A stretch of DNA of 63,098 nucleotides, filler included, from Globobulimina sp. (taxonomy: Eukaryota): assembly GCA_003354225.1 (NCBI GenBank). It is 11 parts of 11 records of this genome, joined end to end, with 100 filler letters (N's around TTAATTAATTAA, not from the genome) between each part and the next. Parts side by side here need not be neighbours in the genome. Positions count along the whole stretch, not along the records: positions 57,466 to 63,098 come from PIVH01000484.1; 10 more parts are not named here. One strand, given 5' to 3'. Below the pieces are notes generated by a model, which saw only the letters and a program-made list of their open reading frames with translations, made no database searches and had not been told where the DNA came from. Shown here in pieces: positions 1 to 63,098 of the stretch (position 1 is its first letter; each line of letters opens with the position of its first letter). A program made the position numbers and the translations under genes.

Positions 1-1164
1 GGCTTCGACAGTACATACAATTGGAATGATATTCGTTTATTATTTTTATCATCAAACAATGATTTTGGTGCATGGTATAAGTTAAAGGTTTATCAAGAAA
101 TGGATTGCAAAGCTTTACATTCTTCGACTGTTCGATACTTAAAAATTATCGATAAAGACAAAAAATTACAACGCAATTTATGCGAAATATATATATTTGG
201 CGGACAGTTTTGTAATGGCGGACCGTATGAATATTATAATGATGTATTTAAAATACAATTTTATGACGAATTAGAGCCATATGCATTATTACAAGACAAT
301 AAAACAAAAACTGGTGTTCTAGCTAATGAAAACGAAAATATTTATGCCAAAAACAAGAAAGCATTTTTTACTACGAATATGGTAGAAACGCGGAGTGCTT
401 CACAAACGTTTCCAGCGCCGAGATCGCAACATTTTGCCTTTATTGATCACACAAATAATAGATATTGGATTTATGGCGGATTGGATGCAAATACAGAATT
501 TAATGATTTATGGTGTTTGGATTTAATGAGCAAAGAATGGAAACAAATTAAATATCCAATAAATGCATACAATATATTAAAAGCACCGGGTATAAATGTA
601 TTGCGCTCACATGATTTTAGACTTAATTTGTATGCGGATAAATTTTATTATTCACCAAAGCAACACAAATTGGTAGTTATTCATTGTATGGATGGCTCCG
701 CTGATACAAGGTCGATGTACTCCATATTGTACAGGTCGGATGAAGTGGAAAAGGAGGAAAAAGACAATGCGATGGAGATTTATACGGGAAGACGTGCGGC
801 GATGTTAGATAAGTTGGCGAAATTGAGAGAGAATGCATATTGGATTTATACATTAGATTTAAAGACTAAGATATGGGATATTTTGGTAGATGGTGAAGAT
901 GGTAGACCTACAACAAAGATAACTGGATCCATAGTGCATAGAATTGGTGATCGAGTGTGGTTTATTGGAGGCAAAGATAGAATAAATAGATTGAAATATA
1001 TTTTTGGTTTCAGCATACCAACGATCTCAATTTCATGGACACACGAGAGATTAATTTGGATTGGTAATTTAAAAAATGATAATAATCCTAAATGTTTTCT
1101 TAAATATCTTCCAAAAGAAATTGTATGTGTTATTTTATTGTTTTTTAAGCAAAATGTGTGGTGA
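1..1164 (+). CDS. Kelch-repeat (beta-propeller) protein, 5'-truncated
   Basis: Frame is open from base 1 (GFDSTYNWNDI...). Repeated kelch motifs IYIFGG..YYNDV, PAPRSQH..YWIYGG...FNDLW and VWFIGG. C-terminal ERLIWIG..C..YLPKEIV..IL motif resembles an F-box/SOCS-like helix. Confidence 0.8.
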   Translation, partial: GFDSTYNWNDIRLLFLSSNNDFGAWYKLKVYQEMDCKALHSSTVRYLKIIDKDKKLQRNLCEIYIFGGQFCNGGPYEYYNDVFKIQFYDELEPYALLQDNKTKTGVLANENENIYAKNKKAFFTTNMVETRSASQTFPAPRSQHFAFIDHTNNRYWIYGGLDANTEFNDLWCLDLMSKEWKQIKYPINAYNILKAPGINVLRSHDFRLNLYADKFYYSPKQHKLVVIHCMDGSADTRSMYSILYRSDEVEKEEKDNAMEIYTGRRAAMLDKLAKLRENAYWIYTLDLKTKIWDILVDGEDGRPTTKITGSIVHRIGDRVWFIGGKDRINRLKYIFGFSIPTISISWTHERLIWIGNLKNDNNPKCFLKYLPKEIVCVILLFFKQNVW

Positions 1165-1267
1165 CCGTTTGTTTTCGGTTTATAATTAATTAACTCAACT
1201 TTGCAAACAATCATGGTACTTAACGTTGTTGATGCACCAACCATAACTACAGTGGTTTCAACACCAT

Positions 1268-2173
1268 GTGTTGATATTAATGAGGTACCATGTAATGAAG
1301 ATGCTATTGAACCCGAAATTCCATTTCAAAAACGTTCAAAAACAAGACAATCCAAAAATATGTCTGACGAATTCTGTACGTACATTAATCTTCATATTAC
1401 TTTTATTAATTTTAATTGGAATTCCATTACTTTATATATCTGATGTTGATACGTTTCGTGATTATGAAATCTGTATTAATCATAAAGATTACTCATTAAA
1501 TATCAATAAAGTGTTTCTATCAGGTTCGATTATGTCAATTTTAGTGATACCATTCTCAAAATATAAAATATATATGTCATATGCAAACAATTTAAAAAAG
1601 ATGATTTCATTTTCAATTTATATCATAATGATGATATTTCTAATATTATTATATGAAAAGTATCACTATTTCAATGTTTTTGTAATTATAATTGCAATAT
1701 ATGGAATAATTCTGTTTTTCACTGAAATATTTGTGAAATCTGATATTGAGTATAATATTTATCATAAACATCCAATAATTTATATTAGCATTATAAATAA
1801 CTTATGTTTAATGACATTGAGCTGTGTGTTAATGTGCATGGCAGTATGTCAAGTACCAATAAATAATGAATGTGATGAAAGTGCTGCGTTGAAAGAAATT
1901 ATGATGAGATGTAGTGCATTTTATATGATATTAAGCATCATTGGAATGTGGATAACATTAAATATGAATCACAGACTTAAATATTTTTGTAAACAAAGCT
2001 TATTTTTATATGATATGGCCCAAAATGCTGAAATTCATATTAAACAAATGGAAAATGGTAAAGTTACAGCTGTAATGGCATTTTTTTTGATATATTTTAC
2101 AATTATATTTGTGCTTTATTTTGGATTATATTATTGGGCGTTATATGGACTGCAATATTATTTTCACGCTTAA
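1268..2173 (+). CDS. Multi-pass membrane protein of unknown function; true N-terminus may lie in overlapping ORF 1201-1443 (frameshift or intron)
   Basis: About 7 hydrophobic segments in the 301-aa ORF. Confidence 0.5.
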   Translation: MLILMRYHVMKMLLNPKFHFKNVQKQDNPKICLTNSVRTLIFILLLLILIGIPLLYISDVDTFRDYEICINHKDYSLNINKVFLSGSIMSILVIPFSKYKIYMSYANNLKKMISFSIYIIMMIFLILLYEKYHYFNVFVIIIAIYGIILFFTEIFVKSDIEYNIYHKHPIIYISIINNLCLMTLSCVLMCMAVCQVPINNECDESAALKEIMMRCSAFYMILSIIGMWITLNMNHRLKYFCKQSLFLYDMAQNAEIHIKQMENGKVTAVMAFFLIYFTIIFVLYFGLYYWALYGLQYYFHA

Positions 2174-2338
2174 GGGAACACAAAACTTGTGGAAGTTTTA
2201 AATCAAAGTCATATCATTATTATCATTGATGACTAGCTCACTTCAAGAAAATCTTAATATCAGGGTTCTCAACTCATAGACGGCAGTGCAAGGATAGATT
2301 TTTCCACTATTCGAGCATATGAAGGTAGAGACAAATCT

Positions 2339-2974
2339 ATGTCTGAAGTTCAGTGCACGATTTTCGTCCGTCTTCACTATAATACTAACATGAGACGTAG
2401 ATTAATAAATAGATACATTTCATTTTGTTTTCATCAATATCAACAATCAAAAGTGACATTTTTTACAATGCAAATCAGAAACACTTTATGCGATCGGAAC
2501 AAGATATTTTTGTCTTCAGCTGTATTTGGTGTTGCTATGTTGCAAAACTCAAATGCATCAATATCTGATATTACAAAATCAGATGAAAATGAGCAACATT
2601 TCACGGTGAAGGAAACAACAAAAATATCGTTTTATACTATAAAGGAAGACGATAACAATGGAAAAGAAATGGAAGCCATTTATCAAAAACATAAAGGTAA
2701 CACACTTGGATTTGAATTAAGCAATGAAAGCAACAAAACAGGTGTGCTTTTGGCAATGTTTGACGGCAAATATTTGAGCTCCATCGGATTTGAAGACATT
2801 CAAAGTGACAATGAATTGTATTATGTGATTGATGTTGATGATGACATTTCTAATAGAAAACCAACAAGATTCATAATCAGAGTATCCTCCATAATTTCAA
2901 TTACTGCCGACTCTCCTCATAATTTCAATTACTACCTAAATTTTAACAGAGACGCACAGTTCTCCAAATTTTAA
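2339..2974 (+). CDS. Hypothetical protein
   Basis: 211-aa ORF with plausible composition in its C-terminal half; no recognisable motif. Confidence 0.4.
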   Translation: MSEVQCTIFVRLHYNTNMRRRLINRYISFCFHQYQQSKVTFFTMQIRNTLCDRNKIFLSSAVFGVAMLQNSNASISDITKSDENEQHFTVKETTKISFYTIKEDDNNGKEMEAIYQKHKGNTLGFELSNESNKTGVLLAMFDGKYLSSIGFEDIQSDNELYYVIDVDDDISNRKPTRFIIRVSSIISITADSPHNFNYYLNFNRDAQFSKF

Positions 2975-3180
2975 CAGAAACGCACTTGTTAGAAATTTCT
3001 CCAAATTTCTTTACCCTGCACAGTTTTCTTTGACTGGGTGAAACGACATAACTCTGTTTGGCAAACAGCTGCATGCTATGCAGTTTTGACTATCAAGATC
3101 TAATGAAGACAAATGGCACACTACAAATCATAAATATATTCATTTTTAAATAGAAGCCTCCCATTTGTCAATATTTAATT

Positions 3181-4862
3181 TTAATTGATTCTATTCAGTT
3201 GCTTAACATCATTATCCCTCAATTTCGGTGAAGCTGTTTGTTCATTTGAACTTGACTCATCACCCAGCAATGGATTATATTTATATAAAAATCGATTGTC
3301 CACATCTCCATTCTTGCTCATGCTGTCATTATTGGCCTCAACACCATTAACAATCTCATTTGTTGGTGTAGTAAGCCTATTAACAGCATCAATTGCACAT
3401 TGTTCCCAATTTGAGTTCAATAATAAGATAAATGTAGAAATTGCAAACAGTGAATAACCGATCGTCAGTCCAATGTTATGGAAAATGCACCACCGACCAC
3501 AGGAAAAGCTTGTGCATAAAGGTCATATATCTCTTGCCGTCCGGATACAACATACGCCAAATATTTCCCAACTGTTGCTAATAGTACACCGATAACACCA
3601 CCAATTATTACACCAATAATAACGCCAACCCATGCGACATATTTTGCAGACTTTGGATTATTTGCACCCAAAAAATGTCAGACTCTAACTGCGATACCAT
3701 CGCTTATTCCGAGTGTCGCAATATGCAGAATTTGAATGATTGAAATTGAAGAACTAAAGACAGCTAATTCCGCGTCAGCCAAACCGGATGCAAAAAATGC
3801 TAAAATTTGAATTTGCCAGTCCTCCAATGCTCGAGAAGTGGCTTGCGGTATAGCCACAGTCAGGAATTGTTTAATCCGATGCCATGAAAATGTGGATACC
3901 TTCAATGAGGACCAGGTACCTGATGTTATGTGATATTTTTTCCAATAAAACATATAAAAGATGTAAACAAATAATTGTGTTATTTGCGTAATGGAAGTTG
4001 CGATTGGAGAGCCTATAAAACCTAAGCCATTCCAATGTGTTCCATTGATCTTTTGCATAAACCAATTTATAATGTATCCATACACCAACATTAAATTGAT
4101 TAGTATGTTAAATAAAATCATCACAGCAGATATGTATGTTGCTGGTAATACATTCGATTGTGATTTAAAATAATTTCTTATAATTTAAATATTATTAATA
4201 ATATATTGCAGGACACATAATGTGGAATATTATTAATATTAAAAGTTACGTACCTGATTGCCATAAATTGGCATCTCGGTAAAATAGATATTGTGGACCA
4301 AAGCGTAAACTGCCCGCTTAAAGATGCAATGTGTTTGGATGCGCCACAAAGTAGAAATATTTGTTCACCGTAAAGATATGCAATGAATGCAGGGATGGAT
4401 AGAATAGCAGCGAGCACAGCTCCTACTTGCATCCATTCGGAAACACGCGGAAGATTCTTGGCGCCAAATGCTTGAGACGATAATACATTAATGGAGTTAC
4501 AAAAAGACTGAATATAAGTACTGAATATTGCCATCAAAATACCAGCCATTGAAGATGCTGCAAGATAATCTGTCCCAAGATGACCAACCATGGATTGGTC
4601 AGTAAAATCTTGTAAAAATGATGTTGCCTTAGTAAATCCAATAGGCATTTTTGGTTTATCCGTAAAAATCTATTTTCTAACGGAAAAAACTGATTTTTTC
4701 TGTTTAAAAACAGATTTTTCCGATAAAGCAAAAATGCCTAATGGGTACACCTAACTTTATGATTTTTTTAGCTTCAGATTGGCAATTCCCATTTGTACAA
4801 CTCAATTCTCGCCATTTTAGCTTGTCTTTTGTTTGGTGGTCAACACGCAATGGTTCCTGCAT
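3181..4862 (-). pseudogene. MATE-family multidrug/toxin efflux transporter, pseudogenised
   Basis: ATG at 4862 gives MQEPL...SEAKKIIKLGVPI, then a MITE insertion (4643-4739). Continues DQSMVGHLGTDYLAAS, SSQAFGAKN, a 77-nt GT-AG intron (4253-4177) and GLGFIGSPIA. In-frame TGA in VRV*HFLGAN (3678-3680, Gly expected), then a frameshift/deletion near 3480 before GLTIGYS...NW. Confidence 0.85.
4643..4739. mobile_element. 97-bp MITE-like foldback element inserted in the MATE coding sequence
   Basis: Left end AGGCATTTTTGGTTTATCCGTAAAAATCT; right end reverse-complemented AGGCATTTTTGCTTTATCGGAAAAATCT. Flanked by AAT/AAT (or TA/TA) direct repeats. Removing it restores the reading frame (LGVPI-GFTKA). 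Confidence 0.85.
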
Positions 4863-4980
4863 TATTTGATGAGATTGAGGTGTTTTTGGTGATAGAGTGA
4901 AGTTTGTATTATATGTTTCAAGAAGTTTGTATTAAGGGTTAAACTATAATTATTACATATTTTCGGGTTGAATACTTTCA

Positions 4981-5664
4981 TTAATCCGTAATATCTTGCA
5001 TTTTTTTCACGATTCCTAAATTTGCAGTCTCTAAAAACTGGTCAAAATCCTTATCCTCCAATTTAAATTTAGTAATTGCTTCCTTCATTGCAAGTCTTGT
5101 ATCCCGGCCAAGTGTTTGAAATGCTTCAGAATCCGTTGGATCAGCCCTGAAAAATCGTGGCCATAACCAATAAATATCACTCATCCAAAATCGGTGTGCG
5201 GATTGATTCAAATACCAATACATTTTAACCTTATTCCTAAAATATAAATGGTAACTCATCAAAAATTGATATCCATTCGCACTCTCAAAACCACCCAAAT
5301 CCATTGCCAATCTCGGCATTCTTAACAGAAACTCTTTCGTGTTTGCTGCGAAACACTCATTTAATACAAAGGCATATCGACTTGACAGTGTATCACATTT
5401 CTTTGGACAGATTAAGTACATCCTATCATTCCATGTTTTATCTGTATTCGTGTCATCCACCATTCTCTTATTTGAAATATGCGCTGGATTCCTCCTATCA
5501 ATTATCAATATATACCGTTTATGTCGTTGCTGTTTATACGTCTGATGCTTATCAAATAACTCATTAATTTGATGCCTTATACGGTCCACACTTTCAATAT
5601 CTGTATTTATCGCTGCACGAAAAAAACAATCTTTTCCTTCAGTATATTCGGATTCTTTAACATT
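4981..5664 (-). CDS. Hypothetical protein, probably 5'-truncated at the contig end
   Basis: 202-aa ORF with globular, aromatic-rich composition; no family recognised. Confidence 0.55.
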   Translation of the reverse strand, partial: NVKESEYTEGKDCFFRAAINTDIESVDRIRHQINELFDKHQTYKQQRHKRYILIIDRRNPAHISNKRMVDDTNTDKTWNDRMYLICPKKCDTLSSRYAFVLNECFAANTKEFLLRMPRLAMDLGGFESANGYQFLMSYHLYFRNKVKMYWYLNQSAHRFWMSDIYWLWPRFFRADPTDSEAFQTLGRDTRLAMKEAITKFKLEDKDFDQFLETANLGIVKKMQDITD

Positions 5665-5764
5665 NNNNNNNNNNNNNNNNNNNNNNNNNNNNNNNNNNNN
5701 NNNNNNNNTTAATTAATTAANNNNNNNNNNNNNNNNNNNNNNNNNNNNNNNNNNNNNNNNNNNN
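5665..5764. other. Artificial contig linker (N44-TTAATTAATTAA-N44). Identical linkers at 11423-11522, 17174-17273, 22922-23021, 28667-28766, 34411-34510, 40153-40252, 45892-45991, 51631-51730 and 57366-57465
   Basis: Same 100-nt spacer with stops in all six frames. Intervening contig lengths never increase (5664, 5658, 5651, 5648, 5645, 5644, 5642, 5639, 5639, 5635, 5633). Confidence 0.99.
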
Positions 5765-5792
5765 AATGCTCTACCGATTGAGCTACGTGAAA
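5765..5792 (-). tRNA. 5' fragment of a tRNA gene or tRNA-derived repeat, cut by the contig end; isotype undeterminable
   Basis: Reverse complement TTTCACG-TA-GCTC-AATCGGTA-GAGC-ATT gives an acceptor 5' strand plus a canonical D-arm/A-box. Confidence 0.6.
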
Positions 5793-5913
5793 TTTATGCA
5801 AAATCTATTAATAATAACCTACCGTCCAATAAGTAATTGCAAAATACTGAAAAACTTTTTGAACAGCAAGAAATTTTCTTTTTATACGTAGGTTTCCTAT
5901 TATATATTATTAA

Positions 5914-6924
5914 ATGGCAGCAGATCTGAGTTATGAAGAAGCGCAGGAAGTGGTTGATGAAGGAGATGTGGTGACAGCATCTGAAATACAAGAAATGTAT
6001 CCAGATAAAACAATGAATCAAATTCAATACGATATGGCAATGGAAGAAGCGGAGTTAGAGTTAAAATCAAAAATGCAGGAAAAATATGAATTTAATGAGC
6101 CACGCGCTGCTGCAAAACAAGGGAGAAAAACATATCATACCGGACCCAAAGGTGTATTGACCGATTATGAAGAGGCAAAATTAAAATTGAGAGCAAACAG
6201 AATTGCTGACAAAATGCGGCGAGAACACAAATATTACATGAATATAGGCAATAATTCGAATGAAACTCAATCAAAACTTATGATCATTGACATGAAAAAG
6301 AATAAGGCGGTGAATACAAAAGAACTGCGCAAAGAGAGAAAGGTATCACTGTCGGAATCTGATGAGGATGATGAGGATGAGGAGGATGAGGATGCCGAGG
6401 ATGAAGAGGTTTTATTGCGATATAAATTGGAAAAAATGAGGATATTAAAGGAGAATGCGGCGCGTTATGGAGACACAAAGGAGTTGACAGCGTGGACTTT
6501 CTCGCAGCAAGTCGAGAATGCCGCGTTTAATGTGTTTGTAGTGGTTCATGTGTATCAGGACTATTTGGAGCGATGTGGCCGAATGAACTATGCCATGGCA
6601 CAAATCGCAAAATCTTATCCCCACATTAAATTTTTGCGCGCAAGAAGCGACCGTTTGGGGTTGGATAATTATCCACAAATTGGTTTGCCCACATTTATTA
6701 TTTTCAAAAATGGAAAACAACTACAAAATCACATTGCTGTTCATCAACTAATTCCAAATCCTTTTCAGGTTAAAGATGTTGAAGCATTCTTAATAAAAAA
6801 TAAAGTCATTCAGCCTGTTGTTATTATCCCCGATGTTAAAACAAATAACAACAACAACAAGAATAAGAATAAGAATAATAATGACAGTGACAGTGGGAGT
6901 GGGAGTGAATTGGATTTAGATTAA
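5914..6924 (+). CDS. Phosducin-like protein (PhLP1 type, thioredoxin-like domain)
   Basis: TGPKGV motif, acidic linker, then VVVHVY...C..MN..M..IA..YPHIKF and LPTFIIFKNG. Confidence 0.9.
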   Translation: MAADLSYEEAQEVVDEGDVVTASEIQEMYPDKTMNQIQYDMAMEEAELELKSKMQEKYEFNEPRAAAKQGRKTYHTGPKGVLTDYEEAKLKLRANRIADKMRREHKYYMNIGNNSNETQSKLMIIDMKKNKAVNTKELRKERKVSLSESDEDDEDEEDEDAEDEEVLLRYKLEKMRILKENAARYGDTKELTAWTFSQQVENAAFNVFVVVHVYQDYLERCGRMNYAMAQIAKSYPHIKFLRARSDRLGLDNYPQIGLPTFIIFKNGKQLQNHIAVHQLIPNPFQVKDVEAFLIKNKVIQPVVIIPDVKTNNNNNKNKNKNNNDSDSGSGSELDLD

Positions 6925-6990
6925 TCTGACTAACTTTTTAATGTTTGCTTACTATTAAACTAAAAACTTTTTTAACAAAACGCTAAAAAC

Positions 6991-7647
6991 ATGGGCTTTC
7001 TATTTGGCTCTGAAAAAAATAAAGACAAAAAAAACCGTCGTAATGATGAATTATCAGAGAAAGACAAAGCAGCATTGCAAGTAAAACGGCATCGCGATCG
7101 GTTGAAAAAATATGAAAAGGAAATGCAAAAAAAAATCGATCGTGAAACAGAAATTTGTAAAGAATTATTGAAACAAAAAAAAAGAGATAAAGCAAAATTA
7201 GCATTAAGAAAAAAGAAATACCAAACAAATTTATTGGAAAAAGCGAGAAATCAGTTATTAAATATTGAGGAATTGATTGAAAATGTTGAAGCTGCAGAAA
7301 TGCAGAAAGAAGTTTTTAAAGCAATACAAAGCGGCACACAGTTATTAGAGGAAATAAATTCGGAAATGAGTTTAGAAGAAGTCGAGAATTTAATGGATGA
7401 TACGGCCGAAGCCATTGCATATCAACAGGAATTAAATGCAATTTTGTCTGAAAATTTAACACAGATCGATGACGATGATGTACTTAAAGAATTAGCACAA
7501 ATCGAACAAATGGAAGCCGATGAAGTTGCAATGAATATGGCCAATGTACCAAATAAAGCAATTGCAATTCAACAACAACAAGAAGCACAACAAGAGCCAC
7601 AAACAAATGAAAAGAAAAAGACAAAGAAACAAGTGCTTGTTCAATGA
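6991..7647 (+). CDS. VPS20: ESCRT-III Snf7-family subunit, Vps20/CHMP6-like
   Basis: N-terminal MG (myristoylation), DKAALQVKRHRDRLK, KAKLALRKKKYQ, VENLMDDTAEAIAYQ. Confidence 0.9.
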   Translation: MGFLFGSEKNKDKKNRRNDELSEKDKAALQVKRHRDRLKKYEKEMQKKIDRETEICKELLKQKKRDKAKLALRKKKYQTNLLEKARNQLLNIEELIENVEAAEMQKEVFKAIQSGTQLLEEINSEMSLEEVENLMDDTAEAIAYQQELNAILSENLTQIDDDDVLKELAQIEQMEADEVAMNMANVPNKAIAIQQQQEAQQEPQTNEKKKTKKQVLVQ

Positions 7648-7704
7648 TACTGTATAATATTTTTGTTGTTACAATTCTTGATTCTTCAAAGCCCACAAAA
7701 TCGA

Positions 7705-8295
7705 TCAAATGGAAAAAATATTAATCATATTATTAGTCATTGTGTCTGGCAGATTTTCCATTTCATTTAGATCATCACTTGGATCCTCATAATCGTTTAG
7801 ATTTTTGTGTTTGTAAAGTTGAACTACATCATTTGCATCATTTTCATTGCGTAATTTGCGTTGTTGTTTTTCCAATAAATAATTGATTGCAAATTGTTCA
7901 TTTTTTTTTTTGCGATTATATGCATTTTGAGCGACTGCAAAATCACATCCCATAATATCAATAATCCGATTTATTGCAAATTTATCTGAAAGTTGACTCA
8001 TTTCAATCTCTTTTTCATTTTCCTTTGTTTTTTGTTTCGATTCTAGTCGTTTTTTATAAAAATATCCACAAACCATTCCAATCCATATCAATGATAAAAT
8101 GATAAACGTTATTATAATGCCCCATTTTTTTCCTTCATTTATAGAAATATATGTTGTTGCGTTATAATGAGTTATTACGAATTGTGTAGGCGTTGAAGTT
8201 GCTATACTGACAGCTGTAATATTTTGTGATAACAAATGTGAAATAGGTACTACCAACAACAAAGCGACAAACAGCAACATAGTCATAGTGTACAC
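7705..8295 (-). CDS. Single-pass membrane protein with signal peptide and cytoplasmic UBA-like domain
   Basis: Signal peptide, TM segment WGIIITFIILSLIWIGMVCGYFY, and UBA-like IIDIMGCDF..AQNA......QFAINYLL. Confidence 0.6.
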   Translation of the reverse strand: MYTMTMLLFVALLLVVPISHLLSQNITAVSIATSTPTQFVITHYNATTYISINEGKKWGIIITFIILSLIWIGMVCGYFYKKRLESKQKTKENEKEIEMSQLSDKFAINRIIDIMGCDFAVAQNAYNRKKKNEQFAINYLLEKQQRKLRNENDANDVVQLYKHKNLNDYEDPSDDLNEMENLPDTMTNNMINIFSI

Positions 8296-8336
8296 TGAGA
8301 GACTGAGAGTGAGAGAACTTCAGAAATAAACAACAC

Positions 8337-10692
8337 TCAAATTTTAAGACTCATATTGATTGCATTTATTATGAGTTTATCAACAAACTCTGTTTGGATT
8401 ATCTGAGCAATATTTGTAATATTTGCATTGAGAGCAACATTTGGTTTTGGCATTATTATTTCTTTCATATCAATATCTTGATCGATAGCGATATCATTAC
8501 ATTTTGTAATAAATGGCTGTTTTGTTCCAACTTTATCTCTTTTGCCGATATTTATAAATTTTGAAGATAAATCAGACCATTTTTCATTTTTTGGTCGCCA
8601 CCATCGATATTTCGGGCTCCAACCACTTATTTTTGGTGTAAATATATGAAGCGTTGCAATGTATGGCTTCCATTGCTGATTTTTAACATCCTTTGGATGA
8701 TACGGTGGGATGGACCGCCAATTAAAAGGAAAGGCACCGCGCCAAATCATGCCTAATGACTCTGACAAGTCGCGGATTTTCCAAATATCAAACTGAGAGA
8801 TTCCATCACGATTCGTATGGAATATTATATGTAACTCACCGATCGGCGATAACTGACGGATGGAGCAAGAGAATAAGCCGCCGATTAAATCGTTATCCAA
8901 GTCACAATCATATTTTTTTAAGCTGGCTCTCGGAAATGGAAATATTATCCGATCAAATGATTGAGGCTCGGAGCCGAGTTGCGGCCGCAAGGTCTCCTCA
9001 ATGCGCCGCGCGTCGATGCCATGAAAAGTCCTTCCTTTCCTTCGCCAAATCTCATGCAAAATGTTGAATAATTGGCCATTCTCCCCTTCATCGAGAAATT
9101 GACGAAACATTGGATCTGAGACATAATATGATGGCTGCGGGCCGTACACAGACTTTGTGGGGCCACGACGGCACAGATAAGAGGTTCCGATGATTTTTCC
9201 TTTGCCTTTTCCCACTCCGCGCAGCCGCAGCAAGCCCAAAGTGAATGAAAAATCCGCCTCCCCCAAAACAAGAATGTTATGCGATGGGTGATAGGCCGAG
9301 TAATGAGTCATTCCCTTTCCCTTTTCCTTTTTGCTCTGCATCATGCAAATTCCCTCTCTGCCACTCCCATCCACCAAAAAATTAGCTGCAAAATGTCGCG
9401 AATGGCTATAAATCTCTTTGCTTCGATCATAAAATTCATCATAAAATGGCACAAATAAGTCATTGTGCGGCGAAAAATCGCGAAAATATAAACATTTCCC
9501 TTCATTTAATATCAAATATTTCTCATCTGCAATAATTAATATTTTATCAGTCTCATTCTCCATTTCCATTCTATAATTTCTAGAATTAATATTGGTGATG
9601 TTGCAAATAATTTTATTTAAGGTCAGCATGGCCACATATTCTGATTCAACACTCTTTTTTGTGTGTTTCTGTTTGTGTTTATGTTTCTGTTTATGGCTCA
9701 ATGGATACAGCAATTGATAGTGTGCACAGATCCGCGTACAAGACGCGTCGTAGTGGCCGACGACTCTCGTAATGCATGGATATAAATTACAACAGGCTTT
9801 GTTTGATGATTTCCAGTGTTGAATAAAGACGAATTTATTGTCTTTTCTGTGGACTTTACCAACAATCAAACACAACGATTTGTTCTTATTTAAAATTCCA
9901 TACAAGCCATCATCTAAAAAATGCGTTAATTGTATACAATGTTTATACTTGTCATTATTTCGATATTTCCTGTCTTTTAAGTCTCGTTTCTCTTTTTCAA
10001 ATTGGTTTAATTGTGAATGTATTTCGATCATTGACTCGTACGAATCCAAAGGGGCGAACATTATCTCTTTGTCATTATCATTGTCATTATCATCCTCTTT
10101 TTTATTTTTATTTTTATTATCATTGTCGTGGTCGAGGTCGAGCTCAAAGTCATCAAACAGAGTGAATACATTTTGCTGTTGCTGCGCGATGACATTTGTG
10201 TAGATAGTCTGATTTATGTCATTTGTGTGTTTATTATATTGGAATAGACGCCAATTGCCGGTCAAACAGCCCCTTTCTGAGCTCCTGACCAAGCGACAGA
10301 GCGTATTTCGGCCTCGGTTTTTGAAGATGTGCTGGCTCTGAGAAAAAGAGGCGTATTCTAACTGCATCTCATCGCCAAAGTCATCCATAATGCCGCTACA
10401 AACCGTATTGATGTCATGCGTATGCTTGCTGTACATTGTCCATCTTTGCTCGAATTGCACCATTGTTTGCAACAAAGAGCATTTTTTAGGTCTCACCACT
10501 CGCCCACTTATGCCACAAATATGCGGCTCATCCAAATAACCAATCAGAGCGCCATCACAATCCTCATAAAACACATATTTTTTATCATTGTTCTGTTTTG
10601 AAATCCATATCCCAGACAATGGCAATTGTTGCAATTGCTTTGGATGCAACAAACATTTGTGTTTAAATGGTATTTGAGTGTCAATAAATTTA

Positions 10693-10723
<31 letters not shown>

Positions 10724-10982
10724 TTATATTAAATTTAAAATCTCTTTTAATCCTATTTCTATTTCTATTTATATCTATATCTATATTGTTAGCTCGATCT
10801 CCATCGCGTGACCGACTCCGTGATCTGCTCCGTGATCTACTTCGTGATCTATTTGTATTTCTATTTGTTTTTTCATCATTTGCGCTCATTTCAATGTCTT
10901 GATTTTGATAATTGTTTAATAATCCAACTGATGCGGGTTTAGGTAGTTCGATGCAAACCGATGGCGTGCTGCTATCGCTCAT
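8337..10982 (-). CDS. Large protein with C-terminal Bmt5/DUF2431-like (rRNA uridine-N3 methyltransferase-like) domain and N-terminal RS and DN low-complexity repeats
   Basis: NILVLGEADFSFTLGL, IIGTSY, HGIDA, FDRIIFPFP, GELHI and YHPK motifs; RSRSRSRSRSRSR near the N-terminus. Confidence 0.75.
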
Positions 10983-11074
10983 GTCACAGTCACTTAATTA
11001 CAAATTATAATTAATAAATAAATAAATAAATAAATAAGTGCAAGGATGAAGGGATAATTAATTCATTGGATACC

Positions 11075-11422
11075 TTACCTTTCGACGTGAATGCTTTTCT
11101 GTGTTTTTACATCATCAACTTCTGCTAATTGTAATTTATTAATATTTGCCCAGCCCTCAACAGGAGATATTACGTAATGATATCCATTGGTTGGTGAGGT
11201 TTGTAATAATTTGATTTTTCTCCCTTTTTCTAATTTGATCACTAATTGAGGCGCATCACAAGCATTAAGAGCCGGTGCCGCCGCCGGTGGTATATTCCAT
11301 ATACACATCGCCTCTGATAATATAATAATTGCTTGTGTCTCTTGGTGTTGTTGAGGGTGAGGGCGATATGGCTGTCTTTTTGTTGTTTGATGGCGGAAAC
11401 GACGATGATTGCTGTGGTATCT
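11075..11422 (-). CDS. Fragment of a protein with an SH3-like domain, 5'-truncated
   Basis: LVIKLEKGRKIKLL...YHYVISPVEGWAN pattern; upstream sequence is coding-like up to the contig end. Confidence 0.4.
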   Translation of the reverse strand, partial: RYHSNHRRFRHQTTKRQPYRPHPQQHQETQAIIILSEAMCIWNIPPAAAPALNACDAPQLVIKLEKGRKIKLLQTSPTNGYHYVISPVEGWANINKLQLAEVDDVKTQKSIHVER

Positions 11423-11522
11423 NNNNNNNNNNNNNNNNNNNNNNNNNNNNNNNNNNNNNNNNNNNNTTAATTAATTAANNNNNNNNNNNNNNNNNNNNNN
11501 NNNNNNNNNNNNNNNNNNNNNN

Positions 11523-14500
11523 TGATAAAATCAAAGTTATCCATCAATACAGAGACATTTCTTAATGCATTCTGCCACAAGTTGTGAAATGCTATGATGT
11601 GACGTTGAATATTAAACTTTTCATAACTTCTATATTTATACAGAAATTGCATTAGTTCCCTACCATTTGAGCTGGTCAAATATAAAATAATCTGTGAATC
11701 TGCTATGTTATCGGCAAATATCTGTGCGGGTTGAATTATTTTATTTAACAGTGATACGGCAATGTCATAATCGCCACTTTCCACAGCTTCATCACATATT
11801 ACTTGCAGCTCTTCACGTTGTTTGCCAGTCAGATCAATCCATGTTCGATCAATTCCAGCTACAGCAGCTCTTCTCGCATCAAGTGATAACTTTGTGTCTT
11901 TGATCACTGTCATTTTTTCAACCCATGTGACTGCAAACAAAATATCATTCCATTTCTTACGTAATCCAATCACAGAAAATTTGGTGGTTAATGTATCTAA
12001 ATACTTTAACAATGACTCAAATGAGGATAAAGTGGATAATAAATAATCCACTCGCTCTTTCAAACCATTTATTGTAGCTTGTATCAATAATTGATGCAAT
12101 TCATCCAATAACCCGGTCATAATGGCACCTAAACATTGTCCTAAATCTCTATCCGCGCTCCATTCGCGATTGAGCCTCGCTAAATGAGTGGGTGTGGCTT
12201 TTAGTACCGATAACAAATCGATGCATTGTAAGATTATCTTTTCGTTTGCCCATAAAGCAGAATATACTTCGTGTATTTGTACAGTTTTCCATTCCACTTC
12301 ATCTTCTACCTCCGCTTTTTTCTCGTCCTGTTTATCTTCACCCACATCATCACCACCTGTTACATAAAAACAAATATCATAAAAAATATATTTTTAATCT
12401 ACATATAGCACATCACCATCTTGTTCATGTTCATCATTACTAGACTTCCATAAGAATTCATCCACGAAAGTGATCAACCGCTGGAAGACAGCATTGCCAT
12501 GTTTCTGTAGTCCCAATCGTGTCGATTCTAACAAAACAATATCATTCGATAACTTACGCACTAAATTCTCGGGCAAATTATCAATTGGTACGTATAAATC
12601 CGCCGCATGTAATCTATTTTGCATCTCCGTGGTGAACGTATGCTGTCCGCGTATGCCCGATTCAATAATAGACACTTTATCATCAGTCCAGGCACGTTTA
12701 CATTCATCCCGATAACCACTGAAATACGAATGTATATATGAGCTGAAAGGAAAGCGTGCCTGAGATAAAGTTCTATCTATGCTCACACGCGATTTCTTCG
12801 CATGTCCTGCATGCGCAATACGTAATATTCTCGGCTCAGACACTAATTTTAACCATAACCGCGATAAACGATCGTCTCTTTCTTGCTGTTGCTTCTCTTC
12901 CTCCATCTCACCAAAATATAACTTACTATTTCCATTTGAAAAGATAATAGTTAGGATCTCCACCAATTGATCCTTGATCTTTTCAGCTAATTTCTCCATA
13001 ACATGCGCTCGAATGGAGCCACGATCATTTCGTTTCCGATTTTTTAAAGTCTTTTTCAAACAGTCAATGGCACCTTACATACGATAAATAATTGTAATTT
13101 AATATAAAATAAAATATGATGCAATACAATAACAAACCTGATTTCTTATCAATTAATACTTTCTGAATGCGTTCAACCAATACACGGCGAAATCTGCCAT
13201 CATCCTCCACCTTTTTATTATCCACATCTAATAATTTCTTGATCCGTTCAATTTCATCGCGGATATTGCTTTCGTTGCTGTTTTTGTCTGCAGATTTTGC
13301 GACGACCACATTATTCATAGCTTTTTCATACGAATTGAATACAATCCTATCCGTGTGATGTTGCACTCTGCCTTCAAATTTACGTTGATCGTCTGCTTCG
13401 AATATATTTATATCATTGATCTGAATTTGAGGGAACATTTTATGGTCTGCAGGCAACAAAGCATCCAAAAATAAGTGTTTCCATTCCCGATTAAATATCA
13501 ATGGATACGGCGTTTGCCGACTCATATAAATCAAAAATACAATATTCTTAGGAAAGGTTGCATCGCTATTTATATATATATTTTCATGTTCATTCTCGCG
13601 AGTAATTGGTCGACGAGCTGCAGCGCGCGCCTTTTCAGTCAAATATTGTGCGTGCAAATAATGCATTAATTTTTCCGTTGTATTTGCTGGATCACACACA
13701 ATAATCAATGTATTTTCTGTGGTATCTGCATTATTAAAAAAAGCATACACATAATTATAAAAATCCACTTCCCGCATAAAAGAAGTGATCTCTTTGAATT
13801 TTATAATCTGTAAATTATACATTTCCTGTAATCCAAACTTTGGTTGTTGCGCTTGGTCTTTTTCTTTCATATCTGTATCAAATGCAACCTGTGCCCGTAT
13901 GCCATCAGAATGTTTATCCGCTAAATTATGTTTAAAATCTAACGGCAATTGATACGTATCGTGCGTTACTATCCTCAATAACATATGATCTCTGCTGTCG
14001 TACTGCACTCCTTCCCGCAGCAATAAATCAAGCAACGATGCATACGCTACAAAATCGCGTTTGCGCAATTTGCGTTGATCCTGAATCAAATATTCAATCG
14101 AAGTGGTTTTCAATAACATTTGATAACAATTATCGACAGAATTCTGCAAAGATTTGCCATCATCAACAACCACATACTCCTTTTCTTCATTTTCTTTCCG
14201 TTCTATATGCTCCGAAGCCATTTCTGTGGTCAATAACGACACGAATGTATAGGTTTTGTTAAATCCAATAAATAAATCTTTCTGGCGATACACCAAATGG
14301 TCGGTGTATTTCCTAGTGATGGTTGACTTTAATTTGTGCCATTTTTGTGTCCAAACATCGCCGGGACGAATACCAAACTCTCGCAATAAATTTGGATCTA
14401 AGTATTGTTTCTCAAATCGATTCAAAAACGCCACGGGCGTAAAATCATCCGTGTTAAGGGTCAAATGATGAGCTTCCTGTCGAGGGACAACAACAATACA

Positions 14501-17173
14501 TCGGAAAGTATGATGGATCTGACAACGGATCGATTCTCCACCAATGCAAATCCTACAGAACTTCTGTCCATCCACATTCAAATAGCGTTGATTCAACACA
14601 TCATACAAGGAATCATAAAGTTGTTCTAATTTCAGCAACACACAAACCTTTCCAGATTGCATAGCACCGCGTACTTTTTCTATAGTGCGATACAAATAAA
14701 TCGTAGAACCAACGTCATTTTTAAACTTACTGCCAAAAATAACCTCCGTCTGCGCAATACTCAGCACTTCAGAATCGAATAATATCTTCCACATCACCGG
14801 CGACTCAGTAATCAGCATAATATTACGCAATTCGTACGATTTACTGCGCGTCAAATCCTTTGTCTGTCGGATGTTATCTCGTATCAAAGCCAAGGGACTA
14901 AACTCTCGCCAAATCTGTTGCGTATTAATATTGCCGGACGACAATATTTTCTCTGCAATTTTGGGGAACAGAAACTCTTCCGTCTGCTCCTTCGTTTCCC
15001 CGCCAAAATTACGCAGCACAGCCTCCACCAAAACCATATCATCCTTCAATGACACATTCCTTTGTCCTAATCTATATTTTAAATAACTGACCAAATTATA
15101 AAAATCGCGGTGACCAAAGAAATCAAACATGAATGGATTATTTCCCTTATCCCTCATAATCGATTCGTAAAAACCTGCGATTTGCGGGATTCTCGGTATC
15201 AAATGTTGGACAATGATCATATTCATCTCATCCCCCACTCCACTCATTATTCTTTCCGCAGTTTCTTTCAAGTCATTTTTGTTCGGTGGCAATACATTTT
15301 GTAATACCACACGATTCATTTTAGCAGAGTCCAACTGCCAATTTGATAGACCCACAAAAGCAATCTGGGGATGTTCTAACAATGTATGCAATACTTCCAA
15401 TGGTTGATGCGGAGATTGGTCTGCTAAGCCAACTTTATCCAAAAACATAATCACACTGCGCGGCAATGAGTTGTCTGCATCTCTTCGTTCATTCAATCTC
15501 TTTTCATAATCTTCTGCAAATTGCCACCGTTGTTCGATACTCGCGGCAGTGGTCAGCTTACTGCATTGGAAGGAGACTACGAAATAATCATCAAAGCCCA
15601 TTTTGGTCAACTTGTCATTCTTCGTAGCAGAGGATAAGTTATCTTGCAATGTTACCATTGCTAATGTTTTGGAAGAACCTGGTTTGCCTACAATCACTGT
15701 GGGTGTTTTGGTACTTAATCCCACCAACATAACAAATAAATTCTCCCTAAATGCGCGATTAATGGCAATTCCTGGCTCAATTTTCAATTTCTGGACATAT
15801 TGCCATTGCTCTGCATCTATAATACTGTTGAATTTAATCCCTTGGTTCAAATTATGCCGCGCTATTCTCTCAATTTTGTCTTTGAATTTCTCTCTTTGCC
15901 GCTGATTTAATCGATAGTAATAACACTGCGCAATGGCTAAAAATATAGATTCTATAATCCTCGTTACTGGGTTTTTATTTTTCCGGTTTGCGCGGTTAAA
16001 AAACCATAAAAACATTTTATTTGCACGCTTGACATCGCGCAATGAACAGACAGATTTATCGTTTAATTCAAAACGTAAAAACTGCTGCGACTGACATATC
16101 AAATCAATAAAACAATTTCGTAAATCTTGGAAATTTTCCACCTCTCCATACGGTAAAGCTCTCAAAAAACTCTCGTCATTCCACGTGGTACGAGTCATCA
16201 CAGCAATATATTGCTGCTCATCCATTTGCGATAAAGCTCCAAAATTCCACACATACGTTTTTAGCGAAGGTGGTAAGGGAAAGACCCTATATACCAATGA
16301 GCCCATTTGTCGATCTAAATCGTCCACGAAATGTTTTGGATTATTTGCATCGGCTTCCTTCTCGGTTTGTAATTGTTCTTTGGTTTTATGCCGCTTTCTG
16401 TATGGATTTAATGCTGCGATAATCACCATATTGTCCGGGAATTCAACTCCTTTTAATGAATGGTCACAGATTACTTCTTTGAAGCCACCACAATCGGGAC
16501 TCGTATTCACTTCATCTAAAAATACGAGCACTGTGTTGGTGTTGAATGCTTTTGCGACTTCCAATGGTTGCACTAAATCTCGTTGTAAGTCATTGATGGT
16601 ATATCCACCATGAACATCAATAGCAAACATGCGAATATCTAACGCAGTCGACATGAAATCTAATAATTTGGTCTTGCCGCAACCAGTTTCTCCCATAATC
16701 TGTATGGCAAACAAGTAACATATAAATATAAAAAGTAAAAACAAATACTTACCAACACCGGTATGCCACTATTTACTCTGAAAAATATGGCCACAATCTT
16801 CAAAATATTATCGAAAGTCAACGCATAATCTTTATTCTCATTATATAATTTGTCCAATTGTGCTTTTTGCAACTTCGGATCATTCGACTTAAACCCGCCA
16901 CAAATCCGCATCAATAACTGTAATTTCTCCAGTTGTTTGGTAGAAGTTTCATTGGCAAATCCCCGCTGTTTGATTTGTTGCAATCTCTCATTTTGATCCT
17001 GTTCAAAATTATATAAATTCCAACTTAAATTCCCCGCTCCTTTCATCACTTCGCGAAATAGCTTCCATTGATTCGCACCAAACGAATCATTTGCATCCAA
17101 ATTCATAGCCAACAACGAAAAGGTAGACGTATTTGCAGCGCGCGCAGACTCTAAATCCTGTTCCAATGTCGTT
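11523..17173 (-). CDS. RNF213/mysterin-like giant multi-AAA+ ATPase, internal fragment, multi-exon
   Basis: PVLIMGETGCGKT (across intron 16752-16700), FLDEVNT, AALNPYR, LVYRVFPLP, CSLRDV, GKPGSSKTLA, SNWQLDSAKMNR, LYDVLNQRY and FLNRFEK. Further introns at 13137-13074 and near 12415-12357. Confidence 0.9.
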
Positions 17174-17964
17174 NNNNNNNNNNNNNNNNNNNNNNNNNNN
17201 NNNNNNNNNNNNNNNNNTTAATTAATTAANNNNNNNNNNNNNNNNNNNNNNNNNNNNNNNNNNNNNNNNNNNNTCTGACTCTGCTCCATTAGCTTCTTCT
17301 GCTTCCTTAGCTCCTTCCGCTTCTTTCCATAAATTAACATGATTCTTTGCAATGATTATTCCATATAAAACAATGCATAAAATTTGTTACAATAGATTTC
17401 ATATTAGATGGTGGTATTAGAAAAAGTGTGTTCTTTTGGAATAAAGAGAAAAACCCAGAGAAAGCCTTGAATGTCATTTTAATTATATTCAAGTGGAAAA
17501 AACTTATTTATATTAAGCAAACGGGAATATGTATAATTTAAATTCAATTAAATACATCAATAACTTGCAATATATTACATTGAGAAACAATAAATATATG
17601 CATAACACATTGGTGAGAGGTGGGTGGGAAAACGGAAAAGTTTGTTGAAGCTCAGAAAACTTTACACTTCAACAATCCACAAAACCAAACAATCAAAATA
17701 AGCAGAAATACTCCGTTACACTTGTATTTATGATGTATCAAGGAATTGACTAAATGCCAAAAATTTGCGCAAGAGATGCGAGTTAATTTTCTTGCATAGT
17801 CTATACAAATACTCACGAATGATACGACTGATCTGTATCGAAGGGAAAGGAGGGAATATGTTGAAGCTGTCAAAGCATTGTTGCAGCGATGACATAATAT
17901 TGACATTTCGATTTTTTTATAGATTTTATGCTGTCAATAATTTAGCCAATAAATTAAATAATAA

Positions 17965-18088
17965 AAAAAATATACATGATACACATGATACACAAGTACA
18001 CATGGTCCAGTTACTCGAGTTGCTTACACATGATACACTTGTGCATCATGTGTAGCTATGTGTTCCTATGTGCATTCATGTGTTTTTA
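17965..18088. repeat. Palindromic ACACATGAT micro-repeat cluster
   Basis: Tandem (AC)ACATGAT units on the left mirrored by ATCATGTGT/TATGTG units on the right, with an internal hairpin TACACATGAT-ACAC-TT-GTGC-ATCATGTGTA. Confidence 0.65.
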
Positions 18089-18175
18089 TACTATGATATC
18101 CAATGCATTCTCACCATAGGGTTTCTAGACAGACATGATTAAAGATGTAGTTTCTAGTGAGTAGTAGGGGCACAT

Positions 18176-21100
18176 TCAGCCAGGGAGTAAGTCTGGCTCC
18201 ATGCTCACCGATTGCTGAAACATCCCGGCGAGGTTGTTTATGGTATCAAACGAGATACCATTTGTGAACTGAAATGATCTGTATTTGGCATACTGTGTTG
18301 AATTATAATGAGCATTTAAATAGTTGGAGTTATTGGGATGCATTCTTCCTATCTCTGCCAATTTATCTGCCACATTATTGAATGGCTGCTGCTTCGGTTT
18401 AGTATGTGATTTGACTTTCCAGAGTATGCTCTCACTTTTTTTTATGTATTTTTGTGTATTGATAAACAGATTGGAATGGGCTAACTTATTTATTCTATGT
18501 GGAGTGATGATCAGTGGGACGAAGTTGTATAAGGAATCAGTAAATATGATTTTTCTTCGATTATTGGTGTCAATGTTGCAGTATTTTATGAGAAAGTCAG
18601 ATTTATGGATGGCAAATAGCTCTCCAAAGTGGTTGGTTTGGGCTCCTATGGGTTGCGAGAAGCAGTGAATGGTGTTGTCGTCCAATATGAATATACCAAT
18701 GCCGGTGGTGTTTGTTCTTGGATCATGGGATGAGTCCGTAGCTATTATTAAGTCATGGGGCTGCAGTCTATTTTTATTTGCATGCCATTCAGTGATGTTT
18801 CGATTTCGAGTGTGATATAAGGGCATTTTGGAGGGCATGGTAATATGTTTGTTTCTCATTCTGGTGAGGTTCAATTTATTTTGGTTTAGTCGGAATATGT
18901 TGAATATCCAGCGGTGAGTTTGTGAGATTAGATTCCGATACAACGTGTATTTGTCGACATTTATGTTTATTCTTTTGTGTTTGTAGACAAATTTATTAGT
19001 CTCTGAATCATAAACATTAGCACCACATAGGATTTTCCAGAAGCGGGACTTGTGGACATTTACATTGCGACAAAGCTCAATCAATCTTTGCATATACAGT
19101 TGATTGTGTATTTTATTTATGGCGGATCCATTTTGGGCAAAGATGAAACTGGCATGATACCAATAGTCACGGCGTAATGCATCCAGTACAGGACACATGA
19201 CTGCAAGATGTAATTCTAATGGTTTGTCAATATTATTATGGCACATATTGCAGTATTTATCATATTGGTTGAAGTTATAAAACAATTCGCGGTATTTTTC
19301 AATCATCGGTGCATTGACATAATCGGCCAACTCATTTATTTCATACATATTCATCGGTCTGTAGTCACTAGTGACATGATTTAGTATTTTTAATGGGTGA
19401 TATTTATTTAATTTATTGAGGATGTATTTATGTTGCGTCTCGATTATGATCGGTCGCAGTTCATGCGGTTGGGAGACTGTATCAAATGGATCAATCATCT
19501 GGACAGAATTTTGTGTTTGCTCTACAACAATGGGTAGCCACTGTCTTTTCAATGCAGCATATTGCTTATATAATTTATGGTGATTTATATGGGACAATTG
19601 CGCCCATTTATGCATGAGGGATACATTTGGAATGTGTAACAATTTCCAATAAAAGACTAATTTTAAGGAAACCCATCTTTCAAAAGGCGTTGGGATGCCA
19701 GCCCATAAATATAGTTGTTCAGGGACGAAGTTCTTTATATTGGTCTGTATTTTGATCGCATTTAACTGTTTCTGGGTCGCCTCGGCTAAGTTTATGTGGT
19801 CACAGTCCAATATCTGCGCAAAAATCTCCGTATAGACCAGATAAAACGTTTTCAGGATTCGTATCTTGTCATCCAATGAAATATAATCATGGTTAAAGTC
19901 TAGGGAGGTTAATATTCGTGCTTTGTTGTCCAGTTTCTTTAGAAAGTGTTTGTTAGTGTGTTTAGTGGAGACCAGATTTGAGTCATCATAGCTGCACAAC
20001 ATGGCACCTAAGTAACGCATAAATGTTGTGCAGTTTAGCGTATCTCCATTCAAACTCAGTTTAAGATGCATCACCGATGGGCTATATCCACGATCATAGC
20101 GTATGTTACGCCACATTATTGGAAACGGTTTATTTGTTATGTCATTATAAAAATCATTATGTTTTTTAAACAACGCGAGATATTTGGACGGGATCTCTGC
20201 TTTATCATAGGCACGAATTTGATTATGAACATCTATTGCCATTATTCTATTATTCACAGGTTTCTGTATTAATATCATTGGAGCGGGTTTATTATGGTGG
20301 ACTGCGTCAGTTTCATAGTATTCATTGTTTATTAATATTATATCATTTATATTATAAGTATCTATATTATTTTTATTAATTGTGTCATCATTATATATCA
20401 TTGTCATGCATTTTTTATTATTGAATCGATAGTTCCATTGCTTACTATGACGTTCGCATATTTTTATTGAATTATTTAGGTGCGAGATTTTATTGGCGGT
20501 CAATATAATATCATCGGCATAGAAGATACACGCTATTTTCTCATTGGGGTCAGGCGAAAATGCACCATTCCCAGATGCCTGCAGTTCAAAAATCATATCA
20601 TTGAGGAATGCCGCGTACAACACAGGGGACAGAACCGACCCTTGTAACACACCATTATGCAGTACGAATTTATTAGAGATAAACGGGAGATCTCTTATTG
20701 CGGCATGCGAGTTATTGTAAACTGCTTTAATTATTTTGCAAATATGGATGGGAATATCGAAGTTAGTGTGTAATTTGTAAATTAATCCTTTGCGCCAGAC
20801 TGTGTCGAAAGCTTTTCGTATATCCAGAAGAGCACAATATAGCGGGATATCTCTCATTTTTGCTGTTTCAGCTATCAAGTTTAGTGCACCTATTTGTTCT
20901 GGCACTCCTCTTTTAGAGCGGTTGCCACCTTGTAAAATGTGAAGGTTTGCTCTGAATTTATGTGAAATGCACATTTCCCACAGTACCAATCGTTCGTACG
21001 CCTTAAATATTATTGGTAGGAGAGTTATTGGTCGATATTGGTTTGGAGTGCAGCCATTTGGGGTTTTTAGAATTGGGATAATCGAACCCAACCTGAAGTA

Positions 21101-22921
21101 GTATGGGATATAATAAGTACTATTCCACACATTATACAGTGTGCACAGTATCTGGTTTATGAGAGTTTGGTTGGTCTTTAGGTGGATAGTCTTAATGCCA
21201 TCGTATCCCGGTGCACTGTTAGGGTTTGCCTGTTTTATTGCAAGCTCAATGGATTTGAACTTACTTACATTGGGAGCAGGTATTTCGACACATTCCTGCT
21301 TCTGTTCATTTTCTTGTGTTATAGTGCGATCCGGCAGATATCCAGGAGTTTGACGTTGAATATCAATTATTACGTCATTATCAGTATCCGTATCACCGTC
21401 AGTATCATGTTCTAAGTTATACAGTTCATTCAGTATCGGCTGCGTTGGAGGGAGGTAATTTGGGTCAAAGTGGGGTGTTAGGCCTTCCTCCATCTCGTTA
21501 TCATCAGGAAAGTGGCACTCACCACTAAATATTGGCAATGTTGGCGGTTCAGTTATCTCCCGTTCATTGTCTGGCTTTTTTTGCTTATTTGGGATGAAGA
21601 CTAGTTCGTTTGTTACAAATTCATTCAAATTGCTGTCAAACTGGTTGATGTCATCTATTTTATCATTGGTTATTGGGTCCGCCATCGGTCCACATATTGA
21701 TCCAAAGAATTGTTGCAAAGCGGTGTTTTTATCCATTATCTTATTTTTATATTTCAAGAACGGCTCATCAACTACAAAATCCTTATTCTTATTGTATCTT
21801 TTAAATGTTTTTAATTTATTCGAATGATTCAGATCATTGAAACGGATGGTATTTTGCGTCAATCTATTTTGCTTATTATGGACAAACTCTTTTTCTGCCT
21901 CAACTATCAAATTATGCATTTCATTGGTATTTGTATTTGTATTCATGAAAAGTCGTTGTTTTATATTTAGGGACATCTGTTTCGAGGACATATTGGTCCA
22001 ATTATTGGCCGCGTCATAATCAACAACACCAAATGCTTTAATTGTTGCGAGGTGAATTATGTACATAGTTGATATGTACTCTCTTTCAGATTCTTTTTGG
22101 TAAAATGTTGTGTTTGTGCTGAACTTCTGTAGGTGCCGGGCTCTGTTTTTCAGGATATTTTGGTGCAATTTCAACAGCGCGTCATTGGGTGCATACTGTC
22201 GTAGCACATAGTGTTTGTCAATAATATTGGTTTGGCATTTTATGTTATTTGGCGTAAATATCACTGGTCTGTGGTCCATAAACACAGGATGTGTATCAAC
22301 ACGCATTGATTTGATAGAATTTAGTTCTGCAGTGATTACGTAATCTATTATTGAACCACCAGTGTTACCGGCACCTTTCGCGAGATATGTCAGGAACTTT
22401 GGGGCAAACTGAGGATTCGCTATTTTCAGCTGGGTATTATCAAGCATTTTCTTCATATATTTGTAGTGCGAATTGGTGGCATGATCCATAGTCATGTTAC
22501 CCATACGGGCATTGAAGTCACCGATTATATACATATCGTTACATTCATTTTTAAATTTATTAATATCATTTGTTAATGTCTCATAAAAGTCAGCGCTACG
22601 TTTGGCCATTTGCGGCTTATATGTTCTCGTATAATTAACGGCAATGTAAGTTGGTTTATTATTATTGGTATTTTCGATCGCAATCCATGCAGTATTATGG
22701 CCTCTCGTTTTTTTTATTAATCGGATTTTGTTTTTTAGAGTCATTTTATGGTAAATCAGTATGCCACCAACGTTCTTGGGGTTATTTGTGGTGACTGGGG
22801 ATTTATGGACAATTAATTTGTATCCTGGCAAGCTCCAATCCGGTCTGTGAACCCTTCGCGTGTCAATTAAGAGAATGATATCCAATTTATGGTGAATTAC
22901 GAGTTGCTGCATGTATGGGTG
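18176..22921 (-). mobile_element. Non-LTR retrotransposon ORF2: APE endonuclease, reverse transcriptase, Cys/His motif and RNase H; 5'-truncated by the contig end
   Basis: GGILIY, IIGDFNA, IIDYV and DHRPV (APE). SAPGYDG, YRPITLL, LDIRKAFDTV, GVLQGSVLSP, FYADD and YLG (RT). CNMC..HLAVMC. ATDSS, GELFAI, FTDS, VKSH and NNVADKLA (RNase H). 1578 codons without a stop. Confidence 0.95.
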
Positions 22922-23021
22922 NNNNNNNNNNNNNNNNNNNNNNNNNNNNNNNNNNNNNNNNNNNNTTAATTAATTAANNNNNNNNNNNNNNNNNNNNNNN
23001 NNNNNNNNNNNNNNNNNNNNN

Positions 23022-23262
23022 ATACTGAGATAAATTTATTGCCGACGAATATGATTTTAACGCCGTTTTCGATGATGATGTGCGCAGTCGATGAAAATGT
23101 GACGTAGGAGTTGACAATATATGGTGAATTGGCAAGTGACAATGTGTAATCAGATGAAAGTGAAGCGAGAATTGTCTGAGCGTTGATACGGGAGAAACGA
23201 GAAGCAACTATCAGCACAAGAAGAGAGAGCATTGTTTCACTGAGCAGTTTGAGTAAAAACAT
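23022..23262 (-). CDS. N-terminus of a secreted/surface protein paralogous to 24824, truncated by the contig end
   Basis: Signal peptide followed by QTIL..LSSDYTLSLANSPYIVNSYVTFSSTAHIIIENGVKIIFVGNKFISV, nearly identical to the start of ORF 24824. Confidence 0.75.
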
Positions 23263-23268
23263 TTATCT

Positions 23269-24719
23269 TTGCATAGAATGAGAGCTCAAATATTAGCGCT
23301 TGATGGTTTAATATTTGATCACAATACCACAGAGAATTTAATTCTAGAAACAGGTTCTAATGCAGCAACATGCAACATCGTAGATGTCGATAAAATAGAT
23401 TGTGGATACAGTGGAATTACTAGACAAGAATGTTTATATAGAGGTTGTTGTTGGCAAGCAATTGTTCCAAATCCAGATTATTATTCGTGATGCTATTACT
23501 CTAACAACAACACTGCAACAAACATACACATTGGATGGAAAAAAATGATATCCTGCACTGAGTCAGGAAGCAATTCAACATTACATATTATCATAATACA
23601 TCTCGTGTATTAGATTTAGCAGAATATGCGATAACTGTAAAATTTATCCCTCCGCAATCAAAACATATCACATTGCTACAAATAACACATTCGAAATACT
23701 TAGCAATGCTAAAACAAATAATTGGATTGTGAGTGTTAATGCGCTAAATCGATTGGTTGGCAGTTGTTTTGGCTCAGTTAGCTCTCCAATATCGTATGCG
23801 AGAGAGTTCCCGACTCAGTCCGACTGCAATATATGACGCTTGTGGTAACAATGGCGGTTTACATATTGTGCCATCTGGAAAGCAATGTGAATGGGATTAT
23901 GAAAATATTGTTGGTTAAAATATTGAAATATACTTTGGCTTTGATCTCAATAAAATCATTTTTTGCAACAAAACCAAATTGCGTCCGACTCCGACGATTT
24001 ATCCAACTATTAATCCAACATCAGATCCAACAACAAATCCAACAGCAAATCCAACAGCAAATCCAACTATTAATCCAACGACAGATCCAACAACAAATCC
24101 AACATATAATCCAACGTATAATCCAACATATAATCCGACATTAAATCCAATAACAAATCAACCATCCAAAGCACCAACGTTTGAGGGAAGAATGGTGAGT
24201 AAAGTTGATACTACGTATACATTTTCAGGAAATGTAGTGGGAAAAGATTTGATTGCGGATGAAGCAATGATGCATGTTTTGATGATTGTGGTAGTTTGTT
24301 TATTGTTACTGATTTGTTGTTCTATGCTTATATGTTTATATTCGAAACATGTACGAAACAAAAATGATATGCATAACAATATTAAGAATATACAAAGTGT
24401 TTCTACAGAAATGCCAAAGATACTTACCGCAGATAACGTGGCTATGAGAGAAGATATTAATGGCAAACAGAAGAAGCCTATTGTTGAAATGCCAAATACT
24501 TTACACTTTATGAGTGGAGGTAATCATGCTTTAACGAATGGAAATAATGTGGTTGTGGATGAGGAGGAAAACGAAGATTTATACAGAAAAACGAAGTTAA
24601 GATTTATACAGAAAAATACTACACACAGTGCAGGAAACATTGTATTGCTCAGCAAGCAGAATGAATATGGCCAAACGAATAATATCACACACACAGCGAC
24701 AGATACAGTAAAATTGTAA
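23269..24719 (+). pseudogene. Degenerate surface glycoprotein gene: trefoil (P-type) domain, extracellular domain, PTxxPT mucin stalk, TM and cytoplasmic tail
   Basis: C..VDKIDCGYSGITRQECLYRGCCW..*CYY, with TGA where Trp is expected (23488). Several frameshifts and a TAA precede the intact mucin-TM ORF 23979-24719. Confidence 0.65.
23986..24180 (+). repeat. Degenerate 12-bp coding tandem repeat (AATCCAACnnnn) encoding the NPT/DPT mucin stalk
   Basis: About 15 degenerate units visible; translation PTINPTSDPTTNPTANPT... Confidence 0.85.
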
Positions 24720-24823
24720 AATAGTTTCAAAGTAATTGTGGCTATGTCAGTTAATATTGAATAGGATGTAGTTTGATTTTTTAAGTACATACAACCAAAG
24801 CAGAAAACCTGATTTGTCAGATC

Positions 24824-27800
24824 ATGTCACTGTATTTACTGTCAATATGGCTGATACATTTGGTTTACAGTCAAACAATTCTCACTCCACTTTCATCTGA
24901 TTACACATTGTCACTGGCCAATTCACCATATATTGTCAACTCCTACGTGACATTTTCATCGACTGCGCACATCATCATCGAAAACGGCGTTAAAATCATA
25001 TTCGTCGGCAATAAATTTATCTCAGTATTTGGAAGTTTAAATTGTGGCTGTAACACTACCAACATATTAAATGACCAAATCAAAGGTTTATCAAACACAC
25101 TCCAATACATTCACATTGTTGGCAATGAATCGCAACCGACGTCGACTGGAATATTCATCAATCAGATCAACAGTATAAATCCACCCAAAATACAATTCTG
25201 TAACACCTTATTTGAAAACATACAAAATGGCATCACCACCACCTCCAAACAATATGCGCCATACACTGTACATAACTGTGAGTTCAGCTCACTTAACAAT
25301 GCCATTCATCATTCCACAAACATCATCAATTTCGTACATAACTCCTATTTCCATGACATGAACAGCATCCAATCGGGCGGCGGTGTCATTTATGATCATT
25401 GCTTATTCCATTTGTTGGGGAAATTCTCGTCCGACACTGAAAAAGCAGTCAACATTGCCATTAGAAACAGCGAAATCTATGGTGACAGCACCAAAGTCTG
25501 TCTCAATATAAATTCAGTGGCTGGCGATCCATTATTAGCGGTCTATAATAACATTATAAGTGACTGCAAAGATGGTATTGAGATATTGAGTGCAGCCATC
25601 TCCATACGAAACAACACCATTACTAATTGCACTCGTTATGGTGTATATGCCTATGACACAGTGGGTGCGTTTGATATTTCCTATAATTCGTTTACCAATA
25701 ATGGTGTCTATGACATTTTGTTGCATAATATCTCCAATGTAGCAGTTGTAAATAACGCATTCACACCGCACACACAGCACAATACCACTGTGTATGCAGT
25801 GGATATCGAACATATTATTGTGCAGCAAAATGATTTTACCTCACTTAAACATGATTATATTTTGTCATTTCAACGCGTGGATTATGTCGAGATTATCAAT
25901 AATAATTTCTTGTATAACAAGGATAAATATGGGGCCATTTATGCCAATGCCACTGTGAATATTACCATTTCTCGCAATAACTTCATAGGAAATGAAGGGA
26001 GATACGTAATGTATATGGAGAATGGTGTGGATTTGCATATGGTTGCGAATAATATGAGTAATAACACAGTGAGCAGTCATATGCTTTTTATGGAGGAGTT
26101 TGAGAACGTACAAGTTAAGTTTAATAAGTACAATAGCAACGTTAATGCATTTGGAGAAATGCTTTGTGTACAAAAGACAAACTATATTTCCATCCGAAAT
26201 AATGATATAAATCGCAATTATATGTATGGCGGAGTTATAGGCAGCGATATGAATGAAATTGTATTCATTCAATATAACGATTTCAATGCAAATGGTGGTG
26301 GGAATTTAATACTTATTAAAAACACTGCAAATGCAAATATTGGTTATAATATGTTTACGAATGCGGCGGATTTGGAGAATATTTTATACTTTGAATACAT
26401 GGACGTGTCTGATGTAGCAGTGGTTGAACATAATAATTTCATGCAACGTAACAATATCAGTGCGTATATTTTATGCAACGGTGGAATTCACACATTGGAC
26501 AGCAAAATATTTGTAAATTTGAATCGTTTTTATGATATAAATCATGTAAAATATCTTATATCCACACAAGAGGTAAACATCAATGCCAATGATAACTATT
26601 ATGATGGTTTGCAAACTTACGAGCATATCCTGGCTAAAATGAATGGTATTTGTGAGTTTATAAACGTATCCCGTTTGATCGAAGACGAGCACAATAATTC
26701 AAATAAATGTTCCTGGCAATACACAGATTGCAATGTTATAAACACGCACTGTGACAGCGACACATCAATACCTACACAAATCACACAATATCCATCTATA
26801 TCACCTTCCATATCACCCACACAGTCACCCACCATTTTAGTGACCCATTTCATCGAAACCATACCAACTACGACCACCATGCACGAAACAGATGTCACAG
26901 AGCTGTCCACCTCGCAAACAATGGCAGTGACCGCCGGGGAGGGACCAGTCCGGCATACAAGCGACGGAGATGGCACTTTTATGGTAATTGCAGGCTCGGC
27001 GGGGATAACATTGGTGTTTGTGCTGTTTGGTATGATATTATTGTATGTTTTCTTAAAATTAAAGAAATTAAAAAATGAAACTGCACATTTGAACAAACAA
27101 ATTCGTGGCACGGATAAAGCTAAAAATAATCATAAATATAATAACCATGATGACGACTTGGATGATTTAGACGCGATTATGAATGCAATGAACTTGAAGA
27201 TAAATCTGGATAATCTGAATAGTATTAATTATAATCCACGCAAATCATCCAAATTAAGTGTGATCAGTGCGGCTGCCATGAGTAAGAAATCCAGTTTATT
27301 TAGCACTGTGAGTAAGAAATCCATCGCGAGTTTGAATATGAATATGATCCACGTATTGGACGCAAATTCATCTACACCGCGGGCAACGCCACGACCGCCG
27401 CCGAGAAAGTCTCCTCATAATTATCAAAAAAGGAAGAATGAATTTGAAGAAGACTTGGAAGAGAAAGGTGCGATTCACAATGGACATGAACGAGATAATT
27501 CTTCTGCATTGTATATGAATTACAGTCATAATCCAATCATTGAGATTGAAGGCAATCAGGTATGTGTTCAACGCGTACGTGCAAAAAGTGTGACATTTTT
27601 GCCAAGTTGCCATGCTTTTTAAGTGAGTTTGGGATTTTGAGTGAAAAGCCTATGCATGGCAACCTTGTCGAAACTTTCATACATTTGTATCAGACCCAAC
27701 TGGAGTCGCATTCAAATATACCATATGATGGTAATATGATTATGAATGCGATTAATACATCGATGCCAAATATTGGTGAATTATCGATAACTGCAAAACA

Positions 27801-28251
27801 TTCAAACAGTAATTTACATATTAAACATGATAGCAGTTGTAATTTCAAATTAAAAATTGATATTAATGATATAAATGAAGAGAATATTAACGATGAGAAT
27901 GACTCACATTTATCCCAATTGATATCGGAAGAAGAAACATCGGAATCAAGTGCTTTTACTATAAAATCAGAGGAGGAAGAACATAAACTGAGTATTAATG
28001 TGGTTGAAGTGGCGGATAATCTACATAATAATTTACATAATGGCTATGTTGGATTAATATCGCCGACAGAAACAATTACAAAAGTTGGCACGCCGCCAAC
28101 GCCGCACTTGCAATCCCCGACCTCCTTGGATCCGGATCAGATTTTACATTCTTTGAATTTCCGACAAAACCTTGTTCAGCAATCACAACCTGGCACACCT
28201 CAGGCGGCTCACAAATTGCCCAAACCCAAAACGAAAGGACATTGGATGTGA
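24824..28251 (+). CDS. Type I membrane protein with right-handed parallel beta-helix repeats, Ser/Thr/Pro stalk, TM and cytoplasmic tail; last exon probably in ORF 27562-28251
   Basis: Signal peptide, many I.NN.F..N repeats, PSISPSISPTQSPT stalk and TM GITLVFVLFGMILLYVFL. Donor CAG|GTATGT at 27560; the acceptor is uncertain. Confidence 0.75.
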
Positions 28252-29294
28252 AATCTTGTCAACTTTCTTTTTTTTTCATATATTATTTTTTTTTCGTCAC
28301 TTTTTTTTTGCTATTTCTCGTGCTTTTTGTATTAATTTTTAATTTCTATTTGTGTTATTAATTAGTGTGTTTTATGCATTATTATTTATTGCTGCTTTTT
28401 ATTATTATTTTTAAATATATCAAAATCCGATTTAGACTCGTTTTCTTTTTAAATAATGTGTGTCATCGAATTGATGCAGTACGAAAACAAAAAAAAACTT
28501 TTAAAGGACTCAGGCAGGATTTAAACCTACATCGATGTGAGTTATATCCACGACATTTGGTTCATAGGTCAGCATTTCTATGTTGATAAACAATCAGGGA
28601 TTGAGTAAATTTAGTCTCGCTATGCGAGTCATATCCGAGGATAGTAAGTCAGCATTTATGCGAAATNNNNNNNNNNNNNNNNNNNNNNNNNNNNNNNNNN
28701 NNNNNNNNNNTTAATTAATTAANNNNNNNNNNNNNNNNNNNNNNNNNNNNNNNNNNNNNNNNNNNNTTTATTGTTTCTGAGAAACGAAGGCAAACCTATA
28801 TTATTTTTACCTTCATCAGTCACCAGAAACGGTTTGCTTATACCTTACCCCAATAAAAATCTGACGCTGAAGACCGGATGCTCTTTCCTTTTTAAAACTC
28901 AGAAAAATAATCAGAAAAGTAAGAAAATCATTTTTCAAACCAGAATTTGAAAACGCTGCAGCCTTGGGTGCTCGACAGGATCGTGAAAAAAATAAAAAAC
29001 GTTTTTGAACTGAAAAAAAACGTACTTATCGGAAAGCCCTATTGATTACACCATTTGCCTGTTCAACGACAGAGGTATTCATGTACAATATTACACCTTC
29101 CAAAAGAATTAAATCTTCAAAACTTTAATATTAAATTATATTAAATTCCAAAACAGTTTGTTAAAAAAAATGTGTATGACTGTCAATTTGCCACACAATA
29201 TCACACGTACATAGAAACTCTAGTAATGAGCCATATTTTGCATGATATCCTAACTACAATAAATGGAAGGATACATTTTGATAATACACAAAAA

Positions 29295-30791
29295 CTATTT
29301 TAATAATTTGTCTAAGTCACGGATCATATGAGTGATTCTCTGAAGAATAGGTTTTTTATAATCCAATTTACATTTAATCCAATAATGAGGTGACGACAAT
29401 GGAGTATTTTGAGTAACATTAATGTTTTTCATTTTTAATTCCCTAATTTCTAAACAAATATCAACCATTTCTTTTAGCATATTTCTAGTCATTTCCTTAA
29501 TTGTATCATATCCAACCAATGACAAACTGGGACATCGATTCACTTCCAAAACATAAAAATTCCCATTCCTGTCAATAATGACATCATTTCCATGAAACAT
29601 AAATCCACACTGTCGATCATATGCAATCGCGGCATCATCCAATTCTCCCTTTGATGCATTGTATAATTGTTCAAACAATGAAATTAATTTTAGATTTATT
29701 AAATCTTTCATATCCGACAAGGTCATATCATTAATTTTATATTTATATTTTGCAAACCATTCTGGTTTAAATCCTTTTTTATTGACAGCAATGTCATAGA
29801 TATATTCGATAAATGCATCCCAATCGTTCAACATTGTTTGTCCATCGATCGAAGACGACATCGAATCATAATCATTATGACTTCGTTGGATTTTACAATT
29901 GGACAAATGTCCATATTTATACATGACTTCTTCGTCATTCATGTCTATATCCGATGGATCGCTATATTTGACTCCACAAACTCGCATTTTTCCAATATGG
30001 AAGAATAAAATGCATGGATTGCAACAAGCCACCAAGCAATAAACACGCAAATCGAACTTATAGCAATTGTTATATAATAAGGGTTTCTCGATATATTTTT
30101 GAATAATTATCGCCCTCAAATCAATATTCTCCGTATTATGCCATCCCATTTCACGTAGCCGCTTTCCCCAATTTTTTGCGCGATATTTTGCATCGACAAA
30201 CTCCTGGAATGTTTCTAATGTGTTCCCCCGATATAAAAACACCGCACTTCCTAAGGAACCGAAACTTGATTTGGTGATCCAAACATAATCAGCACTTTGC
30301 GACTCAAGTAATGCTTTTATTTGATCTGAAATGATCCATCTCTCATTCTCGAGGTCATAGTGACAATCAAAAGTCATTGGAGTTATTTGCCACGCCGCAG
30401 CGCCATAATACGAGTATAGATTTGATGCAAATGTGGTTTTGTCGCATAATATGCCCTGACATGGCGTAAATGCAATGCACGGATAATTCTCTTGGCCGCA
30501 AAATAATTCTTCGTCAAAATATGCATATTCGCGTTGACACCAAAAAAAAATACATTTGGCATTGGGTAAAAAACCACTCTCAATCTCGATTAAGCCTTTG
30601 TTTTTTAAGCAAGTCGCTATCCATTGTTTGCCATGCGATTTCTGCTTCACATTTACAAAAAATCTATCTGCTTTGTCGAGATTCAATAATTTATCACATA
30701 ATTTGGGTGGTGGTCGTAGTGCAGGAAACGTGTTTGGGTGTTTTTGCTCATCGACAGATTGAGGGAGAGGTGCTGGTATTGGTGCAGCCAT
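29295..30791 (-). CDS. Tubulin-tyrosine ligase-like (TTL/TTLL) ATP-grasp protein
   Basis: LCDK, WITKS..GSLG, IIQKYIEKPLL, KFDLRVYCLV, HLSN and GNDVIID...YVLEVNRCPSL. Confidence 0.9.
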   Translation of the reverse strand: MAAPIPAPLPQSVDEQKHPNTFPALRPPPKLCDKLLNLDKADRFFVNVKQKSHGKQWIATCLKNKGLIEIESGFLPNAKCIFFWCQREYAYFDEELFCGQENYPCIAFTPCQGILCDKTTFASNLYSYYGAAAWQITPMTFDCHYDLENERWIISDQIKALLESQSADYVWITKSSFGSLGSAVFLYRGNTLETFQEFVDAKYRAKNWGKRLREMGWHNTENIDLRAIIIQKYIEKPLLYNNCYKFDLRVYCLVACCNPCILFFHIGKMRVCGVKYSDPSDIDMNDEEVMYKYGHLSNCKIQRSHNDYDSMSSSIDGQTMLNDWDAFIEYIYDIAVNKKGFKPEWFAKYKYKINDMTLSDMKDLINLKLISLFEQLYNASKGELDDAAIAYDRQCGFMFHGNDVIIDRNGNFYVLEVNRCPSLSLVGYDTIKEMTRNMLKEMVDICLEIRELKMKNINVTQNTPLSSPHYWIKCKLDYKKPILQRITHMIRDLDKLLK

Positions 30792-31352
30792 TTATTTATT
30801 TCAAGTTAGTAACTGAACAGTTTTCTTTGTTTTGGGCAATGGCAAGTACTTATGCTGAAGGAACAGTCGCTCGCGTTTTTTTCTTGTGTAACTAGGTGAT
30901 TGCGTTTAGCTGAGGTTTTTTGAATCAATTGAGAAACTAAATAAAATAATATTTAATTATCACAACAAACATATTCAATACCCTGATGATTACACAGGGG
31001 CGCAATATCAAGCATATTAAAATGTTATTCATAAAAATATATCTAGAAACGGTAGAGAGTTGAACTCTACAAATTGCCACTCATTTCACAACTCAATCTG
31101 ACTTCATTCGGGGTAAATAATCTGAAAAACAAAGTGTCAGGTGCTTTATTCTCCGATTCGATCGAGTCAGAAACATAGTTAAATTATAAATAAAACTGTT
31201 TCTGAAAACGATCACCTCCCTGTGTGCCCTGAGTGTGAAAGAGTGGAATATTTTATATTCAACGACCTTGTGAAACAAGAAAAATTGTATTAAACAACTT
31301 CAATATTATGTTATTTATTGTTTATCAATGGATATAAATCATGTGTCAATAA

Positions 31353-32570
31353 TTAAGATTGGAATAGAACTTCACATAAGTTTCCATCCCAAAGATTATA
31401 TGTATTCAATGTACCATTACTTTTATCCACATTTTTGCTGCCTGGACGATTCTTACCATGGATCATTTCAAATGGAATTATCCTTAATTGTGGAATGGTA
31501 AAATTGATGTATCGATTTGAGACATATCTTATCATCTTTAATAAATCAATTTCTTGCAAATAACATAATGAAGTTGAACCAATGCGAATACTGGAACAAC
31601 TATGAATTTAATAAATTGTCGCACCAATTTTGTGAGTGTTGTTGGTGTCCATATTGCACCATTTAATCCAACAAAAATATAATTATCTTTGTTAACATCT
31701 AAATTCTTGATTTGTTTTAATAAATTTGTACGTTTTAATTTGGATAATCCGGAAAGCGTTTTTGATTTTAATTTATGAATCAATTTACGTCTCCGTTTCA
31801 ATAAAACAAAGTACATTCCATAGAAATCTAAACATCGGCAATGACAATTAATTGCTTCGCAAATTGGAGGGGCCATAAAAATCTCTTTCGGTTCATTCCG
31901 AAATTCTTGATTTTTAAACCAATGTATCAACACTTTTATATATCTTCTATGATATGGTTTGTGTTGATTATGTAAAGTAATATCACCCCAACGCAAACCT
32001 GTGGTGATAAGTTCCCACAATGGGTTTTCAGTGCTGTCTGTGAATAAAAGTTCTGCCGGGCGGCTCATGGTAAAAAAGGCCATTGTCAAAATATAGGCAG
32101 TCGTTAAGTTGTCTAAAGGACAGCTATGCCACGTTGATGGTGATACTTTTAAATGTTTAAGATATCTGACAATCCATTGGATTTTGATTGGTAGTCTGGT
32201 TGTGCGCTTTTTGAGGTATAATTTAAGCATCGTTTTATGGATATCTTTATAGAAGGAATCCTTATAATAAACTGGTGTTTTTCCCCACGATTTTACCCAC
32301 CATGATAATGCCGAAGACCATGTTGTGTGGGAATTACATGACCCCAATCTATTGGCTCTATCATATTGCCAATAAATAGCTACTGCTGGATTTATATTCG
32401 GGGTAAATGGATCAAAGCCATTTTCGATATTATAGCCCCACCAGTCTTTCAATACAGAAACATAATTTTGTTTGGTGGTGATTCGTCGTTGGCGGAAAAT
32501 ATCCCGGATTATCAAATTCGTGGTTTTTTTGTCTCTTCGAGCAATTGAGTGATTCCATATTGCTCTCGCA
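31353..32570 (-). pseudogene. Tyrosine recombinase of the DIRS-like element, frameshifted
   Basis: RLPI, AFFTMSRPAELL (catalytic Arg) and WFKNQ. The box-II-like SIRIGSTSL lies in a different frame after ~31595 and continues into ORF 31353-31559. There is another frameshift near the 5' end (~32520). Confidence 0.75.
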
Positions 32571-32795
32571 TTTATTGCTATATAGTGTTGTTGTAAAGTG
32601 GTTTTTGAAAATGTTTAAAGAAAAAAGTTCATCTTTAGTTTGTTAGTTTGGACCATGGGAAAGGAGACTTGCAGTCATTATGTTGTGATGTAAGTAATGC
32701 GTATCTCACAGCAATTGTATAAATTCATTATGAATGCAAGTCATTGTAGTCAATAGAAATCATTTGTCATTTAAACATTGTAAACATTGTCAATA

Positions 32796-34409
32796 TTATA
32801 AATCATATTTGCGTAGTAATTTGAGTGTTGGATAGTAGTCCAATGGTGTTTGTGTATCATTAAAATTCAAATTATATAAATCAATCGTTTGATAGAAACG
32901 ATTCCACTCAAAGCGCGATAATGAATCAGCTAAGTCATTAAACGCAGATGGAATGAATTCCACTCGCAAACCAATGGAATATACACACATTAATAGGACT
33001 ATTTCCTGAATAAATTCCATTAATTGTTCACTGCCCGCCCAATGTTTATAGATCGAAAATAGAACCGATGTATTATCAATGTATAGTAATAATTGTCGGC
33101 CCGTCAATATTTGTCTATAGTTATGAAGCAACATAATGACTGCATGGGCTTCCTGGTAATTAATGGACATTGTTCTGTGATTAATGCCATATTTATTAGG
33201 TTTATCAATGAATTTATATGCACCAAAAAATTCACCGACAATGAAACCGCCACCAATCATACTCGCATCTGTAGCTCCTGTAATTGTTATGGTTGGTTGG
33301 TGTACTATAGAATGCATAGTGACTTTACGCATAAAAGCAGCGTATTGTAGCCAGAATTTAAGGTCTCTTATGATTGGATCAGGTATAAAAAACACTTTGT
33401 TTTTTAATTTAGGGCTTGCACGGATTTTTTCGTGTATTAGCCTCAAAAGACGATAACATAAAACTTTTGCTGGTTTCCTTAATTGTGACCAATGCATAAT
33501 TTTACCACACATAGATTCCAGCGCTCGTCCAGTCGCATATCGATATTTTATCATTAATCTTAATCCATAGACTAATTCATCATATTTATTTTGTGGTATG
33601 TATACATGTTTTGTTTTCATATTAAATCCAATGCCGTGTACGATGCCTTTATTGATACCATTCTCATCCTTGGCATGGGATACATTGACATTTAGATCTT
33701 CACACATTTTATCAAATTCATTGCCTAATTTTATTGCTTCTGCCTTATTCGAACCAGCCAATATAAAGTCATCTATGTGGACTAGAATATTATCAATCTG
33801 ATTACTATGAAGGTATTTATTACGCAAAATCCAAATTAGAATCTGTGCAAATTGTTGACAATTCGCTGCCGCCGAAGCAATGCCGTATGCTTGTCTCAAA
33901 TCTCTGAAAGAGAGACCAAAAAGACAATATTGAATATATTCTGAATCGATCGAAGCAAGATTTAATTGACGAAAAGCGTCTTTTAAATCACGTAAAGACA
34001 CATAATTATATTTCAACAATAAAGTAACGTATTTACGAATGTTTGGAAGCGTTGGCATTTTGCAGTTCGCTTTATTTATTATTTCGTTTATTGCTATGGT
34101 CCTACGGGTGGCGAATGAACCATGTCTTGCCACTCGTATGTCTGTCATTAATTGTGTATCATTATTCCTCTTTGGGACACATAATAAATTCAAATTATAA
34201 TGTAATTGTTTATCTGTTTTTGTGATATATGCTTTTTTTGCTTCTTTAACTATTCTTGTTAATATCGCACGTAATTCTCTTTTGTCCCTGACAATGTTGG
34301 AAACGTGTTTGCATAATTTCGACGGATTTCTATTTTGTAAATGTAGTGGATAGCCATCTTTAATTAATCTAATCTCAATTTCACCATTTGGGTGATTGGT
34401 TAAGTAGTC
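32796..34409 (-). CDS. DIRS-type reverse transcriptase plus RNase H
   Basis: Frame open to the contig end. CVPK, DLKDAFRQL, YGIASA, HIDDFILAG and VHGI (RT). DASMIGGG, SINYQEAHAV, IDNTSV and NDLADSLSR (DIRS RNase H). Confidence 0.9.
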   Translation of the reverse strand, partial: DYLTNHPNGEIEIRLIKDGYPLHLQNRNPSKLCKHVSNIVRDKRELRAILTRIVKEAKKAYITKTDKQLHYNLNLLCVPKRNNDTQLMTDIRVARHGSFATRRTIAINEIINKANCKMPTLPNIRKYVTLLLKYNYVSLRDLKDAFRQLNLASIDSEYIQYCLFGLSFRDLRQAYGIASAAANCQQFAQILIWILRNKYLHSNQIDNILVHIDDFILAGSNKAEAIKLGNEFDKMCEDLNVNVSHAKDENGINKGIVHGIGFNMKTKHVYIPQNKYDELVYGLRLMIKYRYATGRALESMCGKIMHWSQLRKPAKVLCYRLLRLIHEKIRASPKLKNKVFFIPDPIIRDLKFWLQYAAFMRKVTMHSIVHQPTITITGATDASMIGGGFIVGEFFGAYKFIDKPNKYGINHRTMSINYQEAHAVIMLLHNYRQILTGRQLLLYIDNTSVLFSIYKHWAGSEQLMEFIQEIVLLMCVYSIGLRVEFIPSAFNDLADSLSRFEWNRFYQTIDLYNLNFNDTQTPLDYYPTLKLLRKYDL

Positions 34410-34510
34410 ANNNNNNNNNNNNNNNNNNNNNNNNNNNNNNNNNNNNNNNNNNNNTTAATTAATTAANNNNNNNNNNNNNNNNNNNNNNNNNNNNNNNNNN
34501 NNNNNNNNNN

Positions 34511-34786
34511 ACATCCACATGTTATCATGGTGAACGGTACCCGAATGGTTCAAGAATCAAATTTGGTCCATATGGAATGGATGTTCATTGGGCTGGTCGC
34601 AATATTTTGGCAAGACAGGGCTGGAAAAACCCAATAACACAACCTCCAGATGCATTTATATTTGGACAAGAAGCTGTGCAGCAATGTGGTTTAGAAGTTG
34701 TGTATCAATTTCAATTAGAAATTGTTGGATGGTCTGGATTAAACACCGATTATGAAAAACAAATGCCATATCGAATTGATTTATAA
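34511..34786 (+). CDS. 3' fragment of a hypothetical protein
   Basis: Coding-like ORF starting at the contig edge. Confidence 0.4.
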   Translation, partial: TSTCYHGERYPNGSRIKFGPYGMDVHWAGRNILARQGWKNPITQPPDAFIFGQEAVQQCGLEVVYQFQLEIVGWSGLNTDYEKQMPYRIDL

Positions 34787-34986
34787 TTATAATGCTCTCC
34801 ATTGAATCATGAGCAAAATCAAGGTTAAATAGGAAAACTCGAATAAAAGATGGTCAATAATATAAAGTTGTTATGGTTTATAATACATTGTTGTGATGGT
34901 GACGCACCATTTAACTTTTGGATTGTTTTTGTGATGGTATGACTCAGGTTTTTGTTTTTCACTCAAAAATCAACACGCACGAAAAA

Positions 34987-37900
34987 ATGGATGAACTAGC
35001 GTTGGTTCCTCCAACTGGCGTTGTTCAGGAAACAACGAAAGTTTCGTTTTGTACAATCATTGAAATATTAAAACAAAATAAATATTTTCAGGTAATTGTT
35101 GATTCAGTATGGAATCATTTCGAACGCGAAGCATCAAACGCTATATCACAACTGCGCGATGAAGATAAATTTGAAACATTGGTATCCGTTGATTTTTCGC
35201 GAGTTTTGCATGAAATTAAAGCACATTCTAAACATTGTCCTGACTACATATTAAAAAAACTAATCGATTGGAGACAACAGCGAATGCTCTCCGTTAATCA
35301 TAAATTTGACACTGATCCAAACACTGAAGTTAAAAAAATGCATATTTTCCAACGCTAAACAAATAATATCTATATATTGACCAAAGAATCCAACTCGTTC
35401 GTTATATTCGATCGCCGTGAATATAATTTATGTCCGCTCCGTCTTAATGGTGGTAACATCGCATAGCATCGCTCAGGATTTGTCAGCAATTCTCCAGAAC
35501 CAAGCATTTCAATGTTTTTGTGACATTGTTCCATTGCAAAGGACAACCACCGTCGCAAAATTTGCATCCATACTATTTAAGAACTCATCCGCAAATACGG
35601 ATTATTACAACGTCTCAAACCGTGCGCCCATTGCGCAGAAAAGGAGATTGTTATTTAATTTGTGGTGTACTTTAATTGGATACTTATCCCAAACACAGTT
35701 ACAATCAATAACCGAACAGTTTGAACATTCAATGGGAGAAACAGAAGAACCGCATGGCAGAGCACGTATTATTCGCGGTATGCGAAGCATCAAATTGCAT
35801 CTATCCGACATCCCATCCATTACAAAGTTAACTTATTCCGCTTCTGCCAACAAATAAAAATAAAAATATCCACATTGCAGAAGTTATTATTTGATTCGTT
35901 ACATATTATCGGTATTTGCAACTTGTCATTGCTCAGAGATTAAACGTGCTGTCGGAGAGACTTTAACATTGATTTTGTACCCGTTGGCTGAACAGATCCC
36001 GCCGGACAGGTTTGGTGGTATAGCCGTACGGGAATGGTGGAAGACAGTGTATGACGTTTATGTCATGGCTGAGAATTGGAGCAAGAAACGCAAATATCAT
36101 AACCTTGCATTACCATTAATGATGTCTGCATTGTGTGTGATGGAAAAGGAATCGTTTTTATCCCATCGCTTAATGTGTTGCAATAAGCTCTACAAATTGG
36201 CCAAAGAACATAGTGCCAATAATTACCGCTCCATTGGCTTAGCGAGTGTCCGCAGGATTTTAGAGACATATTTAAGACATTTTGCTGATGGACAAACCGG
36301 CACTGAAACGCATTTACAAAACTTGAATAATCAGATATTGTTTGAATTAAAATGGGACCCATTAAACTCGACCCATCAGGATGGCATTGTTGCGTATCTG
36401 CTGACCATTGCTGAGCGCAAACCCGCATTGGCATTGGCTACCATCGTGGCCTCGTGTTTGCAAATGGGCGCCATGAACAAGCATTGCTTGGCTGGATTGA
36501 GAGCACTGAATGGCATATTGTATGGGCACAATGCTGATATTAATATTATGACTATGATGCAGACTATGAATAGAAATGCAAACATGAATGCAACCGCAAT
36601 GACTCGTACATTGACCAGCGTCACAAACGTGACCAATGCGGAGAATATCTCGTCTTTGAATAATTATAATGACACTTTTTCAAACGTGAATAACGGCAAT
36701 GATGAAGATAGTGAGCGCAGTGACTTGCTGCATGCGAGTGACGATATTATTGAAACAACGTATGGACCAAATCTGTCCAGTGTATTGAAAACACTTTTGG
36801 ATAAATTGCAACCTGTCAGCGATAGTTAAGCAACCTGTGTTTGTGTGGAACTGTCCTCTATTTTGATTATGATGTTTGTTTTCAGATTTGTTGCAGGAAG
36901 ATATTGAAGGCATTTTATGTGCGGCGATATCCCAAATACTGCGAGAGACCAAACATGTAATGTTGGGACGTGGATCTATTAAAGGCTCGACGGTAGAGAT
37001 TCGGTCTCGTGATTGTGCACATTTAGAGATGTTTAGATTGTGTATATTATGTTTGCCGCGGTTACATTTGTGGTCCACATTAATAAACGAGACCGAAGAA
37101 TATGATGTAATAAGTACATCAGATTTGATATATTTATTAGCAATGAGTAGTATATCGCTGCACGAAACAATTGCCTCGTCGGCACAACATGTATTAGTAT
37201 ATTTGATGCAGCACCAACCGGAATTAAGATGCAGTGTATTGCAGGATACATCTACCTATTTATTGCAGCAGCATGGTGACAATGTCACCAATATTTCTAC
37301 TTTGTTGAGTATGTTGGATGAATTTATACAGATTTGGTTAACGCAAATTAACGATACTAAATCCTCGCGATATGAGTTGAGTATGATGGATATATCCAAA
37401 GTCGAGGCAGCGTGCGTGTTTTCATTAACTAGCACAGCGAGTGTGGTGCGCCACGCTGCTTTGAATTTAATTGAATTATGCAATGAATTGGGCAAACAAC
37501 AACCAAAAATGGCAAATACCACTGCAGTCCACCACAACAGTCAAGAATGTAAAAGCAATGACGATGCTTCATCGTCCGGTTCGCAATCATTTGTTTTGCA
37601 CAATGTGCCAATTTCGTCCACCACCACAAATAATAAGCGTTGGCCTGATGTGCGATTACAAGAAATCATAAATGCCACAGAAAATGATATAAAGCAAAGG
37701 TTTAAACAGAATCATAAAATGTGCAATGATTCGCAAATAAAATCAATATACGATATGGCGAATGGTGAAACATCTCAAGATCAATTAGAATGGACCATGT
37801 GTCTGGGCGCTATTTTACAAAAAGCTGTTCCCAAAAGATGTAAATGTTTAAAATTTGCATATGAGAATGGCAAAAGACATGTTGACGCAGTATTAAAATG

Positions 37901-40152
37901 TATAAATAACAACGAGTTTGACGAAAATATGATTGGCCTTTGGACAAACTTTGTATTATTTGTCACCATTTGTGTGGCAATAATTGATCCGATCCCAGCA
38001 GCGGCAGAGGAATTATTTCAACGTTTAATACCTTTATTATCTATGGATCGCCCGGATGTTCAATTTATGGGTGCTCTGTCTTTAGGAAAAATCGATCCGA
38101 CCATGATTCTGACGCTAATGAAGTGTTTGGAGTCAATACAACATTCTGTTTTTTCACTGAGAAAAAAACCAAAGCACTTCATTCGATTACTGCACAATTT
38201 AGCATATATTTACAGATTTTTAGCGGAAGATGTTGATAAATCTACAATTTTACAGTCCGAGACCATTCGAGAGAGAATGATATCATTTGTTGAGAAAACA
38301 ATGAAGTTTATGGAGGAATTTCGTGCTAATTTACGCCCCGATTGTTTGACCATACGTATTCATTTTTGCATCATTGTTCGCAACTTATTAGAAAAATGGC
38401 CAACAATTTCAGCAACGCAAAATACGAAAGAAGGTTTGGATCCCATTCCGGAAAGATTGAGACGCCGCTTATTTGATTTTATGATTTCTTGGAGCGGCCA
38501 AAATCAAAGAAAAAATAACAATTTCACAACAACCACTAAATCAATCATTAAGCATAGAGGCTTACACTCTGATCATAGCCAATCAAACGTTAAGTTTTGA
38601 GGCATAGCTTCGAGGCAATAAACCTATAAAATGTTGTATTGCTTATTTAATTTTAGCAACAAAAGTTAGAATTTTCAGCATTGGCAGCCATTGCCGCATT
38701 GTTAAGAGGACAATCATTCGAATTAGAAATTGCAAGTTTGCGCGACGGCGTAGTATTTAAATGGATTCGTACTGTGGTAGCCTCTGAAGATCCGCAAGTT
38801 GCAATGTTAGGCTCATTAGCATTGCAATCCTATTTGTCATGTAATTATGAAAATGTTGAAGATTTTATCGAGGAATGCTATAATAATAACCATACAATCT
38901 CAAAAACCTTCTTTGTGGTTCTATGTCAAGTCTGGCTCAATGACCATTTTAATATAGCAAATGGTGTGTTGTTCCACTTAGCAATTTATAAAATGGGGGA
39001 TATATCAATGAGAGTAAGAAGTGCCGCGTTAAAAATTGGCAGGGAAATACCATGTTTAATACCTCCAGAACAAGCCATAAATACGCTCAATTTTATAATA
39101 TCTTCGCGATTGCCGGATTCCTATATTCCTGCTCAAGTTTAGTACCGCCATAAACTATGGAAATAAAACAAAAAACAAATTAATTACTTTAGGAGGAATT
39201 ATCCAGACAATTAGCTGGCGCATATCCATCATTATCAGCATCCATTATTCGCGAATTTGGTGACAGATTAAATGATGCAGAATTATGTCATGTTGGTGTC
39301 ATGTTAAATTATATGGTGCCATGGTTCAAAAATATTGACTTAAACGGTCCAAACGAGAACGTATTTGTAATGGATATTTTATTCCATGCAACCATTGATT
39401 ATGGCACACATTTTTCCCATCAAATCACCAATATTTGGAAAAATGGATTGACATTTAAACAAGACAATATTCCAATTGTTTTAAACTATGTATTACGAAG
39501 ATGTGAATGTGACATTGAGTATGATAAATGGGTCGCAATCGAAGCATCTAAACGTATCGCATTGTATTGTTCGCGAACCTGTAGAAAATATACCATTCAG
39601 CATTTAATACATATCATCAACAAATACTCCGCTGCTGATCAATTACTATCGGACGACGACAATGAGATTATGAATGATCAGTTGTTGCCGGAAGACCCAC
39701 GAACCAGTTTATCCACTCCGGCACCGCCACCGTACAAAATCAAAGCAAAAGCGCGTCAATGTTTCTCTCCTCTCAAATCGCCGAGGTTTAAAAGAGAGCA
39801 ATTACAAAATTTAGATGGCTCAGCCATTGTGTTTCAAGATGAAATAAAACAGAATTTGAAATTACTCAAACAATCGCAGAGAGCCATTGACGAAACTCCT
39901 TTTTATGAGTATGCCGATGATTTGCAATCTTTATGTGTCACAAAAGGTGACTATGCGTTAATGTTATTGGTTGAGTTAGCATATGAAATGGATATATCTG
40001 ACGATGATTTCACAGAGAATTTAGCATTGATGCTACATGTAGCCATTTTAGGATTGGATCATCCATTTCGATCACTTGGGGAGCACTGTAAACGATTATT
40101 GATGAATTTGGTCCATTCCATATACTTTCGAAAGAATAATCAGATTTTGAAT
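34987..40152 (+). CDS. Furry/Tao3 (MOR2-PAG1) family ARM-repeat morphogenesis protein, multi-exon, 3'-truncated
   Basis: LIDWR, LWCTLIGYLS, IIRGMRSIKL, LPLMMSALCV..ESFL, CLPRL, RRRLFDFMISWS, LAIYKMGD..VRSAA, YMVPWFKNI and LMLHVAILGLDH. Successive ORFs are separated by ~50-70-nt GT-AG introns. Confidence 0.8.
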
Positions 40153-40252
40153 NNNNNNNNNNNNNNNNNNNNNNNNNNNNNNNNNNNNNNNNNNNNTTAA
40201 TTAATTAANNNNNNNNNNNNNNNNNNNNNNNNNNNNNNNNNNNNNNNNNNNN

Positions 40253-41294
40253 CCCGACATTGAAGTCAGCATAGTTCCATCACTCAAATATATGACACAA
40301 ACAATATTATAATTAATATATTTGAATATAAACATATGAGGATTGCATACCGAGCAATTTCAAAGTATGGCTGGGCCGTTGCCCACAGCATGCGACTAAC
40401 CACAGCTATCGCAGACACATAAACGCACCAATTGATGACCACAGATCCAGTGGCCACACTATATTCCAATGCGGTGGCTAACTGCGCATAGGACACTGCA
40501 AAATAGCCATCAAACCACGCAGTACATTCACTGCTGGTCAGTGCCGCAGAGGATAAAACTGGAAGATATAATACAATGCAATCGATTAATACGGCCAATG
40601 CATATGCTGTAAATAGCCGGCTTGGCCGGAATTTAATTTCATGCACGAGGTTGCCTAAGGATTCAAAGCCTGAAAATTCCCAAATGCAGGTTGTCACTGC
40701 GAGGGCCCAGTTATGTGAACATGGCATCCATTGCTCCGAAGGATTGATGGCTGGTAAGCTCCATACAAATGCTACAAAGAATGGTAAAATCATCGCAACG
40801 CATAAAAATGATGTGATATGAGCTATTACCGGGAAACTGAATATGTTCAATATCAATCCAGATAAAATGACGGATAGTTTAATGAAATATGTTGCGATGG
40901 TCGATAGTGGGCCTGTTATTGTGGTTAAATATTCTATCAATATTATTGGCAGAGCGGCGGTGTTTAATGCCCAAAATATGACAACATTCGCTGCGTTTAT
41001 ATAACCAATGAAATCGCCAATGGCTGGACTGAGTTTATAAAATGCTCGGTAGCCCCATACTATTTGTCCGTGTCTTGATGGCATTAAACCCGATAATTCA
41101 GATGAGATTAATGCGATTGGCAACGCGTAGAATAATGCAAATAATGTAATCAACAACAGAGTGTAACCCACACCAACTGCGATGACAGCATATTCAAAGC
41201 CGAATGGACCTGCTGAGGTCAAGAGAAAAGTCGTCCATACAAACTGAAAATACGACAACTTGTTCGGCCTCTCAACACGCGTTGATTCTTCCAT
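40253..41294 (-). CDS. APC-superfamily amino-acid/polyamine permease (PUT-like), 3'-truncated
   Basis: SAGPFGFE, PIALISSEL, WEFSGFESLGNLVHEI and SRMLWA motifs; multiple TM segments. Confidence 0.85.
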
Positions 41295-41356
41295 ATGATG
41301 ATTAAGAGTTTTTTTTAGTAGTAAAAAACAATAAAATTAAAATAACCAAAAACGAG

Positions 41357-44300
41357 TCAATGCATTTCTTTGTAATTCTGTTGCAATCTTTGTTTCCGTA
41401 AATTATATTCATTTTGTTCCCATTTATTTCTTGCTTCATCGCCATGTCTTTGATGATGTTGCTGTTGCAAAGAAAATGATTCATTGTCAATTGTTAATGG
41501 CACTGATTTATAATTATTCTCGTCATAAACATCATAATTACTTTCTATGTCTGGTGTTTGCCTTATATTTTGCAGAATATTCGCTGTTTCATCAACAATA
41601 TTTACTGTACTTCCATCATCAAATACAAATCCATGTTCATTTTCCTTCTCTGCTTCATTTTCATTATTTTGCTTATCAATAATTTCTGAATGGTTATCAT
41701 CGTCATCGTCATCGTCAGATTCCGAGTCTTCATTTTCAAGTTGAACTTCTTGAGCACAGTGTTGAAGGAAATAAATAGTTTGTTTATGGCCTATAAATGG
41801 AAATATTCTCTGCATGTCGTGTTTATTCATATTGGCTATCTCTCGAATTGCAATATTTGCTTTTAATATTCTTTGCGCCGACAATGGATTCAATGATGGA
41901 AATGAACATAGAAACCTCTCTAAATACGATTCATATTCATTTAAATATCCATTTACAATCAGTACTTGATCCATATCCAGATCCATATCCATATCATTAT
42001 TAATATTCTCATTCCATTCTGTTTTGCAATCATCATTACAATCATTACAATCATCGCTTTGTCGCACAATATTAATATGAACAATTTCTTTTTTTAGAAT
42101 GTTTACCAAACTTGGAATTAATGTTTGTTTCAAATTAAATGTCATTAAATGTTGAATTATTGGAATCAATGCATTATTATTATCATATTTGACGGTCATC
42201 AAATACTTAATAAATATTTTCTGCATTTTCTGCACCGATTCATACTTAATTGTGTTAATATTAATATTGACTTGATTTTTATGTTTGGGATAGGCAGTGA
42301 TTAGATATATTTTTTTATATTTTGGGAAAATGGCCGTTAATCTTTTAATAAACTCTTTAGACTCATTCAGCCATTCATTGATCTCACGAACTTGCTGCGG
42401 CAATAAAGACATCTCATAAATAACAATGGCCGCATCACATTTAATTATGAAATCTTCCATTGCTAATTTACGATTTATGGATAAAATATTACTTTTTATT
42501 AACTCGTTGTTGATTGATTTCCATTTGTTGTTTACAATTATCTTTATCTTATTTGCTAATTTATATTCGCCAAACTCAAACCTATCCAAATTATTGCTTG
42601 CAATGTGGCATAAATCGCGGGATAATTGTTCAGAGACTAAATTCATTGCAAACCTCTGTTCCATGCTGCATTGCAACACAATTATTTCAATATTTTCATT
42701 AAATCTATGGAAGTGTTTGCCAATTTCATTTTTAATATGTTGAGAATAAACAATTATTCTTGCAATCGATTTAATAAATTTCTCTTTAATATCAATATCT
42801 GAATCTGATGTTTTTTGCGCTAAAATAGTGGATAAAATATCAGCAGTGGTGGCCATACACCATGTTTTATTAACATCTGAATTCTCAAATCCCTCCAAAA
42901 CCGAAAATTCATTCCCAAGTCCTTCCAAATTCATATATTTCTCCATTATCTTCAACAAAGTAAAATGTTTCACCACTATTAACATCGGAGGTGCTTTTCT
43001 CAACATTTCCTTGTTGTTTTTATTGTGTTCCTCTGTCCATTCCGTCAAAACCAATGATGTAATTTCTGCAATTCTTTTCATTTTGGGATGGTCGGCAATT
43101 TGTTTCCGGATCACAGCACTCATACTTTGCTTCAATGAGTGCTCAATGGTCGGCGCAATGCTTTCGCGAGAAATCCAATTCCGATCTAACAACGCTTTGT
43201 ACACAGAGTCGCAGTATAAATGTTTGAAGAACACCAATGCCAAAGTCAAGGAAGAGTCGATGATAATGCTTCGTAAATGAATTAAAACGTACGCTGTAAA
43301 TAATAATTGCAATTTTGTGGTTTCATTGGATCGCTGTTCTGTTCCTTTGTACATATGAACTTGACGGCATTTTGAGATTTGATCGGTTAATAATTTGGAA
43401 ATAATGTCACAGGATAAAGTTATAAAATTATATTCCAATTTGAATCCATTGATTCGTTTATTGTGCAACTCATAAAATACTGCGTTGCTTAAATATGACA
43501 ATGTCTCTAAAATATCTTTTTGTGATTCTTCCAAGGTTAAGTTTATTAAAATGTGTTTTTGTTTCATTTTATTTACCGATTCGATGCTTTCTCTGTGTTG
43601 GATGAACGAATTATTTTTGTTTGGCGTGGACATAGCCATCATTTCATTTGTTAATTGTGATGAGGACAAACGACGCATTCTTCGTTGTGGCAAATTGGAG
43701 GCATTTGTGGTTGTATCTGGATTTGAATTTGTATTTGTTTGTTTTTCTACAATTTGTGGTTGTGTTTTTTGTTTTTTTTGAAGAGGTGGTGGTGGCGATG
43801 GTGATATTTCTGTTTCTTTTTCTATTTCTTCTGGATTTGGTCGTTTATTTCCTGATAATTGACCATTACACTCAGGAATGGTTGTATTATCATCGCTATT
43901 TTCATTGTTTTCTTTATGAATTTGCGGTTGTGGCGGTATTGGCGCTCTCTTTTGGATTCTATTTGTGATTTATATGTAATATGAAAATGAATGTACACAA
44001 AATAAATGATTTAACTTTTTTAGATTTTTGGCAATATCAACAAATGAAACTGGCGAACTAAATTGGTGATTCTCATTAAGTTTTATCTGTGGGATTTCAT
44101 TTACATTCGAAGCATATGTTTTTTCTTCCGATTCATTTCTGATTTTATTGATTTGATTGAATGGTTTTAATGATATCAACGAATGATTGCAATCAAATAT
44201 TTCTTTCAATGGGTTCAAACCGTTCACATCTTCCTGAACTTCAGCTGTTTTTTTTTTGTCAGTCAGTTAAAAAAAAAAAAAAAAAAAGAAAGTTTAAAAA

Positions 44301-45578
44301 AACTTGTTTTTAATAAATTGTCGGTATCTTTGCTTAGATTTTCCTCATTAATTTGATTTGTATTTTGTTTGAATTCCATTTCTTTGTCTTTATTATTTAT
44401 TGTTTGATCAATTGGATTGCCGTTTATTTCTTGAATATTATCTTCATTTTCTGTTTTATTATGATTATCATCGCCGATGTAATCCGGAAACATTATATTA
44501 TGAAATAAATCAGTCGTATTTTCATACAATTTTTGATTTTTTGCATTAATATGTTGGTCAAAGCATACACTATGTTCTGTGTAGTAACAATTTTAAAACA
44601 AAATTAAAATATATAAATATTTACAAACCGAGTGCGTTGCCACAAATATTGTGAATATTGAAATTTTGTGATGATTTATTAAATATATTTGTGGTTAATT
44701 CATTTTGTAAATGTAAATGCAAATCAATATCATTTAAACTTTTTATATAATTGCTATGTTTTTTAGTTTCAAAATTCTGAATATAATTTTTAATATTTTC
44801 TTCAATTTGTTGAGTGGCATTTTTATTAAAACATAAATTCATTTTTAAATCTTCTTTTTGCTGCACAAATAATTCATTATCAATGGAATCACTGTCAACA
44901 AACATAAAGAATAAAGAATAAACAATAAAAATAAAAATATAAATAACTTGAAACTGGGCAAAGCGGATTTTATTTCTTGTTGTAAATTTTGTTTTTGTTT
45001 ATATTCATCGTGAAAATTTTCATTTTGAAATGCATATTTAATTAAAGGCGATACATGTTTCCATAGCTCATTCTCATCAGTTTTAACATCGTCATTGTGA
45101 TTATTATTATTTCTATTTATAACTGAATGGAATGGATCCAATTCAGATAAATTTGGCATTTTAAATGGATTAATCAGTTGATTGGATGCAATGTGTTGTT
45201 CTGTCAACGGACTATGTTTAAGTAATTGGTATTTGTCATCTTTTTCTTTGTTGGTTCTTTTTAAAGGCTCAATCTCAAAAAACCTATTTTGCTCATATTT
45301 TGTTTGAAATATTTAAAAAAATAAAGGAAAATATAATTGATATACTTTTTTCGTGTCAAATTGATTGCTTTTATTGATTTTGGATCAATTAATAATCGGA
45401 GGTTCTCATTTTCTGTATTTATTTCAGTGCATTTTGATACTAAATCTTTACAAACTGAATTTGTACGATTTTCCATTTCTTCATCTTCAGATTCAAGATC
45501 AATCTCAAATAGATACTCATTAACAAATGATTGGATTGATTTCCTCAAATCATTGTCTTTTCTTTCTTTTCTGCTCAT
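41357..45578 (-). CDS. SHOC1/Zip2-like XPF-family meiotic crossover protein, multi-exon
   Basis: DHPK motif, degenerate XPF-like region (RKLAMEDFII...AIVIY) and HhH-like E.FLCSFPSLNPLSAQRIL. Upstream minus-strand ORFs (45578, 45207, 44905, 44529, 44227) look like exons. Confidence 0.65.
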
Positions 45579-46047
45579 TTGTCGAGACGGTTGCCAAATA
45601 ATTTGAAAACTTTTTCAAGTCCAAGTTTTTTTGGTTGGTCAACCTAATTAAAATAAACTAACATGATCTCAACACAGTTGGCGTGGCATCAAATTCTAAA
45701 CTTCTCTCTCTGTCATTACATACATGATATGTACAGTTTGTTTTGTATTTCCAAACATAAAGATAATAGTTTTGGATTATAGTCGCTTGTTGCTCCAAAT
45801 CAAAATCGAAAAAGTGTTTCCCATTGTCTATACAATCGGATAATTGACCATATTCATAATTGGATTGTTTAGGTGCTCCAATTCTAATTAANNNNNNNNN
45901 NNNNNNNNNNNNNNNNNNNNNNNNNNNNNNNNNNNTTAATTAATTAANNNNNNNNNNNNNNNNNNNNNNNNNNNNNNNNNNNNNNNNNNNNAAGTGCGTT
46001 ATAATAAATAATAAAATGTACAAAAGATTTTAATAAATAAACAATGA

Positions 46048-47716
46048 TTACAAATCACCACAAATAGAAGAGATTCTCCTCTGTAATTGTGGAGCTGGTT
46101 TACTTTCATCAATATCTGTATATATCTTTGAAGGGAGATCGCTCATTACATCCAAATAGGTCATCATAAATTGTTGCTGAGCCGGATTCTCTTTCATTTC
46201 AACCAATGAACCATATAAAGCAAGTGTTGTATTTCTATATTTATCATTATTCTCAACCACATCCTTGATCGCTGCACATAAATCATCTATAAATTTTTTT
46301 GATCCATTTTGATTTATACCTGTCACACACAAATGTGTACACGGCGGATCCCTACAATTATCCAATGACCATCCAAACTGCTGCATTGCTTCACTGATCT
46401 GATAAACATGCATAGTTTTAACCAGTTTTTCCCTCAATCGCCACGCAATAACGCTCGCTTTGGGATTCCCGATAATTTCAATATATTTATTAATCTTCTC
46501 ATTATTCACAATCTCTGATTTTATAAAATCAACAGCTTTCATAATCTTTGTCGCTTCGTACATATAACCTTTTTCTCCTAAATGCATCATTACCGTCCAT
46601 GCGCATGCAATCACAGCGCCATTCCGCGAGCCTTGAATAGTCGGCGTACAATATAGGCCAATTGTACTTTTTTTGCAGAAAAAATACGCAAAACGCCGAA
46701 TCTCTGCAGATTTAAACATCAACACCGAAGTGCCTTTGGTAGCAAATCCAAATTTATGCGTATCACATGAAATGGTCGTAACTCCATTACATCTCCAGTC
46801 GAATCTGGGTATATCTGATTTATACCCATCCATTCTGGCTATGGTTGGCAATAAAAAACTGCCTAAACAGCAATCCACATGAAATGGTATATCATATTTC
46901 AATGCAATTTCTGCAATTTGTGGAATATCATCAATTATTCCATGTGCATAATCTGGCGCACTCGCTACAATTCCGATGGTGTTGTTATTGATTGCTTTGC
47001 TAATTGCTTTTAAATCGGATTTGAATGTAACAGGATCGACATCGACTAAAACCACTTTAATCTCATACATTTCACATGCTTTATGGAACGCAGCATGAGC
47101 TGTTTTAGCCATAATTAACTCCGCTGCGGCTGCACAATTTTTTTTGTTAATAAATATATTTTTGAAGGTCCGGACAGCCACAGCTATTGATTCGGTGCCA
47201 CCGGATGTTATTAAACCGCATTGTTTGTATGGATCGCCATTGAAATAAGAGATTGTCATTGCTATGACTTCAGCCATCATTTTACGGACAAATGGGAAGA
47301 TGGTGGGATGCAATGGATTACTGAGTGTAAAGAGTGCATTCACTTTGTTTTGTAAGTCGATAAGTTGCTTTCCGCCATGATATATTCCACCCGATAAGTA
47401 GCCGCCATCTCCATTCCATTGTTTTGTTTCATAATCACTCCATTCTTCAAGTTGAGATAGCAATTCTTGCTCAGATGTGGAAGATGAAGGTAACTCATAG
47501 TTTATCTTTGTATGTGTTGTGGCTGAATACATCATCTGTTGCAATGCTGCCTGCAGTAGATTTGAAGTCGCCGCATCCGATGTCGCTTCAAACACTATAT
47601 CACAATATAACATTACAAATTGATTTGATTATAAGCAGACTTCTAACATACTCCGTCCAGTTGTTTTGTGTTCCTCTGTCTCCTCATTTGATTTGCTATG
47701 CACATTACGTTCCATG
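46048..47716 (-). CDS. SGPL1: Sphingosine-1-phosphate lyase (PLP-dependent); start uncertain, probable 5' exon from 47716
   Basis: SGGIYHG, SNPLHP.IFP..RKM.AEVI, TSGGTESI, AHAAFHKA, HVDCCLGSF, SCDTHKFG and GSRNG. Confidence 0.9.
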
Positions 47717-47842
47717 ACGCCCAGTTAATTATTAGTTGATGCTTGAATTTCTCTGATGTTCATTTTGAAAACAAAAAAACAATATTTCTGACTTGTTTTC
47801 AAGAATGCATATGGTTTCAATTAATTGTCAGATGACATTTAT

Positions 47843-49126
47843 TTAAAGATCTCCTTTAATTGGATAAGTTTGTCCAATCTGCGCACAAATACACTTAAAA
47901 TATGCAGTTTGTTGAGGCATTCGATGTTGAAGCCTCAAACCACTGAATTGTTTCTTCCTTTTCATCCATTTTACCATCTCCTTTTTATCTGGCAAATATT
48001 TTGAACTCCACACTGTCTCATTATCCTTCTCTGTGTACGCCAAATCAGTTAATATTTTAGCAATCCATATGCATTGATAATAAGCATACAAAAACGGAGC
48101 AACTCCATGATTTATTCCAGGAAAAAATATGCTCGGTAAATGGCAATATATCATATGTTGATATAACCCGTTTATTGCCTGCCCATTGCAATGAAAACCA
48201 TTCCTTGTTTTGATTAAACAGTGTTGTGTAAATTCGTCGCTATTTAAGAATGAATGATTATGTAAATAACCCGTACAAAATATCACTAAATCTGGGTAAA
48301 TAATAATCCCATCATCAAATTCAATCGTTTTTTCAGTAAATTGCTTTATAAAACACTTCAACACAAAATCCTTTTTAGATCCATGATTATAAATTGAATG
48401 TACCACTTGATATATTTTGAGATTATTACATTTTGCGAAGATCTCGTTGCCAATATCCCGGCCTGATGCTCCTGCACCGACTATCACAATAATTTTATTG
48501 TCAAATAATTCATTTTTTGGTTCTCTATAACAACGACTGTGGAAGTATGGTATCTGAGTTGTTTCCAGTCCTTCGAATGAAGGAATATATTGCTCAATAA
48601 AGTGGCCATTACAAACAATGACAGTGTCAAAGAATTCATGTTTTATTTCATTACGCATTATATCGTGATATGTGACAATCCATTGAGGAAATCTGCTCTT
48701 CAGATTATCATTTTTATGATGAAGTTTGCCCATATTTGGTGGTGTTATGTTTTGTATTTTATGCTTGAATTTTATATATTTTATAAGATCAAACTGTTTC
48801 GCAAAATATTTAATGTATTCCAAAATGAATGAATGGTGCGGATGAACCTCTTTACATTCAGTCTCAAAATCTAAATCTGGAAAATGCATTAGCTGTCGAT
48901 GGATATTGGTGGTCATATTCATGTATAAAGGATTCGGGTATTTGGGATCTGGCTCATAGTTCCAAATACCACCGATACGTGAGGTTGCCTCAAATATAGT
49001 GACATTGCTCAAACTATTTTTTATCAAATGCCGGGTAACACATAATCCATTAACACCAGCACCAATCACACAAATTTTAATGTCAATATCATTTTTAGTC
49101 TCATCCGTAATCGTGGACATGATCAA
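47843..49126 (-). CDS. Flavin-containing monooxygenase
   Basis: GAGVNG (FAD), GGIW, VCNGH, FHSRCYR fingerprint, VGAGASGRDI (NADPH) and FCTGY. Confidence 0.92.
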   Translation of the reverse strand: MIMSTITDETKNDIDIKICVIGAGVNGLCVTRHLIKNSLSNVTIFEATSRIGGIWNYEPDPKYPNPLYMNMTTNIHRQLMHFPDLDFETECKEVHPHHSFILEYIKYFAKQFDLIKYIKFKHKIQNITPPNMGKLHHKNDNLKSRFPQWIVTYHDIMRNEIKHEFFDTVIVCNGHFIEQYIPSFEGLETTQIPYFHSRCYREPKNELFDNKIIVIVGAGASGRDIGNEIFAKCNNLKIYQVVHSIYNHGSKKDFVLKCFIKQFTEKTIEFDDGIIIYPDLVIFCTGYLHNHSFLNSDEFTQHCLIKTRNGFHCNGQAINGLYQHMIYCHLPSIFFPGINHGVAPFLYAYYQCIWIAKILTDLAYTEKDNETVWSSKYLPDKKEMVKWMKRKKQFSGLRLQHRMPQQTAYFKCICAQIGQTYPIKGDL

Positions 49127-49342
49127 CTAACTGACTGAATTTCGTGAAAACTCCCAAAATCTCTCTTTTTTTTGAACTAAATTACGTTTATTATCAGCAA
49201 AAAAAAACACAAACAGTCGATATATATATAATATATTTATAACAACAATCACCACTAAAAGTACAAAAACAAAAAAACAAAACAAAAAAAAAAGCTCGAC
49301 TACTGTTCGAAAACATTATCTAATACAACAAAGATAACACGG

Positions 49343-51625
49343 TTATCTTGTTGCAAATTTATGAATAGTATTTTTTAATTGTGTCTGTTTATCAAATGGT
49401 GCGTTTTTTAATTGTATTTTCAACCAATTTATAGATTTTTTATCAGATTCATTCATTCGTAATTGCTTAAAAATATATCTCCGTATTTTCTGATAATCAT
49501 AAATGTACGAAAACGCTAAACATACAAAATTAATCAATTCAGGATAATGTCGTCTCAATTCGAGAAATGCATTGCACGACAAATCAACAAATGTATTATA
49601 ATTGTGTTTGCCCACTAACTCATGAAAGTTTTTTGTAATTCCAAATTTATTCGCATCTAATCCTGTTATGGTGTCCCCCAAAACATAATTCATATCAATA
49701 TGGAATAACGTACAATCCGTTGTACGTATTAATATATTATCAAAATGTCGATCTCGAACACCCATTATATACGACGCTATATACGAACCAGCTGCTGTCG
49801 AAATTAGATTTGTGCACAGCTTTTCTTTGAATTTCAACCGGTCTTTCAATGATAATACATCTCGCAACGGAATACAATCTGGGATCAATTCAATACATCC
49901 AAACAGTTTACCCATTGGTATCACATTGTAGGTCAAACATTTGACTCCATTCAATTGCTTTATATTACAAAACAAATGATTTATCCATTTAAGCACCAAC
50001 ATGCAACTTTTGTCCTTCCTCAAATCGTCACCGTACTTTAATATGCAAGTTGAGGATAAAAACTCCACATTCCCTTTATCCGTCGCATAACAATCAATAA
50101 GTAATGGTTTGCTGTTTGAATTTATGATTTTCTTTACAAATATCCTGCGTAATGGAGATGATAATTGCTTGACGGGATCGCGTAAGATCGTATTCACTCC
50201 AATGATAAAGCAATCATTGTCACGCAACTGTTTTCGTGAAGCAATATCATACCAAAACGCAACTGCATCCTTCGGACTGTCGCCATTATCTTCTTTGGTA
50301 TCATCAGTAAGATCTACATCACCGTCAGCGCACAACCCCTCAAATACAGACTTTACACACATAATATCGCTATATGCTGAAATAAAGAATCTCACTGCTT
50401 GTCTCAGATGGGATTGCCCCACAATTCTATCACGCAATTTATGCAATAGTTTGAGTCTCCATTCAAGCGCATCACACTGACACACTGTGAACGCTATCAA
50501 TGGTAAAAAGTGGCATAATACATCACAACGCGCATTGATGATGGTATCAACTACGTCGCCATTCCTATCATCTGTACACTTTAATATCTCCAGCAAAATA
50601 GACTCATGTTTCTGCACAGACTCTTCATATATTTGCAAGGAAACACGTGGATGTTTCCAACGTTGTTGTAACTCTGCATAAACCTGCGAAGCGAATGAGA
50701 AATTAGTTGGCGATGAGGTTGTATTGCCAGTCTTATTATGCTGTGTCTGTGACGATAATATCTTATGTTTTTCTGCTGGTAATTTATACAAAGTTATCCG
50801 ACGCGATGGTGGAGCTAGAAAGGTATCATTTGTTTGTTTATAGTTTGCTGATAAGGGACTGCTTATTAATGGACTGGTTATACTCTGTTTCATTAAACTG
50901 TTGTCCGTAGGCAATGATATGGAGACTGCTGATGATTGCCAAGGCTTTGAAATTGAGAGTTGATGTTTGTGTCTTTTACTCTTTGTTAGTTTGAGCTGAT
51001 TCTTATGTTTGTATGAAGAGAAAAACGAGTTGGATAAATTGCGGCGTTTGTTATGTTTTGATTGTTTCCCAGTTATTAATATAGATTTTGTCCTACGACT
51101 TTTAGCTTTTCTTTTTTTTAATGGTTTTGGAGGTTTTGATGCTGATTTGGTACTTTTGGTGGCGTTGAAGAATGAAGATGTTTTTTTACTGTTTCTTGAT
51201 TTGTGTGGTCTGGCTGCAGCAACTTCAAATAATTCATTTAAGGGAGTGTTTGGCGATTTGACTTTTTTTGATGTGAAGAACATGTTAGATATGTGACGAG
51301 ATTTTGAGTTTGGTTTTGATTTCGATCGATTGACTCTTGTACGTTTTGTAGATTTGGCTGTGTAGAGCGGTTTATTTCTACCAAGTTTTGGGACAGATTT
51401 ACTACGTTTGGATGATGATGATGGTGGAATTGATAGCGGCGATAAAGTTAAATTGGTTGGTTTTAATTTTGATTTTGATGGTTTGGGAATGGCTCTTGGA
51501 GTTAAACATAATTCACAGTTGGCACAATTATTTTGATTGAGATATGTACATATTGTACATGCCCATTCTGATCCTATTAATGGTGTAGGTGGTAATGAAT
51601 ATGATTGCGAGTCAGATTTATTCAT
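49343..51625 (-). CDS. PI3/PI4-kinase-family protein with N-terminal RanBP2-type zinc finger and a long basic disordered linker
   Basis: WACTICTYLN....NCELC; NSNSKPL, LKYGDDLRKD, YNVIP, GCIEL, YIMGVRDRHFDNIL and FHIDMNY. Confidence 0.85.
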   Translation of the reverse strand: MNKSDSQSYSLPPTPLIGSEWACTICTYLNQNNCANCELCLTPRAIPKPSKSKLKPTNLTLSPLSIPPSSSSKRSKSVPKLGRNKPLYTAKSTKRTRVNRSKSKPNSKSRHISNMFFTSKKVKSPNTPLNELFEVAAARPHKSRNSKKTSSFFNATKSTKSASKPPKPLKKRKAKSRRTKSILITGKQSKHNKRRNLSNSFFSSYKHKNQLKLTKSKRHKHQLSISKPWQSSAVSISLPTDNSLMKQSITSPLISSPLSANYKQTNDTFLAPPSRRITLYKLPAEKHKILSSQTQHNKTGNTTSSPTNFSFASQVYAELQQRWKHPRVSLQIYEESVQKHESILLEILKCTDDRNGDVVDTIINARCDVLCHFLPLIAFTVCQCDALEWRLKLLHKLRDRIVGQSHLRQAVRFFISAYSDIMCVKSVFEGLCADGDVDLTDDTKEDNGDSPKDAVAFWYDIASRKQLRDNDCFIIGVNTILRDPVKQLSSPLRRIFVKKIINSNSKPLLIDCYATDKGNVEFLSSTCILKYGDDLRKDKSCMLVLKWINHLFCNIKQLNGVKCLTYNVIPMGKLFGCIELIPDCIPLRDVLSLKDRLKFKEKLCTNLISTAAGSYIASYIMGVRDRHFDNILIRTTDCTLFHIDMNYVLGDTITGLDANKFGITKNFHELVGKHNYNTFVDLSCNAFLELRRHYPELINFVCLAFSYIYDYQKIRRYIFKQLRMNESDKKSINWLKIQLKNAPFDKQTQLKNTIHKFATR

Positions 51626-51730
51626 ATAACNNNNNNNNNNNNNNNNNNNNNNNNNNNNNNNNNNNNNNNNNNNNTTAATTAATTAANNNNNNNNNNNNNN
51701 NNNNNNNNNNNNNNNNNNNNNNNNNNNNNN

Positions 51731-52763
51731 TAGGCAGAAATGGAAAGTATATTTTGGCCGAGCACAGCTGCACTTGGTGCCTTTGCAGCATCGTGGTTAG
51801 CCCATGCATACCACCCGTATCATCAATTATGGCATATTTTGATTCTCCTCCTCTGCCTTCGTCATTTTTCTCTATAAAATATCCATTTTTTAATTTATTT
51901 TCAATACTCTCTATAATTTCTATCTTAAATGCGTCCAAATCACCTTTTAAAATATGATAATATCCATCCATTTGATGATATTTTACATCTATCAAACCAT
52001 CAAACCTATCATCAATATATTTATTTATTTCATTAATATCAAACTCAGTATTTATGCTGTCCACATTATTGCATTTTATATCCTTTAATTCCATCCAAAA
52101 CCATACCAAAAAGCCAATAAAAATGCAAATAACAATAATATTCAACATTATCCATACACTCACAAAAGATTTATTCACCTTATTTTTACTTTGTATATGT
52201 TTTAGTTTCTCAAAATCTCTCTTTATTCTTGATATTTGTTGCTGAATCGGTATAAATTTACATTCATTTTTAATGTGACTCGACAAATATTTATATTTTC
52301 CAATCCATTCACATCCGATATCACTATCGACCTCCAATGAAAATGATACATTATTATTATTATTCATTTTGTGTGTTCCTTCATGATCAGAATTCCTATG
52401 ATCTGCTTCCGAGGCAATATGTCCATGATCTGTATCATAAAGAAATATTTGCTCGTTTTTATCCTCATCATTATCACTATGCTCCTTTGCAATAACTTCA
52501 TTGGTTGAATATGGACAAATTACATTCAATTCATTCATTACTAATCTTTGTTGCGTTGCTGGTTTAAATATTGGATGCAAATGATGAGTAAATGGGCATT
52601 TCTTATAATTATCAATGAATAATAATGCACACGTTGAACAATATAATGTGCTCTGCTTTTTGTGATGTTTTAACTTACAATCTAATAACATGGCATTATG
52701 TGCTATCTCATGACATGATCTACACAGAAATTGCTTCGTATCTTCTTGACTCACAAACGACAT
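51731..52763 (-). CDS. RING/TRAF-type zinc-finger membrane protein, 3'-truncated
   Basis: FLCRSC..C..H..YCSTC..KCP, VICPY and GCEWIG...HIKNEC, followed by a TM segment. Confidence 0.7.
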
Positions 52764-52807
52764 TATTAAACTTTAGAATCTCAAAATGCAGTACAAAGGT
52801 TTTTGAT

Positions 52808-53581
52808 TTATTTTTTGGTCAAATCATCAACGTTGATAATTGATATAGATTCCCCTGAAGAAGACACCCAAAAACATACTGCAAATTTATATTTTATGGC
52901 ATCTCCTTTCGTAATATTTTCAAAGCATATTGTTTCCGTATTATCCACACGTATTTTTATATTTGATTGATCCAAATCCAATGTCAATCGTACTTTTGAT
53001 TCTTTACAAGTGCCCAAATGATCATAGTCAAATCGGGATCCATGTCTTTGGCCATTAATATATGGTTCACCGTCTAAACATATCGCATAGCTCTCATTTT
53101 GGCGATTAAATGCAAATCCGCGATTCAATACCGTGTCAGTTGTAGAAAATCCAATAATTAAATTACCAAAACTGTCTATTTGAGTAACATCTAAGTCAAA
53201 TGCGATGCTTCCATTTAACGTGGAATTTATCCATGTTTTGTGATATACACTGAACACAGAGAAGTTGGCCATTGTCACTGTTTCATTGTATACTCCGCTT
53301 ATTTTAATACCTTTTCCGCATCGATCGGTATCAAACCCTAAGTCTGGATAAAAATTCAATATTAGTTGGTATATCACCTGTGGTATGACTATATGTGACA
53401 GTTGTTTTATTTCAAAATCTTTGATAAATGCAGATACTACAATTTCTATGATATGGCGAGTCAAACTGTCAGACATGATGGCGGCGGAAATTACTATTGC
53501 ACTTTTTTCACTGTGTAGTGTCAGCTGATCATAAGAGCGTATTTTGAGAATATTACATGATCCAATCACTGCGGTCACCAC
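52808..53581 (-). CDS. SPRY/B30.2-like beta-sandwich protein; start probably near 53476
   Basis: LIIGFS, YAI..DG, VRLTLDLDQSNIKIRVDN and YKFAV; N-terminal IPQVIYQLILNFY helix. Confidence 0.6.
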   Translation of the reverse strand: MVTAVIGSCNILKIRSYDQLTLHSEKSAIVISAAIMSDSLTRHIIEIVVSAFIKDFEIKQLSHIVIPQVIYQLILNFYPDLGFDTDRCGKGIKISGVYNETVTMANFSVFSVYHKTWINSTLNGSIAFDLDVTQIDSFGNLIIGFSTTDTVLNRGFAFNRQNESYAICLDGEPYINGQRHGSRFDYDHLGTCKESKVRLTLDLDQSNIKIRVDNTETICFENITKGDAIKYKFAVCFWVSSSGESISIINVDDLTKK

Positions 53582-53589
53582 AATGTATT

Positions 53590-53935
53590 ATATTTGTTAA
53601 TTTAAATTCTTTAATTTCAAGATACAAAAACTAAAAATTAGGAGTTCCCATAAGCTGTAAATCAGGATACAAAAACTAAAAAGAAATAATCACTGACGTA
53701 TGTTAATTCAAGGGAGATTGCTAAGCGTTGTTTGTTCGTGTTTATTCTCAACATATCTAAATTAAAACACCGTACACATATCGACACAGATGCATTCTCT
53801 CCACCTTACACACCACTGTGGTGATCGGACTTCAACTTTTGGAGTTGATTGCTCACCACAATAAATTAGCTCAATAATTGTATCTGCAGTGGTTGTGTCT
53901 GCAGTGAAATTAGCTCAATAGTCATTGCAGTGATA
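53590..53935 (+). repeat. Dispersed ~350-bp non-coding repeat, copy 1 (copy 2 at 56460-56780)
   Basis: Shared blocks ATATTTGTTAATTTAAATTCTTT, GAGTTCCCATAAGCTGTAAATCA.GATACAAA, AAACACCGTA and AAATTAGC.CAATA..TG...CTGCAGTG. Confidence 0.8.
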
Positions 53936-54004
53936 ATTTACGGAAATTGGAAGGAAAATGATACCCATTCGATTTTACGCCAAACAATGGACTGAAGTAA
54001 AATG

Positions 54005-54790
54005 TTAAAATTCAACTCTTGTATGGAAGCTATATCTGTGTTTCCCGAGTTTGTCATATTTCTGCTCCAATTGTGGTGGACAAGAATTCCGATCTATACT
54101 AACGACAGAATGCCAAATTTGAGCTTCTTCCGACGAATCAAACAGCAAAACATCACCACTTTGAAATTTCATAATGATTCCATTTTCATTCTGTTTCATT
54201 ATTCGCGGACTGTTGACATAGAAATTAGCAGTACATCCAATGGAATATAACACGACTACACCGGGATAATTATCCAAATGTTTAGCCAATGCTCCATTCT
54301 CTTTGTCATGACAGCAATATTCACCCACAAATCCATTATTGAGTCCATTTAAATCCGCCTTATTTCGGAGATATGTTTTAATTTGCTTTAATTTATGATG
54401 TTTTTGGACCATTTTAATTGTTTTGTTTAATAATTTGGAATATAATGAATTTGGATTCTCATATTTTTTGATTTCTGCTTCCACCGCTTTTTGATATTTG
54501 GTGGCCGATGAAATCTCATTTCGATCTTTTTTTTGGCCCTTCAAACAATGATATAAATTCTGATGAGGATGTTTCATTAATTCTTGATATAATTCAATTT
54601 GTTCATCGATACTGAAGACATTCTTCAATAATATGCAGTTTTCATGGAATTCCTCAATGGCGGTCTTTCCATCGATATCGAATGTAAATCTGTTTACAAA
54701 TGCTATCAATCCATCCACTCTCTGCACCAAATCAACCACGGATTCTTTGTTTTCCTTTACATCATTATTATTATCCATTAATTTTGTCAA
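54005..54790 (-). CDS. AlkB-like 2OG-Fe(II) dioxygenase
   Basis: LLKNVFSIDEQ, HLD (HxD), YSIGCTANF, SGDVLLF, WHSV and RYSFHTR. Confidence 0.8.
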   Translation of the reverse strand: MTKLMDNNNDVKENKESVVDLVQRVDGLIAFVNRFTFDIDGKTAIEEFHENCILLKNVFSIDEQIELYQELMKHPHQNLYHCLKGQKKDRNEISSATKYQKAVEAEIKKYENPNSLYSKLLNKTIKMVQKHHKLKQIKTYLRNKADLNGLNNGFVGEYCCHDKENGALAKHLDNYPGVVVLYSIGCTANFYVNSPRIMKQNENGIIMKFQSGDVLLFDSSEEAQIWHSVVSIDRNSCPPQLEQKYDKLGKHRYSFHTRVEF

Positions 54791-54851
54791 ATGTCAGATA
54801 TAATGGCGGAAATTACTAGTGCAGTTTTTTCAGTGTTAGCAGATCATAATC

Positions 54852-56438
54852 ATGGCCGTCATGCTTTTATTGACATCAACAATCATATTCAAATTATCAT
54901 TACCAAGCACCACTATGAATCATCCATATTACATATCACAGAATCGACTGTCTTTCGCTGACTCTGAACTATTTTGCAAGGTGCAATGTTCCAGTCATCT
55001 TGCATCGATCCATAATGAAATTGATTACAATCGATCTCTACAACAAATCCGGGAAAACAATTATGAAAATACTGACAATATTTGGATTGGTTTACATGAC
55101 ATTCACACTGAAACACTCTACCAATGGACCGATAATTCATCCTTCAACTTTGCGAGTGACATATCCGGCGGTGAATGGCCGTGGAAATCTAATTCGCCAA
55201 ACAATGCCAACGTCAATCATGGCGGACAGAATTGTATTCAACTTTCTTTTTATTTTAATTATTTGTTTGACGACACTGAGTGTAATAATATGAATACAAT
55301 TCTATGCAATAAATGTGATAGCACCATACATAAATATTTGATAATCAATCAACAAGTTTCGAACTGGAATGATGCACTTCAACATTGCTATGATATTGGC
55401 ACAAATCTAGCAGCCATACACTCAGATTATCACTACAGACAAGCAACATTTTTGTGTTCGATTACAAATAGTGACAGTAACAGTTGTTGGATCGGAGAAA
55501 GTTCATTTATTAAACATAAAATACATCAAAGTATATCCAATCAATATAGGATTGCTTTGATTGGGGAACAATTAACAGTGCAGTTAATGGATGAAAAGAG
55601 ATATTTTTTATGTGATATGCCATCAGAGATATATTACAAACAACAATGGCATATAATTTACGGGAATTGGAATGATACCCATTTTATGGCTGTTATGTAC
55701 GGCAAACAATGGATTAATACAAATGGAGTATTGGTCATTGAATATGTGGTTAAAATTATGGACATTATTGCTGATATAAATGATGCTACATCGGGCGTAT
55801 TGATATTTAATCAGCATTCAATATGTCATGGTTATTATGCAGGTATTTTATATGGAGGATCTGATGGACGTTTTTATGTATTTATAGCGGAAATGAATAT
55901 ATATACAAGCAATTATAATAGGAGTAACATACATATTTTGCACAATGTTTCATTGAGTGAGAGCGTTGATGGATATTATTTGTTGAGAGTGGAAATAATA
56001 AATAACAGTATGTATCATATTTCAGTGAATAATGTTAAATATATTGTTTATAAGATTGTAGATATCGATAATGATACAATGAATGATACGGATAATTTTG
56101 GCTTATCTGGTCATATCGGACTATGTCATTCTAATTTGCAAATTGAGATTAAATCTCTATATGTTTCTGGTTCTAAGATATCAATGAATAATTCTGAAAT
56201 AATGGAGGATTGTATGCGTAGCATTGGAATGAATGATGAATATGCGACTAGCTATAGAAAACAGATGAGATCATTTGGATTTTTAGTGTCATTCGTGATT
56301 ATAGTTGTGGTATTTTTGTGTGCAGTGGTTTGCGTTTGCTTGATTTGTCCGTGGAGAGAAGATAATGTCATTCGCAGGAAACTACGCACCAGAGATGTAT
56401 TATATAATCAAATCGTTCAACACATTTTCAAATTTTGA
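54852..56438 (+). CDS. C-type lectin domain type I membrane protein (two CTLDs)
   Basis: Signal peptide; FC...HLASIH, WIGLHD, YQWTD, PNN..QNC and DDTEC; second CTLD with NLAAIHS and CWIG; C-terminal TM. Confidence 0.85.
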   Translation: MAVMLLLTSTIIFKLSLPSTTMNHPYYISQNRLSFADSELFCKVQCSSHLASIHNEIDYNRSLQQIRENNYENTDNIWIGLHDIHTETLYQWTDNSSFNFASDISGGEWPWKSNSPNNANVNHGGQNCIQLSFYFNYLFDDTECNNMNTILCNKCDSTIHKYLIINQQVSNWNDALQHCYDIGTNLAAIHSDYHYRQATFLCSITNSDSNSCWIGESSFIKHKIHQSISNQYRIALIGEQLTVQLMDEKRYFLCDMPSEIYYKQQWHIIYGNWNDTHFMAVMYGKQWINTNGVLVIEYVVKIMDIIADINDATSGVLIFNQHSICHGYYAGILYGGSDGRFYVFIAEMNIYTSNYNRSNIHILHNVSLSESVDGYYLLRVEIINNSMYHISVNNVKYIVYKIVDIDNDTMNDTDNFGLSGHIGLCHSNLQIEIKSLYVSGSKISMNNSEIMEDCMRSIGMNDEYATSYRKQMRSFGFLVSFVIIVVVFLCAVVCVCLICPWREDNVIRRKLRTRDVLYNQIVQHIFKF

Positions 56439-56459
56439 GAGTAATTTGAGACAATTATA

Positions 56460-56780
56460 ATATTTGTTAATTTAAATTCTTTTTTTTTTAGAGTTCCCAT
56501 AAGCTGTAAATCAAGATACAAATACTATAAAAATAAATGATTACTGATATGCTAATTGCAAGGAAATTACTATAAATATTGTTTGTTTGTGTTATCTCCC
56601 AGCAAGAGGATCCACAAACACCGTATAAATACTCATCAACACAGATTTTCATTGTGGTGGTCGCTCAGTGAGCTAATTTATTGTGGAGAGCAATCAAGTC
56701 CAGAAGTTGAAGTCCGATCACCACAATGAAAATTAGCACAATAGTTGTGACTGCAGTGACTACAATGATTGCAGTGCATT
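56460..56780 (+). repeat. Dispersed non-coding repeat, copy 2, with an internally inverted segment
   Basis: Collinear with 53590-53935 except that 56670-56725 is the reverse complement of 53817-53873. Confidence 0.8.
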
Positions 56781-57465
56781 TGTCTAGGTCTCCACAATAA
56801 TATACTCCCAACACTCTCCACAATGTGGGAAATTAGAAAATAAACAACCATCGCCACATTCATCCATTTCCTCTTCACATATTTTCAATGTTTTATCACA
56901 CTTTGTACATTTTTGATTGTTTGGAATATAGGAAGGAAAATAGGTTATCTTTTTACATTTTATTAATAATGTTAAAAACGTTTTTAATGATTAATGGATT
57001 TAAACATTTCTTGAAAAGCTTCCTGATCGAAATTAGCATAATTTATAATTTCTAAATAATTTAGATTCAATCGGGAAGACTTTGCTACCCATTTTCTGTT
57101 TTTTCTTTAGTGGTTCATCGATTGTTTGATTTTCATTTGTTCCAAGTATTCGTTTCATTCTTCAATTAACTCAATAAAGGTGGTACAACACGTAATGCTT
57201 CCGGCGTACGTAATGATGCTGTTTTTCTAGTTTTTGGTGACTTACTTCAAAAAAGAATGAAGAGGCGCGTTCCGACTTTGTTGGATGAGCTCAAGGACAA
57301 ATCAGTACCTACATCACGAGTGCAATATACATCCACAAATGTAATTCTTCCAAACACATCAAATANNNNNNNNNNNNNNNNNNNNNNNNNNNNNNNNNNN
57401 NNNNNNNNNTTAATTAATTAANNNNNNNNNNNNNNNNNNNNNNNNNNNNNNNNNNNNNNNNNNNN

Positions 57466-57528
57466 GACTTTTGAGAAATCATTACCATCTGGTAATCCGT
57501 TTGTTTCAGTATCAAAAATTGCGAACAT
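57466..57528 (-). CDS. N-terminus of a DEDDh/DnaQ-like 3'-5' exonuclease, truncated by the contig end
   Basis: Manual translation MFAIFDTETNGLPDGNDFSKV contains the ExoI motif FDTETxGLP. Confidence 0.7.
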
Positions 57529-57637
57529 TTTATATTAAAAGTTAAGAATATAAAAAGGTTTTTGTTATTTTAAAAGAGTTTTATTTTAGAGTTTGTTGAT
57601 AAAAATGGATAATTATGAGTTGTAGATATATTACGAA

Positions 57638-57645
57638 TCAATTTT
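57638..57645 (-). promoter_or_regulatory. AAAATTGA Mimiviridae-type early promoter motif
   Basis: Exact octamer on the minus strand, ~110 nt upstream of the exonuclease ATG. Short AT-rich motif, so a chance match is possible. Confidence 0.5.
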
Positions 57646-57664
57646 AATTTTGATTAATTATTTT

Positions 57665-57997
57665 TCAACGCCAATTAAGTGCTTTACATACATAAAGAGG
57701 TGTTTTTGGAACAAGTACTCCATTAGTAAAATATATAATTTTTAGTATTTTATCATTATGTAAACCAGTTGCAATCTCAGGCGTTGTATTTAAAATAAAA
57801 TTTTGGTTTGGGATTCTGCCAGTTATCATTTGGCCTGGATTTTTGTTACTTATAATTTCAATATTTATTTGCCCAGTAATAGCAAATTTATTATCAAGGA
57901 AAGCATCGGATATTTTCCATGCAAGAGTGCAATGATGGTCACATGTATTTTGTAAATCATCGTGATTTGAAACAATTCGTAATGTTGGTGTTGTCAT
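57665..57997 (-). CDS. Hypothetical protein (putative viral)
   Basis: 110-aa ATG ORF with an AT-rich leader. Confidence 0.6.
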   Translation of the reverse strand: MTTPTLRIVSNHDDLQNTCDHHCTLAWKISDAFLDNKFAITGQINIEIISNKNPGQMITGRIPNQNFILNTTPEIATGLHNDKILKIIYFTNGVLVPKTPLYVCKALNWR

Positions 57998-58216
57998 TTG
58001 TTATATATATTAACCAAATATTTTGTTTTTGTGAATTATGATAAACAAATTAATATTAATCATTGGTTATATCTATATTACGATTTAACATAGATTTAAC
58101 ATAGATAAGAAGATTTTGATTTTCTTATTTATAGTGTTTGGATATAAATGGATATTATCGTAAAATATGAATAGAATATTTAAAAAAAAACTTAAAAAAA
58201 ATTAAAAATAGACTTA

Positions 58217-58675
58217 TTATGTTGAGTGATAAGAAATTGGACCTGGACCAGGAATTCTTGGACCAATAGTACAAGTTGAAATACTATTAACATATTCAAA
58301 CCAAACGACTTTTCTCTTTTTTAATCTAGTTACAACTTGTGGAACTTGTTGAATACAGATTATTTGTGATCTTACCATATGTGTTCCCTCTTGATTTACA
58401 ACTTCAATATAAGCAGGACCATTATTTATCATTTGTTGTAATCGTGAGCTATTTATTTTCCAATTGCCTGTTCGTTGATGAACACGAGTTCGTTCTAAAC
58501 TATCAACTGTTCTTACACGTAATGTATTTATAGGTGTTGGTGTTGGTTCTGATAATTCCTCTTTAATTTCAAGAACTTCAACATTTTCTTTTTTTTCTTC
58601 TTTTTGTTCAGTATAGAATTGAGTAAGTATTGAACCATCAGGGCTTTCGTATATTGATTTTACTGCTTGTGTCAT
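58217..58675 (-). CDS. Hypothetical protein (putative viral), likely start MTQAV
   Basis: ATG preceded by a TATA-rich leader; the upstream in-frame extension is low-complexity. Confidence 0.6.
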   Translation of the reverse strand: MTQAVKSIYESPDGSILTQFYTEQKEEKKENVEVLEIKEELSEPTPTPINTLRVRTVDSLERTRVHQRTGNWKINSSRLQQMINNGPAYIEVVNQEGTHMVRSQIICIQQVPQVVTRLKKRKVVWFEYVNSISTCTIGPRIPGPGPISYHST

Positions 58676-58915
58676 TTTCTTGTATATATTAGTATAATAT
58701 ATTATTTTTAAGTGAATTTTAATTCTCTTTTGGATATTTTTTATATATCGTATGGATACGATATTGGATATTATCCATATTTTATCCACATAATAACTTT
58801 ATAATATCCAATAATATCCAATAATTTCACATGTGTTTGTTAATTATAGGAAAAATCATTTTTTTTCGTTTAATTACCGTAAAAATAAAATATTTGCTAA
58901 TAATATAGATTTAAT

Positions 58916-60388
58916 ATGTCTAATTTTTTAATAAATGAACTTTCTAATTTAACAACAACCGAAAATAATGCCGTTTCATTTTTATCTACAAAACACCCTC
59001 TCGTTGATGCTTACTTCAAATTTGTAAGAGGTATTAACGATAATACAATCATAACTTACTTGGAAAAATGTTGGGAATATTCACCATTAATGACAATAAA
59101 ATTAATATTTCAAACAAGGGATATACGAAAAGGAAAAGGTGAAAGATATATTTTTCGTTATGCTATGCAATGGTTGGCAATGATTCATCCGACTTATTAT
59201 GAAAAAACATTCCCTTTAATAATGGAATATGGGCGAGCTGATGATATTATCATTAGTTCTTATAATACACCTTTAAAAAATGTTACATTAACTTATATAT
59301 GGGAACAATTACAAAATGATTTAATTAATATGAAGGAAGGCAAACCAATCAGTTTTATGGCTAAATGGTTTCCAAGTGAAAAATCACATCCTTGTTATAA
59401 TGACTTATGTAAAGTTGCTGACATAAATAAAGCAACAATGCGAAAAACATACATGACACCATTACGAAGCTATTTAAATATCGTTGAAACAATATTAAGT
59501 TCAAAGGATTATGATAAATTAAATGAAGATTATTTATCAAAAATACCTTCTCAGGCAATGAGAAAATTAAAAAAAGCATTACAAAAACACAGCCCTTATT
59601 GGTTAAGTTATATTAATAAATTACAAACTGGTGAAGCAAAGGTAAATGCTAAAACTTGTAATCCTAATGAATTAGTTCATGATTCAATGGAAGAAAATAA
59701 TGAAATAACTGAAAAACAATGGCAAGCAAAAATTGATGAATTAAGAAAATTAGGATCATTAGGCAATACATTAGTAGTATGTGATACTTCTGGTAGTATG
59801 TCGGGAATACCAATGGAAGTTTCAATAGCATTAGGCATACTAATTTCAAGATTAGTTAATGAGTCATGGAGAGATTTTGTAATAACATTTCAAAGTGACC
59901 CACATTTTGTAAAAATACCAAATTGTGAAGAAGTTGGATTACATAAAACAATAAATTTTTTATTAGATCAAGGACTATTTCCATGGGGTATGAAAACAAA
60001 TGTCATAAAAGTATTTAAACGAATATTAAAACGGGCACGAAGATTAAATATGATACAAGAAGAAATGCCTGAACGAATTATTGTAATAAGTGATATGCAA
60101 TTTGGTGAAGCAACCACTCATAATACTACCACTAATTTTGAGGAGATTAAAGAAATGTATAAATCATGTGGTTATGTGATGCCACAAATGGTTTTTTGGA
60201 ATGTCCGTGCGAATACTGATGATTTCCCATTAACTTCCGATGAAAATGGTGTAATGATGGTATCTGGGTTTTCACCTTATGTATTAAAAAATATCATAGA
60301 AGCAAATGATATTAATCCATTACAATTTGTATTAGATTTATTAAATAATGAAAGATATGATATTGTAGAAAAAAGATATGATAAATAA
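58916..60388 (+). CDS. DUF2828-type protein: TROVE/Ro60-like helical domain plus C-terminal vWA (MIDAS) domain
   Basis: FQTRDIRKGKGER, YGRADD, AKWFPSE, SKIPSQAM, KVNAKT, QWQ, VVCDTSGSM (DxSxS), ITF, WGMKTN, VISDMQF, FWNV and VSGFS. Confidence 0.85.
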   Translation: MSNFLINELSNLTTTENNAVSFLSTKHPLVDAYFKFVRGINDNTIITYLEKCWEYSPLMTIKLIFQTRDIRKGKGERYIFRYAMQWLAMIHPTYYEKTFPLIMEYGRADDIIISSYNTPLKNVTLTYIWEQLQNDLINMKEGKPISFMAKWFPSEKSHPCYNDLCKVADINKATMRKTYMTPLRSYLNIVETILSSKDYDKLNEDYLSKIPSQAMRKLKKALQKHSPYWLSYINKLQTGEAKVNAKTCNPNELVHDSMEENNEITEKQWQAKIDELRKLGSLGNTLVVCDTSGSMSGIPMEVSIALGILISRLVNESWRDFVITFQSDPHFVKIPNCEEVGLHKTINFLLDQGLFPWGMKTNVIKVFKRILKRARRLNMIQEEMPERIIVISDMQFGEATTHNTTTNFEEIKEMYKSCGYVMPQMVFWNVRANTDDFPLTSDENGVMMVSGFSPYVLKNIIEANDINPLQFVLDLLNNERYDIVEKRYDK

Positions 60389-60399
60389 TAATATTTTTA

Positions 60400-61000
60400 A
60401 AATATGTGTATCTTGTTAATAATCAAGATTGTCTCTTGTCAAAGAGATATACAGCAAAACACACTTAGTCTGGGTGAAATCCCTTGTTAGAGTTGATATG
60501 TTAAAGTACCAGTTATTTAATTAACAAAACTTAAAACTAAAAGGATAACAAACACCATTAATGAAACTACCGAAAAAGTTAATCTATTAGGTAGTGAATT
60601 TAGTGAAAGTAATTTATCCAAGATGTCTCTTGTCAAAGAGACACGCAGCAAACAAAATAGAGCAGTCGTAATTGACTAATTAAGGTGTCGTAACTCCTAA
60701 CTGATTATTCCCAACAGAATATCTAACAAATTACACTTCTCTTGTCAAAGAGACACACAGCAAAAACACTACTAGGATGAAGATAATATTTAATAAGAAA
60801 TTAAATATTTTTCTTCAACTTTTTCGTCACCTTAATTATTTATTAAATTAAAATAGGTGGTTATCCCACGAAAGAGAATGTGTTTAAAAAATTTTTGTTG
60901 AAAGTGAAATGAACAACTATAAGGGATAAACTCCGGTTAAGTTGAACATTTGACGTTCATTTTGAGTAAAGTTCTAAATGAAGCTGGACCAGCAACAGAT
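60400..61000 (+). ncRNA. Putative structured ncRNA array downstream of the DUF2828/TROVE-like gene
   Basis: No ORF, visibly GC-richer than the flanking intergenic DNA, with repeat units and many stems (see findings). Strand is inferred from the adjacent gene. Confidence 0.6.
60432..60764 (+). repeat. Three copies of a 27-nt repeat TCTCTTGTCAAAGAGA-YAY-RCAGCAAA (60432-60458, 60626-60652, 60738-60764) with 167- and 85-nt unique spacers
   Basis: The first 16 nt are identical in all copies and self-complementary (TCTCTT-GTCA-AAGAGA); CAGCAAA is invariant. Confidence 0.95.
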
Positions 61001-61037
61001 TTTTTTATAAACTCTTAAATAATAATCTGATTATTAT

Positions 61038-61068
61038 TTATTTTTTTAAATATTATTTAAAAAAATAA
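61038..61068. terminator. Perfect AT palindrome, candidate Mimiviridae-type 3'-end hairpin (second copy at 61593-61624)
   Basis: TTATTTTTTTAAATA-T-TATTTAAAAAAATAA, located after the array; the second copy follows the stop of ORF 61115-61588. Confidence 0.6.
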
Positions 61069-61088
61069 TTATTTGATAATATCATTTT

Positions 61089-61117
61089 AAATAAAAATAT
61101 TTACATATAATATAATG
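61089..61117 (+). promoter_or_regulatory. Repeated promoter/leader AAATA(A)AAATATTTACATATAATATA(A)ATG; copies also at 61647-61675 and 62277-62304
   Basis: Near-identical motif abutting the ATG of three consecutive genes; a related AAAATAAAATATTT..TAATATA lies upstream of 58916. Confidence 0.8.
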
Positions 61118-61588
61118 GATACTTGTGGGATTAATGTAGGGACAGATGTAGAGAATATAATTTATATTTATTTATATGAAATGTTAGATTGTGGAAAAAA
61201 ACTTCATTATCCAGATGAAAAATGTTTAGCAATTTTAAAAAGTGGTAACAAAAAAGGAGCAAATTGTAATAGAATAAATTGTAAATATCACATGAATTAC
61301 AAACGAAAACTAAAAAAATTATTAATATTAAAAGGAGTTTTTAAGACAGGATTTAAATCACCGATATCTTCTCTATTTGAATTTAAATCAACGTGGTGTA
61401 TGAAATTGGTTTGTAAATATCACTCAAAGAAAAAAGGTAGAGGACGACCAAGAAAACATAACAGAGAAGAACCATGGATATTAAAAAAAAGAGGACGAAA
61501 AAAGAAAAGTGAAAAATTAATATGTAATTTAAATGAATTAAAACGAAACCAAATACGAAACCAAATACGAAACCAAATACGAAACTAA
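61115..61588 (+). CDS. Small basic CCCH-type zinc-finger protein with AT-hook (putative viral), paralog of 62302
   Basis: CLAILKSGNKKGANCNRINCKYH, a second C...CKYH, KKGRGRPRK and C-terminal (RNQI)n. Confidence 0.75.
   Translation: MDTCGINVGTDVENIIYIYLYEMLDCGKKLHYPDEKCLAILKSGNKKGANCNRINCKYHMNYKRKLKKLLILKGVFKTGFKSPISSLFEFKSTWCMKLVCKYHSKKKGRGRPRKHNREEPWILKKRGRKKKSEKLICNLNELKRNQIRNQIRNQIRN
61543..61585 (+). repeat. 12-bp tandem repeat ACGAAACCAAAT x3.5
   Basis: Exact copies at 61543, 61555 and 61567, partial copy at 61579. Confidence 0.9.
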
Positions 61589-61672
61589 CATGTTATTTTT
61601 TTTAAATATTATTTAAAAAAATAAATTACTTGATAATATCGTTTAAAATAAAAATATTTACATATAATATAA

Positions 61673-62278
61673 ATGGACACCTTAGATAAATATAAATTAG
61701 AACATTCTAAAAAATTTAAAAAAACATTAACAATTATTAAGAATATTAAAAAAAAATACTATGTAACAATGTTACACGGAATGGAAATGAGTTATAGTAT
61801 ACAAGGATTAGAAAATCCAACGCTAAAATCTATTGGTTTCACTTTTGATTTTTTTGCAGATATAATGAATAGTTTAAAAGAAGAAGAAGAAAATAAATAT
61901 GGTAATTATGAAAAATACCATGAAGAAATAATATATTATATACGAAAACAATTCGTTCATATATTTTCAAGTTATTTTGGTCTTCATTCATACATTGATA
62001 AAAATAACTATTTAGTATTAGATATATATATTAAACAATATCATTTTAAAGAATATCGTAATTTAGTTAAAGAATATGAAGAATATTTTGAGAAAAAATA
62101 TTTTGAGAATGATTTAAAAAATAATTATAAACATTTAAATGTAAATGAATTAAAACAACAATGTAAAGAAAAAAAAATTAAAGGTTATTCAAAATATAAA
62201 AAACAAGAATTAATAGAATTATTATTAATAAATGAAACTGAGTTTGAAATAGATACTGATTTCTTAAATTATTATTAA
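61673..62278 (+). CDS. Hypothetical protein with C-terminal Rho_N/HeH-like nucleic-acid-binding motif (putative viral)
   Basis: YKHLNVNELKQQCKEKKIKGYSKYKKQELIELLL. Confidence 0.75.
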   Translation: MDTLDKYKLEHSKKFKKTLTIIKNIKKKYYVTMLHGMEMSYSIQGLENPTLKSIGFTFDFFADIMNSLKEEEENKYGNYEKYHEEIIYYIRKQFVHIFSSYFGLHSYIDKNNYLVLDIYIKQYHFKEYRNLVKEYEEYFEKKYFENDLKNNYKHLNVNELKQQCKEKKIKGYSKYKKQELIELLLINETEFEIDTDFLNYY

Positions 62279-62301
62279 ATAAAATATTTACATATAATAT
62301 A

Positions 62302-62811
62302 ATGGATACTTGTGGAATTAATGTAGGGAAAGATGTAAAGAATATAATTTATATTTATTTATATGAAATGATAGATTGTGGAAAAAAACTTAATTTAGAT
62401 GAAACTTGTTTAGCAATTTTGAAAAGTGGTAATAAAAAAGGAGAAAAATGCAATAGGATAAATTGTAAATATCACATGAATTACAAACGAAAAATACAAA
62501 AATTATTAATATTAAGAAGAGCTTTAAAACCATATAACAAAAATAGTTTAGATATAATATTTGGTGGTAGGTCTAATAATAAATGCTTGAAATCAGTTTG
62601 TCAATATCATGGATATTATGGAATGAAACCAAGAATATTAAAAAAAAGAGGAAGAAAAAAGAAAAGTGAAAAATTAAAATGTAGTTTAAATGAATTAAAA
62701 TTAACTCAACTGCGTGAGACTAGATTTGGTGGTAAATGTATAATAGTTTATTTACCAATTGACATAAGAATGTATGAGTTTAGAATAAGTAGACCACTAA
62801 TTATGAGTTAA
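62302..62811 (+). CDS. Small basic CCCH-type zinc-finger protein (putative viral), paralog of 61115
   Basis: MDTCGINVG..V.NIIYIYLYEM.DCGKKL, CLAILKSGNKKGEKCNRINCKYH and ILKKRGRKKKSEKL are shared with 61115. Confidence 0.75.
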   Translation: MDTCGINVGKDVKNIIYIYLYEMIDCGKKLNLDETCLAILKSGNKKGEKCNRINCKYHMNYKRKIQKLLILRRALKPYNKNSLDIIFGGRSNNKCLKSVCQYHGYYGMKPRILKKRGRKKKSEKLKCSLNELKLTQLRETRFGGKCIIVYLPIDIRMYEFRISRPLIMS

Positions 62812-62903
62812 ACTTATCTTTAAATCATATTTTTATTATTAATTTTTTAAATCAATTGAAATGTTTTAAAAAATTAAATAAAACTTTAAATAAAAATTAT
62901 TCA

Positions 62904-63098
62904 TTAAACGTCATAGCATTCCATTTTGTGTTTATCAATTATATCAGTTAGTTTTTTGATATCTTTTTCTTTAATAAAGGTTTCCATATCCTCATAAAAC
63001 TTATCAATATCTTTATTGAAACTGCTATTTATAAACCAGTCATGTGGTGTATCTTTACAATTATTATCGTAATATTGATCAATAGTATATTCTTCAAG
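62904..63098 (-). CDS. 3' end of a hypothetical protein
   Basis: Open minus frame from the window end: LEEYTIDQYYDNNC...KMECYDV*. Confidence 0.6.
   Translation of the reverse strand, partial: LEEYTIDQYYDNNCKDTPHDWFINSSFNKDIDKFYEDMETFIKEKDIKKLTDIIDKHKMECYDV

Follow-up and report, generated by a model that had tools for sequence, protein, structure and literature searches.

Three tandem repeats that follow a Ro60-like gene in a 63,098-nt stretch of DNA (the window) are copies of an RNA module, a local hairpin followed by a predicted single-stranded tail, which is conserved and genomically linked to the same gene family, DUF2828, in phages and in giant-virus-type contigs. On balance, the repeats probably belong to one or more non-coding RNAs that lie beside the gene for a DUF2828 Ro60-like ring protein and are functionally tied to it, with the hairpin and tail as the presumed recognition site. 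The co-occurrence points to a protein-RNA partnership so far undescribed, in which the module is the most likely cognate RNA of the Ro60-like protein family; we infer that the array is transcribed from the plus strand, that its RNA is bound by the protein, and that this RNA has a function downstream. The particle of Ro60 and its Y RNAs is a classic of RNA quality control, and sequence searches have difficulty in finding its RNA partners. The module supplies a concrete candidate ligand for DUF2828 proteins, testable in cultured systems such as Synechococcus phage B3, and accounts for a class of "pseudo-tRNA" annotations in phages. To our knowledge, the system in the window would be the first candidate Ro/Y-type particle in giant-virus-type genomes, our literature search having found no earlier one.

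The Ro60-like gene and the repeats behind it

Twenty N runs of 44 bases, in pairs spaced about 5.7 kb apart, reveal that the window strings together 11 contigs, each about 5.6 kb long and arranged in order of length, with N linkers between them, and the genomic context of the repeats is therefore the last contig only (57466-63098), whose G+C content is about 25-26%, as against 29-39% for most of the others. This contig carries a plus-strand gene of 490 codons, then 726 nt without a credible open reading frame (ORF), and finally three small genes, also on the plus strand (Table 1). The gene product matches the Pfam families DUF2828 (E 3.3e-39) and DUF7788 (E 2.5e-47) and, over residues 1-482 of 490, the phage family phrog_850, "RNA-binding protein" (E 6e-96). 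An AlphaFold2 model obtained with 37 homologues (pLDDT 90.9, pTM 0.89) was compared with the PDB by Foldseek, and ranks 1-12 were all Ro60/TROVE entries; the best, 1yvr (E 1.4e-9), aligned over 561 columns with TM-scores of 0.62 and 0.59, ring and vWA domain both included, and the matches extended to Xenopus and human Ro60, Deinococcus Rsr (2nvo) and the Ro60 of phage phiLo (9kop, 9l5y). As modelled, the DUF2828 protein is a full-length Ro60-like ring, in which helical repeats precede a vWA domain. Residues D290, S292 and S294, invariant among the 37 homologues, are what we take to be the MIDAS-type DxSxS motif of that domain, and the family VWA_2 matches 26 of these homologues.

Ro60 systems are TROVE by sequence, whereas the window protein is not: it gave no match to Pfam TROVE at E<=1, TROVE was absent among the best 25 of the 39 families listed for the 37 homologues, and a PDB sequence search returned an unrelated best match (E 0.59). 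Its closest protein relatives (P0002-P0004) are 53-65% identical; the viral contig collection yielded no close relatives by protein, and the best of the DNA loci fetched encode proteins just 40-41% identical to it. DUF2828 homologues are common and occur anywhere in the genome in 694 of 50,697 cultured phage records, in at least 374 viral contigs, and also in eukaryotes, Naegleria among them. Phage annotators already have a name for the DUF2828 protein, "Ro-like RNA binding protein".

Table 1. Features of the Ro60-like locus in the window (positions count along the whole stretch)
Feature	Position	Strand	Description
Ro60-like protein gene, 490 aa	58916..60388	+	Pfam DUF2828 and DUF7788/vWA; PHROG 850; presumed partner of the repeats
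Non-coding array stretch	60389..61006	+	Stop codon of the Ro60-like gene up to seven consecutive Ts (61000-61006)
Module copy 1	60430..60459	+	Hairpin 60430-60449, 8 bp with one G-U, loop GTCA; ACAGCAA 60451-60457
Module copy 2	60624..60653	+	Hairpin 60624-60643, 8 bp, loop GTCA; GCAGCAA 60645-60651
Module copy 3	60738..60765	+	Hairpin 60738-60753, 6 bp, loop GTCA; ACAGCAA 60757-60763
Unique inter-module segments	60460-60622, 60654-60737, 60766-60999	+	Strong structure predicted
75-nt AT-rich repeat	61041..61115	+	Upstream of the next gene; promoter-like; 3' limit of the RNA locus

The array stretch contains no ORF of 40 aa or more, save one 44-aa frame with a TTG start on the minus strand, and is predicted to be highly structured, the plus strand of 60400-61010 folding at -137 kcal/mol (z = -5.56) and the minus strand at z = -2.81. 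Across the whole window, no tRNA or tRNA-like match was found and no Rfam family reached its gathering score; within 60300-61150, an Rfam search with E up to 10 returned only six weak, unrelated matches of 12-21 bits. The AT-rich repeat that bounds the locus recurs, 84% identical, at 61598-61672 before the following gene, the two ORFs concerned beginning at 61115 and 61673. A scan of the contig for sigma-70 promoters and terminators stayed at background level (59 against 51.3 expected) and is uninformative for a non-bacterial context.

A repeat search recovers a family of three copies with start-to-start spacings of 194 and 112 nt. The string TCTCTTGTCAAAGAGA stands at 60432, 60626 and 60738, and a search that tolerated two mismatches found no further site in the 63-kb window; 0.02 matches were expected, and in none of 100 shuffles were there three or more. 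The conserved core spans 27 nt, TCTCTTGTCAAAGAGA-A--CAGCAAA, and the gaps between cores are about 165 and 83 nt. Folded within a 622-nt transcript, the three hairpins have pair probabilities of 0.94-0.98, 0.96-1.0 and 0.80-0.97, respectively. The array begins 42 nt past the stop codon of the Ro60-fold gene and on its strand, a position that matters because Y RNAs of bacteria and phages adjoin Ro60 genes, lying within 4 kb of them and mostly on the same strand, according to Chen et al. 2014 (PMC4201824) and the phiLo paper (PMC12135203). A transcript of some 620 nt, or pieces of it, would thus present three putative binding sites for the DUF2828 protein, each a hairpin with its single-stranded tail, split by unique structured segments.

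A conserved hairpin module in homologous loci

The exact repeat pattern had no match in the viral contig collection and none in the metagenome contig collection, which is why homologous loci were fetched through the protein, 80 from viral contigs and 80 from metagenomes (160 in all). A covariance model trained on the three window copies alone (R1) found matches in loci that had been fetched solely for their DUF2828 homologue: one at E 1.9e-5 (L042), two at 4.9e-4 (L051, L052) and four more below 0.01. When matches up to E 10 were admitted, 36 of 41 lay on the strand of the gene, most of them less than 2 kb from it; metagenome loci with matches included L159, which has an array, and L140. The matches have in common a stem of variable sequence, a loop that starts with G, and the tail (A)CAGCAAU(U). 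The stem reads GUCUCUU/AAGAGAC in the window, AUAUCUU/AAGAUAU in many phage loci, GUUUUCU/AGGAAAC in L159 and AGUCAC/GUGACU in L054.

When 31 modules were aligned and curated, 82% of cells proved to be paired, and double changes occur in all eight pairs. The covariation score is 0.496 as against 0.185 after shuffling, with none of 500 shuffles reaching the observed value, and it falls to 0.06-0.14 in controls in which the 3' partner was slid out of register. Covariation thus supports the local hairpin. Conservation in the loop ends after the first G, and that in the tail is high: across phage and giant-virus-type loci, its C, G and C are invariant and its three A positions are at least 90% conserved. 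The module is a hairpin of 6-8 bp that has G as the first base of its loop and, 2-4 nt beyond the stem, a single-stranded tail, (A)CAGCAA(U). Its G-U pairs and its tail make the motif strand-specific.

A second covariance model (R2), trained on matches from the same loci and hence with only rough E-values, gave at least one match at E<=1e-3 within 3 kb of the gene in 20 of the 160 loci, a count that is not de-duplicated and takes in the bare arrays of L072, L159 and L169. All three window copies fit the resulting module, a hairpin plus ACAGCAAU beside a DUF2828 gene, with 37.9 (E 8.6e-6), 41.3 and 41.1 bits for copies 1 to 3, scores to be read with the copies' place in the R2 training set in mind; the independent direction is that of R1, from the window to other loci. 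Among the 12 loci closest to the window by protein (L001-L012, giant-virus), R2 found no module. Two of them, L009 and L011, do have repeated hairpins, but these stem from a minus-strand coding repeat of collagen-like type.

The strength of the link to the gene can also be gauged from a strict phage-type motif (ATCTTGNNAAAGAT, 3-6 nt, CAGCAAT), which was found in 51 loci of the viral collection, rows that are not de-duplicated and of which several are contigs already seen; a DUF2828 gene lies within 5 kb in 32 of the 51, on the same strand in 30 of these 32, to be compared with the 694 of 50,697 cultured phage records that have one at any distance. The other 19 have no such gene within 5 kb, many being short contigs and at least three having full flanks, and in Aeromonas phage Ahp1 the module is present with no DUF2828 gene within 4 kb. 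Conversely, the loci of the cultured Felixounavirus Alf5, mycobacteriophage Rose5 and Bacillus phage KoopaTroopa have the gene and no significant module match. The link between module and gene is limited to certain clades, since it is seen in only 20 of 160 loci and several cultured clades lack the module. The remaining neighbours differ from locus to locus, with XRN, NUDIX and glycosyltransferase genes in L169, BTB and 2OG-oxygenase genes in L072, and HNH, NinG, ERF and DnaB genes in phages; the Ro60-like gene is the sole neighbour common to module loci. In prokaryote genomes, the strict motif had 118 matches, three of them with the gene within 5 kb (80 loci having full flanks), and these matches included 13 distinct copies of an unrelated palindromic element with 23-nt arms in one metagenome-assembled genome (MAG) and 22 instances of one Streptococcus-type string. 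The strict motif alone is non-specific in that collection.

Modules within tRNA-like genes and modules in bare arrays

Two architectures can be told apart. Phage-type loci have tRNA arrays on the strand of the gene (tRNAs were found in 25 of 60 loci scanned), and there the module sits inside abnormally long tRNA matches, seven of which, by Rfam, measure 112-120 nt. The Rfam alignment of one of them (L052, 4699-4811) is normal in its acceptor, D and T arms and retains the three outermost pairs of the anticodon stem, but has 50 nt in place of the 11 inner positions; the 50-nt insert holds the module and then a small stem whose seven-base loop resembles an anticodon loop. In L042 and L060, a sigma-70-type promoter directly past the gene leads into an operon of tRNA-like module RNAs with a terminator at its end, and the RNAs are parted by spacer hairpins that also bear CAGCAAUU. 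Cultured phages, too, offer examples of modules inside tRNA-like genes. Synechococcus phage B3 has a 110-nt "tRNA-Pseudo-GCA" with the module (L213, 3023-3061; R2 E 2.5e-6) 390 nt after gp345, its DUF2828 homologue, and Aeromonas phage Ahp1 a 114-nt "tRNA-Pseudo" with the module at 4024-4063 of L216 (E 7.6e-6). The "tRNA-Pseudo" and "tRNA-OTHER" annotations of Synechococcus phages B3 and B23 and of Aeromonas phage Ahp1_CNU-2021 correspond to this same module, as an insertion of about 40-50 nt in a tRNA-like gene of 110-114 nt, whereas the modules in the window are bare, with no detectable tRNA-like arms.

Giant-virus-type contigs carry arrays outside tRNAs. L072 has at least 11 copies, as 33-nt repeats with unique spacers of 20-27 nt, upstream of the gene on the same strand and near the BTB and 2OG-oxygenase genes; L159 has six or seven copies, divergent from the gene and beside a D5-like primase; and in L169, which comes from a giant-virus MAG, two units of about 215 nt separate the gene from the XRN exonuclease gene and are on the strand opposite to the former. 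The window array, with its three copies 194 and 112 nt apart and no tRNA, belongs with these bare arrays of giant-virus type.

Both architectures bear on a reading in which a host or viral nuclease uses the module as a signal for processing or stability in the maturation of tRNA clusters or small RNAs, DUF2828 genes being close by only through shared regions of RNA metabolism. Phage modules and the related spacer hairpins do flank or enter tRNA-like genes, in operons with promoters and terminators of their own, and the 19 motif loci without a nearby gene would fit as well. Yet the window, L072, L159 and L169 lack tRNAs and have kept the module beside the gene, a single nuclease site common to bacterial and eukaryotic hosts is hard to envisage, and module and gene share a strand in 30 of 32 linked loci; we regard this reading as unlikely.

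Less likely again is that the array consists of regulatory or stabilizing hairpins in the 3' untranslated region (UTR) of the Ro60-like mRNA, acting in cis with no separate RNA gene. The array does follow the stop codon directly, on the same strand and with no recognizable terminator between them, L053, L059 and L065 have hairpins with the same apex in the 5' leader of their gene, and in KVP40 the tail motif stands 13-40 nt ahead of the gene (E 0.08). Against this, the modules of L159 and L169 are on the opposite strand, those of L042 and L060 lie behind a sigma-70-type promoter of their own, and phage modules are built into tRNA-like RNAs. Array and gene are on the same strand with the array downstream (window) or upstream (L072), or are divergent (L159, L169), and such variation in orientation is more in keeping with RNA genes of their own than with part of a UTR.

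The tandem, palindromic nature of the repeats and, in L072, 33-nt repeats with unique spacers of 20-27 nt would suit an element that acts as DNA, through repeated sites for a DNA-binding protein (as in iterons, origins or recombination sites), or a repeat-spacer array of CRISPR-like type. CRISPR arrays, too, combine tandem hairpin repeats with unique sequence between them and have the same ambiguity between pairing locally and pairing with a neighbour. However, the opposite strand would have A-C mismatches where this one has G-U pairs, the tail is both conserved and asymmetric, transcribed tRNA-like genes contain the module, and the spacers in the window are unequal (165 and 83 nt) and structured; moreover, the contig has no cas-like domain, no cas-like family being found among its six ORFs (PHROGs for all six, Pfam for 5-6), and the conserved single-stranded tail persists in single-copy, tRNA-embedded versions. 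A CRISPR array is rejected on the uneven spacers and the absence of cas genes among these ORFs, and a DNA-level or CRISPR-like element as a whole is highly improbable.

Local hairpins, Y RNAs and a candidate ribonucleoprotein

A sequence-only reading of this DNA had proposed that the repeats have two mutually exclusive pairings, either within a copy or from a copy's right arm to the left arm of its successor, and that cuts in the GTCA loops would release units closed by the latter pairing, with unpaired CAGCAA beside the stem, as in Y RNAs. Its coordinates and strings for repeats and pairings were correct throughout, and so was the local folding, with stems of 8, 8 and 6 bp and pair probabilities of 0.80-1.00 in the uncut 622-nt transcript. 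The pairings between repeats, 60442-50 with 60623-31 (9 bp) and 60636-41 with 60738-43 (6 bp), do exist but carry no independent information, because in tandem copies of one palindrome a right arm necessarily complements the next left arm. The third, 60751-57 with 60879-85, is a real 7-bp match with a G-U pair, but its partner is no repeat and it does not rise above chance: after mononucleotide shuffling of the 247 nt downstream, 217 of 500 shuffles offered a duplex of at least 7 bp with the right arm plus tail. The partition function of the 622-nt precursor gives 0.80-1.00 to local pairs and at most 1.6e-4 to pairs between repeats; terminal stems (pair probability 0.68-1.0) form in silico only in RNA already cut within the loops. 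The double pairing potential of tandem palindromes should not be taken as a riboswitch-like feature.

Homologous arrays support the local pairing. Among 34 copies in eight loci, all 34 have a contiguous local stem of 6-9 bp (the search was built to seek a stem, yet always found one), and pairing across copies loses pairs at 10 of 26 junctions between successive copies, because neighbouring copies differ and each difference is compensated inside its own copy. These losses, together with single modules inside tRNA-like RNAs that have no neighbouring copy to pair with, therefore leave compensation in the local hairpin only, the outcome that the sequence-only reading had itself named as contrary to its proposal. 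Cleavage in the GTCA loops to release units with a Y-RNA-like terminal stem finds no support either, given modules that occur singly, loops that vary beyond their first G, and covariation that is local. Complementary arms, terminal stems in excised units and an adjacent Ro60-like gene can be cited for such units, as can phage spacer hairpins, in which a strand pairs downstream; weighed against the points above and the lack of any match to Y-RNA motifs or to Y-RNA or YrlA models, units of this kind are very unlikely, and the window RNA is no Y RNA of the sort that a terminal stem closes. The broader intuition of a Y-RNA-like system holds up, for reasons other than those first given: the adjacent gene is Ro60-like, and a repeat with an unpaired CAGCAA tail co-occurs with its family.

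As a separate observation, in the phage loci the spacer-hairpin strand AGAUGAUU-CAGCAAUU pairs with a partner about 30 nt downstream, a loose parallel to the pairing between repeats.

Set beside known Ro60/Y RNA systems (metazoan Y RNA, YrlA/YrlB, Yrn1, and phiLo Yrl1/Yrl2 with phiRo60), the window likewise has a ring-protein gene next to small structured non-coding RNA, which in those systems is often encoded in tandem genes, and, as in them, that RNA is encoded on the strand of a Ro60-fold gene and at most a few kb away. It differs in having no match to the covariance models of Y RNA or YrlA, no Ro60-binding sequence, no conserved terminal stem and no tRNA-like domain. A passage on Ro60-binding motifs gives GGUCCGA for vertebrates and GNCGAAN0-1G for YrlA (PMC4201824), neither of which occurs on either strand of 60389-61114. 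The plus strand of that interval has two bare CGAA, about the chance number as estimated from base composition rather than computed, and the window RNA shows no CGAA-bulge motif and no Rfam match. Structurally, a Y RNA has a bulged stem made of its 5' and 3' ends, whereas the module closes locally as a hairpin and has, 3' of it, ACAGCAAU as a single-stranded tail. A tRNA-like body is common to YrlA, as described in two papers (PMC4201824; PMC12135203), and to the phage relatives of the module; their topology is the reverse of that in YrlA, in that the phage tRNA body keeps its acceptor stem and an anticodon-like loop and the module is inserted in the anticodon arm.

Literature on DUF2828, and on TROVE/Ro60 with giant viruses, phages and cyanophages, described no such module, and no RNA partner of this family, in the full texts searched; Rfam likewise lacks a model of the module, and one paper mentions TROVE proteins of jumbo phages with tRNA-like partners (PMC7824862). 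What appears new is the RNA motif, its topology and its reach into giant-virus-type genomes; a Ro60-type protein with adjacent partner RNAs is a system of a known kind.

The preferred reading, a module RNA tied to the DUF2828 ring protein, leaves room for several modes of action, and the array RNA may, as a Y-RNA analogue, scaffold, tether or regulate the Ro60-like protein. A helix with a 3' single strand is a type of ligand that Ro60 accepts; structures of Ro60 with misfolded RNA (2i91) were among the Foldseek matches. A wider proposal, which we put forward tentatively as possible, is that DUF2828 constitutes a second Ro60-like ribonucleoprotein family, of phages, giant viruses and perhaps eukaryotes, with the hairpin plus ACAGCAAU as its ligand and with surveillance, decoy or repair as its task. 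Under this proposal, phages would have grafted the ligand onto tRNA bodies, within an anticodon arm whose loop remains plausible as an anticodon loop, and giant-virus-type genomes, that of the window contig included, would have strung it into scaffold RNAs with multiple sites. It could be a virus-encoded device, for example against host nucleases that attack tRNA, and the protein-RNA pair would have been carried across host domains.

Hairpins behind genes also call to mind mimivirus transcripts, whose 3'-end signals are hairpins of gene-specific sequence. The viral context is AT-rich and the hairpins follow genes in both cases; here, unlike there, one sequence is repeated, and distant viruses have conserved it along with a tail of specific sequence.

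RNA elements on either side of Ro60-like genes

In two phage-type loci, L042 and L060, an RNA operon lies directly 3' of the Ro60-like gene. It opens, immediately after that gene, with a promoter of the TTGACA-17-TATAAT type, followed by spacer hairpins (UAGAUGAUU-CAGCAAUU...30 nt...AAUCAUCUA), then three or four module-bearing tRNA-like RNAs and further structured RNAs, and closes with a terminator. RNA elements also occur ahead of Ro60-like genes. Three loci fetched by the DUF2828 homologue (L053, L059 and L065) carry, just upstream of the gene's ribosome-binding site, tail-less hairpins with the apex of the window repeat (CUCUUGUCCAAGGGAG-like), and KVP40 (L212) carries the tail motif ACAGCAAUU 13-40 nt upstream of the gene (E 0.08); these leader hairpins and the KVP40 motif could serve autoregulation of the Ro60-like gene. 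Two other loci hold a Pistol ribozyme upstream of the gene (L038, 51 bits) and a group I intron match downstream of it (L047, 53.6 bits).

Matches to the strict search pattern in one MAG labelled Pirellulaceae (contigs among L221-L332) are unrelated to the module: they belong to a dispersed palindromic element with 23-nt arms (GTAGTGGATCTTGTTAAAGATCC ... GGATCTTTAACAAGATCCACTAC), whose 13 distinct copies contain the pattern by chance.

Giant-virus-type surroundings

On the 394-kb giant-virus-type contig L072, two copies of a ~110-nt element are placed between the Ro60-like gene and the module array. Their ends appear complementary by eye, such that a long imperfect stem (AAGGCGAUGUCACAUAGCU.../...AGCUGUGUAACAUCGCCUU) could conceivably form; the element would then come nearer to the classic Y-RNA topology than the modules do. 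In a giant-virus MAG (L169), a 5'-3' exonuclease of the XRN type and a NUDIX protein flank the Ro60-like gene and two module units, an RNA-decay neighbourhood, and in two further giant-virus-type loci (L009 and L011) a collagen-like Gly-X-Y repeat gene adjoins the Ro60-like gene.

The window beyond its array

A fourth CAGCAA in the window's RNA locus overlaps a small palindrome, GCTGGACCAGC, followed by a run of seven Ts ending at 61006, a possible 3' end of the locus. Farther downstream, a 75-nt AT-rich stretch occurs twice (84% identity), each copy ending at an ATG and preceding one of two consecutive small genes, and resembles a promoter or leader common to both; in the second of these genes the C-terminal domain is Rho_N/SAP-like. 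At the 3' end of one ORF there, a 12-nt unit (AAATACGAAACC-like) is repeated in tandem, with four copies.

The window (1-63098) comprises 11 contigs of ~5.6 kb apiece, longest first, with linkers of N44 + 12 nt + N44 (N runs at 5665, 11423, and so on to 57422), and features on separate pieces are not neighbours. Eukaryote-like genes are present on its other pieces.

Coordinates of features in the window and in other loci
Source	Feature	Positions
L042	RNA operon	4455-5330
L060	RNA operon	4455-5120
L053	tail-less hairpin	2916-2955
L059	tail-less hairpin	2952-2991
L065	tail-less hairpin	2928-2961
L212	tail motif	3961-3988
L038	Pistol ribozyme	2443-2508
L047	group I intron match	5151-5348
L072	~110-nt element	2680-2790, 2800-2910
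L169	RNA-decay neighbourhood	3386-8617
L009	collagen-like gene (minus strand)	4647-5786
L011	collagen-like gene	
Window	fourth CAGCAA	60990-60995
Window	region with fourth CAGCAA, palindrome and T run	60983-61006
Window	75-nt repeat	61041-61115, 61598-61672
Window	ORF	61115-61588
Window	12-nt units	61540-61587
Window, other piece	APE+RT LINE-like ORF, eukaryote-like	18176-22912
Window, other piece	PI3/PI4 kinase, eukaryote-like	49343-51625
Window, other piece	C-type lectin, eukaryote-like	54852-56438
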